From Thermodesulfobacteriota bacterium (GTDB lineage: Bacteria > Desulfobacterota > GWC2-55-46 > JADFVP01), in the NCBI GenBank assembly GCA_046753945.1, contig JBHHUW010000001.1, forward strand, positions 1 through 48,773: DNA of 48,773 nucleotides. The letters are read 5' to 3'. The position numbers and the translations under genes are program-made. Under the pieces are notes generated by a model that saw nothing but the letters and a program-made list of their open reading frames with translations, made no database searches and was not told where the DNA came from. Shown here piece after piece: positions 1-48,773 of this stretch; the first letter of the stretch is position 1, and the number at the start of each line of letters is the position of its first letter.

Positions 1-7
1 AATATCA

Positions 8-268
8 ATGTCCATGGGCGAGATGCTCTTTGATAAATTCCGGGGCTGCATTGCCTGCCATCAGATAGAGCCGGGCTATGGCGGTTATTCCGCGCCGGAG
101 GTCTATACGGCAGCAAAACGTCTTCAAGAGAACTACATGATTAGTTACATGCGTGACCCCAAGGCCTGGGACCCAAAAACAGTTATGCCCAGTAAATATA
201 TACGCGAGAAAGACCTGCAGAAATTCGTCCATTATTTTCGGGGGCTAAGCAAGGAGACCTTTGAATGA
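8..268 (+). CDS. c-type cytochrome domain protein, possibly 5'-truncated by the window edge
   Basis: CIACH (CxxCH haem-binding motif) near the ORF N-terminus. The frame stays open back to nt 2. ATGA start/stop overlap with the next cytochrome gene. Confidence 0.7.
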   Translation: MSMGEMLFDKFRGCIACHQIEPGYGGYSAPEVYTAAKRLQENYMISYMRDPKAWDPKTVMPSKYIREKDLQKFVHYFRGLSKETFE

Positions 269-642
269 AAATCCCGTGTGGTTTCTCTTTTCTCATATTG
301 CTCTTAGTCTCAATGGTCTTTTCCACAGGTAGTGTCCTGGCCGGGGAGCGCGGAGAAGATAATTACAGAGCCTACTGTGTGCAATGCCACGGAAGGAACG
401 GCGACGGCAAGGGTCTTAATATACGTGATATGTCCGTACAGCCGCGGGACCATACCGATGCCAAGAACATGTCCTCGCGTTCTGACGAGGACCTTTTTAA
501 GGCCATCAAGGAGGGCGGGCAGGCCGTTAGCAAGTCGGTGCTCATGCCTCCGTGGAAAGGCACCTTTACTGATGAGGAGATAAAGGAATTGGTGAAGTAT
601 CTACGCACCTTGTGCAAGTGTGAGCATGGCAGTGTGTCTTGA
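265..642 (+). CDS. secreted monohaem cytochrome c
   Basis: N-terminal signal peptide (FLILLLVSMVFSTGSVLA), CVQCH haem motif, and a downstream LMPPW Met-ligand-like region. Confidence 0.8.
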   Translation: MKIPCGFSFLILLLVSMVFSTGSVLAGERGEDNYRAYCVQCHGRNGDGKGLNIRDMSVQPRDHTDAKNMSSRSDEDLFKAIKEGGQAVSKSVLMPPWKGTFTDEEIKELVKYLRTLCKCEHGSVS

Positions 643-723
643 GTACTGCGGTCTTGTTTTTTTATGATGAGAGGTTTTTTTAAGTAATCTAATCTAATTT
701 AATTTGTGGTAAGGAGGTAAGTT

Positions 724-1689
724 GTGCTGAAAACAAAGGGTGTGAGTTTCGCGAGCATGGGTATTGCCGCGCTGGTAACGGCTATTTTGGTCTTAGCGGC
801 GCAGGACGTTATGGCAAAGAGAGTCAAAGTGACCATGGTTGCCAGGGAGACAAATGTTGTTATTGATAACAAAGGCACGGAGTATCCGGCCTGGACCTTT
901 GACGGCACTGTTCCCGGGCCTGTGGTGCGGGTTACACAGGGGGATATAGTTGAGTTTAAGCTCGTTAACCCCAAGAAGAATAAGGAGAGCCACTCAATGG
1001 ATTTTCACTCAGCCGAGGTGGATGTTCTCGATGAGTTTGCTCCTGTTAAGCCCGGCGAGACAAAGGAATTCAAGTTCACGGCCAAACGCGCGGGCGTCTT
1101 CATGTATCACTGCGGCGCCAACCCCATGGTGCAGCACATTGCCCGCGGCATGTACGGGCTTATTATCGTAGACCCCATAGCGGGCTACAGTGATATATTT
1201 CCAAAACCTGACCGTGAGTATGTATTGATCCAGCAGCAGTTTTTTCCTGATGCCGGTGACTACAAGGCCATGCTTGAGAACAAGGGCTGGACCAACGCCC
1301 TCATCAACGGCAAGATATTCCACTATGACCCCGTACATGACCCGGACGCCTCGCTGGTACTTGAGGCCAAGCCGGGCGAGCGGGTGCGTATCTACTTTGT
1401 GAACGCCAATATAAATATGCCCGTGGCCTTCCATCCCATTGCCGGTATCTGGGACCGTATTTATATTAACGGCAGTCCGAAGAATATCCTCTATGATGTA
1501 CAGACCTATAATGTTGCCGTTGCCACGGCGGATATATTCGATATCGTATCACCGAAGGACCGTCCCACAAATAACGCCATTGTGGACCACACCATGAGCG
1601 CCGCGCTTCGCGGGGCCATAACGGTGCTGATGCACAAACCCGATGCCGATCCAAAAGCCGGGAAGGGAAAAAATATCCTGCCGAGATAA
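724..1689 (+). CDS. nirK: copper-containing nitrite reductase (two-cupredoxin NirK type)
   Basis: HSMDFH (His-x-x-Asp-Phe-His T1/T2 copper plus catalytic Asp), YHCGANPMVQHIARGM (His-Cys...His...Met), AFHPIAGIWDRIY and IVDHTMSAALRG second-domain motifs. Signal peptide present. GTG start preceded by AAGGAGG. Confidence 0.8.
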   Translation: MLKTKGVSFASMGIAALVTAILVLAAQDVMAKRVKVTMVARETNVVIDNKGTEYPAWTFDGTVPGPVVRVTQGDIVEFKLVNPKKNKESHSMDFHSAEVDVLDEFAPVKPGETKEFKFTAKRAGVFMYHCGANPMVQHIARGMYGLIIVDPIAGYSDIFPKPDREYVLIQQQFFPDAGDYKAMLENKGWTNALINGKIFHYDPVHDPDASLVLEAKPGERVRIYFVNANINMPVAFHPIAGIWDRIYINGSPKNILYDVQTYNVAVATADIFDIVSPKDRPTNNAIVDHTMSAALRGAITVLMHKPDADPKAGKGKNILPR

Positions 1690-1737
1690 TCGTGTGGTTA
1701 TAAAGTGTGGTTATAAGAAGTAGTTCATACTTCAGGG

Positions 1738-1766
1738 GAGGGGGCGATCTTGCCCCCTCTTTTTTT
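1738..1766 (+). terminator. intrinsic terminator after nirK
   Basis: GAGGGGGC / GCCCCCTC 8-bp stem with a 6-nt loop, followed by a T7 run. Confidence 0.8.
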
Positions 1767-1816
1767 GTTTGCGTCTATATTGTAAGAGGCTAAGACCTTA
1801 AAAGGGAGGATAGCAT

Positions 1817-3040
1817 ATGGCCAGGTTTACAGGAGCAGAGTGGGATAAGGTTCTGGCGTTTCTCGATGAGCACCATGCTCGCTTTGGATTGCCACAGCAA
1901 CGGGCGGACTCAGTTGTTATGGCCTCCTTCAATATACGAAAACTTGGCAAGGTAAAAAAACGTTCAAATCAGTCCTGGGAATTTTTAAAGAGGTTCTGCC
2001 AGCGTTGTGACCTTATCGCAGTACAGGAAGTTCAGGATAATCTGGAAGGGATTAATTACTTAAAGGGGCTCATGGGCGGTAATTACGGCATGGTTTGCTC
2101 CGATATAACAGGTGGTGTGCCAGGCGCAACTGCCATGGTTGAACGCCTTGCTTTTATTTTTCATTGGCCGACGATTGAGCGCACAGAAGTGGCATCTGAT
2201 ATTTCCTATGACCGAAGCGCCGTAATTGGCAAGCTCTTTGATAACCGTGTAGATTTCTCCAAAGATTTTAAAAAATACGCATTGGCAATCACTGCCTGGG
2301 AGAAGAAGGTGAGTGCCTGGAAGGACGGGGGCAAGCATGGTGATAAACCCGAGAAGCCTCCCTTTGTGCTCAGCAATTTTGTGACCTTCATACGCACCCC
2401 GTATTGTGTCTCTTTTCGTATTCCGGGTTTTGACGGGGCCCTTCCATATGAGCTTCTTGCAGTAAATGCCCATCTGCTTTACGGTGATGCAAGCAAGCAA
2501 AAACAGGAGCGCAGGATGGAGTTCGATGCCTTGATAGAGTGGATAATCTCAAGGGCTAAGCAGAGGGACAGGCTCTATCACAAGAACATCATTCTCCTTG
2601 GAGACATGAACCTTGATTTTGAGGAAGTTGATGCAAGGCGCGATGAGATTAGAGCGAAGATAATGGATCTTAATAAGACGATTTTCAAGAGCCTGAAGGC
2701 CGCGAAGGTGAATTTTCCTTTCCTGGATGTGCATAAGGGGCAAGAAGAGGTCTTTCGCAGCAACGCGCGCCTTAATCAGACCTACGACCAGATCGGCCTT
2801 TTCTCACACGACAAGCGCTTGCCTCTTGATAAGGAGAACGATACTGCCGGTGGGACGGCGGGCGGCTTTGACTTTGGTGTATTCAACTTCGTAGATCTCT
2901 TTTCCGAGGCGCTTCATGGTAAACCCCTTATGGATATATCAGATAATCAGCAAAAGGCTCTTTATGAAAAATTCGAGAACGACGTAAGCGACCATATGCC
3001 CATATGGATACGTCTTCCAAAGCCTTATGCCGGACAGTAG
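1817..3040 (+). CDS. endonuclease/exonuclease/phosphatase (EEP, DNase I-like fold) family protein, no signal peptide
   Basis: Ordered EEP motifs: SFNIRKLG, AVQEV, LAVNAHL, LLGDMNLD, YDQIG, SDHMPIWIRL. GGGAGG RBS. Two long insertions lie between the core motifs. Confidence 0.8.
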   Translation: MARFTGAEWDKVLAFLDEHHARFGLPQQRADSVVMASFNIRKLGKVKKRSNQSWEFLKRFCQRCDLIAVQEVQDNLEGINYLKGLMGGNYGMVCSDITGGVPGATAMVERLAFIFHWPTIERTEVASDISYDRSAVIGKLFDNRVDFSKDFKKYALAITAWEKKVSAWKDGGKHGDKPEKPPFVLSNFVTFIRTPYCVSFRIPGFDGALPYELLAVNAHLLYGDASKQKQERRMEFDALIEWIISRAKQRDRLYHKNIILLGDMNLDFEEVDARRDEIRAKIMDLNKTIFKSLKAAKVNFPFLDVHKGQEEVFRSNARLNQTYDQIGLFSHDKRLPLDKENDTAGGTAGGFDFGVFNFVDLFSEALHGKPLMDISDNQQKALYEKFENDVSDHMPIWIRLPKPYAGQ

Positions 3041-3245
3041 ATGGGGCGGTGAGCTGGTGAGCTAAAGATATTTTTTGAATAAGAGCAAGACAACAGACCA
3101 CCAGGTATGGTTTCCTCGATACTGAGAAAAAAACAAGTTAAGGGGAGACCATACTTGATTCCCATGCTTTAATTTTATTTGCCGTCGCATCCTCTTTGGG
3201 ATCACCTTCGCCGGCCCGCTAATACATAAAAACTCTAAAAACACC

Positions 3246-3274
3246 TTGACACCCCCCTTTAAATGAAATAATAT
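3246..3274 (+). promoter_or_regulatory. sigma70-like promoter for rplU-rpmA
   Basis: TTGACA, 17-nt spacer, TAATAT, about 30 nt upstream of the rplU RBS. Confidence 0.55.
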
Positions 3275-3305
3275 ATAAAATTCCAATAATAACGGAGGCA
3301 TAACC

Positions 3306-3617
3306 ATGAAAGCGGTAGTAAAGACAGGCGGCAAACAGTATGCAGTTACAGAGGGCGATATCCTGATGGTTGAAAAACTCGCAGGAGAGGTAGGCGCCTC
3401 TATAAACCTCGACGAAGTTCTCTCCGTAGGAGAGGGCGCTGATATTAAGCTCGGCACGCCTACCGTGGAAGGGGCCAGCGTAAAGGCCGAGATTACGGAG
3501 CACGGAAGGAGCAAAAAAGTCATAGTTTTCAAGAAGAAACGCAGGAAAGGCTATAAGAAAAAACAGGGCCACAGACAGGATTACACTGGCTTAAAGATAC
3601 AGGAAATAAAGTACTAA
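3306..3617 (+). CDS. rplU: 50S ribosomal protein L21
   Basis: [19 protein letters not shown]-terminus, 103 aa, basic C-terminus, immediately upstream of L27. Confidence 0.95.
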
Positions 3618-3635
3618 TACGAGGAGGCTGCAGAG

Positions 3636-3893
3636 GTGGCTCATAAAAAAGCGGGCGGAAGCTCAAGAAACGGCAGAGACAGTAACGGGCAGAGAAGAGG
3701 CGTAAAGTGCTTCTCCGGTCAGACGGTTCCCGCCGGCTCTATAATTATAAGACAGCTTGGCACAAGGGTACATCCCGGCGAGAACGTTGGTATGGGCAGA
3801 GACTATACCATTTTCGCGCGTGTTAACGGTGTTGTGCAGTTCGAGGATAAGGGCAAGAGAAAATTTGTAAATATCGTCCCCGCCGCCCAATAG
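3636..3893 (+). CDS. rpmA: 50S ribosomal protein L27
   Basis: [15 protein letters not shown] signature, 85 aa, GTG start after GAGGAGG. Confidence 0.95.
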
Positions 3894-3924
3894 GGGCGTC
3901 CTAAGGGGAGTATCATAACAAAGC

Positions 3925-3976
3925 AGGGCGGAGTAAGAGGGCGACTTAACCTCTTAAAATTCCGCCCTTTTTTTTT
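3925..3976 (+). terminator. intrinsic terminator after rpmA
   Basis: AGGGCGGA...TCCGCCCT outer stem with an inner AAGAGG/CCTCTT stem, followed by a T8 run. Confidence 0.75.
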
Positions 3977-3983
3977 ATGTATC

Positions 3984-4041
3984 GTGGGAGCAAGGTGTAT
4001 ATTTATAGGTATTAAGCTGTTTCCCCGTTGGTTTTCTTTGC
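3984..4041 (+). repeat. intergenic repeat, copy A1 (head plus GTTGGTTTTCTTTG box)
   Basis: GTGGGAGCAAGGTGTATATTTATAGGTATTAAGC...CCCCGTTGGTTTTCTTTGC. Near-identical to 4142-4200, 158 bp downstream. Confidence 0.85.
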
Positions 4042-4141
4042 ATTAGCTTTTTGAGTAGTAATTCGTCCTCTACCTTGCTTAAGACCTCGCAAAAGCAGAG
4101 GAATGGAGCACCCAAATCAAAATTTTTTTTTCAAAAGTATT

Positions 4142-4200
4142 GTGGGAGCAAGGTGTATATTTAAAGGTATTAAGCTTATTCCCCCGTTGGTTTTCTTTGT
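4142..4200 (+). repeat. intergenic repeat, copy A2
   Basis: Direct repeat of 3984-4041 with about 4 differences by eye. Ends in the same GTTGGTTTTCTTTG box. Confidence 0.85.
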
Positions 4201-4230
4201 CCTCCTTTCTTTTTTCCAAAAGAAAGGAGG
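4201..4230 (+). promoter_or_regulatory. perfect hairpin immediately upstream of obg, overlapping an AGGAGG
   Basis: CCTCCTTTCTTTT / AAAAGAAAGGAGG 13-bp perfect stem with a TTCC loop. A second GGAGG lies just 3' of it, 10 nt before the obg ATG. Confidence 0.5.
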
Positions 4231-4246
4231 GGGAGGTCTTTCTTAG

Positions 4247-5272
4247 ATGAGGTTTATAGACGAGGCTTTAATCACAATACGTTCCGGGGATGGTGGAAGC
4301 GGCTGCGTGAGTTTTCGCCGCGAGAAATACATCCCCCGCGGCGGCCCTGACGGCGGTGACGGCGGGCACGGCGGCGCAGTTATTTTCCGCGCTGATGCCA
4401 ACCTCGCGAGCCTTATGGACTTTCGCTACAAGCGCAGTTACGTGGCTGATTCCGGAAAGAGCGGCATGGGGGCCAATAAATCCGGCAAAAAGGGCGAGGA
4501 CATCATAATAAAGGTGCCGCGGGGCACATTGATATTAGACGAGGCCTCGGGCGCGCTTATTGCCGATATTACTGAGCTCAATGATGAGGTACGCCTTCTT
4601 GAGGGCGGGCGCGGCGGCAAGGGTAACGCCCATTTCAAGAGTTCAAGGCAGCAGGCCCCGAAATTCGCCCAGCCCGGCGAGGAGGGCGAGGAAAAGGAGA
4701 TAAGGCTTGAGCTGAAGCTCCTTGCCGATGTTGCCATCATAGGCCTGCCCAATGCCGGTAAATCCACGCTCATATCGCGCATCTCGGCGGCAAAACCGCG
4801 TATCGCTGATTATCCCTTTACCACACTGACGCCAAAGCTTGGCGTGGTGAAAAAAGACAATTTTTCAGAGTTCGTCATAGTGGACATTCCGGGCCTTGTA
4901 GAGGGGGCCCATAGCGGCAAGGGTCTTGGCATAGCATTTCTTAAGCATGTGGAGAGGACGAGCTTTCTGCTGCATCTAATAGACATATCTCCCTTTACCG
5001 GGAGGGACCCAAAAGACGATTTTCTTATGATAAATAAGGAGTTAAAGGCCTTTAACAAGGCCCTTGCCGAGAGGCCGCAGGTCGTTGTCCTTAATAAGAC
5101 GGATATTACAGGCACAGAAGAGCGCGAGGAGGAGCTCTTGCGTTTTTTCCGTGCTTCAGGTATAAAGGTCTTTTCAATATCAGCCGTAACAGGCCGCGGT
5201 CTTGAGGAGCTTGTAAAGTTCGTAGGCTTTGAACTTGATAGGATTAAGAGGCTTGCAGTAGAGGGCTCTTAG
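4247..5272 (+). CDS. obg: GTPase Obg/CgtA
   Basis: Gly-rich Obg fold (GDGGSGCVSFRREKY, GGPDGGDGGHGG). G motifs GLPNAGKST, DIPGL, NKTD. Conserved position after rpmA. Confidence 0.95.
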   Translation: MRFIDEALITIRSGDGGSGCVSFRREKYIPRGGPDGGDGGHGGAVIFRADANLASLMDFRYKRSYVADSGKSGMGANKSGKKGEDIIIKVPRGTLILDEASGALIADITELNDEVRLLEGGRGGKGNAHFKSSRQQAPKFAQPGEEGEEKEIRLELKLLADVAIIGLPNAGKSTLISRISAAKPRIADYPFTTLTPKLGVVKKDNFSEFVIVDIPGLVEGAHSGKGLGIAFLKHVERTSFLLHLIDISPFTGRDPKDDFLMINKELKAFNKALAERPQVVVLNKTDITGTEEREEELLRFFRASGIKVFSISAVTGRGLEELVKFVGFELDRIKRLAVEGS

Positions 5273-5315
5273 GCAAGGCCTCGTCTTCAGAGAGAGAAAA
5301 AAAGGGTATTTTACT

Positions 5316-6419
5316 GTGGAAAAGCTCGTTAAGGGTGCAAAGCGTCTTGTAATCAAGATAGGCAGCGCTGTTCTTGCCGGTGATAGTCATATATTTCATA
5401 GGATTGCCTCTGATGTTAATGACCTCAGGGCCGGGGGCAGGGAAGTGGTTATCGTTAGCAGCGGCGCTGTTGCCCTTGGCATGAAGGCCCTTGGCATGAC
5501 GAAGAGACCGGCTACCATACCGGAGACGCAGGCCGTAGCCTCGACGGGTCAGCTCTGCCTCATGTTCAGGTACCAGAGCGCCTTTGAAAAAGAAAATCTC
5601 CGTATGGGGCAGGTTCTTCTTACTCATGATGGTCTCTCAGACCGCAAGAGGTTCCTAAACGCCCGAAATACCGTGCTTACCCTCCTTAAGATGGGCCTTG
5701 TTCCCGTAATAAACGAGAACGATACTGTTGCCACTGAAGAGATAAAGCTCGGCGATAATGACGAGCTCTCGGCCCTTGTTACCAATCTTGTAAATGCCGA
5801 TCTCCTTATTATACTTACAGATACCGACGGCTTGTATGATAGAGACCCCAGGGTGGATTCCAGGGCCCGGAGGATACCCATAGTACGTGACGTGGACCAG
5901 CGTCTGCCGGAATCTGCCGGAGAGGCGGCAGGTCCTCTGGGCTCTGGCGGCATGAGGACCAAGACAGAAGCGGCGAAGATGGCCGCGCACTTTGGCGTAG
6001 CCACTATCATTGCCAGCGGTCTTAATAAAGATGTGCTGAAGAGTATTTTTGCTGGAGATGGGCCGGGTACGCTCTTTCTGCCTGCCCGGCAGAGTCTTAC
6101 GAGCAGAAAACACTGGATAGCCTTCTCGTCGCGGCCCACGGGCAGGGTCACAGTTGATGAAGGGGCGAGAAAGGCCCTTTTAAAAGGCAAAAAAAGCCTG
6201 CTGCCGTCAGGCATTATGGACGTGGACGGTGTATTTGAGACAGGCGAGGTCATACACTGCGTGGACGCCGGTGGAATGGAGTTCGCAAGAGGGCTTACCA
6301 ATTACAGCTCTGATGAGATAAGACGCATCAAGGGTCTCAAGAGCCGTGAGATTGAGGACAGACTCGGTTATAAGGTCTACGATGAGGTTATTCACAGGGA
6401 TAACCTTGTTGTGTTATAA
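5316..6419 (+). CDS. proB: glutamate 5-kinase
   Basis: VIKIGSAVL N-terminus, amino-acid kinase core, C-terminal PUA-like region. Followed by proA. Confidence 0.9.
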   Translation: MEKLVKGAKRLVIKIGSAVLAGDSHIFHRIASDVNDLRAGGREVVIVSSGAVALGMKALGMTKRPATIPETQAVASTGQLCLMFRYQSAFEKENLRMGQVLLTHDGLSDRKRFLNARNTVLTLLKMGLVPVINENDTVATEEIKLGDNDELSALVTNLVNADLLIILTDTDGLYDRDPRVDSRARRIPIVRDVDQRLPESAGEAAGPLGSGGMRTKTEAAKMAAHFGVATIIASGLNKDVLKSIFAGDGPGTLFLPARQSLTSRKHWIAFSSRPTGRVTVDEGARKALLKGKKSLLPSGIMDVDGVFETGEVIHCVDAGGMEFARGLTNYSSDEIRRIKGLKSREIEDRLGYKVYDEVIHRDNLVVL

Positions 6420-6458
6420 TAGTCGGAAAAATGAAATAATAAAGATGGGAGAGCGCCC

Positions 6459-7718
6459 ATGAGTTTGAGTGAAGAGTTGACTGAGCTTGGCAAGAGGGCC
6501 AGAGACGCAGGCCGCATTGTGGCAAGGCTCTCTACAAGAGTAAAAAACAACGTGCTTCTGGCCATGGCCGAGGGCATTGAAAAAAATACCGCCTTTCTTC
6601 AGGCCGAGAATGAGAAAGACCTTGCAGCGGGAAAGGAAAAGGGGCTTACCGATGCCATGATAGACAGGCTGAGGCTCTCAGAGAAGGTCCTGACCTCCAT
6701 GGCCCAGGGGCTTCGCGAGGTTGCGGCCCTGCCTGACCCCGTGGGAGAGGTTACGGGGATGTGGAAGAGGCCCAACGGGCTTCTTGTCGGCAAGCAGCGC
6801 ATCCCTCTTGGAGTAGTGGGCATTATTTACGAGTCAAGGCCCAATGTGACCTGTGACGCCGCGGCGCTATGCCTGAAATCAGGCAACGCCGTTGTGCTTC
6901 GCGGCGGCTCCGAGGCCATACACTCAAACCTTGCCGTGGCAAAGGCCCTGCATGAGGCCTGCGAGAGGGAAGGGGTGCCGGCGGAGGCCATTCAGGTAGT
7001 AGCCACTACTGATAGAGAGGCAGTCCTTGAGATGCTCAAGCTCGAAGACTATATAGACGTTATAATCCCCCGCGGCGGAGAGGGGCTTATACGCTTTGTC
7101 GTTGAGAACTCAAAAATACCCGTTATAAAGCACTACAAGGGCGTCTGCCATGTCTTTGTTGACGAGTTCGCTGATATGGAGATGGCATCAGATATAGCCT
7201 TTAATGCCAAGACAGCCCGTCCCGGGGTCTGCAACGCCATGGAGACCCTGCTTGTCCATAAGGCCGTAGCCGCGGAGTTTCTGCCCTCTTTTTACAAGAG
7301 GGTTACTGAGGCAGGTGTGGAACTGCGGGGCTGCGCTGAGACATGCCTTATTCTTGGCGGTAGTATCAAAGAGGCCTCTGAAGAAGACTGGTCCACAGAG
7401 TACCTTGACCTTACCCTTGCCGTCAGGGTTGTAGAGAGTTTTTCAGGGGCTGTCTCTCATATAGAAAAATACGGCTCTCTGCATACCGAGTCTATTGTCA
7501 CCGAGAACTATGCCAACGCCCAGAGGTTCTTAAGGGAAGTGAACTCCTCTACGGTAATGGTTAATGCCTCTACGAGGTTTTCAGACGGTTTTGAGCTTGG
7601 TCTTGGCGCTGAAATTGGCATATCCACTACCAAGATACACGCCTTTGGCCCTATGGGCCTTGAAGGGCTGACCACGAGTAAGTTTATAGTATATGGCGAG
7701 GGCCAGATTAGAGAGTAA
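6459..7718 (+). CDS. proA: gamma-glutamyl phosphate reductase
   Basis: ALDH-like fold with [10 protein letters not shown] catalytic-Cys motif, 419 aa. proB-proA synteny. Confidence 0.9.
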
Positions 7719-7729
7719 TAGCGGCCCTG

Positions 7730-7784
7730 CCTTTTTTCTCCTTTTCTACTTCTTTTTTTTCTTCTTCTCCTCCTCCTTTTTTCC
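7730..7784 (+). repeat. 55-nt homopyrimidine (CT) tract
   Basis: CCTTTTTTCTCCTTTTCTACTTCTTTTTTTTCTTCTTCTCCTCCTCCTTTTTTCC. Only one purine in 55 nt on the + strand. Confidence 0.9.
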
Positions 7785-7959
7785 GATTTTTCGAGGATTT
7801 CCATGAAACCCTCGGAGACTGCAAGAGCCATAGCCTTAATGCCGCCTTGCGGGTTGACTCTTGCGCATGAAATGACAAAAGTTACAGAACTATGAAAAAA
7901 GTGCGTTTTCTTTCTGACACCTTTCAAAAAAAATATATATAAATTAAGAGGTTATATTT

Positions 7960-7975
7960 TGGCACGCCTTTTGCG
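7960..7975 (+). promoter_or_regulatory. sigma54 (-24/-12) type promoter
   Basis: TGGCAC-GCCTT-TTGCG matches TGGCAC-N5-TTGC with correct GG-N10-GC spacing. About 85 nt upstream of the 8058 start. Confidence 0.6.
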
Positions 7976-8057
7976 TTATCTTAAGCACATGGGCTGCAAT
8001 ATAGGGGTGTTCCTTAAATAACACTGGAATTTTCAATATTAAATCCAAGAGGAGCAA

Positions 8058-8456
8058 ATGAGCGTAAAGGGTAGACTGGCTGATATAAGACCAAGGGATA
8101 TTCTGGAGATATTTGTAGCCGAGCACAGGACGGCGGCCGTACATCTCACCTCGCCTCTTGGTTTTGGTCATATCTATATCAGCGAGGGCGCTGTGGTTCA
8201 TGCACTTTACAGGGACAAGACAGGCCAGGAGGCCCTCAGTGAGCTTATGTCCTGGCATGACGGCGAGTTCGAGGTGGAACCGGATGCTATTTCGCCGGAA
8301 CGCTCAATAGATGAAGAGACCTCTGCCGCCGCCCTTGATAAGAAGGGAAGCACCATGCCCAGAGAGATTGATGAGACAGACTTTATGGATTACGCCGATG
8401 ACTCGGTAAGCCTTATTAATAAACTGCTTAAGCTCGATATACTGGAGAGGATATAG
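8058..8456 (+). CDS. DUF4388 (PATAN-like) domain protein
   Basis: GRLADIRPRDILEIF...GHIYISEGAVVHALY...GQEALSELMSWHDGEFEVEP follows the typical DUF4388 pattern. Confidence 0.65.
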   Translation: MSVKGRLADIRPRDILEIFVAEHRTAAVHLTSPLGFGHIYISEGAVVHALYRDKTGQEALSELMSWHDGEFEVEPDAISPERSIDEETSAAALDKKGSTMPREIDETDFMDYADDSVSLINKLLKLDILERI

Positions 8457-8458
8457 AT

Positions 8459-10771
8459 ATGGGCAAGAAGCATGTAGCTATCATAGGGGCAAACAAAGAG
8501 GCTTTGAGGCTTCTGCCCATACTTCTTGCCGATAGTGATACTGATCTTAGGATAATAGCCGACAGCAACAGTGACGCCATGATATTCAAGCTTAATGAGC
8601 TGGGATACAGGCTCTCGCCGCGGCTGAATATCAAGACTACCTCTGACCTTGAGGATATAAAGCGCGACACCTATGTGAATACCATCATAGACGCCGTGCA
8701 GGATAGCAGCAGCTCGGAGTTCCTGAGCTCCCCTCATTTTATAGAGATGGACAAATTCGGCCCCTTAAGCGCGAGGCTCCTCTGGGAGGTGCGCGCTTCC
8801 TTTGAGGAAGGGTTGGAGGGAGGCAACAAGGGCGCTATATTTACCTCTCTTAGAGAGATAGTCAACTCTCTGTGCCTCATAACTGACAGAAAAGAGCTTA
8901 CATCTGTAATATTAAAGCTTGTAGTAGAGTTTACCGGTGCCCAGCGCGCCTCCATAATGCTCGTGAATGAGGCCGAGAACAACCTCCGGGTTGAGGCGGC
9001 AAGCGGCATGGATGAGGAGGTTATAAGAAAGATACGCGTCACCCTTGGTTCGGGCGTCTCGGGGTATGTAGCCCAGAAAGGCAAGGCAGTTATCATCTCA
9101 GGCAAGGCCGACCCGGGTGAATATATAAGACCAATGGACAGGAACGACGCAAAGAGCGCCATGAGTGTGCCCCTTAAGGTAGATAACAAGGTAATCGGGG
9201 TGATAAACGTAAGCTCCAGCGAGTCACCGTCCCTGTACTCTAAAGAGGACCTTGCATTCTTTTCCGGCTTTGCCGCGCTATCATCAGAGGTTATATATAA
9301 ATCCCTGGAGTACGAGGGGATTCGTTCAGAGGCGGCAAAATTTTCTTTCTGGAAAGAGATGGAGGGAATGATGCCCTCGGATACGCCCGGCGAGAAAGAC
9401 TATACCTCTATAGTAAAGAAGATAGCCGGAGAGGTGCCGGGACTGACATGCCTGCTTTATCTCTATAATGAGAAGACAAAGAGCCTCATCCTCAAGGCCT
9501 CAAGCACCGGCGGCACCGGAGGGCTCGGTCTCTTTGGCGGCATCAGGCAGAGCCACGGTATTGAGGGCTTTGCCATGGACACGAAAAAAGACGTCTTTCT
9601 CGTTGATAGAACCGAGGAGGATGCAGAGAAAAAACTCTATATCTCACTTCCAATGGTCTGTAACGACCACTTTGTCGGCACACTGAGCGGTCAGGTGGTA
9701 TCCCGGAATGGGCTCTCCAAATACCATGAGTCTTTCCTGAAAGACATCAGAAGCCTTGTTGCGCAGAGCGTCTACAGGTCCATGGATACTGATCGGGAGA
9801 GCCGCAGGGAAAAGAAGATATCAAGTATAGACGACTTTGGTCTTGATCTCATTACCGAGACCGATCATCTGAAGCTTACACGGTTGATAGCCAGAAAAGC
9901 CGCTGATGCCCTTGCCGCGGACGGAGCTTTGCTGCGCCTTGAGCAGGAAGACAGGCGCTATCAGACAGCGGCCTCTTATGGTCTTGAAGAGTCTGGCCTC
10001 AGGCAGGAGTTTCATTATATCGAGAAAGAGACTGTCCTTGAGGTGCTGCGCAAGAATGAACCCGTCTCACGGGAGTTCTCCGAGGCGGCATCACCAGGTA
10101 TTAAATGCGTATTGTCCGTGCCGCTTCATATAGACGGCGAGATAAAGGGCGTACTGACGCTCTTTCACAGGACTTACGAGGAGACAATGTACTCCGGAGC
10201 CTTCTCTGATGAGGATTCCAATATTCTTCAGAGGTTTCTGCTCTTTGCCGAGAGGGCCCTTGCTGTAACCATATTCAGGGACCCTTCTGCCGCAGGAGAT
10301 GATGAGAAAAAGACCCGTGAGCCTGCCCCAATGGACGCCCTTGAGATAAAGGTAGATGAAGAGCTTAACAGGGCGAGGAGGCAGGACAAGCAGTTTATCC
10401 TCTCAACCCTTCGCATTGTGGGCCCCGATAGTATTTCGCAGAATAAGATGAAGGCAGTCTCTACAAAGTTTTTTAATATTATAAATGATGAGACGAGAAA
10501 CTTTGATTTCGTAGTACGCCTTAGTGACGATGTATTTGGGTTGATTTACCCACAGACTGGCGGCGATGTGACGCGCGTTCTTGAGGCCGTCATTAACGCC
10601 ATCAAAGACACACCCCTCCTCAACAAATCCTTCCTCGAAGAAAACCTTCAAGCCTACTATGGCTCCGCCCAATTCCCCGCTGATGGAGATTCCTTTACCG
10701 CACTCTTTGCAAAGGCCGCAAGACGTGATATCATTAATCTTGACAGGACCTTTGACCACAAGGTGAAGTAA
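8459..10771 (+). CDS. multi-GAF signalling protein with Rossmann-like N-terminus and degenerate GGDEF-like C-terminus
   Basis: At least three GAF-like segments (e.g. ASIMLVNEAENNLRVEAASG...SAMSVPLKVDNKVIGVINV; CVLSVPLHIDGEIKGVLTLF). The C-terminus carries RLSDDVFGLIY in place of RxGGDEF. 2-nt gap to the DUF4388 gene. Confidence 0.65.
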   Translation: MGKKHVAIIGANKEALRLLPILLADSDTDLRIIADSNSDAMIFKLNELGYRLSPRLNIKTTSDLEDIKRDTYVNTIIDAVQDSSSSEFLSSPHFIEMDKFGPLSARLLWEVRASFEEGLEGGNKGAIFTSLREIVNSLCLITDRKELTSVILKLVVEFTGAQRASIMLVNEAENNLRVEAASGMDEEVIRKIRVTLGSGVSGYVAQKGKAVIISGKADPGEYIRPMDRNDAKSAMSVPLKVDNKVIGVINVSSSESPSLYSKEDLAFFSGFAALSSEVIYKSLEYEGIRSEAAKFSFWKEMEGMMPSDTPGEKDYTSIVKKIAGEVPGLTCLLYLYNEKTKSLILKASSTGGTGGLGLFGGIRQSHGIEGFAMDTKKDVFLVDRTEEDAEKKLYISLPMVCNDHFVGTLSGQVVSRNGLSKYHESFLKDIRSLVAQSVYRSMDTDRESRREKKISSIDDFGLDLITETDHLKLTRLIARKAADALAADGALLRLEQEDRRYQTAASYGLEESGLRQEFHYIEKETVLEVLRKNEPVSREFSEAASPGIKCVLSVPLHIDGEIKGVLTLFHRTYEETMYSGAFSDEDSNILQRFLLFAERALAVTIFRDPSAAGDDEKKTREPAPMDALEIKVDEELNRARRQDKQFILSTLRIVGPDSISQNKMKAVSTKFFNIINDETRNFDFVVRLSDDVFGLIYPQTGGDVTRVLEAVINAIKDTPLLNKSFLEENLQAYYGSAQFPADGDSFTALFAKAARRDIINLDRTFDHKVK

Positions 10772-10892
10772 AGGGGTAAAGGAATTCTCCTCCCCCCTTT
10801 TTTCTGCTCTTTTGTAAAAAAAATGTTTTTGCCCGTTGCCCAATGTTCTTTAATGCCTCATAATGCCAGGCATAGGGAGATTCTATTACCAT

Positions 10893-11141
10893 ATGATAGA
10901 GGTAAGGTTTTTTGCCATGCTCAGAAAGCTCTCCGGCACAGCCAGTAAGGAGTACGCCCTTACTGAGCCCATTACAGTGCTGGAGCTTAAGCAGCTGCTT
11001 TCGCGGGACATGCCCGCACTTGGTGAAGTTCTTGGCGGGCGTTCAGTCCTCGTATCTGTAAATGAGGAGTTTGCCCGCGATGACGAGCTTGTGGCTGACG
11101 GCGATATAGTGGGGCTTTTGCCGCCATTTTCAGGCGGTTAA
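10893..11141 (+). CDS. moaD: molybdopterin synthase sulfur-carrier subunit MoaD
   Basis: About 82 aa beta-grasp protein ending PPFSGG. Followed by moaE. The internal ATG at 10893 is preferred over the ORF-track start at 10863. Confidence 0.8.
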   Translation: MIEVRFFAMLRKLSGTASKEYALTEPITVLELKQLLSRDMPALGEVLGGRSVLVSVNEEFARDDELVADGDIVGLLPPFSGG

Positions 11142-11174
11142 TCTCTTTTTAAAACAACTTGTTAAGGAATAAAC

Positions 11175-11600
11175 ATGAGAGAACTTGTAACTATTCAGGA
11201 GGCCCCTTTTTCCATTGACGATATGCAGCGTGAGGTTAAAAAAGCCTCAAAAGGCATAGGCGCCCTTGTTAGTTTTACAGGCACGGCCAGAGACCTCTCC
11301 AAAGGCGTGAATATTATGGGGCTTGATTTTGAGCACTACCCCGGCATGGCCGAGAAAAAACTCACTGATATACGAAAGCGTGCCCTGGAGAACTTTAATA
11401 TCATAGAGATGGCCATAGTTCATAGAGTAGGCCACATAGATATTGGCGAGGATATTGTCCTTATTGTGGCGGCCTCGGCCCATAGAAATGACGCCTATAT
11501 GGCCTGCGAGTGGGCCATTACCGAGCTGAAGCGCACCACCCCCATATGGAAGAGCGAGACTACGGCCGGTGGTGATGTCTGGGTTACGGATACGCCCTGA
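11175..11600 (+). CDS. moaE: molybdopterin synthase catalytic subunit MoaE
   Basis: 141 aa. GALVSFTGTARD, HRVGHIDIGE and PIWK motifs typical of MoaE. Confidence 0.85.
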   Translation: MRELVTIQEAPFSIDDMQREVKKASKGIGALVSFTGTARDLSKGVNIMGLDFEHYPGMAEKKLTDIRKRALENFNIIEMAIVHRVGHIDIGEDIVLIVAASAHRNDAYMACEWAITELKRTTPIWKSETTAGGDVWVTDTP

Positions 11601-11602
11601 AG

Positions 11603-12109
11603 ATGGAGAATAAGACCACCATAAGAGCTGCCATCCTCACCATAAGCGACAAAGGTTCCCGTGGAGAGAGAGATGATAAGAGCGGCGGCGAGATTGCGGC
11701 CATGATTGCAGACCTGCCCGTTGAGATTGCGGCCCGCGATATCGTCCCTGACGAGGTCCCTGTTATAAGCGCGAAACTCATTGATTATGTAGATAACATG
11801 GCAATGGACCTTGTCATTACCACAGGCGGAACCGGTGTTACGCCAAGGGATGTTACCCCTGAGGCAACAAGGGCCGTCCTTGAGAGAGAACTGCCGGGCA
11901 TGAGCGAGGCCATGCGCGCCGAGAGCCTGAAAAAGACGCCCTATGCAATGATATCACGGGCCCTCTGCGGGGTAAGAGGCGAGTCACTAATAATAAACCT
12001 TCCGGGAAGTCCCCGCGCCGTGCGGGAAAACCTTGCCGTTGTAAAACCCGCCCTCCTTCACACCATACTTAAGATAAAAGGCTCACCTGAAGACTGCGGC
12101 TCCAGCTAA
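11603..12109 (+). CDS. moaB: MoaB/Mog family molybdenum cofactor biosynthesis protein
   Basis: ILTISDKGS...LVITTGGTGVTPRDVTPEA...INLPGSP motifs of the MogA/MoaB fold. Confidence 0.85.
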   Translation: MENKTTIRAAILTISDKGSRGERDDKSGGEIAAMIADLPVEIAARDIVPDEVPVISAKLIDYVDNMAMDLVITTGGTGVTPRDVTPEATRAVLERELPGMSEAMRAESLKKTPYAMISRALCGVRGESLIINLPGSPRAVRENLAVVKPALLHTILKIKGSPEDCGSS

Positions 12110-12149
12110 GCCATGGGCCTGCCTGCAGAGGTCTCTTTTTGAGGCGGAT

Positions 12150-12998
12150 TTAGTCCAGCAGGTTTCTTACCACAAAGTATATATTCTCTTTTCTCTCCTT
12201 AAGACGCCGGAGCACATAGGCCATCCAGTCTTTTCCGTAGGGAACGTAGATCCGTACCTTAAAACCCTCCTCAGCAAGGGCCACCTGTAGACTGCGTTTT
12301 ATGCCAAGAAGCATCTGGAACTCAAAGTTCTCACGGCTGATATTGTTCTCCCGTGCAAAGGCCCTGGCCTCGTTGATTATTACCTCATCGTGGGTGGCTA
12401 TGGCTGTGCCATGGCCGGCAAGGAGAAGCTTCTTCATTAGGTTGATGTAATTGATGTCAACGAGTTTTTTTTCCTGAAACCCGATGCCCGGCGGCTCCAG
12501 GTACGCCCCCTTAACAAGGCGCAGAGGGGCGCCGACTTTTATAAGCCTATCAATATCCTCAGGACTCCTTACAAGGGCGCTCTGAATGGCCAGACCGGTT
12601 CTTGGAAAATCCTCATGTAGTTTCAGGAAAATATTTACGGTATCTTCCGTGTATTTTGAGCGCTCCATATCAAAGCGTACAAAGTTATTCAGCACCTGCG
12701 CTTTTTTCAGGATTGTACTGAGGTTTTTTTCCGTTACTTCCCGCGAGATATCAAGGCCAAGGTGAGTAAGTTTCAGGGATATGGAGGCATCAATGCCGGT
12801 GCTCTGTATATCCTCAAGGAGGGAGAGGTATTCGGCAACTGCGGCGCGGGCCTGCTCCTTATCGGTTACACCTTCGCCAAGGACGTCAATGGTAGCCGAT
12901 AGACCAAGTTTGTTAAGTTTCCGGCAGACCTTGACGGCGTCCTTGCGCTCGGTTCCGGCAATGTATCTATGGGCAAGATAGCTCGTAAAACCCTTCAT
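12150..12998 (-). CDS. proline dehydrogenase (monofunctional PutA-like)
   Basis: LRLVKGAY motif and TIM-barrel-like pattern, 282 aa. ATGA overlap with the upstream gene. Confidence 0.75.
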   Translation of the reverse strand: MKGFTSYLAHRYIAGTERKDAVKVCRKLNKLGLSATIDVLGEGVTDKEQARAAVAEYLSLLEDIQSTGIDASISLKLTHLGLDISREVTEKNLSTILKKAQVLNNFVRFDMERSKYTEDTVNIFLKLHEDFPRTGLAIQSALVRSPEDIDRLIKVGAPLRLVKGAYLEPPGIGFQEKKLVDINYINLMKKLLLAGHGTAIATHDEVIINEARAFARENNISRENFEFQMLLGIKRSLQVALAEEGFKVRIYVPYGKDWMAYVLRRLKERKENIYFVVRNLLD

Positions 12999-14356
12999 GG
13001 CGCTGCCTCTACATGGGAAGCAAGAAATTCATTGATAAGGGCCCGGAGGCCGCGCTCCTCAAAATCATCAATATCGTATGTGACGCGTAGCGTTGGTTTT
13101 TCTATATGAATAATCCTCGCGAGATCTATGGGGGTGGCGATAAGCACTGCATCGCATGGCGTGGCCTTTATGGTCCCGGCAAGGTCCCGGACCTGTGCCT
13201 CGGAGTAACCCAGGGCAGGCAGGAGGTTCCTGATACGCGGGTATTTTTCAAAGGTTTCTTTTATAGAGCCGCTGGCATAGGGGCGAGGGTCAACAGGGAG
13301 CCATCCGTATTTTTTTGAGGCCGCCATGCCCGCGCCAAACCCCATTCCCCCGTGCGTCAACGTTGGGCCGTCCTCTATTACAAGGACTTTTTTACCTCCT
13401 GGAAGTTTTTCTTCTTTCTCTTGCTCATCTTCTTGCCCTGCCTCTACATCTATCTTAAAGGCAGTTCTTATAATCATGGCCTTTGGGTTAATCTCTTCTA
13501 CGCTCTTTTCCACGGCTCCAGTGGCGGCCTCATCTGCGGAGCGGGCCTTGTTAATGATTACAACGTGGGCGCGCCGCACGTTTATCTCACCCGGGTAGTA
13601 GGCCCGTTCATCTCCCGGGCGCAGCGGGTCTGCCACGGTAATCTCAAGGCGGGGTTTGTAAAAAGGCGTATCATTATTGCCGCCGTCCCAGATTATTACA
13701 TCGGCCTCTGCCTCGGCCTTTTCCAGTATGGCCCGGTAGTCTATGCCGGCGTAGACTATGAAACCGGCCTCAACAAGGGGCTCGTACTCCTCCATCTCCT
13801 CTATGGTGCATTTTTGAGCTTTTATATCGGAAAGTCTGGCAAATCTCTGCACGCTTCTCTCACGGCTGAGTTCTCCGTATGGCATGGGGTGGCGTATGGC
13901 TACGGGACGTAGCCCGGCCTCCCTGATAAGGGCGGCTATGTAGCGGGTCAGGGCGCTCTTGCCGCAGCCCGTTCTTACGGCGCATATGGATATAAGTGGA
14001 AGTCTTGAGGTGAGCATGGACTTTTCTGCGCCGGGAAGGACAAAATCCGCACCAAGTGAGTTTACAAGGGCGGCCTTCTGCATAAGGTCTTTATAAGAGA
14101 TGTCGCTGTATGAGAAGAGAACCTCATCTACTGAGTATTTTTTTATAAGTTCAGAGAGTTTTTCTTCGGGGTATATGGAGATGCCTTCGGGGTAGAGGGT
14201 TCCGGCAAGTTCAGCCGGGTAGGTTCTTTTTTCTATAAAGGGAATCTGCGCTGCAGTAAAGGCCGTCACCTCGTAGGCGGGGTTACCTCTGAAGAGCATG
14301 TTGAAGTTATGAAAATCTCTTCCAGCGGCGCCCATGATTATGATTTTTTTTCTCAT
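12995..14356 (-). CDS. P-loop protein of the predicted-GTPase / cyclic 2,3-diphosphoglycerate synthetase-like family
   Basis: N-terminal IIIMGAAGRDFHNFN, and a P-loop-like RTGCGKSALT. Family assignment is from memory of this N-terminal signature. Confidence 0.5.
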   Translation of the reverse strand: MRKKIIIMGAAGRDFHNFNMLFRGNPAYEVTAFTAAQIPFIEKRTYPAELAGTLYPEGISIYPEEKLSELIKKYSVDEVLFSYSDISYKDLMQKAALVNSLGADFVLPGAEKSMLTSRLPLISICAVRTGCGKSALTRYIAALIREAGLRPVAIRHPMPYGELSRERSVQRFARLSDIKAQKCTIEEMEEYEPLVEAGFIVYAGIDYRAILEKAEAEADVIIWDGGNNDTPFYKPRLEITVADPLRPGDERAYYPGEINVRRAHVVIINKARSADEAATGAVEKSVEEINPKAMIIRTAFKIDVEAGQEDEQEKEEKLPGGKKVLVIEDGPTLTHGGMGFGAGMAASKKYGWLPVDPRPYASGSIKETFEKYPRIRNLLPALGYSEAQVRDLAGTIKATPCDAVLIATPIDLARIIHIEKPTLRVTYDIDDFEERGLRALINEFLASHVEAAP

Positions 14357-14452
14357 AGTCTGAGGATAGCCTTATTAGAGCTTAAAATCAAGGAAGAGTC
14401 CCCCTCAAAGTAACGTGGGCGCATGGTGAGTTTTAAGAGGCAAGAATTGTAT

Positions 14453-14580
14453 TCCCCTCCTGGTTTTCTTTGCCGTGACTCTTAATAGTGGTGAGCCCAT
14501 ATCATGCATTTTGTCACATTAGAAGACAGGGACGCTGCCGTACAGTTTAAAAAATCTTTTTTCTAAAAGAAAGTGGAGAG
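14453..14580 (+). repeat. ~128-bp intergenic repeat, copy B1 (left flank of the FG-GAP gene)
   Basis: TGGTTTTCTTTGCCGTGACTCTTAAT...GCCCATATCATGCATTTTGTCACATTAGAAGA...AAAAAATCTTTTTTCTAAAAGAAAGTGGAG. Direct repeat of 16652-16779. Confidence 0.9.
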
Positions 14581-14582
14581 TA

Positions 14583-14611
14583 TTGACATTTTTTTTGCTT
14601 TGGAGTACTAT
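14583..14611 (+). promoter_or_regulatory. sigma70-like promoter
   Basis: TTGACA, 17-nt spacer, TACTAT. Begins 2 nt after repeat B1. Confidence 0.55.
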
Positions 14612-14825
14612 AGGCTACACACCAACCAATATGGACGTACTCTTCTTGCTTTTTTTAGAGGCGGTTCTTTTCTCTTTTAATCTCAGAATTGTGCCTTTCC
14701 GTGAGTACAGGTGGCCCAACGTCTATTCTCCTCACCTTTCTTTACCACGGCCTCCTGACCTGCATAAATATATATAGGTTATTATTCCTGTTATGATGCG
14801 GCATTCAACCTGGAGGATTACATCT

Positions 14826-16559
14826 ATGAAGAGATTACCTGATTTAATAAAGTTGTCGCCAATTATGTTAATTCTTTTATTTGTATTTTCCCCTCTAAGG
14901 GCGGAGGCGGCGGTCTTCCCCGTACCGTCCCTTGAGTGGACGTGGAACAGCAGTCTTGTGGAGCCCACATTTATTCAGGTAATGATGTCTCCCGAGGCCG
15001 CGGACCTTGATGGTGACGGAATACCCGAGGTTATCTTCATAGCTTTTCAGGACAGAGGCTGGCAGGACGGAGGCATACTACGCGCCATTCACGGTAATGA
15101 CGGTTCTGAGTACTTTAATGTTATTGATCCGGCCTTAAGGACATATGCGGGTTCCGACCTTGCCGTAGGGGATATAGACAATGACGGCCTGCCGGAGATA
15201 GTGGCCATAACACAGACTGGCGAAGTTGTATGCTTTGAGAACGACGGCACATGGAAGTGGACGAGCAAGGCCAATGTAGGTCACAGAAGGGCCGTTGCCA
15301 TAGCTGACCTTGATAATGACGCCGTGCCCGAGATTATCGCCGGAAGAACGGTCTTGAATAACGACGGCAGTACGCGCTGGGTTGGTACAGCCGGAAGCGG
15401 CTACACGGCCTTTGCCGCGGACCTTGACCTTGACGGTCTACCCGAGGTTATCGCTGGAAATACTGCATACAGAAACGACGGGACAATTTACTGGACCGCT
15501 GCCGTCAGCGGCTCGGCCCGGGACGCGGTGGCGAATTTTATCAAGGGGCCCTTCCCCGAGGTAGTCACGGTGGCTGGGGGTAATGTACATATGTGGGGTT
15601 ATGACGGAACCCCCATATGGGGACCTGTTGCCATACCTTCCGCAGGCGGGGCAGGGCCTCCCCTTGTGGCTGATTTTGATGGAGACGGCTTCCTTGATAT
15701 AGGCGTAGCCGGCTATGATACATACACGGTCTTTAACCATGATGGCACAGGCAAGTGGAAAGTCCCGATAAATGACAGCAGCTCCGGAGCCGCCGGCGCC
15801 ACGGCCTTTGATTTTGATAAAGACGGGGCCTATGAGATAGTCTACAGCGACCATGACTTATTACGCATCTTAAATGGTGCGGACGGTGCGGTGCTCTTTG
15901 AGGCAAAAGGCCCCTCGGCAACGCTCCTTGAGCAGCCCATTGTTCTTGATGTAGACAATGACGGCTTTGCAGAGATAGTAACGCCCCTTAATAACTATGC
16001 CCGTCCCGGCGCCAATACGGGCATAGAGGTCTACGGAACTGCCCAGCAATGGCCTTCGGCCAGGAAAATCTGGAACCAGTACACCTATCACGTCACCAAT
16101 ATCCACGATAACGCCACAGTGCCTGTTGTGGAGAAGAATCACTGGGAGTTTTTTAGTTATAATAATTTTAACGCCCAGACCTACCTTGGTATAGACCCTG
16201 TTCCTGACTTGAAGGCTAATGGTTCGGATGGGCCCATTACCGTGTCCACGGGAACTCTTGTTTCTGTTGACGGGGCCCTTGACCCGAATATATATCTCGG
16301 TGATAACGCTGACTGGTGGGTATGGGCAGAGACTATTTTCGGGACATACTGGTATAGACCCGGCTTTGGGTGGGGGCCATCGGTTACGCCTGTAATTACC
16401 TATGCCGGACCTCTATTTCCTTTAAGCCCGCGTAATATCCTCTCTCAAGTACTACCTGTAGGCTCTTATGCCCTTCACTTTGATGTGGACTTGAACATGA
16501 ACGGGCTCAAGGACGCACCGATGTTTTCTGATACCGTCACTCTCAATGTAGGACCATGA
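14826..16559 (+). CDS. secreted FG-GAP/VCBS-repeat beta-propeller protein
   Basis: Signal peptide MKRLPDLIKLSPIMLILLFVFSPLRAEA. Seven D-x-D-x-DG-x-PE/EI calcium-loop-like repeats (DLDGDGIPEV, DIDNDGLPEIV, DLDNDAVPEII, DLDLDGLPEVI, DFDGDGFLDI, DFDKDGAYEIV, DVDNDGFAEIV), plus a ~150-aa C-terminal domain. Confidence 0.8.
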   Translation: MKRLPDLIKLSPIMLILLFVFSPLRAEAAVFPVPSLEWTWNSSLVEPTFIQVMMSPEAADLDGDGIPEVIFIAFQDRGWQDGGILRAIHGNDGSEYFNVIDPALRTYAGSDLAVGDIDNDGLPEIVAITQTGEVVCFENDGTWKWTSKANVGHRRAVAIADLDNDAVPEIIAGRTVLNNDGSTRWVGTAGSGYTAFAADLDLDGLPEVIAGNTAYRNDGTIYWTAAVSGSARDAVANFIKGPFPEVVTVAGGNVHMWGYDGTPIWGPVAIPSAGGAGPPLVADFDGDGFLDIGVAGYDTYTVFNHDGTGKWKVPINDSSSGAAGATAFDFDKDGAYEIVYSDHDLLRILNGADGAVLFEAKGPSATLLEQPIVLDVDNDGFAEIVTPLNNYARPGANTGIEVYGTAQQWPSARKIWNQYTYHVTNIHDNATVPVVEKNHWEFFSYNNFNAQTYLGIDPVPDLKANGSDGPITVSTGTLVSVDGALDPNIYLGDNADWWVWAETIFGTYWYRPGFGWGPSVTPVITYAGPLFPLSPRNILSQVLPVGSYALHFDVDLNMNGLKDAPMFSDTVTLNVGP

Positions 16560-16566
16560 ACCATGC

Positions 16567-16605
16567 GTGGGGCGGCCTTTTTCATAGGCCGCCCCACTCT
16601 TTTTT
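16567..16605 (+). terminator. intrinsic terminator after the FG-GAP gene
   Basis: GTGGGGCGGCC / GGCCGCCCCAC 11-bp stem with a 9-nt loop, followed by TCTTTTTT. Confidence 0.85.
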
Positions 16606-16651
16606 ATAAGTATGCCGGCCTCGATTCGCCTGTAAACTGCAGCTGAACTTA

Positions 16652-16779
16652 TCCCCAGTTGGTTTTCTTTGCCGTGACTCTTAATGGTGGTGTGCCCATA
16701 TCATGCATTTTGTCACATTAGAAGAGAGGGGCATGACCGTGCGGTTAAAAAATCTTTTTTTTTAAAAGAAAGTGGAAGG
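16652..16779 (+). repeat. ~128-bp intergenic repeat, copy B2 (right flank of the FG-GAP gene)
   Basis: Same orientation as, and roughly 85% identical by eye to, 14453-14580. Confidence 0.9.
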
Positions 16780-16784
16780 TTTTT

Positions 16785-18959
16785 TTAGTTTGTTTTACTT
16801 CTCATAAGCACGAAGTCATGTCCCTGCCGTATGACCTTGAAGTTCCCTTTGTCCTCAAGTTCTTTTATCCTCTCTTTTTTTGTAATGATAAGAAGTTTTT
16901 GCCCACCGTCAAGGGTCAGATTTTCAAGGGCATTGCCCTCAAGCTTTAGTATTTTCTCAGTCCCCGCGTAGTAAAAGGCGATAGAGGGCTGGTTTATCTC
17001 ATATGTGGCAAGGGTGCCCCCGGTCTTTTTCACGTGTCTTGCGTATTCATAGAGGTCCTGCTGCATAAAGGCGTTTACAGGGGGTATGGCCACAAGACGC
17101 GCGAAAACAATTAGTGCTATGGTTGCCGCGGCTATAATGGGCGTGTACCTACGGGGGTTTTTAATGGAGAGTACGGCAAAGAAACCTGTAAGGAGAAAAA
17201 TTACACCAAGGCCGGGAAAGAGATGAGAGGGAAGTGGTATCTCCATCTTTACATTGAGATAGGGCACGATAAAGGCCGCGGCAGAGAGGATAAGGGCCAG
17301 GACAGCCATGGCCACAGCGCCAAAACCTTTTCCGTTACCCCGCTCTATTCGGCTTGAGATAAGCAGGCCTACAAGGACGGAGCAGGCCGGGATGGCCGGA
17401 AAAATATAGTTTGGAAGTTTGGTCCTGGAGACGGAGAAGAAGAAAAAGATAAAGAGGAACCAGATGGAGGCAAATAGATAAATATCCTTTTCTTGAGAGG
17501 CTTTTTTTATGCCTTTAATGCCTTTTAACAGTGCCTCGGGGAGATGCGTTACCCAGGGGAAAAAACCGATGAGGAGTATAAGTACATAAAAATATGGCGG
17601 CCCTCCGTGGCTTGAGATGACGCCTGTAAAGCGTTTGAAGTGGTGTTTGATTATAAAGGCGTCGATGAACTCCCAGCCACGGGCATTATATTCAAGGAGA
17701 AACCAGGGCATGGCGATTAAGAGAAATAAGAGGATATAGCGCGGGTTAAGGAGCCTCTTAACGGAGGAAAAATCTTTTTTGATAATTAAATACAAGAAGG
17801 TAATGGAGAAGGGGAAGAGCAGGCCTATTATCCCTTTTGTCAGCATGGCCAGGGCAGAAGCGGCCCAGAAAGCGAGGAAGAGTTTTTTGTTCTCAGTCTT
17901 AACTGCCGTATAGGCCGAGAAGAGGGCGGCAGAGATAAAAAAACATAATGTCATATCTGTTACAGCGGAGTGGGAGTATACAAAGAACTCGATGTTCAGC
18001 AAGAGAACGAGGCTCGACCAGAGGGCGGCCTTAAAGGATTTCATGCGTCTTACGAATAGAAATGTCATAAGGACGAGCATTGCTCCAAAGGCCGCAGATG
18101 GAAACCTTGCCGAGAACTCCGAGACGCCGAATAGTTTAAAGGCCCCGGCCATGGCCCAGTAAAAGAGTATGGGTTTATCATAGCGGGGTTCAAAGTTATA
18201 TGAGGGGGTAATGACGTCGCCGGTAACGACCATCTCACGTGTTGCCTCACTGAAGACGGCCTCGTCTACGTCAAAGACAAGGTAGCCGCCGAGCTTGAAA
18301 AAGCACACAGAGAGGACAAGGAGGGTCAGGCCGGCGTAGATCCATTTTTTTCTCTCAATCTTTAAATCCAGACCTTTTATAAGGAGCACACCTACGGCAA
18401 GCCCCAGCACGGCGCCGCCTGCAACATCGGACGGATAGTGAGAACCAAGCACTATCCTGCTTAAGCCGATAAAAAGGGCCGTGGCAAAGACAGGGACACG
18501 CAGCCGCGGGTATTTACTGGAAAATACAGCGGCCACGGCAAAGGCCGTTGCAGTGTGTCCCGAAGGAAAGGAGTTGAACCTGCCGGTAAGGTCAAAGAAC
18601 GATGGGTTTGTGAGGGCATGGAGTATATATTCAGCTGTATGCGAGGGACGGGGCCTCTCAAAGACGGCCTTTAGTATCTGCGCCAAAACGCCTGAGAGAA
18701 GCACCGCGTAGAGGGAGTCTCTGCCGGCCAGCCTGAGATTGTCCCGGCCAAGCCTCCAGCCAAGCAAAAAAAGAATGAGGCATAGCAATATGAGAAAGCC
18801 GCCGTTACCGATAAAGCTGAAAATGTCTGCACCCCAGGCGATTATGCCTGTAGGGGCAATGTCTGCCGTGATAAAGTCAAGAGATGCCGAGAAAAAGATA
18901 AGGAGCAGTGCAACGGCAATACAGAGGTAGGTTCGCCTTGAAGTTTTTTGTGCTATCAA
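16785..18959 (-). CDS. fusion of PAP2 acid-phosphatase domain and GT-C (ArnT/PMT, family 39-like) glycosyltransferase
   Basis: N-terminal PAP2 motifs KAVFERPRP, PSGHT, SRIVLGSHYPSDV. Then a multi-TM region with an FDVDEAVFSE first-loop acidic motif, as in ArnT-like enzymes. TTG start overlaps the upstream TGA. Confidence 0.7.
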   Translation of the reverse strand: MIAQKTSRRTYLCIAVALLLIFFSASLDFITADIAPTGIIAWGADIFSFIGNGGFLILLCLILFLLGWRLGRDNLRLAGRDSLYAVLLSGVLAQILKAVFERPRPSHTAEYILHALTNPSFFDLTGRFNSFPSGHTATAFAVAAVFSSKYPRLRVPVFATALFIGLSRIVLGSHYPSDVAGGAVLGLAVGVLLIKGLDLKIERKKWIYAGLTLLVLSVCFFKLGGYLVFDVDEAVFSEATREMVVTGDVITPSYNFEPRYDKPILFYWAMAGAFKLFGVSEFSARFPSAAFGAMLVLMTFLFVRRMKSFKAALWSSLVLLLNIEFFVYSHSAVTDMTLCFFISAALFSAYTAVKTENKKLFLAFWAASALAMLTKGIIGLLFPFSITFLYLIIKKDFSSVKRLLNPRYILLFLLIAMPWFLLEYNARGWEFIDAFIIKHHFKRFTGVISSHGGPPYFYVLILLIGFFPWVTHLPEALLKGIKGIKKASQEKDIYLFASIWFLFIFFFFSVSRTKLPNYIFPAIPACSVLVGLLISSRIERGNGKGFGAVAMAVLALILSAAAFIVPYLNVKMEIPLPSHLFPGLGVIFLLTGFFAVLSIKNPRRYTPIIAAATIALIVFARLVAIPPVNAFMQQDLYEYARHVKKTGGTLATYEINQPSIAFYYAGTEKILKLEGNALENLTLDGGQKLLIITKKERIKELEDKGNFKVIRQGHDFVLMRSKTN

Positions 18960-20233
18960 GTGAGAGCCTCTTTGAATATCTTGATAGCCTGCAAGAGCTC
19001 AGCCTTTGTAATGTTAAGGGGAGGGATGAGGCGGGCTACGTTTTTGTCAACTCCGCACTCTATTAAAATAAGACCTTTTTCAAGGCAGCGCTCCATTATT
19101 TTTTTAAGGCGCGACCTATCGGGAGAGCCGTCTTTTTTTATAAACTCCACTCCTATCATGAGCCCCATGCCGCGTACATCACCAATGTAGGGCCGGGTGC
19201 GTGCGATTTTTTTAAGCTCTTTAATGGCAATCCTGCCGAGTTTCTCCGTGTTCCGAAGGAGCCCCTGTTTTTCGATTACATTAATAGTGGCAAGAGAGGC
19301 GGCGCATGCCACGGGGTTGCCGCCAAAGGTTGTGCCGTGTGCGCCGGGGGGCCAATTGGACATTATTTTTTTTGATGCCCCCACTGCAGAGAGGGGAAAA
19401 CCAGAGGCAATGCCCTTGGCCAGGGTTATAATATCCGGTCTTACTCCGTAGGACTCTCCTGCGAACCACTTTCCCGTCCTCCCAAAACCGCTTTGAACCT
19501 CATCGAAGATAAGAAGTATGCCGTGTTCACTGCAGAGTTCCCTTAATTTTTGGAGAAATTCTACGGGGGCCGGGCAGTACCCGCCCTCGCCGAGTACGGG
19601 CTCGATTATCATGCAGGCTACCTCTTCTGGCAGTAACTCACGCTTTAGCATTGTCTCAAGGTAACTAAAGCACTGAAGGCGGCATTTTTTTCGCGTAGCG
19701 CCCATGGGACAGCGGAAGCAGTATGGATATGGGGCGTGGTATACTTCGGGCAGGAGCGGGTGGTAAGCCTTTCTGTATCTGGCGCTGGAAGTGGTAAGTG
19801 TCATGGCGCCAAAAGTCCTGCCGTGAAAGCCGCCGAGAAATGAGATGACCCCCTGACGGCCCGTTGTGTAGCGGGCCAGTTTTACTGCCCCCTCAACTGC
19901 CTCTGCGCCGCTGTTTGAGAAAAAAAACTTCTCAATGCCCTGGGGGGTTATGGAGGCGAGTTTTTCGGCAAGGTTTAATATGCTGTCGTAATGAAAGATA
20001 CATCCTGAGTGGATAAGATTTTTGGCCTGCTCTGTAACGGCCTTGATGACTTCCACGTGCGTGTGCCCGATATTGGAGGCAGCAAGGCCTGAGGCGAGGT
20101 CCATGTAGGTCTTTTTGTCAGAAGACTGAACGTAAAGGCCATGTGCAGAGACGGCCTTGATGGGTGTGTGGAAGACAAGGGCCGAGGTCAGGAATTTTTT
20201 CGCTTTTTTGAGATGTCCTTTGGAGTGGGCCAC
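18956..20233 (-). CDS. class-III pyridoxal-phosphate aminotransferase (GabT/ArgD-like)
   Basis: FSNSGAEAVE, DEVQSGFGRTGKWF, and ITLAKGIASG (PLP lysine). Confidence 0.85.
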   Translation of the reverse strand: MAHSKGHLKKAKKFLTSALVFHTPIKAVSAHGLYVQSSDKKTYMDLASGLAASNIGHTHVEVIKAVTEQAKNLIHSGCIFHYDSILNLAEKLASITPQGIEKFFFSNSGAEAVEGAVKLARYTTGRQGVISFLGGFHGRTFGAMTLTTSSARYRKAYHPLLPEVYHAPYPYCFRCPMGATRKKCRLQCFSYLETMLKRELLPEEVACMIIEPVLGEGGYCPAPVEFLQKLRELCSEHGILLIFDEVQSGFGRTGKWFAGESYGVRPDIITLAKGIASGFPLSAVGASKKIMSNWPPGAHGTTFGGNPVACAASLATINVIEKQGLLRNTEKLGRIAIKELKKIARTRPYIGDVRGMGLMIGVEFIKKDGSPDRSRLKKIMERCLEKGLILIECGVDKNVARLIPPLNITKAELLQAIKIFKEALT

Positions 20234-20353
20234 TTTGTCTCAGTCTGTGACAGGTTCTTACTAAAAGAAAGGCACAGCAGGTAGAACTCAGCCTCCTCTG
20301 CCCATGTCCTCAGTCAAAAAAAATTTTTTGCGATATGAAGAGGTAAAAAAAGG

Positions 20354-20602
20354 TCAGTCAGCGTCCACTGTAGCCGGCTCGCAGAGCATGGTGTCGTATA
20401 CGGCCAGCCTCCCGCATTTTTTACAGATGTATTCGATATTATCAAGCATGGGGCTGCATACATGGCGGGCGTCATCTACGGATTTACTGCAGAACTCACA
20501 GGTAAAGGGCAGGGCCTCGGCCCTGGGGTGGCAGAGGTGGCCACGGCCGCTTGCAAGCCCTTGGCAGTTAGGACAGTTGTAGGTCTTTACATATTCAGTC
20601 AT
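20354..20602 (-). CDS. small cysteine-rich protein with three CxxC-x10-CxP repeats
   Basis: 82 aa. CPNC...GHLCHP, CEFC...RHVCSP and CKKC...TMLCEP at a 25-aa period. Sits between the rubrerythrin-like and aminotransferase genes on the same strand. Confidence 0.55.
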   Translation of the reverse strand: MTEYVKTYNCPNCQGLASGRGHLCHPRAEALPFTCEFCSKSVDDARHVCSPMLDNIEYICKKCGRLAVYDTMLCEPATVDAD

Positions 20603-20640
20603 AATAGTATCAACTCCTTGGCTATTTAGATGGCCAGGTC

Positions 20641-21132
20641 TCAGCTGTACTCTTTCCTTAAGTCAATAAGTGTCTGGAGGTGCTCTTTCTCCTGCTCAAT
20701 GAGGGCCGTGAGCACGGCTTTGTCTTTTTCCACTATGACCTTCTCGTACTCGCCGTAAAATACGAGGGATTCCTTTTCCATGTTTATGGCATGGTCGAGG
20801 ACCTCGCCGGGGTTGCTGATCTCTCCTGCAAATTGTCCGCCCTCGCCGGGGTTGCTGAATACCTCAGAGTCGGCCATGGAGCGCAGGTACTCCGAGGCCT
20901 CGGTGATGTAGGGGTCAAAACCCTCGGTTACGTACTCATCCTTTACAAGGTTCTTCATATCAGAGAATATCTTTATATGGTGACCTTCTTCTATGGCGAG
21001 TTTTTTGAATAGATTTTTTGTAGTCTCGTCTCTGGCTGCCTTGAAGGCATCGGTGTAGAACTTCATACCGTTTTCTTCTATCTTAAGGGCCATCTCTATG
21101 ACCTCGCGACCAGTGAACTTAAGAGAGCTCAT
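20641..21132 (-). CDS. rubrerythrin/ferritin-like di-iron protein (no rubredoxin domain)
   Basis: Two ExxH pairs in a four-helix pattern (ALKIEENG...AIEEGHH; AINMEKES...EQEKEH). Confidence 0.75.
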   Translation of the reverse strand: MSSLKFTGREVIEMALKIEENGMKFYTDAFKAARDETTKNLFKKLAIEEGHHIKIFSDMKNLVKDEYVTEGFDPYITEASEYLRSMADSEVFSNPGEGGQFAGEISNPGEVLDHAINMEKESLVFYGEYEKVIVEKDKAVLTALIEQEKEHLQTLIDLRKEYS

Positions 21133-21266
21133 GGCGACCTCCTCATTGTTTTCCGGCGATTATATCACCGGGTTAACCCTTTTGCAAATATCTTTGCCTC
21201 TTATATCTTTATTTTTACCTCTGCTCCGGCCCGCTGCGTATGGGGATGCATTGGGAACTGCATCTC

Positions 21267-22763
21267 TTAATCTATCTGCGCCTTCTGCAGCGCCCCGCTG
21301 TAGTCTCTGTATACGACCTTCAGCCTGGTGAACATATCAATAGCCCCTCCTCGCCCTCCGGCCTCCCTGTGGCCAAGGCCGCTGCGGCCCGTGCCGCCAA
21401 AGGGCAGATGCACCTCTGCACCTATGGTGGGGGCGTTTATGTAGACTATACCTGCCGTTAGGTCGCGCTCTGCTCTTGCCGAGGAGTTAACATCCCCGGT
21501 ATATATGGCAGATGAGAGGCCGTACTCCACGTTATTGGCTATTTGTATGGCATGGTCAAGGGACTCGGCCTTTATTACTGAGACAAAGGGGCCAAAAATT
21601 TCTTCCCTGGCTATACGCATTGAGGGCGTAACATCGCTGAATATGGTTGGCTCCATGAAAAAGCCATTCTTATGCTCATCGCCGGTAAGCATAGAGCCGC
21701 CAAGCGCAAGGGCAGCGCCCTCGTCCCGGCCAATCTTTACGTATGAGAGGGCCTTACTTAGCTGCGCCTCGTTAATCATGGGGCCTACGTCTGTTCCGGG
21801 CCTTAGTCCGTTGCCTACGTTAAGTCTGGCCGTGGCGGCGATGAACATCTCAAGAAATTGGTCATAGACTTTTTTCTCGACAATGAGCCTGCTTGCAGCC
21901 GTGCACCTCTGACCCGTTGTGCCGAAGCCTCCCCAGAGCACGCCCTCAAGGGCCAGCTCAAGGTTGGCATCTCCCATGACGATAATGGGATTCTTGCCTC
22001 CCATCTCGCAGGATACGACCTTGCCCGGGGCTGTGCATAAGCGGGCGAGTTTCTCTCCCACGGCAGAAGAGCCAGTAAAAGAGAGGCCGTCAAGGTCGGG
22101 ATGGGTGGCAAGGTACTCACCAACAGTATCGCCGCCTCCGTGGACAAGGTTCAGCACCCCCGCGGGAAGGCCGGCCTCGGCCAGTATCTCCACAACACGG
22201 GCGGCGGCGGCAGGGGTATAGCTCGATGGTTTAAAGACTACTGTATCGCCGGAAATAAGGGCTGGAAAAATCTTCCACGCCGGTATGGCCGTTGGAAAGT
22301 TCCACGGAGTGATTAGCGCAAAAACGCCTACGGGTTCACGAAAGGTCTTGCAGTCTTTAGATGGCAGTTCCGATGGCATGGTCTCGCCCGTAAGCCGCCT
22401 GCCTTCACCTGCCATGTAATAGGCAATATCAATGGCCTCCTGTACATCGCTTCCCCCCTCTGCGATAATTTTTCCCATCTCACGGGTAACAAGGACGGCA
22501 AGTTCCTCTTTATTTTCTTTTAATAACTCGGCGGCGCGGTAGAGTATCTCACCTCTAACGGGCGCAGGGGTAAGTCGCCAGGCAGGGAAGGCCTCTCTTG
22601 CCGCAGTGATTGCGCTATCCACCTCGGCCTCTGTGGAGTCCGGGGCCATGGCTATAACCTCTCTGCTATCGGCAGGGTTACAGTCCTTGATGAGAGAGCC
22701 TTCTGACTCTGTCCATCTTCCGCCTATGTAGTTCTTGAGTTTTTCTGCGCTCTCCGGCGACAT
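21267..22763 (-). CDS. NAD(P)-dependent aldehyde dehydrogenase
   Basis: FTGSSAVGE, CEMGGKNP (catalytic Glu) and GQRCTAASR (catalytic Cys). Internal Met (MSPESAEKLKNYIGGRW) preferred as the start. Confidence 0.85.
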   Translation of the reverse strand: MSPESAEKLKNYIGGRWTESEGSLIKDCNPADSREVIAMAPDSTEAEVDSAITAAREAFPAWRLTPAPVRGEILYRAAELLKENKEELAVLVTREMGKIIAEGGSDVQEAIDIAYYMAGEGRRLTGETMPSELPSKDCKTFREPVGVFALITPWNFPTAIPAWKIFPALISGDTVVFKPSSYTPAAAARVVEILAEAGLPAGVLNLVHGGGDTVGEYLATHPDLDGLSFTGSSAVGEKLARLCTAPGKVVSCEMGGKNPIIVMGDANLELALEGVLWGGFGTTGQRCTAASRLIVEKKVYDQFLEMFIAATARLNVGNGLRPGTDVGPMINEAQLSKALSYVKIGRDEGAALALGGSMLTGDEHKNGFFMEPTIFSDVTPSMRIAREEIFGPFVSVIKAESLDHAIQIANNVEYGLSSAIYTGDVNSSARAERDLTAGIVYINAPTIGAEVHLPFGGTGRSGLGHREAGGRGGAIDMFTRLKVVYRDYSGALQKAQID

Positions 22764-22914
22764 GGTCTTCACCTGTTGGAGGTAAGAGGAGCAGGTATTT
22801 TTTATTTTTTTACCGGTATATAGAAAATATACCATTATCACGGCAAATTGCAAGGCCTGCAGAGGCATAGGTGAGGGCCACGGTGAGATATTTTTTATCT
22901 TATCGAGGTGTAAG

Positions 22915-22988
22915 TGGAGCGGGCGATGGGAATCGAACCCACGTGTGCAGCTTGGGAAGCTGCCATTCTACCATTGAATCACGCCCGC
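22915..22988 (-). tRNA. tRNA-Gly (anticodon CCC), CCA encoded
   Basis: The reverse complement GCGGGCG-TG-ATTCAATGGTAGAAT-G-GCAGC-TTCCCAA-GCTGC-ACAC-GTGGGTTCGATTCCCAT-CGCCCGC-TCCA folds as a cloverleaf with a 7-bp acceptor stem. Confidence 0.9.
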
Positions 22989-23306
22989 ATCGGATGAGGC
23001 CGGTTTGCGAAAAAATATTTTTTTGACCCGCCAAAAAAGGAGGCCGGGAAGTAGAAGAAAATATCTTATACTATATTTATATGTATTGAGTCAAGGGCCC
23101 CTCTTAAGGGCGGCATAAGGGGATTTTTCGGGTCCAGGCTCTCATGGCGCCTCTAATGGTTAAAGAAAAATTTTTGGAGGGTGATGTTTTTTCTGTTATT
23201 CTGATATGGTTAAATTTATTAAAGGCTAATAATGATATCTTTGATGGTCTTGAAGACCCGCAGTATTGCAGCGCGTGGGGTGTTAACTTAATAAATATAA
23301 AGAGGT

Positions 23307-24386
23307 GTGGTATTGAAGGTACTTAAAAAGGCGCTCCCGGTTATTGCATTACTTGCTTTAGTACTGGGTTTAGTGTTTTATCTTGGCGGGCCTCATGGAA
23401 GCGGAGGCGGAAGCGCAAAAAACTCCATGAGAGGCACGGGCACCATAGAGGCCACGGAAGTTGCTCTCTCGCCAAAGATAGCCCAGTCTATAGAGTGGTT
23501 ATGCTGTCCTGTGGGCGGCCCTGTAAAGGCCGGTCAGGTTGTAGCGCGTCTTGATGACAGGGAGCTAAAAGCCCTTGTGGCCGAGGCCCGCGCCACTGTA
23601 GCTGCCTCGGTGGAGACCATCAATGAGGCCCATGTTGAGCTTGAGAAGAGGCGCGTGGCCGTAGAGGCAGTTGGCTTTGAGCTTGAGTCCGCCCGCGCTG
23701 AGGCGGCCAGGGTAGAATCACTTGCCATAGACGCGGAAAAGGAGTTTAAGCGAATATCATCACTTATAAAGAAAGGCTTTGTCTCAAGCAGCGACTTTGA
23801 CAGGGTAAAGGCGGAGTATGACTCGGCTGCGGCCTCCTTTGCCTCGGCAAGGGCCGGGGTCAAGGCCGGGGAGGCAATGCTTCGAAGCGCCCGCGTGGCC
23901 GTGAAGAGGGCTTCTGCGGCTGTCTCGGCGGCAGAGGCGAGGCGCAATAAAGATGAGGCTGCGGAGCAGGTCCTCCTTGCAAGGCTTGCATACGCAGAGC
24001 TAAAGAGCCCCATAAAGGGCGTGGTTGCATACAAGGCCTTTGAGGCAGGTGAGATGAGCGTGCCGGGTAAGGCCATATATACCATATACGACGAGAGCGA
24101 TATGTGGGCCAGAATTGATGTAGGCGAGACAGAGCTCGGGCGGATAAGGCTTGGTTCCCGCGCAGAGGTCTCTGTTGCGGGTCTGCCGGAAAGGGTTTTT
24201 AAGGGCCAGGTGAGCGAGATCGGGCAGATGGGGGAGTTTGCCACCCATAAAGACGTTATCAGGGTTAGCCATGATATAAAGACATTCAGGGTCAAGGTAC
24301 GGCTCCTTCGGACAGATGGCCTGCTGAAGCCCGGCATGACAAGCAGAGTGAGGATTTTTTTCGATGAGAATAAGAAGAACAGGTGA
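23307..24386 (+). CDS. HlyD-family membrane-fusion (periplasmic adaptor) protein
   Basis: N-terminal TM segment, long Ala-rich coiled-coil hairpin, and C-terminal beta-barrel-like region. Followed by ABC ATPase and permease genes. Confidence 0.8.
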   Translation: MVLKVLKKALPVIALLALVLGLVFYLGGPHGSGGGSAKNSMRGTGTIEATEVALSPKIAQSIEWLCCPVGGPVKAGQVVARLDDRELKALVAEARATVAASVETINEAHVELEKRRVAVEAVGFELESARAEAARVESLAIDAEKEFKRISSLIKKGFVSSSDFDRVKAEYDSAAASFASARAGVKAGEAMLRSARVAVKRASAAVSAAEARRNKDEAAEQVLLARLAYAELKSPIKGVVAYKAFEAGEMSVPGKAIYTIYDESDMWARIDVGETELGRIRLGSRAEVSVAGLPERVFKGQVSEIGQMGEFATHKDVIRVSHDIKTFRVKVRLLRTDGLLKPGMTSRVRIFFDENKKNR

Positions 24387-24407
24387 GCCTTTGACGCGGA
24401 TTTTTAT

Positions 24408-25409
24408 ATGACCCCTGCTATAGATATAAGAGGTCTCACCAGGACTTTTGGAAAGAAAAAGGCCCTTGATAACGTGGACCTCTCTGTACCTGCGGGGGAT
24501 TTTTTCGGGCTCCTGGGGCCAAACGGAGCTGGAAAGACCACGCTTATAAGGATACTCTCCACCCTTATTATGCCCTCTTCGGGCAGCGCCGCTGTATCGG
24601 GATTTGACGTAGTCAAATCCTGTAAGGACGTGCGCAGGCAAATCGGCGTAGTGCCGCAGGCCATGACCACGGACCTTGATCTTACCGCCCGGGAGGTCCT
24701 TGATATCTACGCCAGGTTTTACGGCATGGGGGGCAGGAAGAGGCGTGACCGTATAGACGAGCTCCTGGAACTCGTAGGGCTCACGCAGCGGGCAGGGGAC
24801 CTTGTGGCCACTTTTTCCGGAGGCATGCGCCGCCGACTTGAGATAGCCCGGGGCCTTGTCCATATGCCCTCGCTCCTTATTCTGGACGAGCCCACGCTGG
24901 GCCTTGACCCTCAGACACGTCACGTGGTCTGGGATATCCTCAGAAGATTCCGCGCCGGCTCCGGCCTTACCGTGCTCCTTACCACGCATTACATGGAAGA
25001 GGCCGAGTCGCTCTGCGACCACGTGGCTATTATTGATAACGGCGGTATTGTGGCCCTTGATACCGTGGCCGGCCTTAAGGCCATGATACCAAGTAAAGAC
25101 GTCCTGGAGTTAACTCTCTTGGGCATAGCACCCGGGGAGGCCCAGGCCTGGATAACCTCTCTTGAGATGGTTCATTCGTGCACCGCGCGAGATGATGAGT
25201 TTGTCGTCTCAGTAGAGGATGCCGTCAGTGTCCTGCCGGGGCTTTTAGAGGGGCTAAAAGAGCGCGGCGCCACTGTTACAAGGATGGTCTTAAAGGAAAA
25301 ATCCCTTGAGGATGTCTTTATCCATTTTACAGGCAGGTCCATCAGGGAAGAAGGGGCAAAGAAGGTGAGCTTTTTCATCGGCGCCGGAGTTCCGAGAAAG
25401 ATGAGTTAG
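24408..25409 (+). CDS. ABC transporter ATP-binding protein (ABC-2/DrrA-like)
   Basis: Walker A GPNGAGKTT, signature FSGGMRRR, Walker B LLILDEPT. Confidence 0.9.
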   Translation: MTPAIDIRGLTRTFGKKKALDNVDLSVPAGDFFGLLGPNGAGKTTLIRILSTLIMPSSGSAAVSGFDVVKSCKDVRRQIGVVPQAMTTDLDLTAREVLDIYARFYGMGGRKRRDRIDELLELVGLTQRAGDLVATFSGGMRRRLEIARGLVHMPSLLILDEPTLGLDPQTRHVVWDILRRFRAGSGLTVLLTTHYMEEAESLCDHVAIIDNGGIVALDTVAGLKAMIPSKDVLELTLLGIAPGEAQAWITSLEMVHSCTARDDEFVVSVEDAVSVLPGLLEGLKERGATVTRMVLKEKSLEDVFIHFTGRSIREEGAKKVSFFIGAGVPRKMS

Positions 25410-25477
25410 GTTTTTTCGGCAAGGCCTCTCATGGGGTCTTGCCCAATTAGTATAAGAGGGCGAAGAGAGGCCGTGCC

Positions 25478-26599
25478 ATGATACGCATATACGCCTTAAT
25501 AGAGCGAGACTTAAGAAAGTTTATCCGCAACCCATTTGTCGTGGGCGTCTCCATAGCCATGCCCATTGTCTATCTTATAATAATAGGCTCGAGCTTTCAG
25601 GGAGAGCTGAAAAGCCTCTCTGTTGCCGTAGTGGACCAGGATAAGGGCGAATACGGACGGAGGATTCTGGCAAACCTTCGCGCCATTCAGCAAGGTCCTG
25701 CCTCCATACGCGTTATTACAGTAACCGATAAGGCCGAAGCCATGCAAAGCCTTGAGGAGGGTCTCTTTAAGGCCGTTCTACTTATACCACATGATTTTTC
25801 AAGAAAGGCCATACGAGGCGAGACCTCGGAGGTAGGGCTATTCCTTGATAATGTTGAGACCATATCCTCGGCTACAATTGAGAGGGCCGTAAGAGGGGCC
25901 GTTGGGGCGGTATTCGTGGAGTTTACCCCAACAAGGGCCGGTAGTGGAAGAGTCTTTGTACGGGCCATAAATACCTACAAAAAGATAGATTACGACCAGG
26001 GCCTTATTCCCGGCGTTGTTATCATGGCAATATTCATAGGGGCAATGACAACAGGTGTCTTTAACGTAGTCATGGACAGGTTTCTGGGTGTGGACGAGTC
26101 TTACTTCCTTACGCCGCTCACAAGGCTGGATATTGTCGTGGCCCTTGTTATAAGCGGTCTTCTCGTCACTACCGTACTTGCAGTTATCGTCTTATTTCTT
26201 AGCACCCTTACGGCGGGCATGTATCTCTGGGACCTCCTTGCCTTATCGGGTTTTTTCTCTGTTCTTGTTGTCTTTATACTCTCTGCGCTATCTCTTCAGG
26301 GGCTCATGTTCCTTGTCCTGGGCCGTGCCACCCATCCGAGGATTATGGGCATTGTGGGCGGCTTTTTAAATGTCATTTTTTTCTTTCCAAGCGGAGCCAT
26401 ATATCCGGTGGAGAGTTTTCCCGGGTGGCTTCAGGTCTTTGCCGCTGTAAACCCTGAGACATACTCCGTACACGCCCTCAAGGCCCTAATCTTTAAGGGC
26501 TCGGGATTCTGGACCATAACTAATGACCTGCTCTTTCTCGCGGGTTTTTCCTTTGTAACCCTTACGGTGAGCATACTTACCTTTAAACGCACACTTTAA
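25478..26599 (+). CDS. ABC-2 type transporter permease
   Basis: One N-terminal TM segment, a large extracytoplasmic loop, then five C-terminal TM segments. Follows the ATPase gene. Confidence 0.8.
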   Translation: MIRIYALIERDLRKFIRNPFVVGVSIAMPIVYLIIIGSSFQGELKSLSVAVVDQDKGEYGRRILANLRAIQQGPASIRVITVTDKAEAMQSLEEGLFKAVLLIPHDFSRKAIRGETSEVGLFLDNVETISSATIERAVRGAVGAVFVEFTPTRAGSGRVFVRAINTYKKIDYDQGLIPGVVIMAIFIGAMTTGVFNVVMDRFLGVDESYFLTPLTRLDIVVALVISGLLVTTVLAVIVLFLSTLTAGMYLWDLLALSGFFSVLVVFILSALSLQGLMFLVLGRATHPRIMGIVGGFLNVIFFFPSGAIYPVESFPGWLQVFAAVNPETYSVHALKALIFKGSGFWTITNDLLFLAGFSFVTLTVSILTFKRTL

Positions 26600-26646
26600 T
26601 GCGCTCCCCGGCTCTGCGGCAAAGTGTAACTTTTGTAATAATAATC

Positions 26647-26675
26647 TTGACAGTCAGATAAATATATATTAAAGT
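26647..26675 (+). promoter_or_regulatory. sigma70-like promoter upstream of the SAM riboswitch
   Basis: TTGACA, 17-nt spacer, TAAAGT, about 25 nt before the aptamer P1. Confidence 0.5.
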
Positions 26676-26701
26676 TTCAGATACAATTGAATAAATGGAT
26701 A

Positions 26702-26864
26702 TCTTATCCAGAGTGGCGGAGGGACTGGCCCGATGAAACCACAGCAACCGGTGCTATTTAATAGTATGACAGGTGCTAAATCCAGCAGGGTTTTTGAAGA
26801 AAAAAACCCTGAAAGATAAGAAGATTTGCTGGAGACTCTTCTTATCAAAGAAGAGTTTTTTTTT
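26702..26864 (+). promoter_or_regulatory. SAM-I (S-box) riboswitch with terminator/antiterminator expression platform
   Basis: P1 is TCTTATC...GATAAGA. Conserved core: CAGAGTGGCGGAGGGACTGGCCCGATGAAACC...GCAACC...GGTGCTAAATCCAGCA. Terminator ACTCTTCTT-ATCA-AAGAAGAGT plus T9 at 26835-26864. GATAAGAAG (the P1 3' strand) is exactly complementary to CTTCTTATC in the terminator 5' arm. Confidence 0.9.
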
Positions 26865-26965
26865 GCCCTCAAGACTCCATCTGCTGTGCTGATGGAGAGC
26901 CCATGAGGACGAGGTAGTTGTCTTACCAACTATAGACGTAGAGTCACTCTACAGGAGATACTTAT

Positions 26966-28219
26966 ATGAAGTATATGAAAGGATTAAAGTGCAGGGAGTG
27001 CAGTAAGACATATCCGCTGGACCCCATCCATGTCTGCGAGTTATGTTTCGGCCCTCTTGAGGTTGAGTATGATTACGGTAATATAGGCAAGGTCCTTACC
27101 AGAGAACTTATTGAGAGCAGGGCGCCCAACATGTGGAGGTACAGGGAGCTTCTTCCCATAGAAGGCGACCCCACGGTAGGCAACAACTCGGGCTTTACCC
27201 CGCTGGTTAGGGCTTATAATCTGGGAGAGGCCCTGGGTGTAAAAGAGCTCTACCTTAAGAACGATGCCGTTAATTTTCCTACTCTCTCATTTAAGGACCG
27301 CGTAGTATCCGTGGCCATATCAAGGGCAAGAGAGATGGGCTTTGATGTTATTGCCTGCGCCTCTACGGGCAACCTTGCAAATTCCGTTGCCGCCAACTCC
27401 GCGGCATGCGGTCTTAGCAGCTATGTCTTTATCCCCTATGACCTTGAGCAGACCAAGATCACGGGGACCCTTGTCTACGGCACGAACCTCGTGGGCATAA
27501 AGGGCACCTATGACGAGGTGAACAGGCTCTGCAGCGAGATAGGCGGTAAATACGGCTGGGCCTTTGTGAACATCAACATAAGACCCTTTTATGCCGAGGG
27601 CTCAAAGACCTTTGGTTATGAGATAGCCGAGCAGCTTGGCTGGAAACTCCCCCAACATGTAATCGTGCCCATGGCCGGCGGTTCCCTTATTACCAAGATT
27701 GCAAAGGCCTTTAAGGAGTTCAAGAACCTTGGTTTTGTAGATAGTCCTCCGGCCAGGATTTACGGCGCCCAGGCTACGGGCTGTGCCCCTATTGTAACGG
27801 CTGTAAAGGAGAAGACCGAGCTTCTGCGCCCGGTAAAACCTGATACCATTGCCAAATCACTTGCCATAGGCAACCCTGCCGACGGCTTTTACTCGGCAAA
27901 GACCATTCGCGAAAGTAATGGCTGGGCCGAGGACGTATCAGACGATGAAATTGTAGACTCCATGAAGCTCCTTGCCGAGACAGAGGGCATATTCGCCGAG
28001 ACCGCCGGAGGAGTTACCCTCGGTGTAACAAAAAAACTTATTGAGCAGGGCCGCATTCCCCGTGACGAGTCCATAGTGGTCTCCATTACAGGTAATGGCC
28101 TTAAGACCCAGGAGGCTCTCGTTGGAAAAATTGCCGCTCCTCCTGTTATAGAGGCGAGACTTGCCGACTTTGACGACCTTGTAAACGGCGGCAAGGTGAA
28201 AAAAGCCGTGGCAAAGTAG
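26966..28219 (+). CDS. threonine synthase-family PLP enzyme with N-terminal zinc ribbon (candidate O-phosphohomoserine-dependent homocysteine synthase)
   Basis: CRECSKTY...CELCFG zinc ribbon, FPTLSFKDR PLP-lysine motif, and ASTGNLANS. It is the first gene after the SAM-I riboswitch. Confidence 0.8.
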   Translation: MKYMKGLKCRECSKTYPLDPIHVCELCFGPLEVEYDYGNIGKVLTRELIESRAPNMWRYRELLPIEGDPTVGNNSGFTPLVRAYNLGEALGVKELYLKNDAVNFPTLSFKDRVVSVAISRAREMGFDVIACASTGNLANSVAANSAACGLSSYVFIPYDLEQTKITGTLVYGTNLVGIKGTYDEVNRLCSEIGGKYGWAFVNINIRPFYAEGSKTFGYEIAEQLGWKLPQHVIVPMAGGSLITKIAKAFKEFKNLGFVDSPPARIYGAQATGCAPIVTAVKEKTELLRPVKPDTIAKSLAIGNPADGFYSAKTIRESNGWAEDVSDDEIVDSMKLLAETEGIFAETAGGVTLGVTKKLIEQGRIPRDESIVVSITGNGLKTQEALVGKIAAPPVIEARLADFDDLVNGGKVKKAVAK

Positions 28220-28384
28220 CGGCAGGTGAGGGGTAGAGCGGAGCGGAGCAAAAATCCCTTTATGAGGCTTTTATTGTAAAGAGGGGCATTACTCTGGTAT
28301 CATATAAGGATAAACATTAACCATACTACTTCCCCCCCCTTTTTTTTTGTAGTTGAGGGGGGCTTTTTCAAGGAGGCTCTTTAA

Positions 28385-29374
28385 ATGACAGACCATTATA
28401 TAGAAGATAAGACCAATAAGGTGGACCTTGATCTTGAGAAACTCAAGGGTAAGGTTAACTTTAATGACCTTAAGTCCGGCGGGTTCATAAAGCAGAGGCA
28501 AAAGGACCTCTTTACCGTAAGGCTGCGCTGTCCCGGCGGCAGGATGACTACGGAAAAACTTGTGGAGATATCAAAGCTTGCTGAAAAATACAGTAAAGAA
28601 GGCGTGGTGCACTTTAGCTACCGCCAGTCCCTTGAGATATTATATGTGGACTACAAGGACTTTCACGCACTTGTGGCAGAGCTTGAAAAAATTGGCCAGA
28701 AGGTTGCCTCCTGCGGGCCCCGTGTGCGTGTGCCCACTGCCTGCGGCGGCTGCGAGTACAACCCCAATGGTCTTATAGACGCCCAGGCCATGGCCCGTAT
28801 GGTAGATGAAAAGTACTTTGGAACAGAGACCCCTCATAAGTTCAAGACCTCTTTCTCGGGCTGTCCAATTGATTGCTCAAGGACTGTGGAGATGGACCTT
28901 GGCTTTCAGGGCGTTGTAGACCCCGAATGGGTTCAGGACCTCTGCACTGGCTGCACTATCTGCGCCGAGGCCTGTAAAGAGGGGGCCATTGTGGCCCACC
29001 CTGATACAGGGGAACCTATCTTCAATGTAAATAAATGCCTCTACTGCGCCGACTGCATAAGGGCCTGCCCCACGGAGGCCTGGGTCCCCAGGCGTCACGG
29101 TTTTATGGTGCGCGTAGGCGGCAAACATGGCCGCCATCCACTGGAAGGCGTTGAGGTCTGCCGTTTTCTGCCCGAGGAAAAGGTAAGCGATGCCATAGAT
29201 ATGACCGTAAAGTGGTATCAGGCAAATGGTAATAGTTTCGAGAGGATAGGAAGCGTGCTGCAGAGGCTGGGCATGGATGATTACATGAAGCACATGGCCC
29301 CGGTATTTGGCGATATGGCCGTAGTGCCGGAGCATCCGCCAACAGATAGGCCGTTAATCGACCTTGAGGATTGA
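28385..29374 (+). CDS. small sulfite/nitrite reductase-like protein with inserted 2x[4Fe-4S] ferredoxin domain (DsrA/B/AsrC-like architecture)
   Basis: NiR/SiR ferredoxin-like repeat (FTVRLRCPGGRMTTEKL), SGCPIDC (CxxxC sirohaem/FeS motif), CTGCTICAEAC and CLYCADCIRACP ferredoxin motifs. AAGGAGG RBS. Confidence 0.7.
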   Translation: MTDHYIEDKTNKVDLDLEKLKGKVNFNDLKSGGFIKQRQKDLFTVRLRCPGGRMTTEKLVEISKLAEKYSKEGVVHFSYRQSLEILYVDYKDFHALVAELEKIGQKVASCGPRVRVPTACGGCEYNPNGLIDAQAMARMVDEKYFGTETPHKFKTSFSGCPIDCSRTVEMDLGFQGVVDPEWVQDLCTGCTICAEACKEGAIVAHPDTGEPIFNVNKCLYCADCIRACPTEAWVPRRHGFMVRVGGKHGRHPLEGVEVCRFLPEEKVSDAIDMTVKWYQANGNSFERIGSVLQRLGMDDYMKHMAPVFGDMAVVPEHPPTDRPLIDLED

Positions 29375-29475
29375 GAAGGGCGTGGGGGCGCGGACCCAAA
29401 GACATGTGATACATGGGGGAAAAACCCTCTTTAAGGCATAACGGCAAAAAAAAACAATGTAATACAGAGGAAGAT

Positions 29476-29715
29476 ATGAGCGATTTAGAGGCAAAGGAAA
29501 GTGTTGATCTACGCGGGGTGCTCTGCCCCACCAATTTTGTAAAGACAAAGCTAAAGCTTGAGAACATGGAGCCCGGTGAACTCCTTGAGGTAGTACTTGA
29601 TGCCGGTGAGCCCATTGCAAACGTGCCAAAGAGCGTTAAGGAAGAAGGGCATAAGATAGTCAAGGTAACAAAGGATGACGGCTTCTTCAAAATTCTCATA
29701 GAAGTAGCCGGGTAA
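29476..29715 (+). CDS. TusA/SirA-like sulfurtransferase
   Basis: DLRGVLCP active-site Cys-Pro motif near the N-terminus, ~79 aa. Internal ATG with a GAGGAAG RBS preferred over the ORF-track start. Confidence 0.75.
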   Translation: MSDLEAKESVDLRGVLCPTNFVKTKLKLENMEPGELLEVVLDAGEPIANVPKSVKEEGHKIVKVTKDDGFFKILIEVAG

Positions 29716-29743
29716 CCTTAAATCAATTAAGCAGGAGGGGACA

Positions 29744-30028
29744 ATGAGTGTAAAGGTGAGGATACCAACACCGCTACGCAAGATAACAAAGGACCAGGAT
29801 GAGGTCGTGGCCGAGGGAACAAATGTCACCGAGGTTATAGAAGACCTTGAGAAGAACTACCCCGGGCTCAAAGAGAGAATCTGCGAGGACGACGGAAACC
29901 TCCGCCGCTTTGTAAACCTCTATCTCAATGACGAGGACATACGCTTCAAGGATAACCTCAGTACCGCTGTTGCCGATAATGACGAACTCTCCATTATCCC
30001 GGCCATAGCAGGCGGAGGTAAGCCTTGA
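29744..30028 (+). CDS. CysO/ThiS/MoaD-family sulfur-carrier protein with C-terminal GG-GKP extension
   Basis: 94-aa beta-grasp-like protein. RFVNLYLNDEDIRF...LSIIPAIAGGGKP: a Gly-Gly C-terminus followed by extra residues. Confidence 0.8.
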   Translation: MSVKVRIPTPLRKITKDQDEVVAEGTNVTEVIEDLEKNYPGLKERICEDDGNLRRFVNLYLNDEDIRFKDNLSTAVADNDELSIIPAIAGGGKP

Positions 30029-30261
30029 AAAGAAAGGTCTATCTTACTTATCCGCCGGAGAAGGTGAAGGAGCCCCTGCTATGTCAGTGTGTGAAAAAGT
30101 TCAATGTTCTCACTAACGTAAGGCAGGCCTCTGTTACGGATAAGATAGGGATTGTGGCCCTTGAGCTCGAGGGTGAGCCCGGTGAGATAGAAAAAGCCAT
30201 TGATTTTTTTACTGAAAATGGCGTAAAGGTGGAGCCTATTGAGATGAATATTATAGAGTAG
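30025..30261 (+). CDS. stand-alone NIL domain protein
   Basis: 78 aa matching the MetN C-terminal NIL pattern (LTYPPEKVKEPLLCQCVKKFNVLTNVRQASV...GIVALELEGEPGEIEKAIDFFTENGVKVE). TTG start inside a TTGA overlap with the carrier gene stop. Confidence 0.65.
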   Translation: MKRKVYLTYPPEKVKEPLLCQCVKKFNVLTNVRQASVTDKIGIVALELEGEPGEIEKAIDFFTENGVKVEPIEMNIIE

Positions 30262-30404
30262 CCGCATAGAGTAGCCGCGCTCTGCCGTTTATATCCGCCA
30301 CATTTTCGCCCCTTGCCGGGATAAAGCTCTATTTATTTTTGGCAAGGGCCCTCTCTTATATGCCTTAAGTATGCTTTTTCCCTCTAAATTTGCGTAGATT
30401 ATTC

Positions 30405-30431
30405 TTGACAAACGTACTAAGGTATTATAAT
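30405..30431 (+). promoter_or_regulatory. sigma70-like promoter upstream of the cysM-like gene
   Basis: Perfect TTGACA and TATAAT, but only a 15-nt spacer (alternative registers give ATAATT at 16 nt). Confidence 0.45.
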
Positions 30432-30535
30432 TTATAAACTTGATGTTTTTACTAAAGTAATAGAAATACCTTATAAAAAAAGGGGTTTTACATGGAATCT
30501 CTATTATTGGTCCAATATTACGGGTGAGGTCTTTA

Positions 30536-31495
30536 ATGAGTAAGCATAATACATTGCAGAGCATTTCAGAGGAAGACGGACCATCGGCCGGTAAGGCCAG
30601 GTTCTCTGCCCTTGAACTTGTAGGCAATACGCCTCTTGTGAGGATAAACAGGATAACAAAAGACCTTCCCGGCGGTGTTGAGATATACGCCAAACTGGAG
30701 TCCTGCAATCACGGCGGCTCTGTAAAAGACAGGCCGGCGCTGCGCATGATAGAGGACGCGGAAAAGAGCGGGCGCCTTACAAAGGAAAAGATAATACTGG
30801 ACTCCACCTCAGGTAATACGGGCATTGCCTACGCCTGGATAGGCGCTGTAAAGAACCATCGCGTGGAACTCGTAGTCCCTGAGAACGTAAGCTCGGAGCG
30901 AAAGAAAATACTTGACGCCTTTGGAGCCAGGGTGATTTTTTCAAGCCCCTTTGAGGGGTCTGACGGCGCTATCCGCCTTGCCTGGAAACTCTACGTGGAT
31001 AACCCGGAAAAATACTGTAAGCTCGACCAGTATAATAATCCCTCAAACCCCCTTGCCCATTATTACGGCACAGGGCTTGAGATAATAGAGCAGACAAGCG
31101 GCGCAATTACCCACTTTGCTACTACCATTGGAACAGGCGGCACCATAATGGGGACCATGCGAAGGCTGAAAGAATTTAACAACAAGATCAAGGTCATCGC
31201 CATAGAGCCCGATAACCCCATGCATGGACTTGAGGGACTTAAACATATGGAGTCCTCCATAGTGCCGGGTATCTATCATGAGGCCTCACTTGACGGTAAG
31301 GTCCAGGCTTCTACAGAAGAGTCATATGAGATGACCAAGAGGCTCGCAAGAGAAGAGGGTCTGCTTGTGGGCCAGTCATCGGGCGCTGCCATGCTCGGAG
31401 CCCTTGAGGTGGCAAGGGGGCTTAAAAAAGGCATTGTAGTAACTATCTTCCCCGACGGCGGAGATAAATATCTCTCCACACGTCTCTGGGAATAG
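30536..31495 (+). CDS. cysM: cysteine synthase B-like PLP enzyme (CysM/CysK family)
   Basis: GNTPLVRINR, GGSVKDR (PLP lysine), TSGNTGIA, TIGTGGT and QSSGAA motifs. Confidence 0.85.
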   Translation: MSKHNTLQSISEEDGPSAGKARFSALELVGNTPLVRINRITKDLPGGVEIYAKLESCNHGGSVKDRPALRMIEDAEKSGRLTKEKIILDSTSGNTGIAYAWIGAVKNHRVELVVPENVSSERKKILDAFGARVIFSSPFEGSDGAIRLAWKLYVDNPEKYCKLDQYNNPSNPLAHYYGTGLEIIEQTSGAITHFATTIGTGGTIMGTMRRLKEFNNKIKVIAIEPDNPMHGLEGLKHMESSIVPGIYHEASLDGKVQASTEESYEMTKRLAREEGLLVGQSSGAAMLGALEVARGLKKGIVVTIFPDGGDKYLSTRLWE

Positions 31496-31838
31496 GACCG
31501 GGGCGGTCCGGCCGCTGAGAGGGGCTGAGAAAGCGGGCTGAGAGGGGGTCTTCCTGAAGAGCCGGGAGCCGGTGGGATAGAGAAGTCTGCCGGGGTTTTT
31601 GGTTGAGATTGAGTTTTTTTATATATCGTACATTGGGGAGACTTACAGGACAAATTATCAGCTCTTTCTTCTGCCTTAAACTTTTTTTGTTCTGAGATAT
31701 TTCTTTGATGTATTTTTAAACGCTCTTAAAGAGGGTGCTTTTTTTAAGGCCCTTTTCATTTATTACAATAACGGATTTTTTGCTCTTAAATGTGAACAAA
31801 ATCTATTAACTCAAAAAAAACAACTTAAGGGGTAAGTC

Positions 31839-32303
31839 ATGGGTCTGCTCTCAAAGTTCAAGAAAAAAGATAAATTAAGAGTTCCCGAGGACGTCTATAA
31901 CGTTATCATTGAGCATGTAAAAGAGGAGTATCCCCATGAGTGCTGCGGAGTGCTCATAGGCAACGCCATGATGGGAGGAAGAAAAATATTCTACGTTGAG
32001 AAATGTACTAACCTCAACCGCGAGAGGGCCCATGACAGGTACATGATGGACCCCATGGAGATAAACCTGGCGGACAAAGGCGCCCGTTCTCAGTCCCTGG
32101 AGCTGATGGGTTTTTATCACTCCCATCCGGACCACCCGGAGAGCCCCTCGGAGTATGATCGCGAGATGGCCCAGCCGGGCTACTCCTATATAATAGTCTC
32201 CGTTAAAGGCGGCACCGAGGTCACCATGAAGTCCTGGACCTTTGATGAGGAAGATGAACCCTTCAGGGAAGAGCCTCTGGAAATTGCTAAACCGGCTAAG
32301 TAA
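31839..32303 (+). CDS. JAMM/MPN+ metalloprotease (Mec+/HcyD-like)
   Basis: Upstream Glu (HECCG) and an exact HSHPDHPESPSEYD match to HxHx7Sx2D. Confidence 0.85.
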   Translation: MGLLSKFKKKDKLRVPEDVYNVIIEHVKEEYPHECCGVLIGNAMMGGRKIFYVEKCTNLNRERAHDRYMMDPMEINLADKGARSQSLELMGFYHSHPDHPESPSEYDREMAQPGYSYIIVSVKGGTEVTMKSWTFDEEDEPFREEPLEIAKPAK

Positions 32304-32455
32304 AGACCCCGCAAGGGGGCGTGAGGGCAGGGGAGAGGCCCTATACTCTTAAGATTTTTTTACAGGCTAATGCCTTTACTTCTTAGTGCCGGGGTCTTCA
32401 CCGCCGGCCTGCAGAGTAAAGAGGCCTTTTTTTTATGAAGGGGGTTTGAGAGAAG

Positions 32456-33271
32456 ATGGACTTTACAGACGAGCAGATAGAGCGTTACTCAAGACACATA
32501 ATACTACCCGAGGTAGGGGGAAAAGGACAGGCAAAGCTTCTTGAGAGCAAGGTTTTTGTCCTTGGAGCCGGCGGCCTTGGTTCTCCGGCGCTTCTGTACC
32601 TTGCCGCCGCGGGAGTAGGCACTATTGGTTTTGCCGACGGCGATGTAGTGGATGTTAGTAATCTGCAGCGCCAGATAATACACAACAACAATACCGTTGG
32701 CATGCCAAAGGTAAAGAGCGCTCGGCAGAGTATAGAGGCCCTTAACCCCGATGTTGTGGTGCAGCCTTTTGAGGGCCGTCTTGGGACGGAGAATATCCGT
32801 GAGGTGATAAGCGGTTATGACGTGGTCCTTGACGGCTCGGATAATTTTCCTACCCGTTACCTCATGAACGACGCCTCTTTCTTTGAGGGCAAGACCCTTG
32901 TATCAGGCAGTATGTTCAGGTTTGACGGTCAGGTCTCCGTATTTAAGCCCCATGAAGGCCAGCCCTGCTACAGGTGCCTCTACCCGGAGCCTCCGCCCCA
33001 GGGCATGGTGCCCAGCTGTCAGGAGGCCGGGGTCCTTGGCGCCCTTGCCGGCGTAATCGGAGTCCTGCAGGCCGTTGAGGCCATAAAAGAGGTACTCTCT
33101 ATTGGAAAGTCCCTTGCCGGAGAGCTCCTCATATTCGATGCCCTTGGCATGAACTTTCGTAAAGTAAAGGTGCGTAGAGACCCTGAGTGCGCGCTCTGCG
33201 GCGAAGGCGAAAAGGCTACCATCAAGGAACTTGCCCTCTATGAACAGGCCCCCTGCGAGCTCCGTTCCTGA
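32456..33271 (+). CDS. ThiF/MoeB/HesA-family E1-like adenylyltransferase (no rhodanese domain)
   Basis: RYSRHIILPEVG, GAGGLGSP nucleotide loop, DVSNLQRQ, and CYRC...CALC zinc cysteines. 271 aa. Confidence 0.85.
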   Translation: MDFTDEQIERYSRHIILPEVGGKGQAKLLESKVFVLGAGGLGSPALLYLAAAGVGTIGFADGDVVDVSNLQRQIIHNNNTVGMPKVKSARQSIEALNPDVVVQPFEGRLGTENIREVISGYDVVLDGSDNFPTRYLMNDASFFEGKTLVSGSMFRFDGQVSVFKPHEGQPCYRCLYPEPPPQGMVPSCQEAGVLGALAGVIGVLQAVEAIKEVLSIGKSLAGELLIFDALGMNFRKVKVRRDPECALCGEGEKATIKELALYEQAPCELRS

Positions 33272-33291
33272 CCGGGGCCGGGCGCGCTGTA

Positions 33292-34581
33292 TTGTACTTT
33301 AGAGGCAGGCCTTATGCAGGAAGAGGGGGCCAAAGAGAGGCGGGGCAGTCACCTATTTTGAAAAACCGGAATTATTTTAATAACCCCGGGGCATTGAAGA
33401 TAGACCTCATGCTCCGGGGCGCGGCAATAGAAGACCCGGAGGCCAGGGCCAGGGCCTGCGGAGCCACGGGTATAGATATACTCTTGCCGCAGAAGGTCCT
33501 TGTCAATATACCCTGCGAAGACTGGTTTACAGTACGGTCGCCTTACGTTATAAAAAAGGCCGCCGGTAAAAAGGGGTATATCCTTACTAACGGCAGTGAG
33601 AGTGTGGCGGTAAGTATCCTCGATCCGCCGGAGTTTTACACCCGCAAGACCGCTTCAGGCGTACGTTTTGGCGATATCGCCGTAACCCACGGGAGTTACA
33701 CCGTTATAACTCCCGACAAGAGGTGCGGTTTTTTTAAATCCAGCGCCCAGTGCCGCTACTGCGCCGGCAACTTCAGCAGAGACGCCTCCGAGGCTGATGC
33801 GCCCGTCTATACGGTGGAAGAGGTCCTTGAGACCGCAGGGGCCGTATTGAAAGAAAAGGCCTCTGGCATTATCTACCTCTCTATTGGTTTTAGCGAGGGT
33901 GATGACGGTGGAATCAAATTCCTCGAGCCTTACGTAAGGGCCATTAAGTCCCACTTTAACTGCCTTGTAGCCGTAGAGGCCCTGCCTCCGGCAAGTAACG
34001 AGTGGATAGAGAGGGCCTACGCCTTTGGCGTTGACTCCATGCTCTATAACCTGGATATCTTTGACAAGGAACTTTTTTCCGTCATCTGTCCCGGAAGGGC
34101 CGGGCTTATTGGAAGACAGAGGACCCTTGATGCCCTGAAATACGCCGCAGGTATCTTTCCCAGCGGCACAGTGGCCTCGCACCTCATTGTAGGGCTCGAA
34201 CCACCGGGCTCAACGATTCAGGGTATTGATTTTCTAACAGATTCCGGGGTTGTGCCCATACTGCCTATTTTTCGCCCCTCACGTGAGAGGCCCCTTGATG
34301 TTACGGACCTTGAGGCAGAGGTCATTATCCCGGTCTATCAGCACCTTTACAGGACGCTGAAGAAGAAGGGTATAAATTTTAACTGGGTACGTGATATAAG
34401 CATGGTCACTACCCCTGTAGAGGGAGGATACCTGCTTACAGATGAAGATGGCGCGCCGTCGCTCCTTGATAATTTTTACGATTCAAGGCTCGGTATGAAG
34501 GCGGCCTGGGGGCTAAGTGCCCTTCGAAGACGGCTAAGGGTAAAAAAGACGCCAAAGGAGGACCCTCCTGAGGGGTCATAG
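33292..34581 (+). CDS. radical-SAM-like (BioB/ThiH-like TIM-barrel pattern) protein with non-canonical Cys motif; start uncertain (ATG at 33409 possible)
   Basis: CGFFKSSAQCRYCAG (C-x8-C-x2-C, with Ser where the first Cys of CX3CX2C would be). Then SIGFSEGDDGG, NLDIFDKELF and HLIVGLE, resembling radical-SAM strand motifs. Starts 20 nt after thiF-like. Confidence 0.45.
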   Translation: MYFRGRPYAGRGGQREAGQSPILKNRNYFNNPGALKIDLMLRGAAIEDPEARARACGATGIDILLPQKVLVNIPCEDWFTVRSPYVIKKAAGKKGYILTNGSESVAVSILDPPEFYTRKTASGVRFGDIAVTHGSYTVITPDKRCGFFKSSAQCRYCAGNFSRDASEADAPVYTVEEVLETAGAVLKEKASGIIYLSIGFSEGDDGGIKFLEPYVRAIKSHFNCLVAVEALPPASNEWIERAYAFGVDSMLYNLDIFDKELFSVICPGRAGLIGRQRTLDALKYAAGIFPSGTVASHLIVGLEPPGSTIQGIDFLTDSGVVPILPIFRPSRERPLDVTDLEAEVIIPVYQHLYRTLKKKGINFNWVRDISMVTTPVEGGYLLTDEDGAPSLLDNFYDSRLGMKAAWGLSALRRRLRVKKTPKEDPPEGS

Positions 34582-34602
34582 ATGTCCTAAGGGAGTTGTC
34601 CC

Positions 34603-36027
34603 GTGAGAGTTGAGATTGACAGAAGGCCATTATGGGTAATCATCGCCTTAAAGGCGCGAAGGCCCATTTTATTTCTCTTGCTGGGGCTGGGTTTCTTTGC
34701 CTTTCTTCTCCTTCCAGCGCCAGAGGGCCTTGGGGTAGGGGGCATGAGGGCAATTGCCGTCTTTCTGCTGTGCCTCGTGCTCTGGGTCTCAAATGCCGTG
34801 CCCGTGGCCATTACCGGGTTATTTGCCATAGTGCTGGTTCCGCTCCTTGGCATACTGCCAAGGGAGTCCACGTACTCGCTCTTTGGCAATGAGGCAGTGT
34901 TTTTCATACTCGGCGCTTTTATCCTCTCCGGAGCGGTCATGCAGTCCGGGCTCTCGAACAGGGTGGCCCTGCGCCTCATGGAAAAATATGGCGGCTCTCC
35001 AAAGAGGCTTGTTATCAGCATATTCCTCCTTGCCGCCTCATTATCATTCGTAATGAGCGAGCACGCTGTGGCGGCTATGCTTTTTCCCATAGTGCTTGAG
35101 ATATCAAAGTCCCTGAAACTTCGTCCCGGAAAGTCTAATTACGGAAAGCTCCTCTTCTTCGCCCTTGCCTGGGGCTCTGTTATAGGCGGGGTTGGGACCT
35201 TTCTTGGCGGCGCGCGGGTGCCCCTTGCCATGGGCATACTCAAGGAGACTACGGGCGAGAGTTTCAGCTTTATAGGCTATACCGTTGCCGTTGCGCCCCT
35301 TGTTGTAGTCCTTCTTATTGTGGGATACATCGTGCTTACGAGGTTCTTTCCCATTGATATCAAGGGCGTTGAGAGCGCGCGCGAGGTTATAGTGAAGCGC
35401 GCCGGCGCCCTTGGAAAGGTGCGCCCCAGAGAATACGCCGTAGGGTTTATACTCGTAATTACCATCTTCTTCTGGGTAACACTGGGGAAAACCGTTGGCC
35501 TTGCCGCCGTGGCCATGTTATCTGTTACTGCTCTCTTTGTCCTGAAACTCGTAAAGTGGAGGGATATTGAGGAGTATGTCAACTGGGGCATAATTCTCAT
35601 GTACGGAGGCGCCATTATCCTCGGCACGGCCCTTGACAGGAGCGGCGCCGCAAAATGGATGGTGGATTTTATTATGGCTCAGTGGGCAGAGACGCCAATA
35701 ACGGTCTTCGCGCTATTCTCGCTCCTGGCCATACTGCTCACCGAGTCCATGAGCAATGCCGCGGTTATCGCCGTGCTCCTGCCCGTGAGCATAGGCATGG
35801 CTGGAAGGATGAATATGAGCCCCGAGGTCCTTACGTATGCCGTTGCCATTCCCGCGGGGCTGGCCTTTATGCTCCCCATGAGCACACCGGCCAATGCCAT
35901 AGCCGTATCAAGCGATTATATATCCGTGCGGGATATGGTAAAGGGAGGGGTGATTATGTTCATCACCTCGTGGGTTACCTTTAATGTCATGGCCCACTTT
36001 TACTGGCCCCTTATCGGCCTTACGTAG
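34603..36027 (+). CDS. DASS/SLC13-family anion:cation symporter (candidate sulfate permease)
   Basis: About 12 TM segments. Hairpin-tip motifs ESMSNAAVIAVLLP and PMSTPANAIA are typical of the family. Confidence 0.7.
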   Translation: MRVEIDRRPLWVIIALKARRPILFLLLGLGFFAFLLLPAPEGLGVGGMRAIAVFLLCLVLWVSNAVPVAITGLFAIVLVPLLGILPRESTYSLFGNEAVFFILGAFILSGAVMQSGLSNRVALRLMEKYGGSPKRLVISIFLLAASLSFVMSEHAVAAMLFPIVLEISKSLKLRPGKSNYGKLLFFALAWGSVIGGVGTFLGGARVPLAMGILKETTGESFSFIGYTVAVAPLVVVLLIVGYIVLTRFFPIDIKGVESAREVIVKRAGALGKVRPREYAVGFILVITIFFWVTLGKTVGLAAVAMLSVTALFVLKLVKWRDIEEYVNWGIILMYGGAIILGTALDRSGAAKWMVDFIMAQWAETPITVFALFSLLAILLTESMSNAAVIAVLLPVSIGMAGRMNMSPEVLTYAVAIPAGLAFMLPMSTPANAIAVSSDYISVRDMVKGGVIMFITSWVTFNVMAHFYWPLIGLT

Positions 36028-36110
36028 CGGGCCTGCTTAAACAGGCGGGTTTATATAAAATAATTATCATAAACCCGCCATTTTGGTTTACGAACCCATT
36101 TAATTAGGTT

Positions 36111-36584
36111 ATGATGGAGAATAATAAAAAGTTACTCCTCGTTCTATCGCCTCATGTGCACTCTGATAATGCCATTGACTATGCCGTCAAGCGGGCTGCC
36201 GGCGAGGGCCGCGTACTTGTGGCCTTTTTTCTACTCGAGTCTGAGCTTGCCGAGGAGGTCTCCGAAAAATTCTCGGATATCGGATTTACAGGCGACAGAC
36301 CCTCGGCCACTCTATCAGAGTCTCTTATGCGCGAGTACAGGCAGAGGGGCTATGAGGCCCTTGGCAGGGTGCAGGTAAGGGCAATGGAGGAGGGCGTGAT
36401 ATTTGAACCCCTTATGGACGAGGGGCCTTATGTATCCACCATACTTGGGGCCATAAGCGCCCACGATATCGGGCTTACAGTTATACAGGAGAGAAGGGAG
36501 AGGTCCTTTTTTCAGTATTTTAAGAAGGGGCTCCCCCTGCAGGTTAAAGAGATGGCCTCATGTGAGGTCGTCATAGTCAAGTAA
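36111..36584 (+). CDS. universal stress protein-like (adenine-nucleotide alpha-hydrolase fold) protein
   Basis: LLLVLSPHVHSDNAIDYAV...VLVAFFLLE...CEVVIV strand pattern. No clear ATP-binding Gly motif. Confidence 0.45.
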   Translation: MMENNKKLLLVLSPHVHSDNAIDYAVKRAAGEGRVLVAFFLLESELAEEVSEKFSDIGFTGDRPSATLSESLMREYRQRGYEALGRVQVRAMEEGVIFEPLMDEGPYVSTILGAISAHDIGLTVIQERRERSFFQYFKKGLPLQVKEMASCEVVIVK

Positions 36585-36619
36585 CTTAAAATCACCAGGG
36601 TTGAAAGGGAGGACGTAAG

Positions 36620-37324
36620 ATGTCAGCAAAGAAGTGGACGGAAGAAGAACTTAATGAGGTCTCGAAAAGTCTTGAGGACAAGGGGCCGCAGGAGGCCATT
36701 AAATGGGCTGTAGAGAATTTTGATCGCCAGGATATCTCCCTTGCCTGCAGTTTCGGCCTGGAGGACGTAGCCCTTGTGGATATGCTCGTTAAGATAAAGC
36801 CTGATGCCAGGATCTTTTATCTTGATACGAACCTGCTCTTCAAGGAGACCTATGAGGTCATGGAGCGCCTTAATGAGAAGTACGGCATAGCGCCTGAGAA
36901 ATACTGCACAACAATGACCCTTGAGGAGCAGGCCGGGGAGTACGGCGAGGAGCTCTGGACAAAGGACCCTAAAAAGTGCTGCGATATAAGAAAGATCGGC
37001 CCCTTAAGGGATGCCCTCTCCGGGCTCAGCGCCTGGATAACCGGCATAAGAAGGGACCAGGCCCCGGCAAGGGCCAACGCCCCTGTAGTGGGCTGGGACG
37101 CCATGTTCAACCTTGTAAAGATAAACCCCCTGGTTAAGTGGACGACTGAGGATGTCTGGGATTATGTCCGTGCCAATGACGTGCCCTATAACAAGCTCCA
37201 TGACAGGAATTACCCCTCCATCGGCTGCGAGCCATGCACCAATGAGGTAAAGCCCGGCGAGGACCCAAGGGCCGGAAGATGGGCCGGATTTAAGAAGACC
37301 GAGTGCGGACTTCACGACAAATAA
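36620..37324 (+). CDS. cysH: assimilatory adenylylsulfate (APS)/PAPS reductase, Fe-S type
   Basis: KKCCDIRK Cys pair plus SIGCEPCT (CxxC) indicate the [4Fe-4S] APS-reductase subclass. C-terminal KTECGLH catalytic motif. Confidence 0.85.
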   Translation: MSAKKWTEEELNEVSKSLEDKGPQEAIKWAVENFDRQDISLACSFGLEDVALVDMLVKIKPDARIFYLDTNLLFKETYEVMERLNEKYGIAPEKYCTTMTLEEQAGEYGEELWTKDPKKCCDIRKIGPLRDALSGLSAWITGIRRDQAPARANAPVVGWDAMFNLVKINPLVKWTTEDVWDYVRANDVPYNKLHDRNYPSIGCEPCTNEVKPGEDPRAGRWAGFKKTECGLHDK

Positions 37325-37417
37325 ACGTGAAGCCCCTTATAAGGTATATAGCTTAACTTATTGATTTGTATCAATTAAACCTGTTGTGTTATGCAGTTTT
37401 AAGGAGGATTTCTAAAG

Positions 37418-38581
37418 GTGGATTCATTAATCGCGCCACATGGCGGAGTGCTTATAAACAGGGTCGTAGAGGGTAAGGCCCGTCTTAATCTGGAAAAAGC
37501 CTCTCTTGATATGGAGACCAAGGTCCTTAATGAGAGAGAGATCTCAGACCTTGAGATGATAGCCACCGGCGGCTTCAGTCCCCTTGAGGGTTTCATGGGG
37601 CACGGCGATTACCACGCTGTCATGGATACTATGACGCTGAAAAGCGGTCTGCCCTGGACCATACCCGTAACCCTCTCGGCCACCGGGGCCGAGGCGGCTG
37701 CCTTCAAAGAGGGCTCTGATGTGGCCCTCACTAACGAAAACGGAGAACTCCTCGCTGTGCTTCACCTTGAGGAGATTTTCAATCATGATAAGGAAAAAGA
37801 GGCCCTTCGTGTTTACGGCACAGCCGAGGAGGCTCACCCGGGGGTGAAAAACGTCTATGCCATGGGCGAAAAGCTGCTTGGCGGCAAGATATCCATGCTC
37901 GAGCGTACGGAGTACGATAAGTTTAACGAGCACCGCAGAGACCCTCTTGAGACAAGAGAGCTCTTTAAGAAGAACGGCTGGAGACGGGTCGTGGGTTTTC
38001 AGACAAGAAACCCCATACACAGGGCCCATGAGTACATACAGAAGTGCGCCCTGGAGACCGTTGACGGCCTTATGATACACCCCCTTGTTGGTGAGACAAA
38101 GTCCGACGATATACCTGCCGATGTGCGGATGAACTGCTACACAACACTTATGGAAAAGTACTATCCCGCAGACAGGGTAGTGCTCTCCGTATATCCCGCG
38201 GCCATGCGCTACGCCGGTCCCCGTGAGGCCGTCTTTCACGCCCTTATCCGCAAGAACTACGGCTGTACACACTTTATCGTGGGCAGAGACCATGCAGGTG
38301 TAGGCGGTTATTACGGTACCTTTGACGCTCACCTCATCTTCAATAAATTCGAGCCAGAGGCCATCGGCATAGCGCCCATGTTCTTTGACTATACATTCCA
38401 CTGTAAATCCTGCGGCGGCATGGCCTCGTACAAGACCTGTCCCCATGATTCATCAGAGCATATTACCCTCTCGGGCACAAAGGTGCGTGAAATGCTGCGG
38501 GCCGGCACCTGTCCGCCGCCGGAGTTCTCAAGACCTGAGGTGGCAGAGGTGCTTATAAAGTCCATGAAGCAGAGTGATTAA
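37418..38581 (+). CDS. sat: sulfate adenylyltransferase (ATP sulfurylase)
   Basis: [11 protein letters not shown] and VGRDHAGVG motifs, 387 aa. GTG start after AAGGAGG. Confidence 0.9.
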
Positions 38582-38602
38582 AGAGGATATTGGATTAATC
38601 TT

Positions 38603-38636
38603 AAAAAAGACCCCTCTATGAGGGGTCTTTTTTTTT
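38603..38636 (+). terminator. intrinsic terminator after sat (A-run/T-run flanked, potentially bidirectional)
   Basis: AGACCCCT / AGGGGTCT 8-bp stem with a CTATG loop, an A6 run upstream and a T9 run downstream. Confidence 0.85.
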
Positions 38637-39088
38637 GTCTATTACGGCGGTCTTTCCTTTTTAGATGGATAGACACTTTACCTGTAATCCCTTGTCATGG
38701 ATTGATCTGCTCGACTATTTAGCGGGGTTTTACCCCGTGGGGCGCAGTCCTGCCCTGCTCTTCATTGTAGAGCAGGGCCTGAAGAAGAATTTATTTTTTA
38801 CCTGTAAATCTTTTTTTTTGTTATTATAAAGAGACAGGCTCTAAACGCTTTTTCTTTGAGGCCCTACCAGAGCGGTAAGACTCCTGGTGCCTTGAGAAGG
38901 CAAGGAGGCTGGAGGGCCATGGGACAGCAGGGGGCAGGTAGTGTGGGGCAGGTAGTGTGGAGAGTGTAGAGATAACCCTTCACAAAGGTTTTTTGATCCT
39001 GGTCATTCTGCCTCAAACCCCTTGTTGATATTTGCCGGTCCTTTACCATTACAGCCGCACAAAATGATAATCACTCTCTTCAATACTT

Positions 39089-39862
39089 ATGAATCCTAAT
39101 AGCAGGCCCTTCTTATGGCTGGTATTATTCACACTGCTCTTACTTAGCGGCTGCGGAGCCACGCACGGGCCTTATTATATAGCGCCAAACCCTTTTTCCA
39201 CGGTGCGCACCATTGCCCTCCTGCCAATGTACAACATGACCAATGATGTTGGCGGGGCAGAGATGGTGAGAAAGCAGGCATACAAGGAGTTTGTCTACAG
39301 GCATTACAGCGTACTGCCCATAGAGGAATCAGACCGTCTTCTTCGCGAAAAGATGGGTATTACCCTTGGAGGTCAGCTTGAGTACACAAACCCTGAGGCC
39401 GTGGCAGAGGCCCTTGGGGTCGATGGTCTTGTTTACGGATATCTTCTTAATTTTGACGATATCATCACAGGGGTATATAATGTAAAAGAGGTAAGGGCAG
39501 GGTTTAAACTTGTCCATGGAGCAAGCGGTTCCGTTATATGGGCCAGAGGCGGAGGGGTTAAGAGCTTTTATGTAGGCGGCAAGGCCGGTACTGCCGTTAC
39601 TATACTTAAAGAGATAGGTTCGGGCAGCGAGGTGCCTGACCTTGTAAAGGGCCTTGAAGAGGTGCCGGGCCTTGAAGAATGGCATATAATAAGGGTAATT
39701 CCCCTTGAAAAACTTGAGCATGCCGCCGTCATCTCCCTTGGTGAAGAGATAGTGACCACCATGTTTAAGACTCATTTGAAGTTAGAGACAAACTCGCTCT
39801 TACGTATAATATTGGAGGCGCTGCCGGCAGGCCCGGGTGAGCTTGCGCCGGCAAGCGGCTGA
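39089..39862 (+). CDS. lipoprotein, DUF799/LpoB-like N-terminal fold class
   Basis: Lipobox LLSGC. IALLPMYNMTNDVGGAEM...GVDGLVYGYL follows the pattern typical of DUF799-type lipoproteins. No obvious SD. Confidence 0.5.
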   Translation: MNPNSRPFLWLVLFTLLLLSGCGATHGPYYIAPNPFSTVRTIALLPMYNMTNDVGGAEMVRKQAYKEFVYRHYSVLPIEESDRLLREKMGITLGGQLEYTNPEAVAEALGVDGLVYGYLLNFDDIITGVYNVKEVRAGFKLVHGASGSVIWARGGGVKSFYVGGKAGTAVTILKEIGSGSEVPDLVKGLEEVPGLEEWHIIRVIPLEKLEHAAVISLGEEIVTTMFKTHLKLETNSLLRIILEALPAGPGELAPASG

Positions 39863-39902
39863 GCACAGGGGAACTCATCGTCTGAAAAGGAGATTTTTTG
39901 TT

Positions 39903-40889
39903 ATGGAAAACATTCTGTCGCGGAGCTTTAAGGTCTCTGCCGTCCCTCTTTTCCTCATGCTTTTCTTTGTTGCTCTTATGGCGGGATGCGGGCCTTATAC
40001 AAAGGGCGCCGTAGAGGAGGATATAAGCCGCACCAGGGAGTCGGATAGACTGGAAAAACAAGGCCTTGATTACAGGGGGCCCTCTTATAATGTGGCAATA
40101 ATCGCCTTCAGGGACAAGACCCCGGGCAAGGCCCTTGGCGTGGCTGATGCGGCTACGGAAATTCTAAGAACTATTGTCAAGCGCGCCGGTCTTGAGCCTA
40201 TTGTTCTCACCGAGGAAGATTTAAGCGAGCAGGCCAGCCTCTCGGCCTTACAGGATACAGGCGTCTTGAAAAAGGGTAAGAAGGACGTACTTGCCGGTTA
40301 TGAATCCGTGGATTTCAGGATTTCCGGCGCCGTCACCTCCTACTCTACAGTTGAGGAGAGCACAAACGTGCTTCTCGCTCAATCAAAGACCGTCATCTCA
40401 AGGGTTCAGGTGGATTATGCCCTTGTAGACGTGGAGACGGGAAAGAGCCTCCTGGCCGAATCAGGGGCAGGTGAGTACAGGAAGACTACGGGAGGGCTCC
40501 TGGGGCTTGGCTCCAGGTCTACCTTTGATATGAGCCTTCGTGACGGCGCGCTCCGCGACGCCCTTACAAAGGCCATGACCTCTATGGCTGAGAAACTCAA
40601 CGCCATGCCTTTCAGGGGCAGGGTGCTCGCCGTTGAGGGGCAGACCCTTTATGTGCGGGCAGGCACAAAGAGCAGATTGAGCACAGGCACTGTTTTTTCC
40701 GTCTATAGATATGGTAAGGAACTCGTAGACCCTGATACAGGCAGGGTTATAGGGCGCACTGAGCAGAAAGTGGGCGAGGCCGTTCTATCTACCCATCAGG
40801 ATGAGAATATCTCCCGCGCTCTCATAAAGACGGGCAGCGGTTTTAAGGCAGGAGACGTTATAAGAACCTCATCCGGTGCCGCCGGTTGA
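39903..40889 (+). CDS. CsgG-family-like lipoprotein with C-terminal beta-domain
   Basis: Lipobox LMAGC. VAIIAFRDKT...ILRTIVKRAGLEPIV...FRISGAVTSYS...VDYALVDVETGKSL follows the CsgG-family pattern. AAGGAG RBS before the internal ATG. Confidence 0.55.
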   Translation: MENILSRSFKVSAVPLFLMLFFVALMAGCGPYTKGAVEEDISRTRESDRLEKQGLDYRGPSYNVAIIAFRDKTPGKALGVADAATEILRTIVKRAGLEPIVLTEEDLSEQASLSALQDTGVLKKGKKDVLAGYESVDFRISGAVTSYSTVEESTNVLLAQSKTVISRVQVDYALVDVETGKSLLAESGAGEYRKTTGGLLGLGSRSTFDMSLRDGALRDALTKAMTSMAEKLNAMPFRGRVLAVEGQTLYVRAGTKSRLSTGTVFSVYRYGKELVDPDTGRVIGRTEQKVGEAVLSTHQDENISRALIKTGSGFKAGDVIRTSSGAAG

Positions 40890-40917
40890 TGCCGATAAGC
40901 AATAAAAAAGGTAGATT

Positions 40918-42120
40918 ATGAGATTACTGGAGAAGGTGCGGTATCTGGTTCTTTCCCTGCTGATTGCCGCGGCGGCTGTACTTTCCGGCTGCGGTGGCCC
41001 CTCATCAAAGTGCCTCTTGTCAGGTGAGAATACAGTGAAGGAGTATCTTGGCGGCATGGCCCACCTTGAGGAAAAAAAATCGGGCATCGCCGCGGGGATA
41101 TTCAAAGGCATACTGGCCTGCGACGATCATTATTCACCTGCCTACAGCGGTCTCGCTATTGCCAACGCCCAGATAGCCGCCGCCGGGTATAATATAGACA
41201 ATGAGGCCGTAATGGCCTCGCGGGTCGCCCTTTATAATGCCAAAAAATATTCTTCAGGCATGGAGGATGATTTCAGACGCAGTATCGCCGCCATGCGGGC
41301 CTATACTACTTTTAAATCACCGGGCTGGTTCCTTAAAGTGGAGAATGAGTTCAGACGTGCCATGAAGACAAAGGTGGAGAGGGCGAAACTTCCATATTAT
41401 GAGGGCAGCGACGCTGCTTCCTATTATATTGGCAATGCATACTTTGATGCCGGGCGCCTCGAGAGCGCCATGTCCGAGTACGAATCCTTGAGAGATGCCG
41501 ATAAAGGCGGTAAGTGGGGCACCCTTGCGGACCGGGCCTACAAGAGGAGCGGTCTTATTCTGAGCCACATAGAGAGGGCCGAGGGCTCGCCCAGGGTAGT
41601 GGTTCTCGCCTTTCATCACAATATTAAGAGAGAAGATGTGGCCGCCATCCTCATAGGAGAGCTGAAGCTTGATAGACTGCTTTCTTCATATGAGGTGCAG
41701 ATGGGCATGGAGAGGATACCTGTGCCGGTTGATATTTATGACAGCCCCTTTAGAAGGGAGATAGGCAAGATACTCGGATTAAGGATAAAAGGCCTTACGT
41801 CCTCCTATTCGCGCCCCTCCTCTTCCTATCTTTTCAGGCCCGATACAATAGTCTCCAGAAAAGACTTTGCTACCATAATGGACGACATACTGGAGAGGCT
41901 CTCCGCAGGTCCATCTAACTTTTCCCTCATGCGCCGTAAGGAGAGAGGCTTTGTTGATGTTCCCTCCGCTGCGCCCTGGTATAAGGCCGTGATGAATATT
42001 ACGAATCATAATATCATGGTGCCCCTGCATGGCAGAAAGTTCAGGCCCTATGAGGCCATTGACGGCCCCGATGCCTTCAGCGCCGTTATGGGGCTAAAAG
42101 CCGGTCTCAGACCGCGTTAG
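40918..42120 (+). CDS. lipoprotein with TPR-like N-terminal half and SLH-like C-terminal repeats
   Basis: Lipobox LSGC. The C-terminus carries FVDVPSAAPWYKAVMNITNHNIMVPLHGRKFRPYEAIDG and an earlier F-R-P-D-T-I-V-S-R-K-D-F segment, resembling S-layer-homology repeats. Confidence 0.4.
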   Translation: MRLLEKVRYLVLSLLIAAAAVLSGCGGPSSKCLLSGENTVKEYLGGMAHLEEKKSGIAAGIFKGILACDDHYSPAYSGLAIANAQIAAAGYNIDNEAVMASRVALYNAKKYSSGMEDDFRRSIAAMRAYTTFKSPGWFLKVENEFRRAMKTKVERAKLPYYEGSDAASYYIGNAYFDAGRLESAMSEYESLRDADKGGKWGTLADRAYKRSGLILSHIERAEGSPRVVVLAFHHNIKREDVAAILIGELKLDRLLSSYEVQMGMERIPVPVDIYDSPFRREIGKILGLRIKGLTSSYSRPSSSYLFRPDTIVSRKDFATIMDDILERLSAGPSNFSLMRRKERGFVDVPSAAPWYKAVMNITNHNIMVPLHGRKFRPYEAIDGPDAFSAVMGLKAGLRPR

Positions 42121-42351
42121 GTACCTTTTGCCGGCCATGCCCTGTTTTTTTTCATAAGGCCAATTTACTGCATCACAGTGTTTTTTTCCCTCTTTTATCC
42201 TGAAAATTCTGCTTTTACAAACCCTTACAGTGACTGTGGTCACACCGGTTCATCATGCTTTTCAGTATAATAAGGCTGTATTTGAAGTGAGTGAACAAGG
42301 CTCCTGGTGAACGCGGCTCTTATTGCAAACTGTAGCAAAGGAGGATTTTTG

Positions 42352-43107
42352 ATGCGAAGACTCTTAACAGGCATAGCAGTCTTGGTATCGTTATTTCTCT
42401 TTAGCTCCAATGCCAACGCCATAGTTGATGTTGAGGCAAGGTACTGGTTTACTAATCTTGACTCAAATATAGAGGCCTCAAGCGGTAATCTTATTGGCAC
42501 GGACCTTGACCTTGTAAGCGACCTCGGTCTGGACGACCATGAGAATTTTCCAGAGGGGAGGATTACTCTTGAGCTTGGCAACCACAGACTGCGTTACGCC
42601 TACACGCCCCTCTCATGGAGTGGAAATACAGTATCAACTACCAGTATAAACTTTGCAGGCCAGACCTTTCCCGTCTCAAGCGCTATCTCCACGGACCTGC
42701 AGATAGATTACCACCGCTTTAGTTACGGATATGATTTTATCAATACCCTTGATAACCGCATTGGCCTTATAGTCGAGGTAAAATACCTTGATGGAAGGGT
42801 AAATCTCAAGGACGCGGCCTTTGGCCTCGACGAGTCCACACGTCTGCAGATACCCATACCTGCCGTAGGAATAGGCGGGCAGGTTGCAGTACCATTTCTC
42901 GCTAATATCAGGGCCGAGGTAACAGGTATGAGCCTGGGCTCCATGGCCTATGTACTGGATGGCGAGGCCAATATCGGTTTTCACCCCTTACCCTTTGTAA
43001 ACGTCTCGGCAGGGTACAGGTACTTGAAGTTCCATGTGGAAAAAGACGATGATATTGGCAGCGTATCGCTGAGCGGCCCCTTTGTTACCATCTCGGCTAA
43101 TTTTTAA
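42352..43107 (+). CDS. outer-membrane beta-barrel protein
   Basis: Signal peptide MRRLLTGIAVLVSLFLFSSNANA, alternating hydrophobic beta-strand pattern, C-terminal ...VTISANF with terminal Phe. AGGAGG-like RBS. Confidence 0.6.
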   Translation: MRRLLTGIAVLVSLFLFSSNANAIVDVEARYWFTNLDSNIEASSGNLIGTDLDLVSDLGLDDHENFPEGRITLELGNHRLRYAYTPLSWSGNTVSTTSINFAGQTFPVSSAISTDLQIDYHRFSYGYDFINTLDNRIGLIVEVKYLDGRVNLKDAAFGLDESTRLQIPIPAVGIGGQVAVPFLANIRAEVTGMSLGSMAYVLDGEANIGFHPLPFVNVSAGYRYLKFHVEKDDDIGSVSLSGPFVTISANF

Positions 43108-43170
43108 TCTCCTGATCTAAGTTTTTTTCCGCCCTCCCTCTTTTCCCCACTCTTCTCTCATAATAAAATA

Positions 43171-43210
43171 TCAAGCCCTGGCGCTCTTTTTCTTTCAGGC
43201 CAGGGCTTGA
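43171..43210 (+). terminator. 12-bp perfect hairpin after the beta-barrel gene (terminator-like, weak T tract)
   Basis: TCAAGCCCTGGC / GCCAGGGCTTGA with a 16-nt loop. Confidence 0.45.
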
Positions 43211-43353
43211 TGTGTTAAGTTTTGATGAACAGATGAACAGATGTATCCTGCGCCGGTAGAGCCCTGGCCGGGATTTTTTTGATATGGTTCCCAAAAATGT
43301 TAAACTTGGTTTTTATTCCTACAATAATTTAAACCCAAAAGACTTTAAATCTT

Positions 43354-44334
43354 ATGAAATACGATTTTTCAGGCCTCCCAAAGCCGCGTCGCCGCGTTAC
43401 CACGGTTTGGTTTTTCTCTCTTATCCTATCTGTGATTGTGATTTCCGGCTGCACTGTACTGGAAAAAACTCCGGAAGTAGAAGAATCTTTTTTTCTGGAG
43501 AGGGCCGGTGAGATAAGAAAGAGCGCTGATGAGGCCTATGCAGAGGGTCATTACCAGAGGGCCCTCTCCATGTATCGAGAGGCCTATGAGATTGACATAA
43601 AGAAAGGCAGGGCCAGTGACCGCGTATCTGATCTTATTGGTATGGGCCGGTCCAATACCGGGCTTGGCCGTACCTCTGAAGCTGAGCGCCATCTCACAAG
43701 GGCAGTTGAGGCCGCCTTTTCCTCCAGAGACGAGTCCGTGCTCTCTGCCGCCTATGGCGCCCTTGCGGGGCTCTATTTAAAAACAGGCGATACGCGCCTT
43801 GCCATGGTTAATATAAAAGACGCCCTTCGCCTTCAAGGAACGGGCCGGACTCCTCCTGCCGCTCTCTTGAACCTCGCCGGGCTTATCTACATAAAGGCCG
43901 GGAAGCTCGATGAAGCCGCCGCGGCCCTTGAAAAGGCCATAAGCGCGGTGCAGCAGGAGCAGGCCGGGAGACCTTCGCCGGCGCTGGCGGATTCATACAG
44001 GATAATGGCAGCCATACTTGCAGAAACTGAGCGAAGAACTGAGGCCATTCTTTACTTTAAGAGGGCATATGATATTGACACGTGGCTTGGTGATGATAGA
44101 AAAAGGGCCCTTGACCTATGGGGGTACGCTGGATTGCTCTTTGATTCTAAGCGATATGACGAGGCGGCTGAAAAGCTGAAGATGTCATACAGGCTTAACA
44201 TGAAGAGCGGTTCACTTGAGGGCGCCATAAGAGACCTTGATAAACTTGTTGAAGTTTACATGGCTATGGGGGATAAAAGAAGTGAGTCTTATTACCGGAC
44301 CATGAAAGAAGCCGTTCTATCTGATATGAGATGA
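43354..44334 (+). CDS. TPR-repeat lipoprotein
   Basis: Lipobox ISGC after a TM-like signal. Multiple 34-aa Ala/Tyr/Leu TPR-like repeats (YQRALSMYREAYEID..., AAALEKAISA..., AILYFKRAYDID...). Confidence 0.65.
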   Translation: MKYDFSGLPKPRRRVTTVWFFSLILSVIVISGCTVLEKTPEVEESFFLERAGEIRKSADEAYAEGHYQRALSMYREAYEIDIKKGRASDRVSDLIGMGRSNTGLGRTSEAERHLTRAVEAAFSSRDESVLSAAYGALAGLYLKTGDTRLAMVNIKDALRLQGTGRTPPAALLNLAGLIYIKAGKLDEAAAALEKAISAVQQEQAGRPSPALADSYRIMAAILAETERRTEAILYFKRAYDIDTWLGDDRKRALDLWGYAGLLFDSKRYDEAAEKLKMSYRLNMKSGSLEGAIRDLDKLVEVYMAMGDKRSESYYRTMKEAVLSDMR

Positions 44335-44347
44335 GGTGTGAGTTTCC

Positions 44348-45451
44348 GTGAAACCGGTCATACTTATTGTAGATGATGACGAGAGAAACGTAATCCTTCT
44401 TACAGTGAAGATGGAGCGGGAGGGTTATATCGTTGAGAGCGCCTCTAACGGCGTAGACGCCCTGGAGCGTGTGCGGGCCCTTAACCCCGATGTCATACTT
44501 ATGGATGTGATGATGCCAAAGATGAACGGGTACGAGGTCCTGAAGGTCTTGAAGGCCGATGAGAAGACGCGTTACATCCCTGTGATAATGCTCACGGGCC
44601 TTGGCCAGGTAGAGAACAAGGTGCAGGGATTTGACGTAGGGGCGGAGGATTACATAACAAAACCCTTCAGCCTTCGGGAGGTCTCGGCCAGGGTAAGGGC
44701 GCTCCTGCGGATGCGCGCCCTGCAGAAACGTATTCAGGAGAGCGATAAGATGGCGGCCCTTGGCGGCATGGCCGACGGTATAGCCCATGAGATAAGAAAT
44801 CCCCTTATGGTAATAGGCGGCCTGGCAAGACGGCTTTCCGAGGGTAATGGAGATGAAGAGAAGAATAAAAAATTCGCCTCGGCCATACTGAAATGCGTTA
44901 ACAGGCTTGAGAGGATGATAGAGAGGGTTGATGAGTATAAAGGCATACTCACCTCCAGGTTAAGGCCCGGCGAGATTAACAGTGTCGTTGAGGATGCCTT
45001 GAGGGATGCCGCCTATCTCTTCGATAACAAAGATATTGAGATAAAGGTCTCCTGCGTAAAACCCTCGCCTGTAATCAATATGGATTACATCAACTTGAAA
45101 ACAGCCATTGTTAATATAATACAGAACTCCGTAGAGGCCATGGGCGATAAGGGGCTTCTTGAGATAATAACGAGGCTTGGGGACGATAAGGTCATTGTGG
45201 AGATAAAGGACAATGGAGTGGGCATCGAGCCTGATGAGCAGAAGAAGATATTCCACCCCTTTCAGACTTCCCGCATAGAGGGCGCAGGGCTTGGCCTTAC
45301 CATGACTTTCAGGATCATCTCAGACCACAGCGGTGATATCAGGGTAAAGAGCGAAAAGGGTGAGGGTACGGTTATGACACTTTCTTTTAATACCATCTCT
45401 GAGACTCTTCCCGAGCCTGCCTCTGAGACCCTTCCCGAGTCTCCCATCTGA
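44348..45451 (+). CDS. hybrid response-regulator receiver / histidine kinase (REC-HisKA-HATPase), no TM or sensor domain
   Basis: REC: ILIVDDDERN...DVMMPKMNGYE...TKP. H-box HEIRNPL; N-box IIQNSVEA; G-boxes DNGVGI and GAGLGLT. C-terminal tandem SETLPEP/SETLPES. Confidence 0.85.
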   Translation: MKPVILIVDDDERNVILLTVKMEREGYIVESASNGVDALERVRALNPDVILMDVMMPKMNGYEVLKVLKADEKTRYIPVIMLTGLGQVENKVQGFDVGAEDYITKPFSLREVSARVRALLRMRALQKRIQESDKMAALGGMADGIAHEIRNPLMVIGGLARRLSEGNGDEEKNKKFASAILKCVNRLERMIERVDEYKGILTSRLRPGEINSVVEDALRDAAYLFDNKDIEIKVSCVKPSPVINMDYINLKTAIVNIIQNSVEAMGDKGLLEIITRLGDDKVIVEIKDNGVGIEPDEQKKIFHPFQTSRIEGAGLGLTMTFRIISDHSGDIRVKSEKGEGTVMTLSFNTISETLPEPASETLPESPI

Positions 45452-45490
45452 GGGCCTCCATCCTGAGGGTTGAGTGGCCTCGACTCCGGG

Positions 45491-47080
45491 CTACAGCCTT
45501 ATCTCAGTATCTCTTCGGTAGGCCTTATCATCTTTTTGGGGATAGTCTATATTATAGTGCAGGCCCCGTGATTCTTTTCTCATGATAGCCGACCTTATAA
45601 TAAGCCCGGCCACGGTAGCGATGTTTCGAAGCTCAACAAGGTCGCTCGTTATGGTGAAGTCCCAGTAGTATTCCTCTATTTCCTTCTCAAGAAGGGTAAT
45701 CCTTCGAAGCGCCCTCTCAAGTCTCCTGTCACTCCGTACAATACCTACGTAGTTCCACATGAAACGCCGGATCTCCTCCCAGTTCTGAGTGATGACAACG
45801 GCCTCGTCACTGCGTACCGCAGAGCCCGGCTGCCATGGAGGCACAGAGGGAGCAGGCAGGGACGCGGTACTGGTTATTAACTCACTCATATGACGTGCCG
45901 CCCGGTTAGAGAGCACAAGGCCCTCTAAGAGCGAGTTTGATGCAAGGCGGTTGGCTCCGTGCATGCCCGTGCAGGCAGACTCGCCTATGGCGTAGAGTCC
46001 CTTAAGGTTAGTCCGGCCAGACATATCTGTCTTTATACCGCCGCAGACGTAGTGCGCGGCGGGCACAACGGGTATGGGCTCTATGGTTATGTCAAAACCA
46101 AATGAGAGGCATCTCTCATAAATATTCGGAAAGCGGTCTTTGATAAAACTGGCCGGCCTCTCTGTAATATCAAGATAAACGCACTCAGAGCCGCTTTTTT
46201 TAAGCTCAAAGTCAATGGCCCTTGCCACTATGTCCCTTGGCCCCAGTTCCGCCATGGGGTGGTATTTCTTCATAAAGGCGCTTCCGTCAGCGAGCCTGAG
46301 GATAGCGCCCTCGCCGCGTACGGCCTCGGAAATTAGAAAGTTCTTGGCCCGGGGATGATAAAGGCATGTGGGGTGGAACTGAATAAACTCCATATTCGAC
46401 ATAACTGCCCCGGCCCTTGCGGCCATGGCAATGCCGTCGCCTGTGGCAACATCGGGGTTGCTCGTATACAGGTATACCTTGCCCGCCCCTCCTGTTGCCA
46501 GCACCGTGTTTCTTGCCAGAAAGGTATGGACCTCTCCTGTTTTTTTATCAAGGACATAGGCCCCGCGTACAATACCTGGCCGATGCGGCCCTGAAGAGCC
46601 CTCTTTTATGAGATTTACGGCGATATGGTCCGTATGAATGGATATATTGTCCTTTTCCTCTACAGCATTAACAAGGGCCTCTTCAATAACACGTCCCGTA
46701 AAATCTCCGGCATGCACTACTCTACGTCGCGAGTGGCCGCCCTCCTTGCCAAGGTCAAGCCCCCCTGAGGGGTGGCCGGAAAAATGCACGCCAAGATCAC
46801 GGAGCTCATTAATGAGTGCGGGCCCTTCCTCAATTACCGCCTTTACCACGTCCCTGTGGCAGAGCCCCGCGCCTGCAGTCTCCGTATCCATAATATGGCG
46901 CTCAAAGCTGTCATCAGGGCTTACAACGCCTGCAATGCCGCCCTGGGCGTAGTACGTGGCAGACTCCTTGATATCAGTCTTTGTCACAAGGCAGACACTT
47001 CCAACCCTGGAGACCTTGAGCGCCAGAGTGAGCCCTGATATGCCGCTGCCGATAATAAGAAAATCAGCCTTTAGCTCCAA
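45491..47080 (-). CDS. nadB: L-aspartate oxidase
   Basis: DFLIIGSGISGL FAD motif, HYVCGGI, and GESACTGMHGANRLASNSLLE. TTG start. Confidence 0.9.
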   Translation of the reverse strand: MELKADFLIIGSGISGLTLALKVSRVGSVCLVTKTDIKESATYYAQGGIAGVVSPDDSFERHIMDTETAGAGLCHRDVVKAVIEEGPALINELRDLGVHFSGHPSGGLDLGKEGGHSRRRVVHAGDFTGRVIEEALVNAVEEKDNISIHTDHIAVNLIKEGSSGPHRPGIVRGAYVLDKKTGEVHTFLARNTVLATGGAGKVYLYTSNPDVATGDGIAMAARAGAVMSNMEFIQFHPTCLYHPRAKNFLISEAVRGEGAILRLADGSAFMKKYHPMAELGPRDIVARAIDFELKKSGSECVYLDITERPASFIKDRFPNIYERCLSFGFDITIEPIPVVPAAHYVCGGIKTDMSGRTNLKGLYAIGESACTGMHGANRLASNSLLEGLVLSNRAARHMSELITSTASLPAPSVPPWQPGSAVRSDEAVVITQNWEEIRRFMWNYVGIVRSDRRLERALRRITLLEKEIEEYYWDFTITSDLVELRNIATVAGLIIRSAIMRKESRGLHYNIDYPQKDDKAYRRDTEIRL

Positions 47081-47318
47081 AAAAATATCTCCAGATAAAG
47101 GGTCTGTTAAGGGGAAGGGAAAGATGTCAATTAAAAAGCAACTCTATCAGGATAAGAAAAATGAATTCACCTGTCAATTCTTTTTGAATTTATGTCTCTA
47201 CATAGACCCTCCTCTATGGCCGCAGTCTGCCGCAGGGCAGGGGAGAGCTTGCTTTTTTGCACGGTAACTGCTATTTTTATCTTAGCGTTTCTGGTTTTTA
47301 CTTGCAAAACGGTTTATT

Positions 47319-47885
47319 ATGAAAATACCGGTTTACCTGCTCACATTATTATTTGTCTTTTCTTTTGAGGCAATTTGCCTTGCCGATTTTTATTCCTATA
47401 CTGATAGTAACGGTAAGATGCATATTACGAATGCCCCAAAAACTGCAGGCTTCAAGATGATAATGCGCGAGACCGTAGTGCGCCGTCCCGTAGGCGATGG
47501 GCCCTGGCTCGATAGTATAATCAGGGATAAATCCGATAAATACGGCGTAGACCCCGCACTTGTAAAGGCCCTTATAAAGGCCGAGTCCAACTTCGACGCA
47601 GGAGCCGTCTCAGAGGCAGGCGCCAGCGGACTAATGCAGCTCATGCCCGGCACGGCCGCCAAGATGGGCGTTAGTGACAGGACCGACCCCGTTGATAACA
47701 TCGAAGGCGGAGTAAAATACCTTAGCCTTCTGCTCACGCAATTCTCAGAGACCAGTCTTGCTCTTGCCGCGTATAACGCCGGAGAAAACGCGGTGCTCAG
47801 GTACGGCGCCATCCCGCCTTATGCGGAGACAAGGGATTATGTTAATAAGGTCCTTGTTTACTATGAGAACTACGCTTCAAAGTAG
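47319..47885 (+). CDS. lytic transglycosylase (SLT domain) with DUF4124-like N-terminus
   Basis: Signal peptide, FYSYTDSNGKMHITN, and the catalytic AESNFDAGAVSEAGASGLMQLMP and AYNAG motifs. Confidence 0.85.
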   Translation: MKIPVYLLTLLFVFSFEAICLADFYSYTDSNGKMHITNAPKTAGFKMIMRETVVRRPVGDGPWLDSIIRDKSDKYGVDPALVKALIKAESNFDAGAVSEAGASGLMQLMPGTAAKMGVSDRTDPVDNIEGGVKYLSLLLTQFSETSLALAAYNAGENAVLRYGAIPPYAETRDYVNKVLVYYENYASK

Positions 47886-48030
47886 TTTTTTAGCCCAGGC
47901 GCAGTAAGCGTATAACCCACAAAAATTCTTTTAATCCAATAGGCAAAAATACCTTGCTATGATTACAGAACTTTGTCATAGATTCAGTAAAAGACTTAGA
48001 GGTTCTTTGCAGAGGGGCGCAGGTAATGAG

Positions 48031-48579
48031 ATGCTGAACCTGCCGAACATGCTCTCCCTTGCGCGCGTGGCGGCAGTGCCCGTTATCATCCTTCTCCTTA
48101 TATATCCAGGGAAAATCCTCAGCCTCATAGCCGCCATCTTCTTTCTCCTGATATGCATAACAGACTGGCTTGATGGTTATGTGGCAAGAAAGAAAGGCCT
48201 TGTGACATCTCTTGGCAAATTTCTCGATCCCCTTGCGGATAAACTCCTTATAATGTCCTGCTTTATTATGCTCATCCCCGCCGGAAGGATTCCTGCCTGG
48301 GTGGTGGCCCTTATTGTCTCGCGTGAGATTTCCGTTACAGGCCTGCGCGCCGTGGCCTCTGATATGGGTGTAATTATACCGGCGGGAAAACTTGGAAAAA
48401 TCAAGACCGCCACGCAGATAATCTCCGTGGCCTCACTTGTTGCCCATTACCCGTACTATGGCCTGGATTTTCATACACTGGGAATACTTACCCTTATACC
48501 TGCATTTATCCTCACCATGTGGTCAGGTGTGGAGTATTTTTACAGGTTTTTTACCGCTCATGAGCTTGGTAAGAGATAA
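48031..48579 (+). CDS. pgsA: CDP-diacylglycerol--glycerol-3-phosphate 3-phosphatidyltransferase
   Basis: DWLDGYVARKKGLVTSLGKFLDPLADK matches the CDP-alcohol phosphatidyltransferase motif. Internal ATG (MLNLPNMLSLARV) preferred as the start. Confidence 0.85.
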   Translation: MLNLPNMLSLARVAAVPVIILLLIYPGKILSLIAAIFFLLICITDWLDGYVARKKGLVTSLGKFLDPLADKLLIMSCFIMLIPAGRIPAWVVALIVSREISVTGLRAVASDMGVIIPAGKLGKIKTATQIISVASLVAHYPYYGLDFHTLGILTLIPAFILTMWSGVEYFYRFFTAHELGKR

Positions 48580-48623
48580 CCGTGGCCCGGCCCTTCATCT
48601 CTTCTCGTTCCAATATTTTTTAT

Positions 48624-48651
48624 TTGACTTAAATAAATAACACGTTACAAT
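48624..48651 (+). promoter_or_regulatory. sigma70-like promoter facing the right window edge
   Basis: TTGACT, 16-nt spacer, TACAAT. No ORF follows within the remaining 120 nt. Confidence 0.45.
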
Positions 48652-48678
48652 AGGTTCGTACACCCACCTCGACCAACC

Positions 48679-48773
48679 ATCCACGACCCAGGGGGGCCTC
48701 TTTACAGAGGGGCCTGTTTGTTAAGGGGCCTGTTTTTTGCTGCGGTGCCTGTTTTATGCTGCGGTGCCTGTTT
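48679..48773 (+). repeat. cluster of GCCTGTTT(T)-containing short direct repeats, truncated by the window end
   Basis: GGGGCCTGTTTG, GGGGCCTGTTTTTTGC, then two copies of the 16-mer TGCGGTGCCTGTTT plus spacer (GCTGCGGTGCCTGTTTTAT GCTGCGGTGCCTGTTT). Confidence 0.6.

Follow-up and report, generated by a model that had tools for sequence, protein, structure and literature searches.

A conserved gene island for the probable assimilation of sulfate onto a small ubiquitin-like sulfur carrier in Thermodesulfobacteriota

Introduction

A described system that resembles the one reported here is the MetM/MetO/Mec/MoeZ pathway, and for metM of S. albulus a SAM riboswitch has been reported in the literature. 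Gene neighbourhoods of exactly the kind considered below have also been classified: SirA/TusA is an obligatory member of one such type and was predicted, in 2006, to act as a substitute for the rhodanese domain (PMC1779556). Here, we analyzed a stretch of 48,773 nucleotides (the window) from a contig of a Thermodesulfobacteriota metagenome-assembled genome (MAG). It contains an evolutionarily conserved gene island predicted to serve sulfate uptake and reduction and the placing of sulfur onto a small ubiquitin-like carrier, from which the sulfur is most likely used for the synthesis of both homocysteine and cysteine. The island is a new version of pathways already described and has three additional conserved proteins.

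Results

Reading of the open reading frames and domains of the window placed 13 genes, all on the forward strand, between a SAM-I riboswitch and a strong terminator (Table 1). The first-pass annotation had counted 14 genes, although its own list also comes to 13; its domain assignments were all reproduced by profile matches and motif reading, and the riboswitch (a match to RF00162) and terminator hairpin that it placed at the two ends were both recovered.

Table 1. Features of the sulfur island, in window coordinates.
Feature	Position	Strand	Remarks
Sigma-70-like promoter of riboswitch-metM unit	26647..26675	+	TTGACA-17-TAAAGT; 10/12 matches; 26 nt upstream of aptamer
SAM-I (S-box) riboswitch aptamer	26701..26822	+	RF00162, 86.1 bits, E 4e-19
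Riboswitch expression platform	26831..26866	+	Terminator hairpin (26831-26860) and U-run; fold -13.7 kcal/mol
ThrC-fold PLP enzyme (metM)	26966..28219	+	Zn ribbon at N terminus; candidate homocysteine synthase of MetM type, from O-phosphohomoserine and carrier thiocarboxylate
Promoter-like site, then GC hairpin and T tail	28274..28368	+	TTGTAA-18-TATCAT with TG; just 5' of sir ribosome-binding site
Small siroheme/[4Fe-4S] sulfite reductase with ferredoxin insert (sir)	28385..29374	+	329 aa; NIR_SIR and 2x[4Fe-4S]; Fsr C-half/Dsr-like type
TusA/SirA sulfur-relay protein	29413..29715	+	75.9 bits; conserved Cys in GVLCPTNF
CysO/HcyS-type ThiS-fold sulfur carrier	29744..30028	+	Ends in PAIAGG, then removable GKP tail
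Stand-alone NIL domain protein	30025..30261	+	78 aa; 54.3 bits; 4-nt overlap with carrier gene
cysM promoter (TTGACA) with overlapping operator-like repeats of ACTAAGGTATT	30406..30475	+	Conserved in relatives
Operator-like ACTAAGGTATT repeat copies	30416-30426; 30451-30461; 30465-30475 (inverted)	+	
CysM-like PLP cysteine synthase	30524..31495	+	TIGR01138, 365 bits (cutoff 394)
JAMM/Mec+-type Zn peptidase (Prok-JAB)	31839..32303	+	HSHPDHPESPSEYD = HxHx7SxxD
ThiF/MoeB-type E1 adenylyltransferase	32456..33271	+	Two CxxC pairs; no rhodanese domain
Variant radical-SAM-fold (rSAM) protein	33358..34581	+	Cx8CxxC and invariant CPGR; NF045502, 159.6 bits (cutoff 125)
DASS (SLC13-type) anion symporter	34603..36027	+	Candidate sulfate importer; TIGR00785, 255.8 (cutoff 198.6)
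USP-like protein	36111..36584	+	Weak Pfam Usp match, E 0.0017, below gathering score
Fe-S-type APS reductase (CysH)	36620..37324	+	TIGR02055, 246.5 (cutoff 235.3); CC, CxxC and ECGLH read directly
ATP sulfurylase (Sat) without APS-kinase domain	37418..38581	+	NF003166, 562 bits, residues 3-385 of 387
Intrinsic terminator closing the island	38603..38633	+	14 pairs, 6 GC, T-run; strongest terminator of the region

Searches recovered 75 related loci, all of them from uncultured MAGs or metagenome contigs, and the per-gene counts given here refer to the loci that cover the gene concerned. The complete 13-gene order of the window is kept in 25 of the 75 and the core in more than 55; the core genes were found in all covered loci (55/55 to 64/64), including those for the JAMM peptidase (56/56), the E1 (64/64) and the USP-like protein (60/60, its gene usually overlapping the DASS stop codon). 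The same gene set occurs in at least four other arrangements, among them ThiF-MetM-ThiS-CysM-NIL-ThiF-rSAM-DASS-Usp-Sat in Candidatus Binatia, MetM-ThiS-NIL-PALP-ThiF-[Sir+TusA]-[rSAM+DASS]-CysD-CysN in locus L083 (brackets denote fusions) and MetM-NIL-CysM-JAB-ThiS-rSAM-like-DASS-Usp in loci L086 and L088. Fusions were of three kinds, rSAM+DASS, Sir+TusA and one ThiS+NIL. Comparison of gene neighbourhoods across genomes, which the first-pass annotation had proposed as a check, thus showed an association conserved both in full order and, rearranged, in Binatia and other lineages.

The aptamer match spans the full-length RF00162 model, for which the gathering score is 44.4. The 5' arm of the downstream terminator, CUUCUUAUC, is able to pair alternatively with the 3' strand of P1, GAUAAGAAG, as an antiterminator, which makes the platform a classic SAM-OFF transcription attenuator. 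Of 35 related loci, 33 have a homologous SAM aptamer 5' of the gene for the MetM-like protein, and the riboswitch stands at the head of the operon in four of the five Binatia-type loci. Orthologues of the ThrC-like protein in Binatia, L083 and L086 share 59–69% identity with it, and their genes are linked to the riboswitch and lie next to a ThiS gene. On gene context alone, the ThrC-like protein is a candidate orthologue of the characterised MetM of S. albulus.

The internal signals that the first-pass annotation took to suggest sub-operons proved to be real and conserved. The hairpin between metM and sir (28332-28368) is kept in close relatives through compensatory changes, and the site to which it belongs suggests a boundary or attenuator between the two genes. 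The TTGACA promoter at 30406 is likewise conserved, and across roughly 1 Mb of sequence from related loci 61 of the 68 occurrences of ACTAAGGTATT (≤1 mismatch) fell within 400 nt upstream of cysM. In six related loci, cysM-JAMM-E1-rSAM-DASS-USP is present with neither the metM module nor the riboswitch. Because cysM has its own promoter and the metM/sir hairpin is conserved, the island comprises several transcription units rather than one riboswitch-headed operon. The same signals oppose the earlier idea that the riboswitch heads all 12 kb; in the window its control most likely applies to metM and extends further by read-through at most.

In the PDB, the sulfite reductase best matched F420-dependent sulfite reductase, over the C-terminal half of the latter (7NPA, E 4.7e-40). 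The adjoining TusA, probably starting at the ATG at 29476, forms one fusion protein with the sulfite reductase in L083; it had been listed as lacking an assigned role, but the rhodanese-replacement role predicted for it is on record (PMC1779556). APS kinase was absent from the genes of the island, Sat having no kinase domain, and the pairing of this absence with an Fe-S-type APS reductase held up on domain and motif reading. The carrier, encoded by a single ThiS-type gene per cluster as first described, was closest in the PDB to M. tuberculosis CysO (3DWG_C, E 5.5e-24). Its PAIAGG motif is invariant across 41 loci and is followed by 0–5 variable residues. In Binatia, the carrier gene lies directly between the ThrC-like and CysM genes. 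CysM, with a probable start at the ATG at 30536, is 41% identical to M. tuberculosis CysM.

The gene for the NIL protein adjoins the carrier or CysM gene in every arrangement examined. The protein can be aligned with the C2 domain of E. coli MetN, which binds methionine, and its N31 falls opposite MetN N295. It is homologous to this methionine-sensing domain, and its most likely role is to bind a small ligand as a partner of CysM or the carrier.

The DASS gene directly follows the rSAM gene in 64 of 65 loci, as it does in every other arrangement, and an 881-aa rSAM+DASS fusion was found as four sequences on five contigs (P0408/L083). The rSAM proteins of L086, L087 and L088 have lost the Cys triad but retain the gene context; L087 reads Rrf2-Sat-rSAM-like-DASS, with no carrier genes on its 6.8-kb contig. 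The DASS gene is linked to sat and cysH in the window and to sat or cysDN elsewhere. The USP-like orthologues of Binatia and L086 have Pfam Usp matches, while the ATP motif G-x2-G-x9-G-S/T was not found on reading the protein of the window. The rSAM-fold and USP-like proteins had been read as components without an assigned role in the described pathways. The DASS adjacency, the fusions and the loss of the Cys triad favour permease partners, and both proteins most likely belong to the sulfate-uptake module as accessory or regulatory subunits.

Discussion

We consider it likely that the locus is an assimilatory sulfur island of three co-evolving modules, for uptake and reduction, carrier loading and thiocarboxylate use, under layered regulation. 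In the proposed pathway, sulfate would be brought in by the DASS permease, whose gene has the rSAM-fold gene just 5' and the USP-like gene just 3', the two products most likely serving the permease. Sat would then produce APS, CysH would convert this to sulfite, and reduction of the sulfite to sulfide would fall to the small siroheme enzyme Sir. The JAMM peptidase would trim the variable tail of the carrier, exposing the C-terminal Gly-Gly for adenylation by the rhodanese-less E1, and sulfur from Sir, either direct or as a TusA persulfide, would turn the acyl-adenylate into a thiocarboxylate. From this, the MetM-type enzyme would make homocysteine with O-phosphohomoserine, and CysM would probably make cysteine from O-phosphoserine or O-acetylserine using the same carrier; the JAMM peptidase would also cleave the carrier adduct to free the amino acid. 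The NIL protein would most likely bind a small ligand alongside CysM or the carrier. At high SAM, the riboswitch would terminate metM transcription, and the genes from cysM to sat (cysM-JAMM-E1-rSAM-DASS-USP-cysH-sat) would be expressed from their own conserved promoter under a putative DNA-binding regulator.

Several internal promoters and hairpins, and the six loci in which the cysM module lacks an adjoining metM module, would fit the view that independent sulfur operons without a common pathway have come to lie side by side by chance. This reading is exceedingly improbable and strongly disfavoured: chance can be set aside because the same gene set recurs rearranged, in at least five gene orders, with three kinds of gene fusion. 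It is also very unlikely that the ThrC-like gene encodes a plain threonine synthase, linked to the riboswitch and cluster through regulation at the homoserine branch point. The protein does pass TIGR00260 (284.7 against 167.1), which counts against our preferred explanation as well, the closest relatives of known structure are threonine synthases, and a cyanobacterial MetM homologue is reported to act as ThrC and threonine deaminase. However, the SAM riboswitch precedes the gene in nearly all related loci, the ThiS carrier remains its neighbour across five gene orders at the level of identity between lineages given above, and, according to GapMind, threonine synthase is a routine misannotation of MetM.

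More serious is the doubt over who uses the carrier. It is possible, though we would not favour it, that only the MetM-type enzyme does, and that CysM is an ordinary enzyme using free sulfide or thiosulfate, present through shared control by sulfur limitation. The enteric CysM, a free sulfide/thiosulfate user, scores higher against the island protein than M. tuberculosis CysM (229 versus 199 bits), Lys (K240) occupies the position of M. tuberculosis R220 and the mycobacterial C-terminal tail is absent, three points that equally weaken the shared-carrier explanation. The protein is under the NCBIfam CysM equivalog cutoff, yet clearly of the CysM family; its gene has its own promoter and operator, and in six loci the cysM module has no carrier gene nearby. 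Against this, the JAMM and E1 genes lie directly 3' of cysM in 55 of 55 loci, cysM directly adjoins the carrier gene in Binatia (ThiS-CysM) and is followed by JAB-ThiS in L086 and L088, and the cysM-JAMM-E1/carrier grouping is the published neighbourhood type 4c (PMC1779556). The rSAM protein raises a similar question, since it could have a catalytic radical-SAM role in the thiocarboxylate pathway. It would then either mobilise sulfur as a partner of the rhodanese-less E1 or act, by ThiH/BioB/LipA-like chemistry, on the carrier or on an amino-acid substrate, and its adjacency to DASS would reflect operon packing only. By Foldseek the protein falls in the ThiH/LipA/PylB/HydE/BioB clade, the gene directly upstream is always an E1 or E1-like gene in the window lineage and Binatia, sometimes overlapping, and there is one JAB+rSAM fusion. 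Cx8CxxC, CPGR, YNLxIFD and IVGLEPPG-type motifs are shared across two phyla; that most members retain Cx8CxxC, CPGR and BioB-like motifs argues for real radical-SAM catalysis rather than mere regulation. We nevertheless judge this role doubtful. The JAB fusion was seen once, on a 3-kb contig, whereas the DASS fusion is recurrent; several members with unchanged context have lost the Cys triad; L087 joins Sat, the rSAM-like protein and DASS on a contig free of carrier genes; and L078 has carrier genes but neither rSAM nor DASS. Because there is a single extra invariant Cys, the protein has no auxiliary cluster for sulfur insertion.

Compared with known systems, the combination of a MetM-type gene and its carrier context in the island matches the described MetM/MetO/Mec/MoeZ pathway, and the association of the riboswitch with the ThrC-like gene resembles the published metM riboswitch of S. 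albulus. The rhodanese-less E1 together with a TusA gene is like the Wolinella-type neighbourhood 4e (PMC1779556). Within the family of loci, the riboswitch heads a compact operon in Binatia, whereas in the window the genes are divided among several transcription units.

Content and boundaries of the island

The island consists of 13 genes on the + strand, encoding in order a ThrC-like enzyme (MetM), a sulfite reductase (Sir), TusA, a ThiS-fold sulfur carrier, a NIL protein, CysM, a Zn peptidase of the JAMM/JAB type, a ThiF/MoeB-type E1, a variant radical-SAM-fold protein (rSAM), a permease of the DASS (SLC13) type, a USP-like protein, CysH and Sat. It opens with a promoter-like site and a SAM-I aptamer, the sole riboswitch in the window (RF00162, 86.1 bits against a gathering threshold of 44.4, model positions 1-108), and is closed by the best terminator of the region. 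The first-pass annotation had placed 14 genes between riboswitch and terminator; we count 13, and every domain that it named was recovered with Pfam and NCBIfam. A 14th gene within the spacer between cysM and the JAMM gene was ruled out, as this spacer, 343 nt in the window against a median of 66 nt, is unconserved even in close relatives; nothing was detected in this spacer. A permissive Rfam scan of 26500-38800 returned, beyond the SAM aptamer, just a sub-threshold Phe-leader match on the terminator, and the island's long spacers held no further riboswitch of a known class. The flanking genes (an ABC-2 exporter, lipoprotein genes, obg-proB-proA and proline dehydrogenase) are unrelated.

CysH scored 246.5 with the TIGR02055 model (cutoff 235.3), which identifies it as an Fe-S-type APS reductase, and its motifs KKCCD, GCEPC and TECGLH, corresponding to the CC...CxxC cluster and the ECGLH catalytic motif, were read directly. 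Sat was found by sequence reading to be without a kinase domain, and none of the island's 13 genes encodes MetY, an ABC sulfate transporter or an APS kinase. The literature searched yielded no description of this gene cluster.

Conservation and rearrangement of the gene set

Relatives of the island were collected by a degenerate-pattern scan that applied a profile of the rSAM-like protein to one genome per species. The scan yielded 75 loci at 45-89% identity, all from metagenome-assembled genomes of uncultured Deltaproteobacteria/Thermodesulfobacteriota. Searches with the 13 window proteins (tblastn) showed the same gene order throughout, and 25 loci hold all 13 genes in window order. Among loci whose sequence extends to the expected position of the gene in question, we found CysM in 55/55, JAMM in 56/56, E1 in 64/64, DASS in 64/65, USP in 60/60, CysH in 53/55 and Sat in 37/44; the corresponding counts for the 5' genes were 36/39 (MetM), 37/43 (Sir), 38/44 (TusA), 41/46 (ThiS) and 42/47 (NIL). 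In six loci, cysM-JAMM-E1-rSAM-DASS-USP directly follows the housekeeping genes aroA-cmk-ispH without the metM-sir-tusA-thiS-NIL block, and the island therefore consists of two blocks that are usually, not always, together.

Other lineages carry the set in different orders. In Candidatus Binatia, a SAM-I riboswitch precedes ThiF-MetM-ThiS-CysM-NIL-ThiF-rSAM-DASS-Usp-Sat, whereas the metagenome contig L083 has MetM-ThiS-NIL-PALP-ThiF followed by a Sir-TusA fusion, an rSAM-DASS fusion and CysD-CysN. Two related loci (L086 and L088) are arranged as MetM-NIL-CysM-JAB-ThiS-rSAM-like-DASS-Usp, and a third (L087) as Rrf2-Sat-rSAM-like-DASS. Across these rearranged lineages MetM is 59-69% identical and CysM 39-62% (55-62% outside L083), with identity falling to 28-40% for the rSAM-like and to 22-31% for the USP-like protein. 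As the gene set is kept through rearrangement and fusion, chance juxtaposition is ruled out. The interpretation in the first-pass annotation is supported in part: the pathway logic that it proposed, from sulfate via a protein thiocarboxylate to cysteine and homocysteine, holds together with the gene association, the set recurring in several orders and fusions.

Features of the window and of related loci, with their coordinates
Sequence	Feature	Position	Strand	Remark
Window	tRNA gene	22918-22988	-	66.4 bits; anticodon loop UUCCCAA, i.e. tRNA-Gly CCC; 3.7 kb upstream of the island, no apparent connection
Window	Promoter-like site	26647-26675	+	5' of riboswitch
Window	SAM-I aptamer	26701-26822	+	
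Window	Terminator hairpin and U-run	26831-26860		-13.7 kcal/mol
Window	tusA, longest ORF	29413-29715	+	Start without ribosome-binding site; internal ATG 29476 more plausible
Window	cysM promoter block	30406-30475		Operator-like repeats
Window	cysM, longest ORF	30524-31495	+	Start without ribosome-binding site; internal ATG 30536 more plausible
Window	cysM-JAMM spacer	31496-31838		Purine-rich, repeated GCTGAGA(G) units
Window	rSAM ORF start	33358	+	Per public annotation; not 33292
Window	Terminator	38603-38633	+	Closes island
L068	Carrier and NIL in frame	6207-6722		171 aa
L076	Second ThiF-like gene (Binatia)	10248-10733		
L078	Second ThiF-like gene (Binatia)	10254-10757		
L082	Second ThiF-like gene (Binatia)	9405-9989		
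L083	Sir-TusA fusion	3576-5927		783 aa
L083	rSAM-DASS fusion	5941-8586		881 aa
L086	rSAM homologue without Cys triad	3613-4818		
L087	Rrf2-family regulator gene	2677-2988		Directly upstream of sat-rSAM-like-DASS
L087	rSAM homologue without Cys triad	4226-5593		
L088	rSAM homologue without Cys triad	2052-3254		

Proposed loading of the sulfur carrier

The carrier is a ThiS/MoaD beta-grasp protein (PF02597, 66 bits) with a C-terminal Gly-Gly, and its best relative of solved structure is CysO of Mycobacterium tuberculosis (3DWG_C, E 5.5e-24). In the window its tail reads ..AIAGG-GKP; PAIAGG is invariant in 41 loci and is followed by 0-5 non-conserved residues. Variable residues behind the Gly-Gly imply that the co-encoded JAMM peptidase would trim the tail and expose Gly-Gly by proteolysis, as HcyD does for HcyS. 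The peptidase (PF14464, 90.7 bits) carries the motif HxHx7SxxD, here HSHPDHPESPSEYD. The E1 has 271 aa, of which the ThiF domain covers residues 11-246 only; it carries two CxxC pairs and lacks a rhodanese domain. Binatia have a further ThiF-like gene 5' of rSAM; in several loci its product is shortened to 161-194 aa, with just the N-terminal RYSRQ..PE.G region left, and would therefore be a degenerating or adaptor-like E1.

A ThiS-like carrier, JAB, rhodanese-less E1 and SirA/TusA are part of neighbourhood type 4e of Iyer, Burroughs & Aravind 2006 (PMC1779556), which also has a sulfite reductase, ATP sulfurylase and (P)APS reductase, and in which SirA/TusA was predicted to replace the rhodanese. 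TusA, which the first-pass annotation had left without an assigned role, thus had one predicted in 2006. The Sir of the island is nearest to the C-terminal half of F420-dependent sulfite reductase. A two-half NIR_SIR sulfite reductase on L083 carries a fused C-terminal TusA domain, Rosetta-stone evidence that supports a putative direct hand-over of sulfur from Sir to TusA.

The two PLP-dependent enzymes

The ThrC-like protein passes the NCBI threonine-synthase model; NCBIfam contains no MetM model, and according to GapMind MetM is routinely misannotated as threonine synthase. The riboswitch and the persistent adjacency to the carrier gene, with the MetM and ThiS genes directly adjacent in Binatia, point to a MetM-type homocysteine synthase, which would convert O-phosphohomoserine and the carrier thiocarboxylate to homocysteine.

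The second enzyme belongs to the CysM family (TIGR01138, 365 bits, below the equivalog cutoff of 394), in which its similarity is greater to the enteric form than to that of mycobacteria. It is 41% identical to M. tuberculosis CysM, has Lys240 at the position of Arg220, the residue tied to O-phosphoserine specificity in the mycobacterial enzyme, and is without the mycobacterial C-terminal tail. In 55/55 loci JAMM-E1 comes after cysM, which adjoins ThiS in Binatia, and it is from this gene context that carrier use by CysM is suggested. Here the two PLP enzymes seem to share one carrier gene.

Riboswitch and transcription units

The terminator hairpin right after the aptamer has a 5' arm (CUUCUUAUC) complementary to the 3' strand of P1 (GAUAAGAAG), so that terminator and antiterminator are mutually exclusive; the metM leader is a usual S-box OFF switch acting on transcription. 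With cmscan, SAM-I was found directly upstream of the ThrC-like gene in 9/10 loci examined and never upstream of cysM in the examined loci without the metM block. A profile built from these aptamers placed it upstream of MetM in 33/35 loci and nowhere else.

In the lineage of the window, riboswitch control probably falls short of the whole island, because the metM-sir and NIL-cysM spacers keep promoter and hairpin signals. The former (median 212 nt) retains a promoter-like TTGTAA...TGGTATCAT and, just 5' of the sir ribosome-binding site, a GC hairpin with a T tail that is kept via compensatory changes. In the latter (median 248 nt), about 34/38 loci share a conserved block, which in relatives comprises TTGACA, a -10-like element and, 28 nt apart, two direct copies of ACTAAGGTATT; the window's second copy deviates at 2 positions, and an inverted copy is present as well. 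Allowing one mismatch, ACTAAGGTATT occurs 68 times in roughly 1 Mb of related loci, 61 of them at most 400 nt upstream of cysM, and elsewhere in the window only chance-level matches were found. The block is best read as a putative operator of a cysM-specific transcription factor.

SAM-I is present in 4/5 Binatia-type loci, where the genes are tightly packed behind it. The notion of one riboswitch-headed operon, too broad for the window, applies in Binatia, including cysM and sulfate uptake. The Rrf2 family is a candidate regulator type for the sulfate-uptake module, given the gene order of L087; the window's island holds no Rrf2-family gene.

A radical-SAM-fold protein with a proposed link to sulfate uptake

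The rSAM protein has the motif Cx8CxxC, not the canonical CxxxCxxC; it scores 23.6 bits with PF04055 (gathering threshold 29.5) and passes the variant-motif model NF045502 (159.6 bits, cutoff 125). A family profile search of the PDB by sequence gave no match at E <= 1. The structural model (pLDDT 77) was matched by Foldseek to ThiH, lipoyl synthase (LipA), PylB, HydE, BioB and HydG (E 6e-7 to 1e-5, probability 1.0, TM about 0.40-0.45). Just four cysteines are invariant across two phyla, those of Cx8CxxC and of CPGR. An exhaustive profile search retrieved 382 representatives of the family at E <= 1e-30, and more distant relatives carry ATP-grasp domains. The literature search on the CX8CX2C motif gave no more than a generic remark on uncharacterised megaclusters (PMC9477430).

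The first-pass annotation had treated the rSAM-like and USP-like proteins as members without a role, and adjacency and fusion evidence place them instead with the permease. The rSAM gene lies immediately upstream of DASS in 64/65 loci of the window lineage and in every other arrangement that has rSAM, and the two are fused in four sequences (the protein cluster of P0408 and P0511-P0513, which counts as one representative of the family) on five contigs. This fusion may account for the JGI label 'SLC13 transporter' on some stand-alone rSAM homologues. A JAB-rSAM fusion is a singleton. One Binatia locus (L078) without rSAM is also without DASS and USP, and on the L087 contig, which has no carrier genes, the rSAM-like gene is flanked by sat and DASS. 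The USP-like protein matches Pfam Usp weakly (E 0.0017, 19.3 bits against a gathering threshold of 24), its positional orthologues in two rearranged loci (L080 and L086), 22-31% identical, have recorded Usp matches, and its gene follows or overlaps DASS in 60/60 loci.

As only four cysteines are invariant, there would be no auxiliary cluster for sulfur insertion, and a LipA/BioB-type sulfur inserter is disfavoured; a maturase of Sir was ruled out, since rSAM is retained in loci without Sir. A serious rival is that rSAM acts catalytically, in keeping with most family members, which retain all motifs, as the window protein retains its Cys triad. The triad is absent or incomplete in six representative proteins (P0372, P0373, P0384, P0404, P0409 and P0427), three of them in the same gene context, and the homologues of L086, L087 and L088, which have neither the Cx8CxxC triad nor the CPGR cysteine, are still directly upstream of DASS and look like pseudo-enzymes of the family. 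It is because of the DASS adjacency, the fusion, the L078 and L087 patterns and this loss of the triad with context kept that we assign rSAM to the sulfate-uptake module. There it would be an accessory or regulatory partner of DASS, together with the USP-like protein, possibly sensing SAM or redox state, and the two could gate sulfate uptake accordingly.

The free-standing NIL protein

The NIL protein (78 aa; PF09383, 54.3 bits against a gathering threshold of 24) aligns with residues 271-339 of MetN, the methionine-binding C2 domain, and the Asn of the N-I-I motif is conserved. In MetNI the C2/NIL domain mediates trans-inhibition by L-methionine, with a role for N295. That the NIL protein is a second carrier, equivalent to MetO, was ruled out: its C-terminus is conserved as ..PIE[LM][DN][IV]IE and not as Gly-Gly, and the published MetO is a protein of the sulfur-carrier family. 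Its gene always adjoins that of the carrier or of a CysM-like protein. In one related locus (L068) carrier and NIL are in frame (..PAIAGG-AIE-TRKVYLTYP..), with NIL behind the carrier Gly-Gly; seen in this locus only, it may reflect a genuine fusion or faulty assembly. Genetic evidence shows that the DUF39 homocysteine pathway, which is unrelated to that of the island, needs NIL/ferredoxin proteins.

The most economical reading of these data is that NIL would sense a ligand while partnering CysM, MetM or the carrier, and, if so, it would add protein-level feedback on top of the SAM riboswitch. Taken jointly, the proposals that rSAM and the USP-like protein serve DASS sulfate permeases as an accessory or regulatory module and that free-standing NIL is a ligand-sensing partner of CysM/carrier are tentative, and we hold the pair with less than even confidence. 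Neither partnership was found in the literature searched.

Implications

Protein-thiocarboxylate routes had been found singly, for cysteine in Mycobacterium and for homocysteine in Wolinella and Streptomyces. We infer all of the island's enzymatic steps and substrate identities, and on that footing a single carrier may supply cysteine as well as homocysteine synthesis directly from sulfate, as suggested by this island, which uncultured Thermodesulfobacteriota, Binatia and other lineages have conserved. The island offers a signature with which annotation tools could recognise these organisms as prototrophs, their ThrC-like gene being currently annotated as threonine synthase. NIL, rSAM and the USP-like protein are strongly co-evolving, uncharacterised proteins, the latter two pointing to the DASS sulfate permease and NIL to CysM and the carrier, which makes testable the control of sulfate uptake in such bacteria and the function of NIL domains in homocysteine and cysteine synthesis.

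Comparison with known systems

The HcyS-HcyD-HcyF-MetY-Sir pathway of Wolinella succinogenes (Krishnamoorthy & Begley 2011, as cited elsewhere) equals type 4e (PMC1779556). The island shares with it the residues after the carrier Gly-Gly, JAMM, the rhodanese-less E1 and an obligatory SirA/TusA, and likewise groups the genes for sulfite reductase, ATP sulfurylase and (P)APS reductase. It differs in having a ThrC-like (MetM-type) enzyme in place of the O-acetylhomoserine sulfhydrylase MetY, a DASS permease rather than an ABC transporter, no APS kinase, the added CysM, NIL, rSAM-fold and USP-like proteins, and a SAM-I riboswitch. Like the CysO-CysM-Mec+-MoeZ system of M. tuberculosis (type 4c/4d, PMC1779556), the island encodes a CysO-related carrier, and a CysM-family enzyme together with JAMM and E1; unlike it, the E1 is without the rhodanese domain of MoeZ, the carrier tail would be cleavable and the genes are embedded among those of sulfate reduction.

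The likeness to MetM of Streptomyces albulus is one of described features: according to summaries of Hasebe et al. 2024, a ThrC homologue is encoded with a carrier gene (MetM/MetO, with Mec and MoeZ), a SAM riboswitch is reported before metM, and JAMM and E1 are common to the homocysteine and cysteine pathways. The island differs from that system in its single carrier gene, in the attached sulfate route, NIL, rSAM and USP, and in phylum.

Among the accessory proteins, NIL departs from the MetNI importer in standing alone, with no ATPase attached and encoded beside the carrier or CysM. The rSAM protein has the TIM-barrel fold and BioB-like motifs of the BioB/LipA/ThiH/HydE/PylB clade and is related to uncharacterised variant-motif families (NF045502; the MSMEG_0568 family TIGR04043), but differs from the BioB/LipA clade in its Cx8CxxC spacing, its lack of auxiliary-cluster cysteines, an extra 110-residue N-terminal domain, the obligate DASS neighbour or fusion partner, and the loss of the Cys triad in some members. 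The permease is of the same family as the bacterial DASS sulfate transporters of Rhodobacter capsulatus and others, with the same linkage to sulfate-activation genes, and the review of these transporters mentions no radical-SAM or USP partner (PMC5840216). Compared with all three thiocarboxylate systems, the island has one carrier gene, DASS for the ABC transporter, no APS kinase and three extra proteins, and it is a composite of the Wolinella type 4e neighbourhood, the mycobacterial CysO/CysM type 4c and the Streptomyces MetM/MetO system.

Follow-up and report, generated by a model that had tools for sequence, protein, structure and literature searches.

A SAM-I riboswitch upstream of a threonine synthase paralogue that probably acts as a MetM-type homocysteine synthase in a Thermodesulfobacteriota lineage

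What is the function of a gene that carries the name of threonine synthase, yet is preceded by a SAM riboswitch? This question is raised by positions 26,702 to 28,219 of the window, i.e., the whole stretch of 48,773 nucleotides that was analyzed, where a SAM-I leader stands in front of a gene for a ThrC-like protein. A first interpretation made from the letters alone (the sequence-only reading) had proposed a MetM-like role in homocysteine synthesis rather than a role as threonine synthase. MetM, MetO, Mec and MoeZ of Streptomyces are listed as experimentally supported in Table 2 of GapMind 2026 (PMC13759103, citing Hasebe 2024), and the MetM/MetO route from O-phospho-L-homoserine was reported for Streptomyces albulus (Hasebe, Adachi, Maruyama and Hamano, 2024, Appl Environ Microbiol 90:e0124724). 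The proposal is supported by paralogy, by the phylogenetic tree, by a gap in the methionine pathway and by synteny with a sulfur carrier gene. We consider it highly probable that the gene at 26966-28219 encodes a MetM-type homocysteine synthase and not the threonine synthase of the cell. The features on which the analysis is built are collected in Table 1.

Table 1. Elements of the SAM-I leader, the ThrC-like gene and the genes downstream (positions in the window)
Feature	Position	Strand	Remarks
Promoter-like site TTGACA-17-TAAAGT	26647..26675	+	26 nt 5' of aptamer; 10/12 consensus matches
SAM-I (S-box) riboswitch aptamer	26701..26822	+	RF00162
P1 helix	26702-26708 (UCUUAUC) / 26815-26821 (GAUAAGA)	+	
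Antiterminator	26815..26846	+	10 Watson-Crick pairs; hairpin alone -12.1 kcal/mol
Intrinsic terminator	26835..26864	+	9-bp stem, loop, T9; hairpin alone -9.6 kcal/mol
Spacer, terminator to start codon	26865..26965	+	Ends in Shine-Dalgarno AGGAG 26953-26957
ThrC-fold PLP enzyme with N-terminal Cys4 zinc ribbon, 417 aa	26966..28219	+	Proposed MetM-type homocysteine synthase
Zinc ribbon C9-x2-C12 ... C24-x2-C27	26990..27046	+	NinF-type Pfam match, 31 bits
PLP-binding Lys110 codon in SFKDR	27293..27295	+	Aligns with Lys61 of T. thermophilus ThrC
Small sulfite/nitrite-reductase-like protein, inserted ferredoxin domain	28385..29374	+	NIR_SIR, NIR_SIR_ferr, Fer4
TusA-family sulfurtransferase	29413..29715	+	PF01206, 75.9 bits
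ThiS/MoaD-type sulfur carrier (MetO/CysO/HcyS-like), ends ...AGGGKP	29744..30028	+	PF02597 66 bits; SAMP1 70 bits
Stand-alone NIL-domain protein	30025..30261	+	PF09383, 54 bits
CysM-like cysteine synthase	30524..31495	+	TIGR01138 365 bits, below 394 cut-off
JAMM/MPN metalloprotease (Mec/HcyD-like)	31839..32303	+	Prok-JAB, 90.7 bits
ThiF/MoeB-type E1 adenylyltransferase (MoeZ/HcyF-like)	32456..33271	+	PF00899, 267 bits

The SAM-I leader and its expression platform

The aptamer, which had been called a textbook SAM-I element at first sight, is confirmed as such by the Rfam covariance model: RF00162 matches positions 26701-26822 of the plus strand with 86.1 bits (gathering score 44.4; E 4e-19) and the match spans the whole model (positions 1-108 of 108). 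It is the single SAM riboswitch found by the Rfam search in the window and also in the entire assembly. Orthologous SAM-I elements in 26 relatives score between 48 and 97 bits, and the last hairpin stem by position (P4) shows compensatory changes among relatives of the same genus (GGGTTT/AAACCC, GGATT/AATCC and GAGAC/GTCTC). The promoter-like site in front of the aptamer is a consensus match only; such sites are no more frequent in the region than shuffling predicts.

The expression platform is built from two competing hairpins. In the terminator, ACTCTTCTT (26835-26843) forms nine pairs with AAGAAGAGT (26848-26856) across the loop ATCA, and a T9 run occupies 26856-26864. In the antiterminator, GATAAGAAGA (26815-26824) pairs with TCTTCTTATC (26837-26846), a structure that is mutually exclusive with both P1 and the terminator and that is the stabler of the two hairpins when each is considered alone (-12.1 vs. 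-9.6 kcal/mol). The sequence-only reading had claimed that the 3' strand of P1 is complementary to the 5' arm of a 9-bp terminator. The competition itself is real, including the 9-bp stem with its T9 run and a 10-bp antiterminator, but the complementary segment CTTCTTATC (26838-46) does not correspond to the 5' arm as such, since it comprises 6 nt of the arm and 3 nt of the loop. At the level of the sequence, formation of P1 decides between terminator and antiterminator; the layout is that of a classic OFF switch, for which a response to SAM is predicted.

The fold of the leader is better than that of its shuffles by 4.4 sd, and none of the latter (0 of 200) equaled it. In the thermodynamic model without ligand the OFF fold with P1 and terminator is favored (-51.4 vs. 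-45.5 kcal/mol), so the switch would have to act kinetically, as is usual. This preference for the OFF fold, together with a hairpin that has only three G-C pairs and is not listed by a simple terminator scan, could also be explained by a riboswitch that is decayed or purely translational, with an incidental terminator-like hairpin. We find this explanation barely credible. The match of the aptamer covers the full model with twice the gathering score, and in each of the 24 leaders of relatives examined the aptamer, the complementarity of the P1 3' strand that makes up the antiterminator, the terminator hairpin and a T-run of 5-9 residues after it have been kept despite variable loops and spacer. 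In addition, the Shine-Dalgarno sequence lies about 90 nt past the T-run, outside the proposed pairing. The spacer at 26865-26965 varies in sequence and length among relatives of the same genus, which retain the Shine-Dalgarno sequence and the ATGAAGTAYATG start, and neither a Met-rich leader ORF nor a further conserved element was found in it.

Paralogy and phylogeny of the ThrC-like protein

The ThrC fold of the 417-aa protein is beyond doubt. Pfam assigns it to PALP (228 bits) with the additional small NinF zinc-ribbon match, and the two motifs that had been pointed out from the sequence alone, SFKDR and a CxxC...CxxC ribbon, are both present, the former at residues 108-112 and the latter as C9, C12, C24 and C27, which do not vary in any of 39 homologues. 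Cysteate synthase was considered as an identity and rejected on the TIGR03844 score (62.4 bits, cut-off 324.9). The database names of the protein and its relatives all read 'threonine synthase'.

Could the gene encode a second, genuine threonine synthase isozyme, the expression of which is tied to SAM, e.g., to keep the threonine and methionine branches in balance? The protein passes the TIGR00260 thrC equivalog with 284.7 bits (cut-off 167.1) and scores 302 vs. 303 for NF006050, its best solved relatives are all ThrC, and both clades of the tree described below share the catalytic SFKDR lysine and 30 further invariant positions. However, the TIGR00260 model does not separate MetM-like proteins from ThrC. 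The identity with five solved ThrCs amounts to 29-36% (36% with ThrC of B. subtilis), and the comparison with Aquifex ThrC yields 192 bits.

Paralogues and riboswitches were surveyed in 30 relatives, and nearly all near-complete genomes among them carry two thrC-family genes above the TIGR00260 cut-off. The second copy, of about 360 aa, shares 56-60% identity with four solved bacterial ThrCs and 35% with that of Arabidopsis, reaches 472 bits with Aquifex ThrC, and adjoins a gene for a TIGR02535 homoserine kinase (539-561 bits) in all five complete relatives checked. In the relatives it is this copy, distinct from the zinc-ribbon paralogue, that appears to fill the housekeeping role in threonine synthesis. 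A SAM riboswitch was detected in 26 of the 30 relatives, always as a single copy except for one genome that has it twice, in identical form and on separate contigs. In 24 of these 26 it is located 5' of the zinc-ribbon copy, on the same contig and strand and about 260-520 nt from the match, and the remaining two are cut off by a contig end. The second thrC implied by the sequence-only reading is thus found in the relatives, so that the zinc-ribbon gene is not the only thrC of the lineage, but it was not found in the MAG to which the window itself belongs. As this MAG is 57% complete and also lacks the homoserine kinase gene that flanks thrC in the relatives, its thrC/kinase locus has probably remained unassembled.

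A careful ML tree was computed with five characterized ThrCs, the thrB2-linked paralogues of the relatives and the riboswitch-linked zinc-ribbon homologues. The five structurally or biochemically characterized ThrCs and the thrB2-linked paralogues constitute one clade, from which the 417-aa protein and the other riboswitch-linked zinc-ribbon homologues are separated by a 100/98 branch; a quick tree agrees. Despite its TIGR00260 score, the protein therefore falls outside the group of bona fide ThrCs. The two clades are fixed differently at 33 positions, with T88L, S155N, N157R, R160Y and the change from GNAGN to AGGSL (T. thermophilus numbering) as examples. Several of these differences, including those at T88, S155 and R160, fall in motifs that we take to line the active site of T. 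thermophilus ThrC. An isozyme is very improbable in view of the orthodox thrC that the relatives already possess next to their homoserine kinase gene, the position of the protein outside the clade of all characterized ThrCs, the 33 clade-fixed differences, and the linkage to a sulfur carrier across phyla and the otherwise missing homocysteine source for MetH in complete relatives, which are both treated in the next section.

Homologues also occur outside the lineage. A homologue of Actinoplanes derwentensis is 52% identical to the 417-aa protein and has its own SAM-I riboswitch, with no carrier gene adjacent to it. Micromonosporaceae and Solirubrobacteraceae were among the matches of homologue searches that started from high-GC representatives, and no Streptomyces homologues appeared there. 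Named members of the homologue clusters belong to Micromonosporaceae and Thermoplasmatota, and a scan of contigs for homologues returned only relatives of at least 64% identity. Orthology to MetM of S. albulus (UniProt A0A059WBP2) is suggested by the genomic context and by an actinomycete intermediate, for which Actinoplanes is the nearest named proxy.

Sulfur carrier linkage and the methionine pathway

Across phyla, no neighbor of the ThrC-like gene is more constant than the carrier gene. Of the 80 loci with a contig that extends far enough, most have the carrier gene 3' of the ThrC-like gene, and the order of ThrC-like gene followed by carrier gene occurs in Thermodesulfobacteriota, Zetaproteobacteria (including the isolate Mariprofundus micogutta ET2), anammox bacteria, Binatia and Auribacterota. 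The gene for the NIL-domain protein accompanies the carrier gene across phyla as well, and an upstream SAM-I riboswitch is present in 19 of 26 diverse loci, that of Actinoplanes derwentensis included. In the majority of the nearest loci, which are mostly labeled Thermodesulfobacteriota or 'Deltaproteobacteria', the sulfite-reductase-like gene is situated between the ThrC-like gene and that of the carrier; in Zetaproteobacteria, weaker matches occur further downstream. The encoded protein might supply reduced sulfur, a matter outside the core finding.

In five relatives with 100% complete genomes, the pathway survey revealed MetH and no MetE. Every other known route to homocysteine is absent from these genomes: none contains a real PF01053 enzyme (MetB/C/Y/Z; all matches at or below 31 bits), and DUF39/HcyBio, MetX and MetA were not found either. 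This leaves the zinc-ribbon enzyme as the sole candidate for a homocysteine synthase in these five relatives, whose MetH needs homocysteine.

A ThrC-fold enzyme might nonetheless perform another sulfur reaction, either homocysteine synthesis with free sulfide or a beta-replacement on O-phosphoserine, resembling cysteate synthase or the CysO-dependent synthesis of cysteine. Sulfide or sulfite would be at hand from the sulfite-reductase-like gene product encoded directly downstream, cysteate synthase is a known enzyme derived from ThrC with a weak match through TIGR03844 (62 bits), and the Actinoplanes homologue has no adjacent carrier gene. Against this, the same 62 bits are far under the cut-off of 325, a SAM riboswitch points to methionine and not to cysteine or coenzyme M, the CysM-like enzyme of the cluster already covers the O-phosphoserine reaction, and it is the carrier gene that is the most constant neighbor across phyla. 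We regard another sulfur reaction as unlikely. The locus and its relatives combine the elements of a MetM-type system: a ThrC-fold PLP enzyme with its catalytic lysine, a paralogue that in the relatives is distinct from ThrC, a Gly-Gly carrier, an E1-like activator, a JAMM hydrolase and an upstream SAM riboswitch.

For the substrate, the sulfur donor, the chemistry and the response to SAM we infer the following mechanism. O-phospho-L-homoserine would be provided by the phosphoglycerate-mutase-like homoserine kinase of the lineage. The ThrC-like enzyme would eliminate its phosphate on PLP and add sulfur at C-gamma, taken from the C-terminal thiocarboxylate of the carrier, the gene of which lies 1.5 kb downstream. 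Activation of the carrier would fall to the E1-like MoeB protein, and the JAMM protease may both trim its GKP tail and free homocysteine from the carrier adduct, after which MetH would convert homocysteine to methionine. When SAM is abundant, P1 would be locked and the terminator at 26835-26864 would form, so that transcription would end some 100 nt short of the start codon. At low SAM, the 5' side of the terminator would instead pair with the 3' strand of P1, resulting in an antiterminator and transcription of the gene.

How far downstream the riboswitch acts is a separate matter. The enzyme and carrier genes are separated in the window by two genes and a 165-nt gap (28220-28384) that harbors a promoter-like site, and the riboswitch may therefore control the first gene only. 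No structured element was found in this gap, its stability being no better than that of shuffles (z = +1.4). The CysM-like enzyme presumably uses the same carrier for the synthesis of cysteine. We tentatively suggest, with considerable doubt, that one pool of carrier thiocarboxylate, loaded from sulfite reductase and TusA, feeds both the CysM-like and the MetM-like enzyme, and that the SAM riboswitch gates only the MetM-like gene, the downstream genes being transcribed from their own promoter in 28220-28384. SAM would then set the split between cysteine and methionine instead of turning the whole pathway on or off. Equally speculative is a role of the conserved Cys4 zinc ribbon as docking site for the carrier.

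Consequences for annotation and comparison with known systems

The analysis corrects a systematic misannotation, as the database names and the NCBIfam thrC equivalog both say threonine synthase. Based on these names and this model, automated reconstructions would take the members of this whole order of Thermodesulfobacteriota for methionine auxotrophs that possess a redundant thrC, and Zetaproteobacteria, anammox bacteria and Binatia with the same gene pair run the risk of the same mislabel. The 33 clade-fixed positions could serve to build a model for telling MetM-like enzymes and ThrC apart, and they offer a guide for mutagenesis of the shift from beta-addition of water to gamma-addition of sulfur.

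The leader resembles those of the Bacillus met S-box genes (RF00162) in its four-helix aptamer and in a P1 3' strand that is shared with an antiterminator competing with a terminator. It differs in that the regulated gene is a ThrC paralogue and not metI, metE or metK, and in that the element is the sole SAM-I riboswitch of the genome in the relatives that have one, apart from one duplicated copy. With housekeeping ThrC (PDB 2zsj, 1uim, 2d1f, 6cgq and 1e5x) the enzyme has in common the fold, the SFKDR motif and the probable substrate O-phosphohomoserine, whereas the additional Cys4 zinc ribbon, the identity of 29-36%, the 33 clade-fixed substitutions, the separate clade, the genomic context and the regulation set it apart.

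Sulfur carriers of this kind operate in related pathways. The CysO/CysM/Mec+/MoeZ system of Mycobacterium tuberculosis makes cysteine from O-phosphoserine and involves neither a ThrC-like enzyme nor a SAM riboswitch; the carrier logic and the clustering of CysM-like, JAMM and E1 genes are the same here. A protein-thiocarboxylate pathway to methionine composed of HcyS, HcyF, HcyD and MetY has reportedly been described for Wolinella succinogenes by Krishnamoorthy and Begley in 2011. It is said to resemble the present system in the use of a carrier thiocarboxylate as sulfur donor for homocysteine, as proposed here, in a pro-protein carrier trimmed by a JAMM protease, in an E1-like adenylating enzyme and in a clustered sulfite reductase, but its condensing enzyme is MetY, a fold type I enzyme acting on O-acetylhomoserine, in place of an enzyme with the ThrC fold.

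The closest likeness, by context and description, is to MetM/MetO of S. albulus. Both systems feature a ThrC-homologous PLP enzyme that is not the housekeeping ThrC, a ThiS/MoaD-type carrier, an E1-like activator, a JAMM protease, O-phosphohomoserine as the sole activated homoserine available, and an upstream SAM riboswitch, which is reported for S. albulus metM (PMC12172450). The distance to ThrC of B. subtilis is also similar, as far as identities tell, with 36% for the 417-aa protein and 33% for MetM (bioRxiv 10.64898/2026.09.15.751699). On the other hand, a MetM homologue of Microcystis does not show full MetM behavior in vivo (PMC12172450), which counts against the MetM reading. Unlike in S. 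albulus, the host is an uncultured lineage of Thermodesulfobacteriota, the sulfite-reductase-like and TusA genes intervene between the gene for the enzyme and that for the carrier, there is a stand-alone NIL protein, the carrier has a GKP tail after Gly-Gly, and the cluster includes a CysM-like gene, which suggests one carrier for the synthesis of both cysteine and methionine. The idea as such has a precedent in MetM/MetO, a route published in 2024 and with a SAM riboswitch on metM, and the biology described here is an expected extension of that pathway and introduces no new principle. The locus most likely represents a further, mislabeled example of it.

Homocysteine supply and the second threonine synthase

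The riboswitch-controlled ThrC-like gene most probably encodes a MetM-type homocysteine synthase, as the sequence-only reading had inferred; this role is supported by the finding of a second thrC, a pathway gap, the phylogeny and the synteny with a sulfur carrier. The second, riboswitch-free thrC that this reading had proposed to look for was found in relatives. No other thrC was seen in the window's own assembly (1.40 Mb in 104 contigs, 57% complete), and since absence from such an incomplete assembly is uninformative alone, the search was extended to 30 relatives. Almost all of the near-complete ones carry two genes above the thrC cut-off. The first has a frame of approximately 360 amino acids (296–324 bits), and the second, with a frame of approximately 417–470 amino acids (278–296 bits) located about 3.5 kb from a CysM-like gene, is the orthologue of the window's ThrC-like gene. 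The 360-amino acid protein from the same genus matches the ThrC structures of Aquifex, Thermus, Mycobacterium and Bacillus with 472, 425, 407 and 399 bits, respectively, sharing 56–60% identity with those four bacterial enzymes and only 34% with the window protein. In all five 100%-complete relatives examined, its gene directly adjoins a gene matching TIGR02535 (539–561 bits; cut-off 446), a phosphoglycerate-mutase-like homoserine kinase, and both genes together are the housekeeping thrC-thrB pair. This kinase was not found in the window's 57%-complete assembly either; the missing kinase and second thrC are consistent with the whole locus being unassembled there.

The same five complete relatives reveal a gap in the pathway. 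Matches to PF01053 (the Cys/Met PLP family) are partial only and reach at most 31 bits; without a genuine member of this family, these genomes encode no MetB, MetC, MetY or MetZ. DUF39/HcyBio, MetX, MetA/HTS and the GHMP-type ThrB are equally absent from them, the TIGR02535 kinase standing in for the latter. All five encode a MetH-type homocysteine methyltransferase (248–264 bits, frames of 808–874 amino acids), and MetE was not found in any of them. These cells therefore need homocysteine. The gap points to O-phosphohomoserine as the sole activated homoserine, and to the riboswitch-controlled ThrC paralogue as the only candidate enzyme for making homocysteine.

Annotation and phylogeny of the ThrC-like protein

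The window protein (417 amino acids) consists of a small zinc ribbon followed by a PALP domain. The SFKDR motif (residues 108–112) and the N-terminal four-cysteine ribbon described in the sequence-only reading are both present, with C9, C12, C24 and C27 being invariant in 39 of 39 homologues. 'Threonine synthase' is every source database name seen for this protein group. The protein scores 285 bits with TIGR00260 (threonine synthase; cut-off 167), a model typed 'equivalog' to which the whole MetM-like clade matches with scores of about 285 bits. No MetM-named model is among the protein's matches in NCBIfam release 20.0. The closest solved structures are all ThrC (four bacterial ones at 158–192 bits and that of Arabidopsis at 116 bits), with 29–36% identity to these five. 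An identity as cysteate synthase was rejected, the score of 62 bits falling far short of the cut-off of 325.

Two trees were built, a quick one of 112 sequences and a careful IQ-TREE run of 50 sequences. In the careful tree, the five characterised ThrCs (PDB 2zsj, 1uim, 2d1f, 6cgq and 1e5x) form a clade with the kinase-linked paralogues of the relatives (support 97/83), which reaches 100/98 when one further representative is included. On the other side of this 100/98 branch, the window protein and its orthologues group with the riboswitch-linked homologues of Zetaproteobacteria, anammox bacteria, Binatia, Auribacterota and Actinoplanes/Micromonospora. The proposed phylogenetic check, run with ThrCs as the characterised references, places the window protein apart from them. 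Some zinc-ribbon proteins with a canonical PTGSFKDR lie nearer to the ThrC side, and the ribbon by itself is therefore not group-defining. When 17 ThrC-clade sequences were compared with 42 of the window protein's group, 33 columns were nearly invariant within each group yet different between them. In T. thermophilus numbering, these clade-fixed changes include T88L, S155N, N157R, R160Y, Q164S, A240S and GNAGN(187–191) to AGGSL; several of the positions presumably line the substrate-phosphate and PLP-phosphate sites of T. thermophilus ThrC.

The SAM-I leader and its conservation

The SAM-I aptamer recognised in the sequence-only reading matches RF00162 over the whole model length at 26701–26822 of the plus strand (86.1 bits, E-value 4e-19; gathering score 44.4). 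No other SAM riboswitch occurs anywhere in the assembly, and a tRNA is the sole further Rfam match in the window. The layout of the leader was read from the bases, with the pairings verified by script. The nine-pair terminator with its T9 run was found as described. The described competition for P1's 3' strand is likewise correct, in the form of a ten-pair helix; the one imprecision is that CTTCTTATC, given as the 5' arm, also takes in nucleotides of the terminator loop. As the antiterminator draws on P1's 3' strand together with most of the 5' arm of the terminator, it excludes both.

Features of the leader and the downstream cluster
Feature	Position	Strand	Basis or assignment
tRNA gene	22918–22988	-	Rfam 66.4 bits; upstream of the ABC-transporter genes preceding the riboswitch
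Promoter-like site TTGACA-17-TAAAGT	26 nt upstream of aptamer	+	consensus match only
P1	26702–26708 paired with 26815–26821	+	base reading and scripted pair check
Antiterminator (alternative helix)	GATAAGAAGA 26815–26824 with TCTTCTTATC 26837–26846	+	ten Watson-Crick pairs
Terminator	ACTCTTCTT 26835–26843, loop ATCA, AAGAAGAGT 26848–26856	+	nine pairs, into T9 26856–26864
AGGAG	26953–26957	+	ahead of ATG at 26966
ThrC-like enzyme	26966–28219	+	proposed MetM counterpart
Promoter-like site TTGTAA-18-TATCAT, upstream TG	28274–28303		in the 165-nt gap after the ThrC-like gene
Carrier, ends AGGGKP	29744–30028	+	MetO counterpart
JAMM protease	31839–32303	+	Mec counterpart
E1 enzyme	32456–33271	+	MoeZ counterpart
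Variant radical-SAM protein	33292–34581		NF045502 160 bits; Pfam Radical_SAM below threshold

The leader folds 4.4 standard deviations better than dinucleotide shuffles. As isolated hairpins, the antiterminator reaches -12.1 kcal/mol versus -9.6 for the terminator; in the full fold, P1 plus terminator (-51.4 kcal/mol) is lower than the structure with the antiterminator enforced (-45.5). This order of energies implies that the switch would decide kinetically and co-transcriptionally, as in other S-box leaders.

Leaders of 24 relatives, belonging to the same genus, family or order, were compared. All 24 have a GATAAGAAG-type sequence as the 3' strand of P1, a complementary CTCTTCTTA-type arm downstream of it, a hairpin and a run of 5–9 T's. 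Alignment of the same-genus and same-family leaders shows an invariant aptamer core, a conserved terminator block and covariation in the last aptamer stem by position, P4 (GGGTTT/AAACCC, GGATT/AATCC, GAGAC/GTCTC). The approximately 100 nt from the T-run to the Shine-Dalgarno sequence are conserved in neither sequence nor length, and this stretch thus holds no second conserved element. A methionine-rich leader ORF is likewise absent.

A SAM riboswitch is present in 26 of the 30 relatives, in single copy except in one genome. In 24 of these genomes, riboswitch and zinc-ribbon gene match share contig and strand, the riboswitch being approximately 260–520 nt upstream; in the other two a contig end falls between them. 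None of the 26 has a SAM riboswitch near the 360-amino acid thrC. The exceptional genome, G002, carries two copies, both of 96.8 bits (C33:17657–17769 and C80:6544–6656), probably an assembly duplication and not a second regulated gene. This copy aside, no second SAM-I site was found in relatives G001–G030, indicating that SAM-I control does not extend to metH, metK or the other genes in this order.

Between the ThrC-like and sulfite-reductase-like genes lies a gap of 165 nt (28220–28384), as a whole no more structured than shuffles, which holds a promoter-like site and a C8-T10...G6 hairpin followed by CTTTTT. Judged from these elements, the sulfur-relay genes further downstream may be transcribed from a promoter of their own, outside riboswitch control.

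Spread of the cluster and comparison with known systems

A homologue search of genome contigs gave 80 loci (64–90% identity), mostly from Thermodesulfobacteriota and 'Deltaproteobacteria' MAGs, with others from Zetaproteobacteria (among them the isolate Mariprofundus micogutta ET2), Brocadiaceae, Scalinduaceae, Binatia and Auribacterota. The predominance of the first two labels indicates where the window's organism belongs. The proteins of the window's cluster were then compared with the 80 loci by tblastn. Where the contig is long enough, the ThiS/MoaD-type carrier gene, usually along with that of the NIL protein, mostly lies downstream of the ThrC-like gene. The sulfite-reductase-like and TusA genes intervene in most of the nearest loci (mostly labelled Thermodesulfobacteriota/'Deltaproteobacteria'), weaker matches to both lie further downstream in Zetaproteobacteria, and the three anammox loci have the enzyme and carrier genes only. 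Of 26 diverse loci, 19 have a SAM-I riboswitch by Rfam upstream of the ThrC-like gene or of the operon to which it belongs. Many loci also end their sulfur-carrier cluster with the variant radical-SAM protein, which is approximately 30–35% identical in Zetaproteobacteria. In three loci from Desulfuromonadales-like/'Deltaproteobacteria' MAGs (L096, L092 and L094), the riboswitch precedes a CysM-like gene, itself ahead of the ThrC-like gene, so that this cysteine-synthase-like gene is also SAM-controlled there.

More distantly, the window protein shares about 50% identity with a Micromonosporaceae representative and 52% with the latter's relative in Actinoplanes derwentensis (LT629758.1; L141 4852–6284). 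The SAM-I aptamer of the Actinoplanes gene (72.7 bits) ends 10 nt before the start codon, and control is therefore probably translational. No carrier, E1 or JAMM gene lies within 5 kb of it, so that either the carrier is encoded elsewhere or the enzyme uses another sulfur donor.

With the HcyS system of Wolinella (cited as reference 34 in PMC5764234), the window's cluster has in common a sulfite reductase and a carrier made as a pro-protein, and with the CysO/CysM cysteine system of M. tuberculosis a CysM-like gene. By analogy, the enzyme would catalyze gamma-addition of the carrier thiocarboxylate to the PLP-bound vinylglycine intermediate; an acyl shift would follow, and the JAMM protease would bring about the release. 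The window gene probably belongs to a kind described in 2024, and the value of our analysis is mainly the correction of its annotation and the list of clade-specific residues. Table 2 of GapMind 2026 (PMC13759103), with reference to Hasebe et al. 2024, counts MetM, MetO, MoeZ and Mec of Streptomyces among the experimentally supported proteins and describes MetM as a 'MetO-thiocarboxylate-dependent homocysteine synthase' and MetO as the sulfur carrier. A SAM riboswitch lies upstream of S. albulus metM, and MetM shares about 52% identity with those cyanobacterial ThrC homologues whose genes neighbour a metO-like one (PMC12172450). B. subtilis ThrC is 33% identical to MetM (2026 preprint, 10.64898/2026.09.15.751699) and, at a similar distance, 36% identical to the window protein. 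Every listed component of the Streptomyces MetM/MetO system is encoded in the window's cluster.
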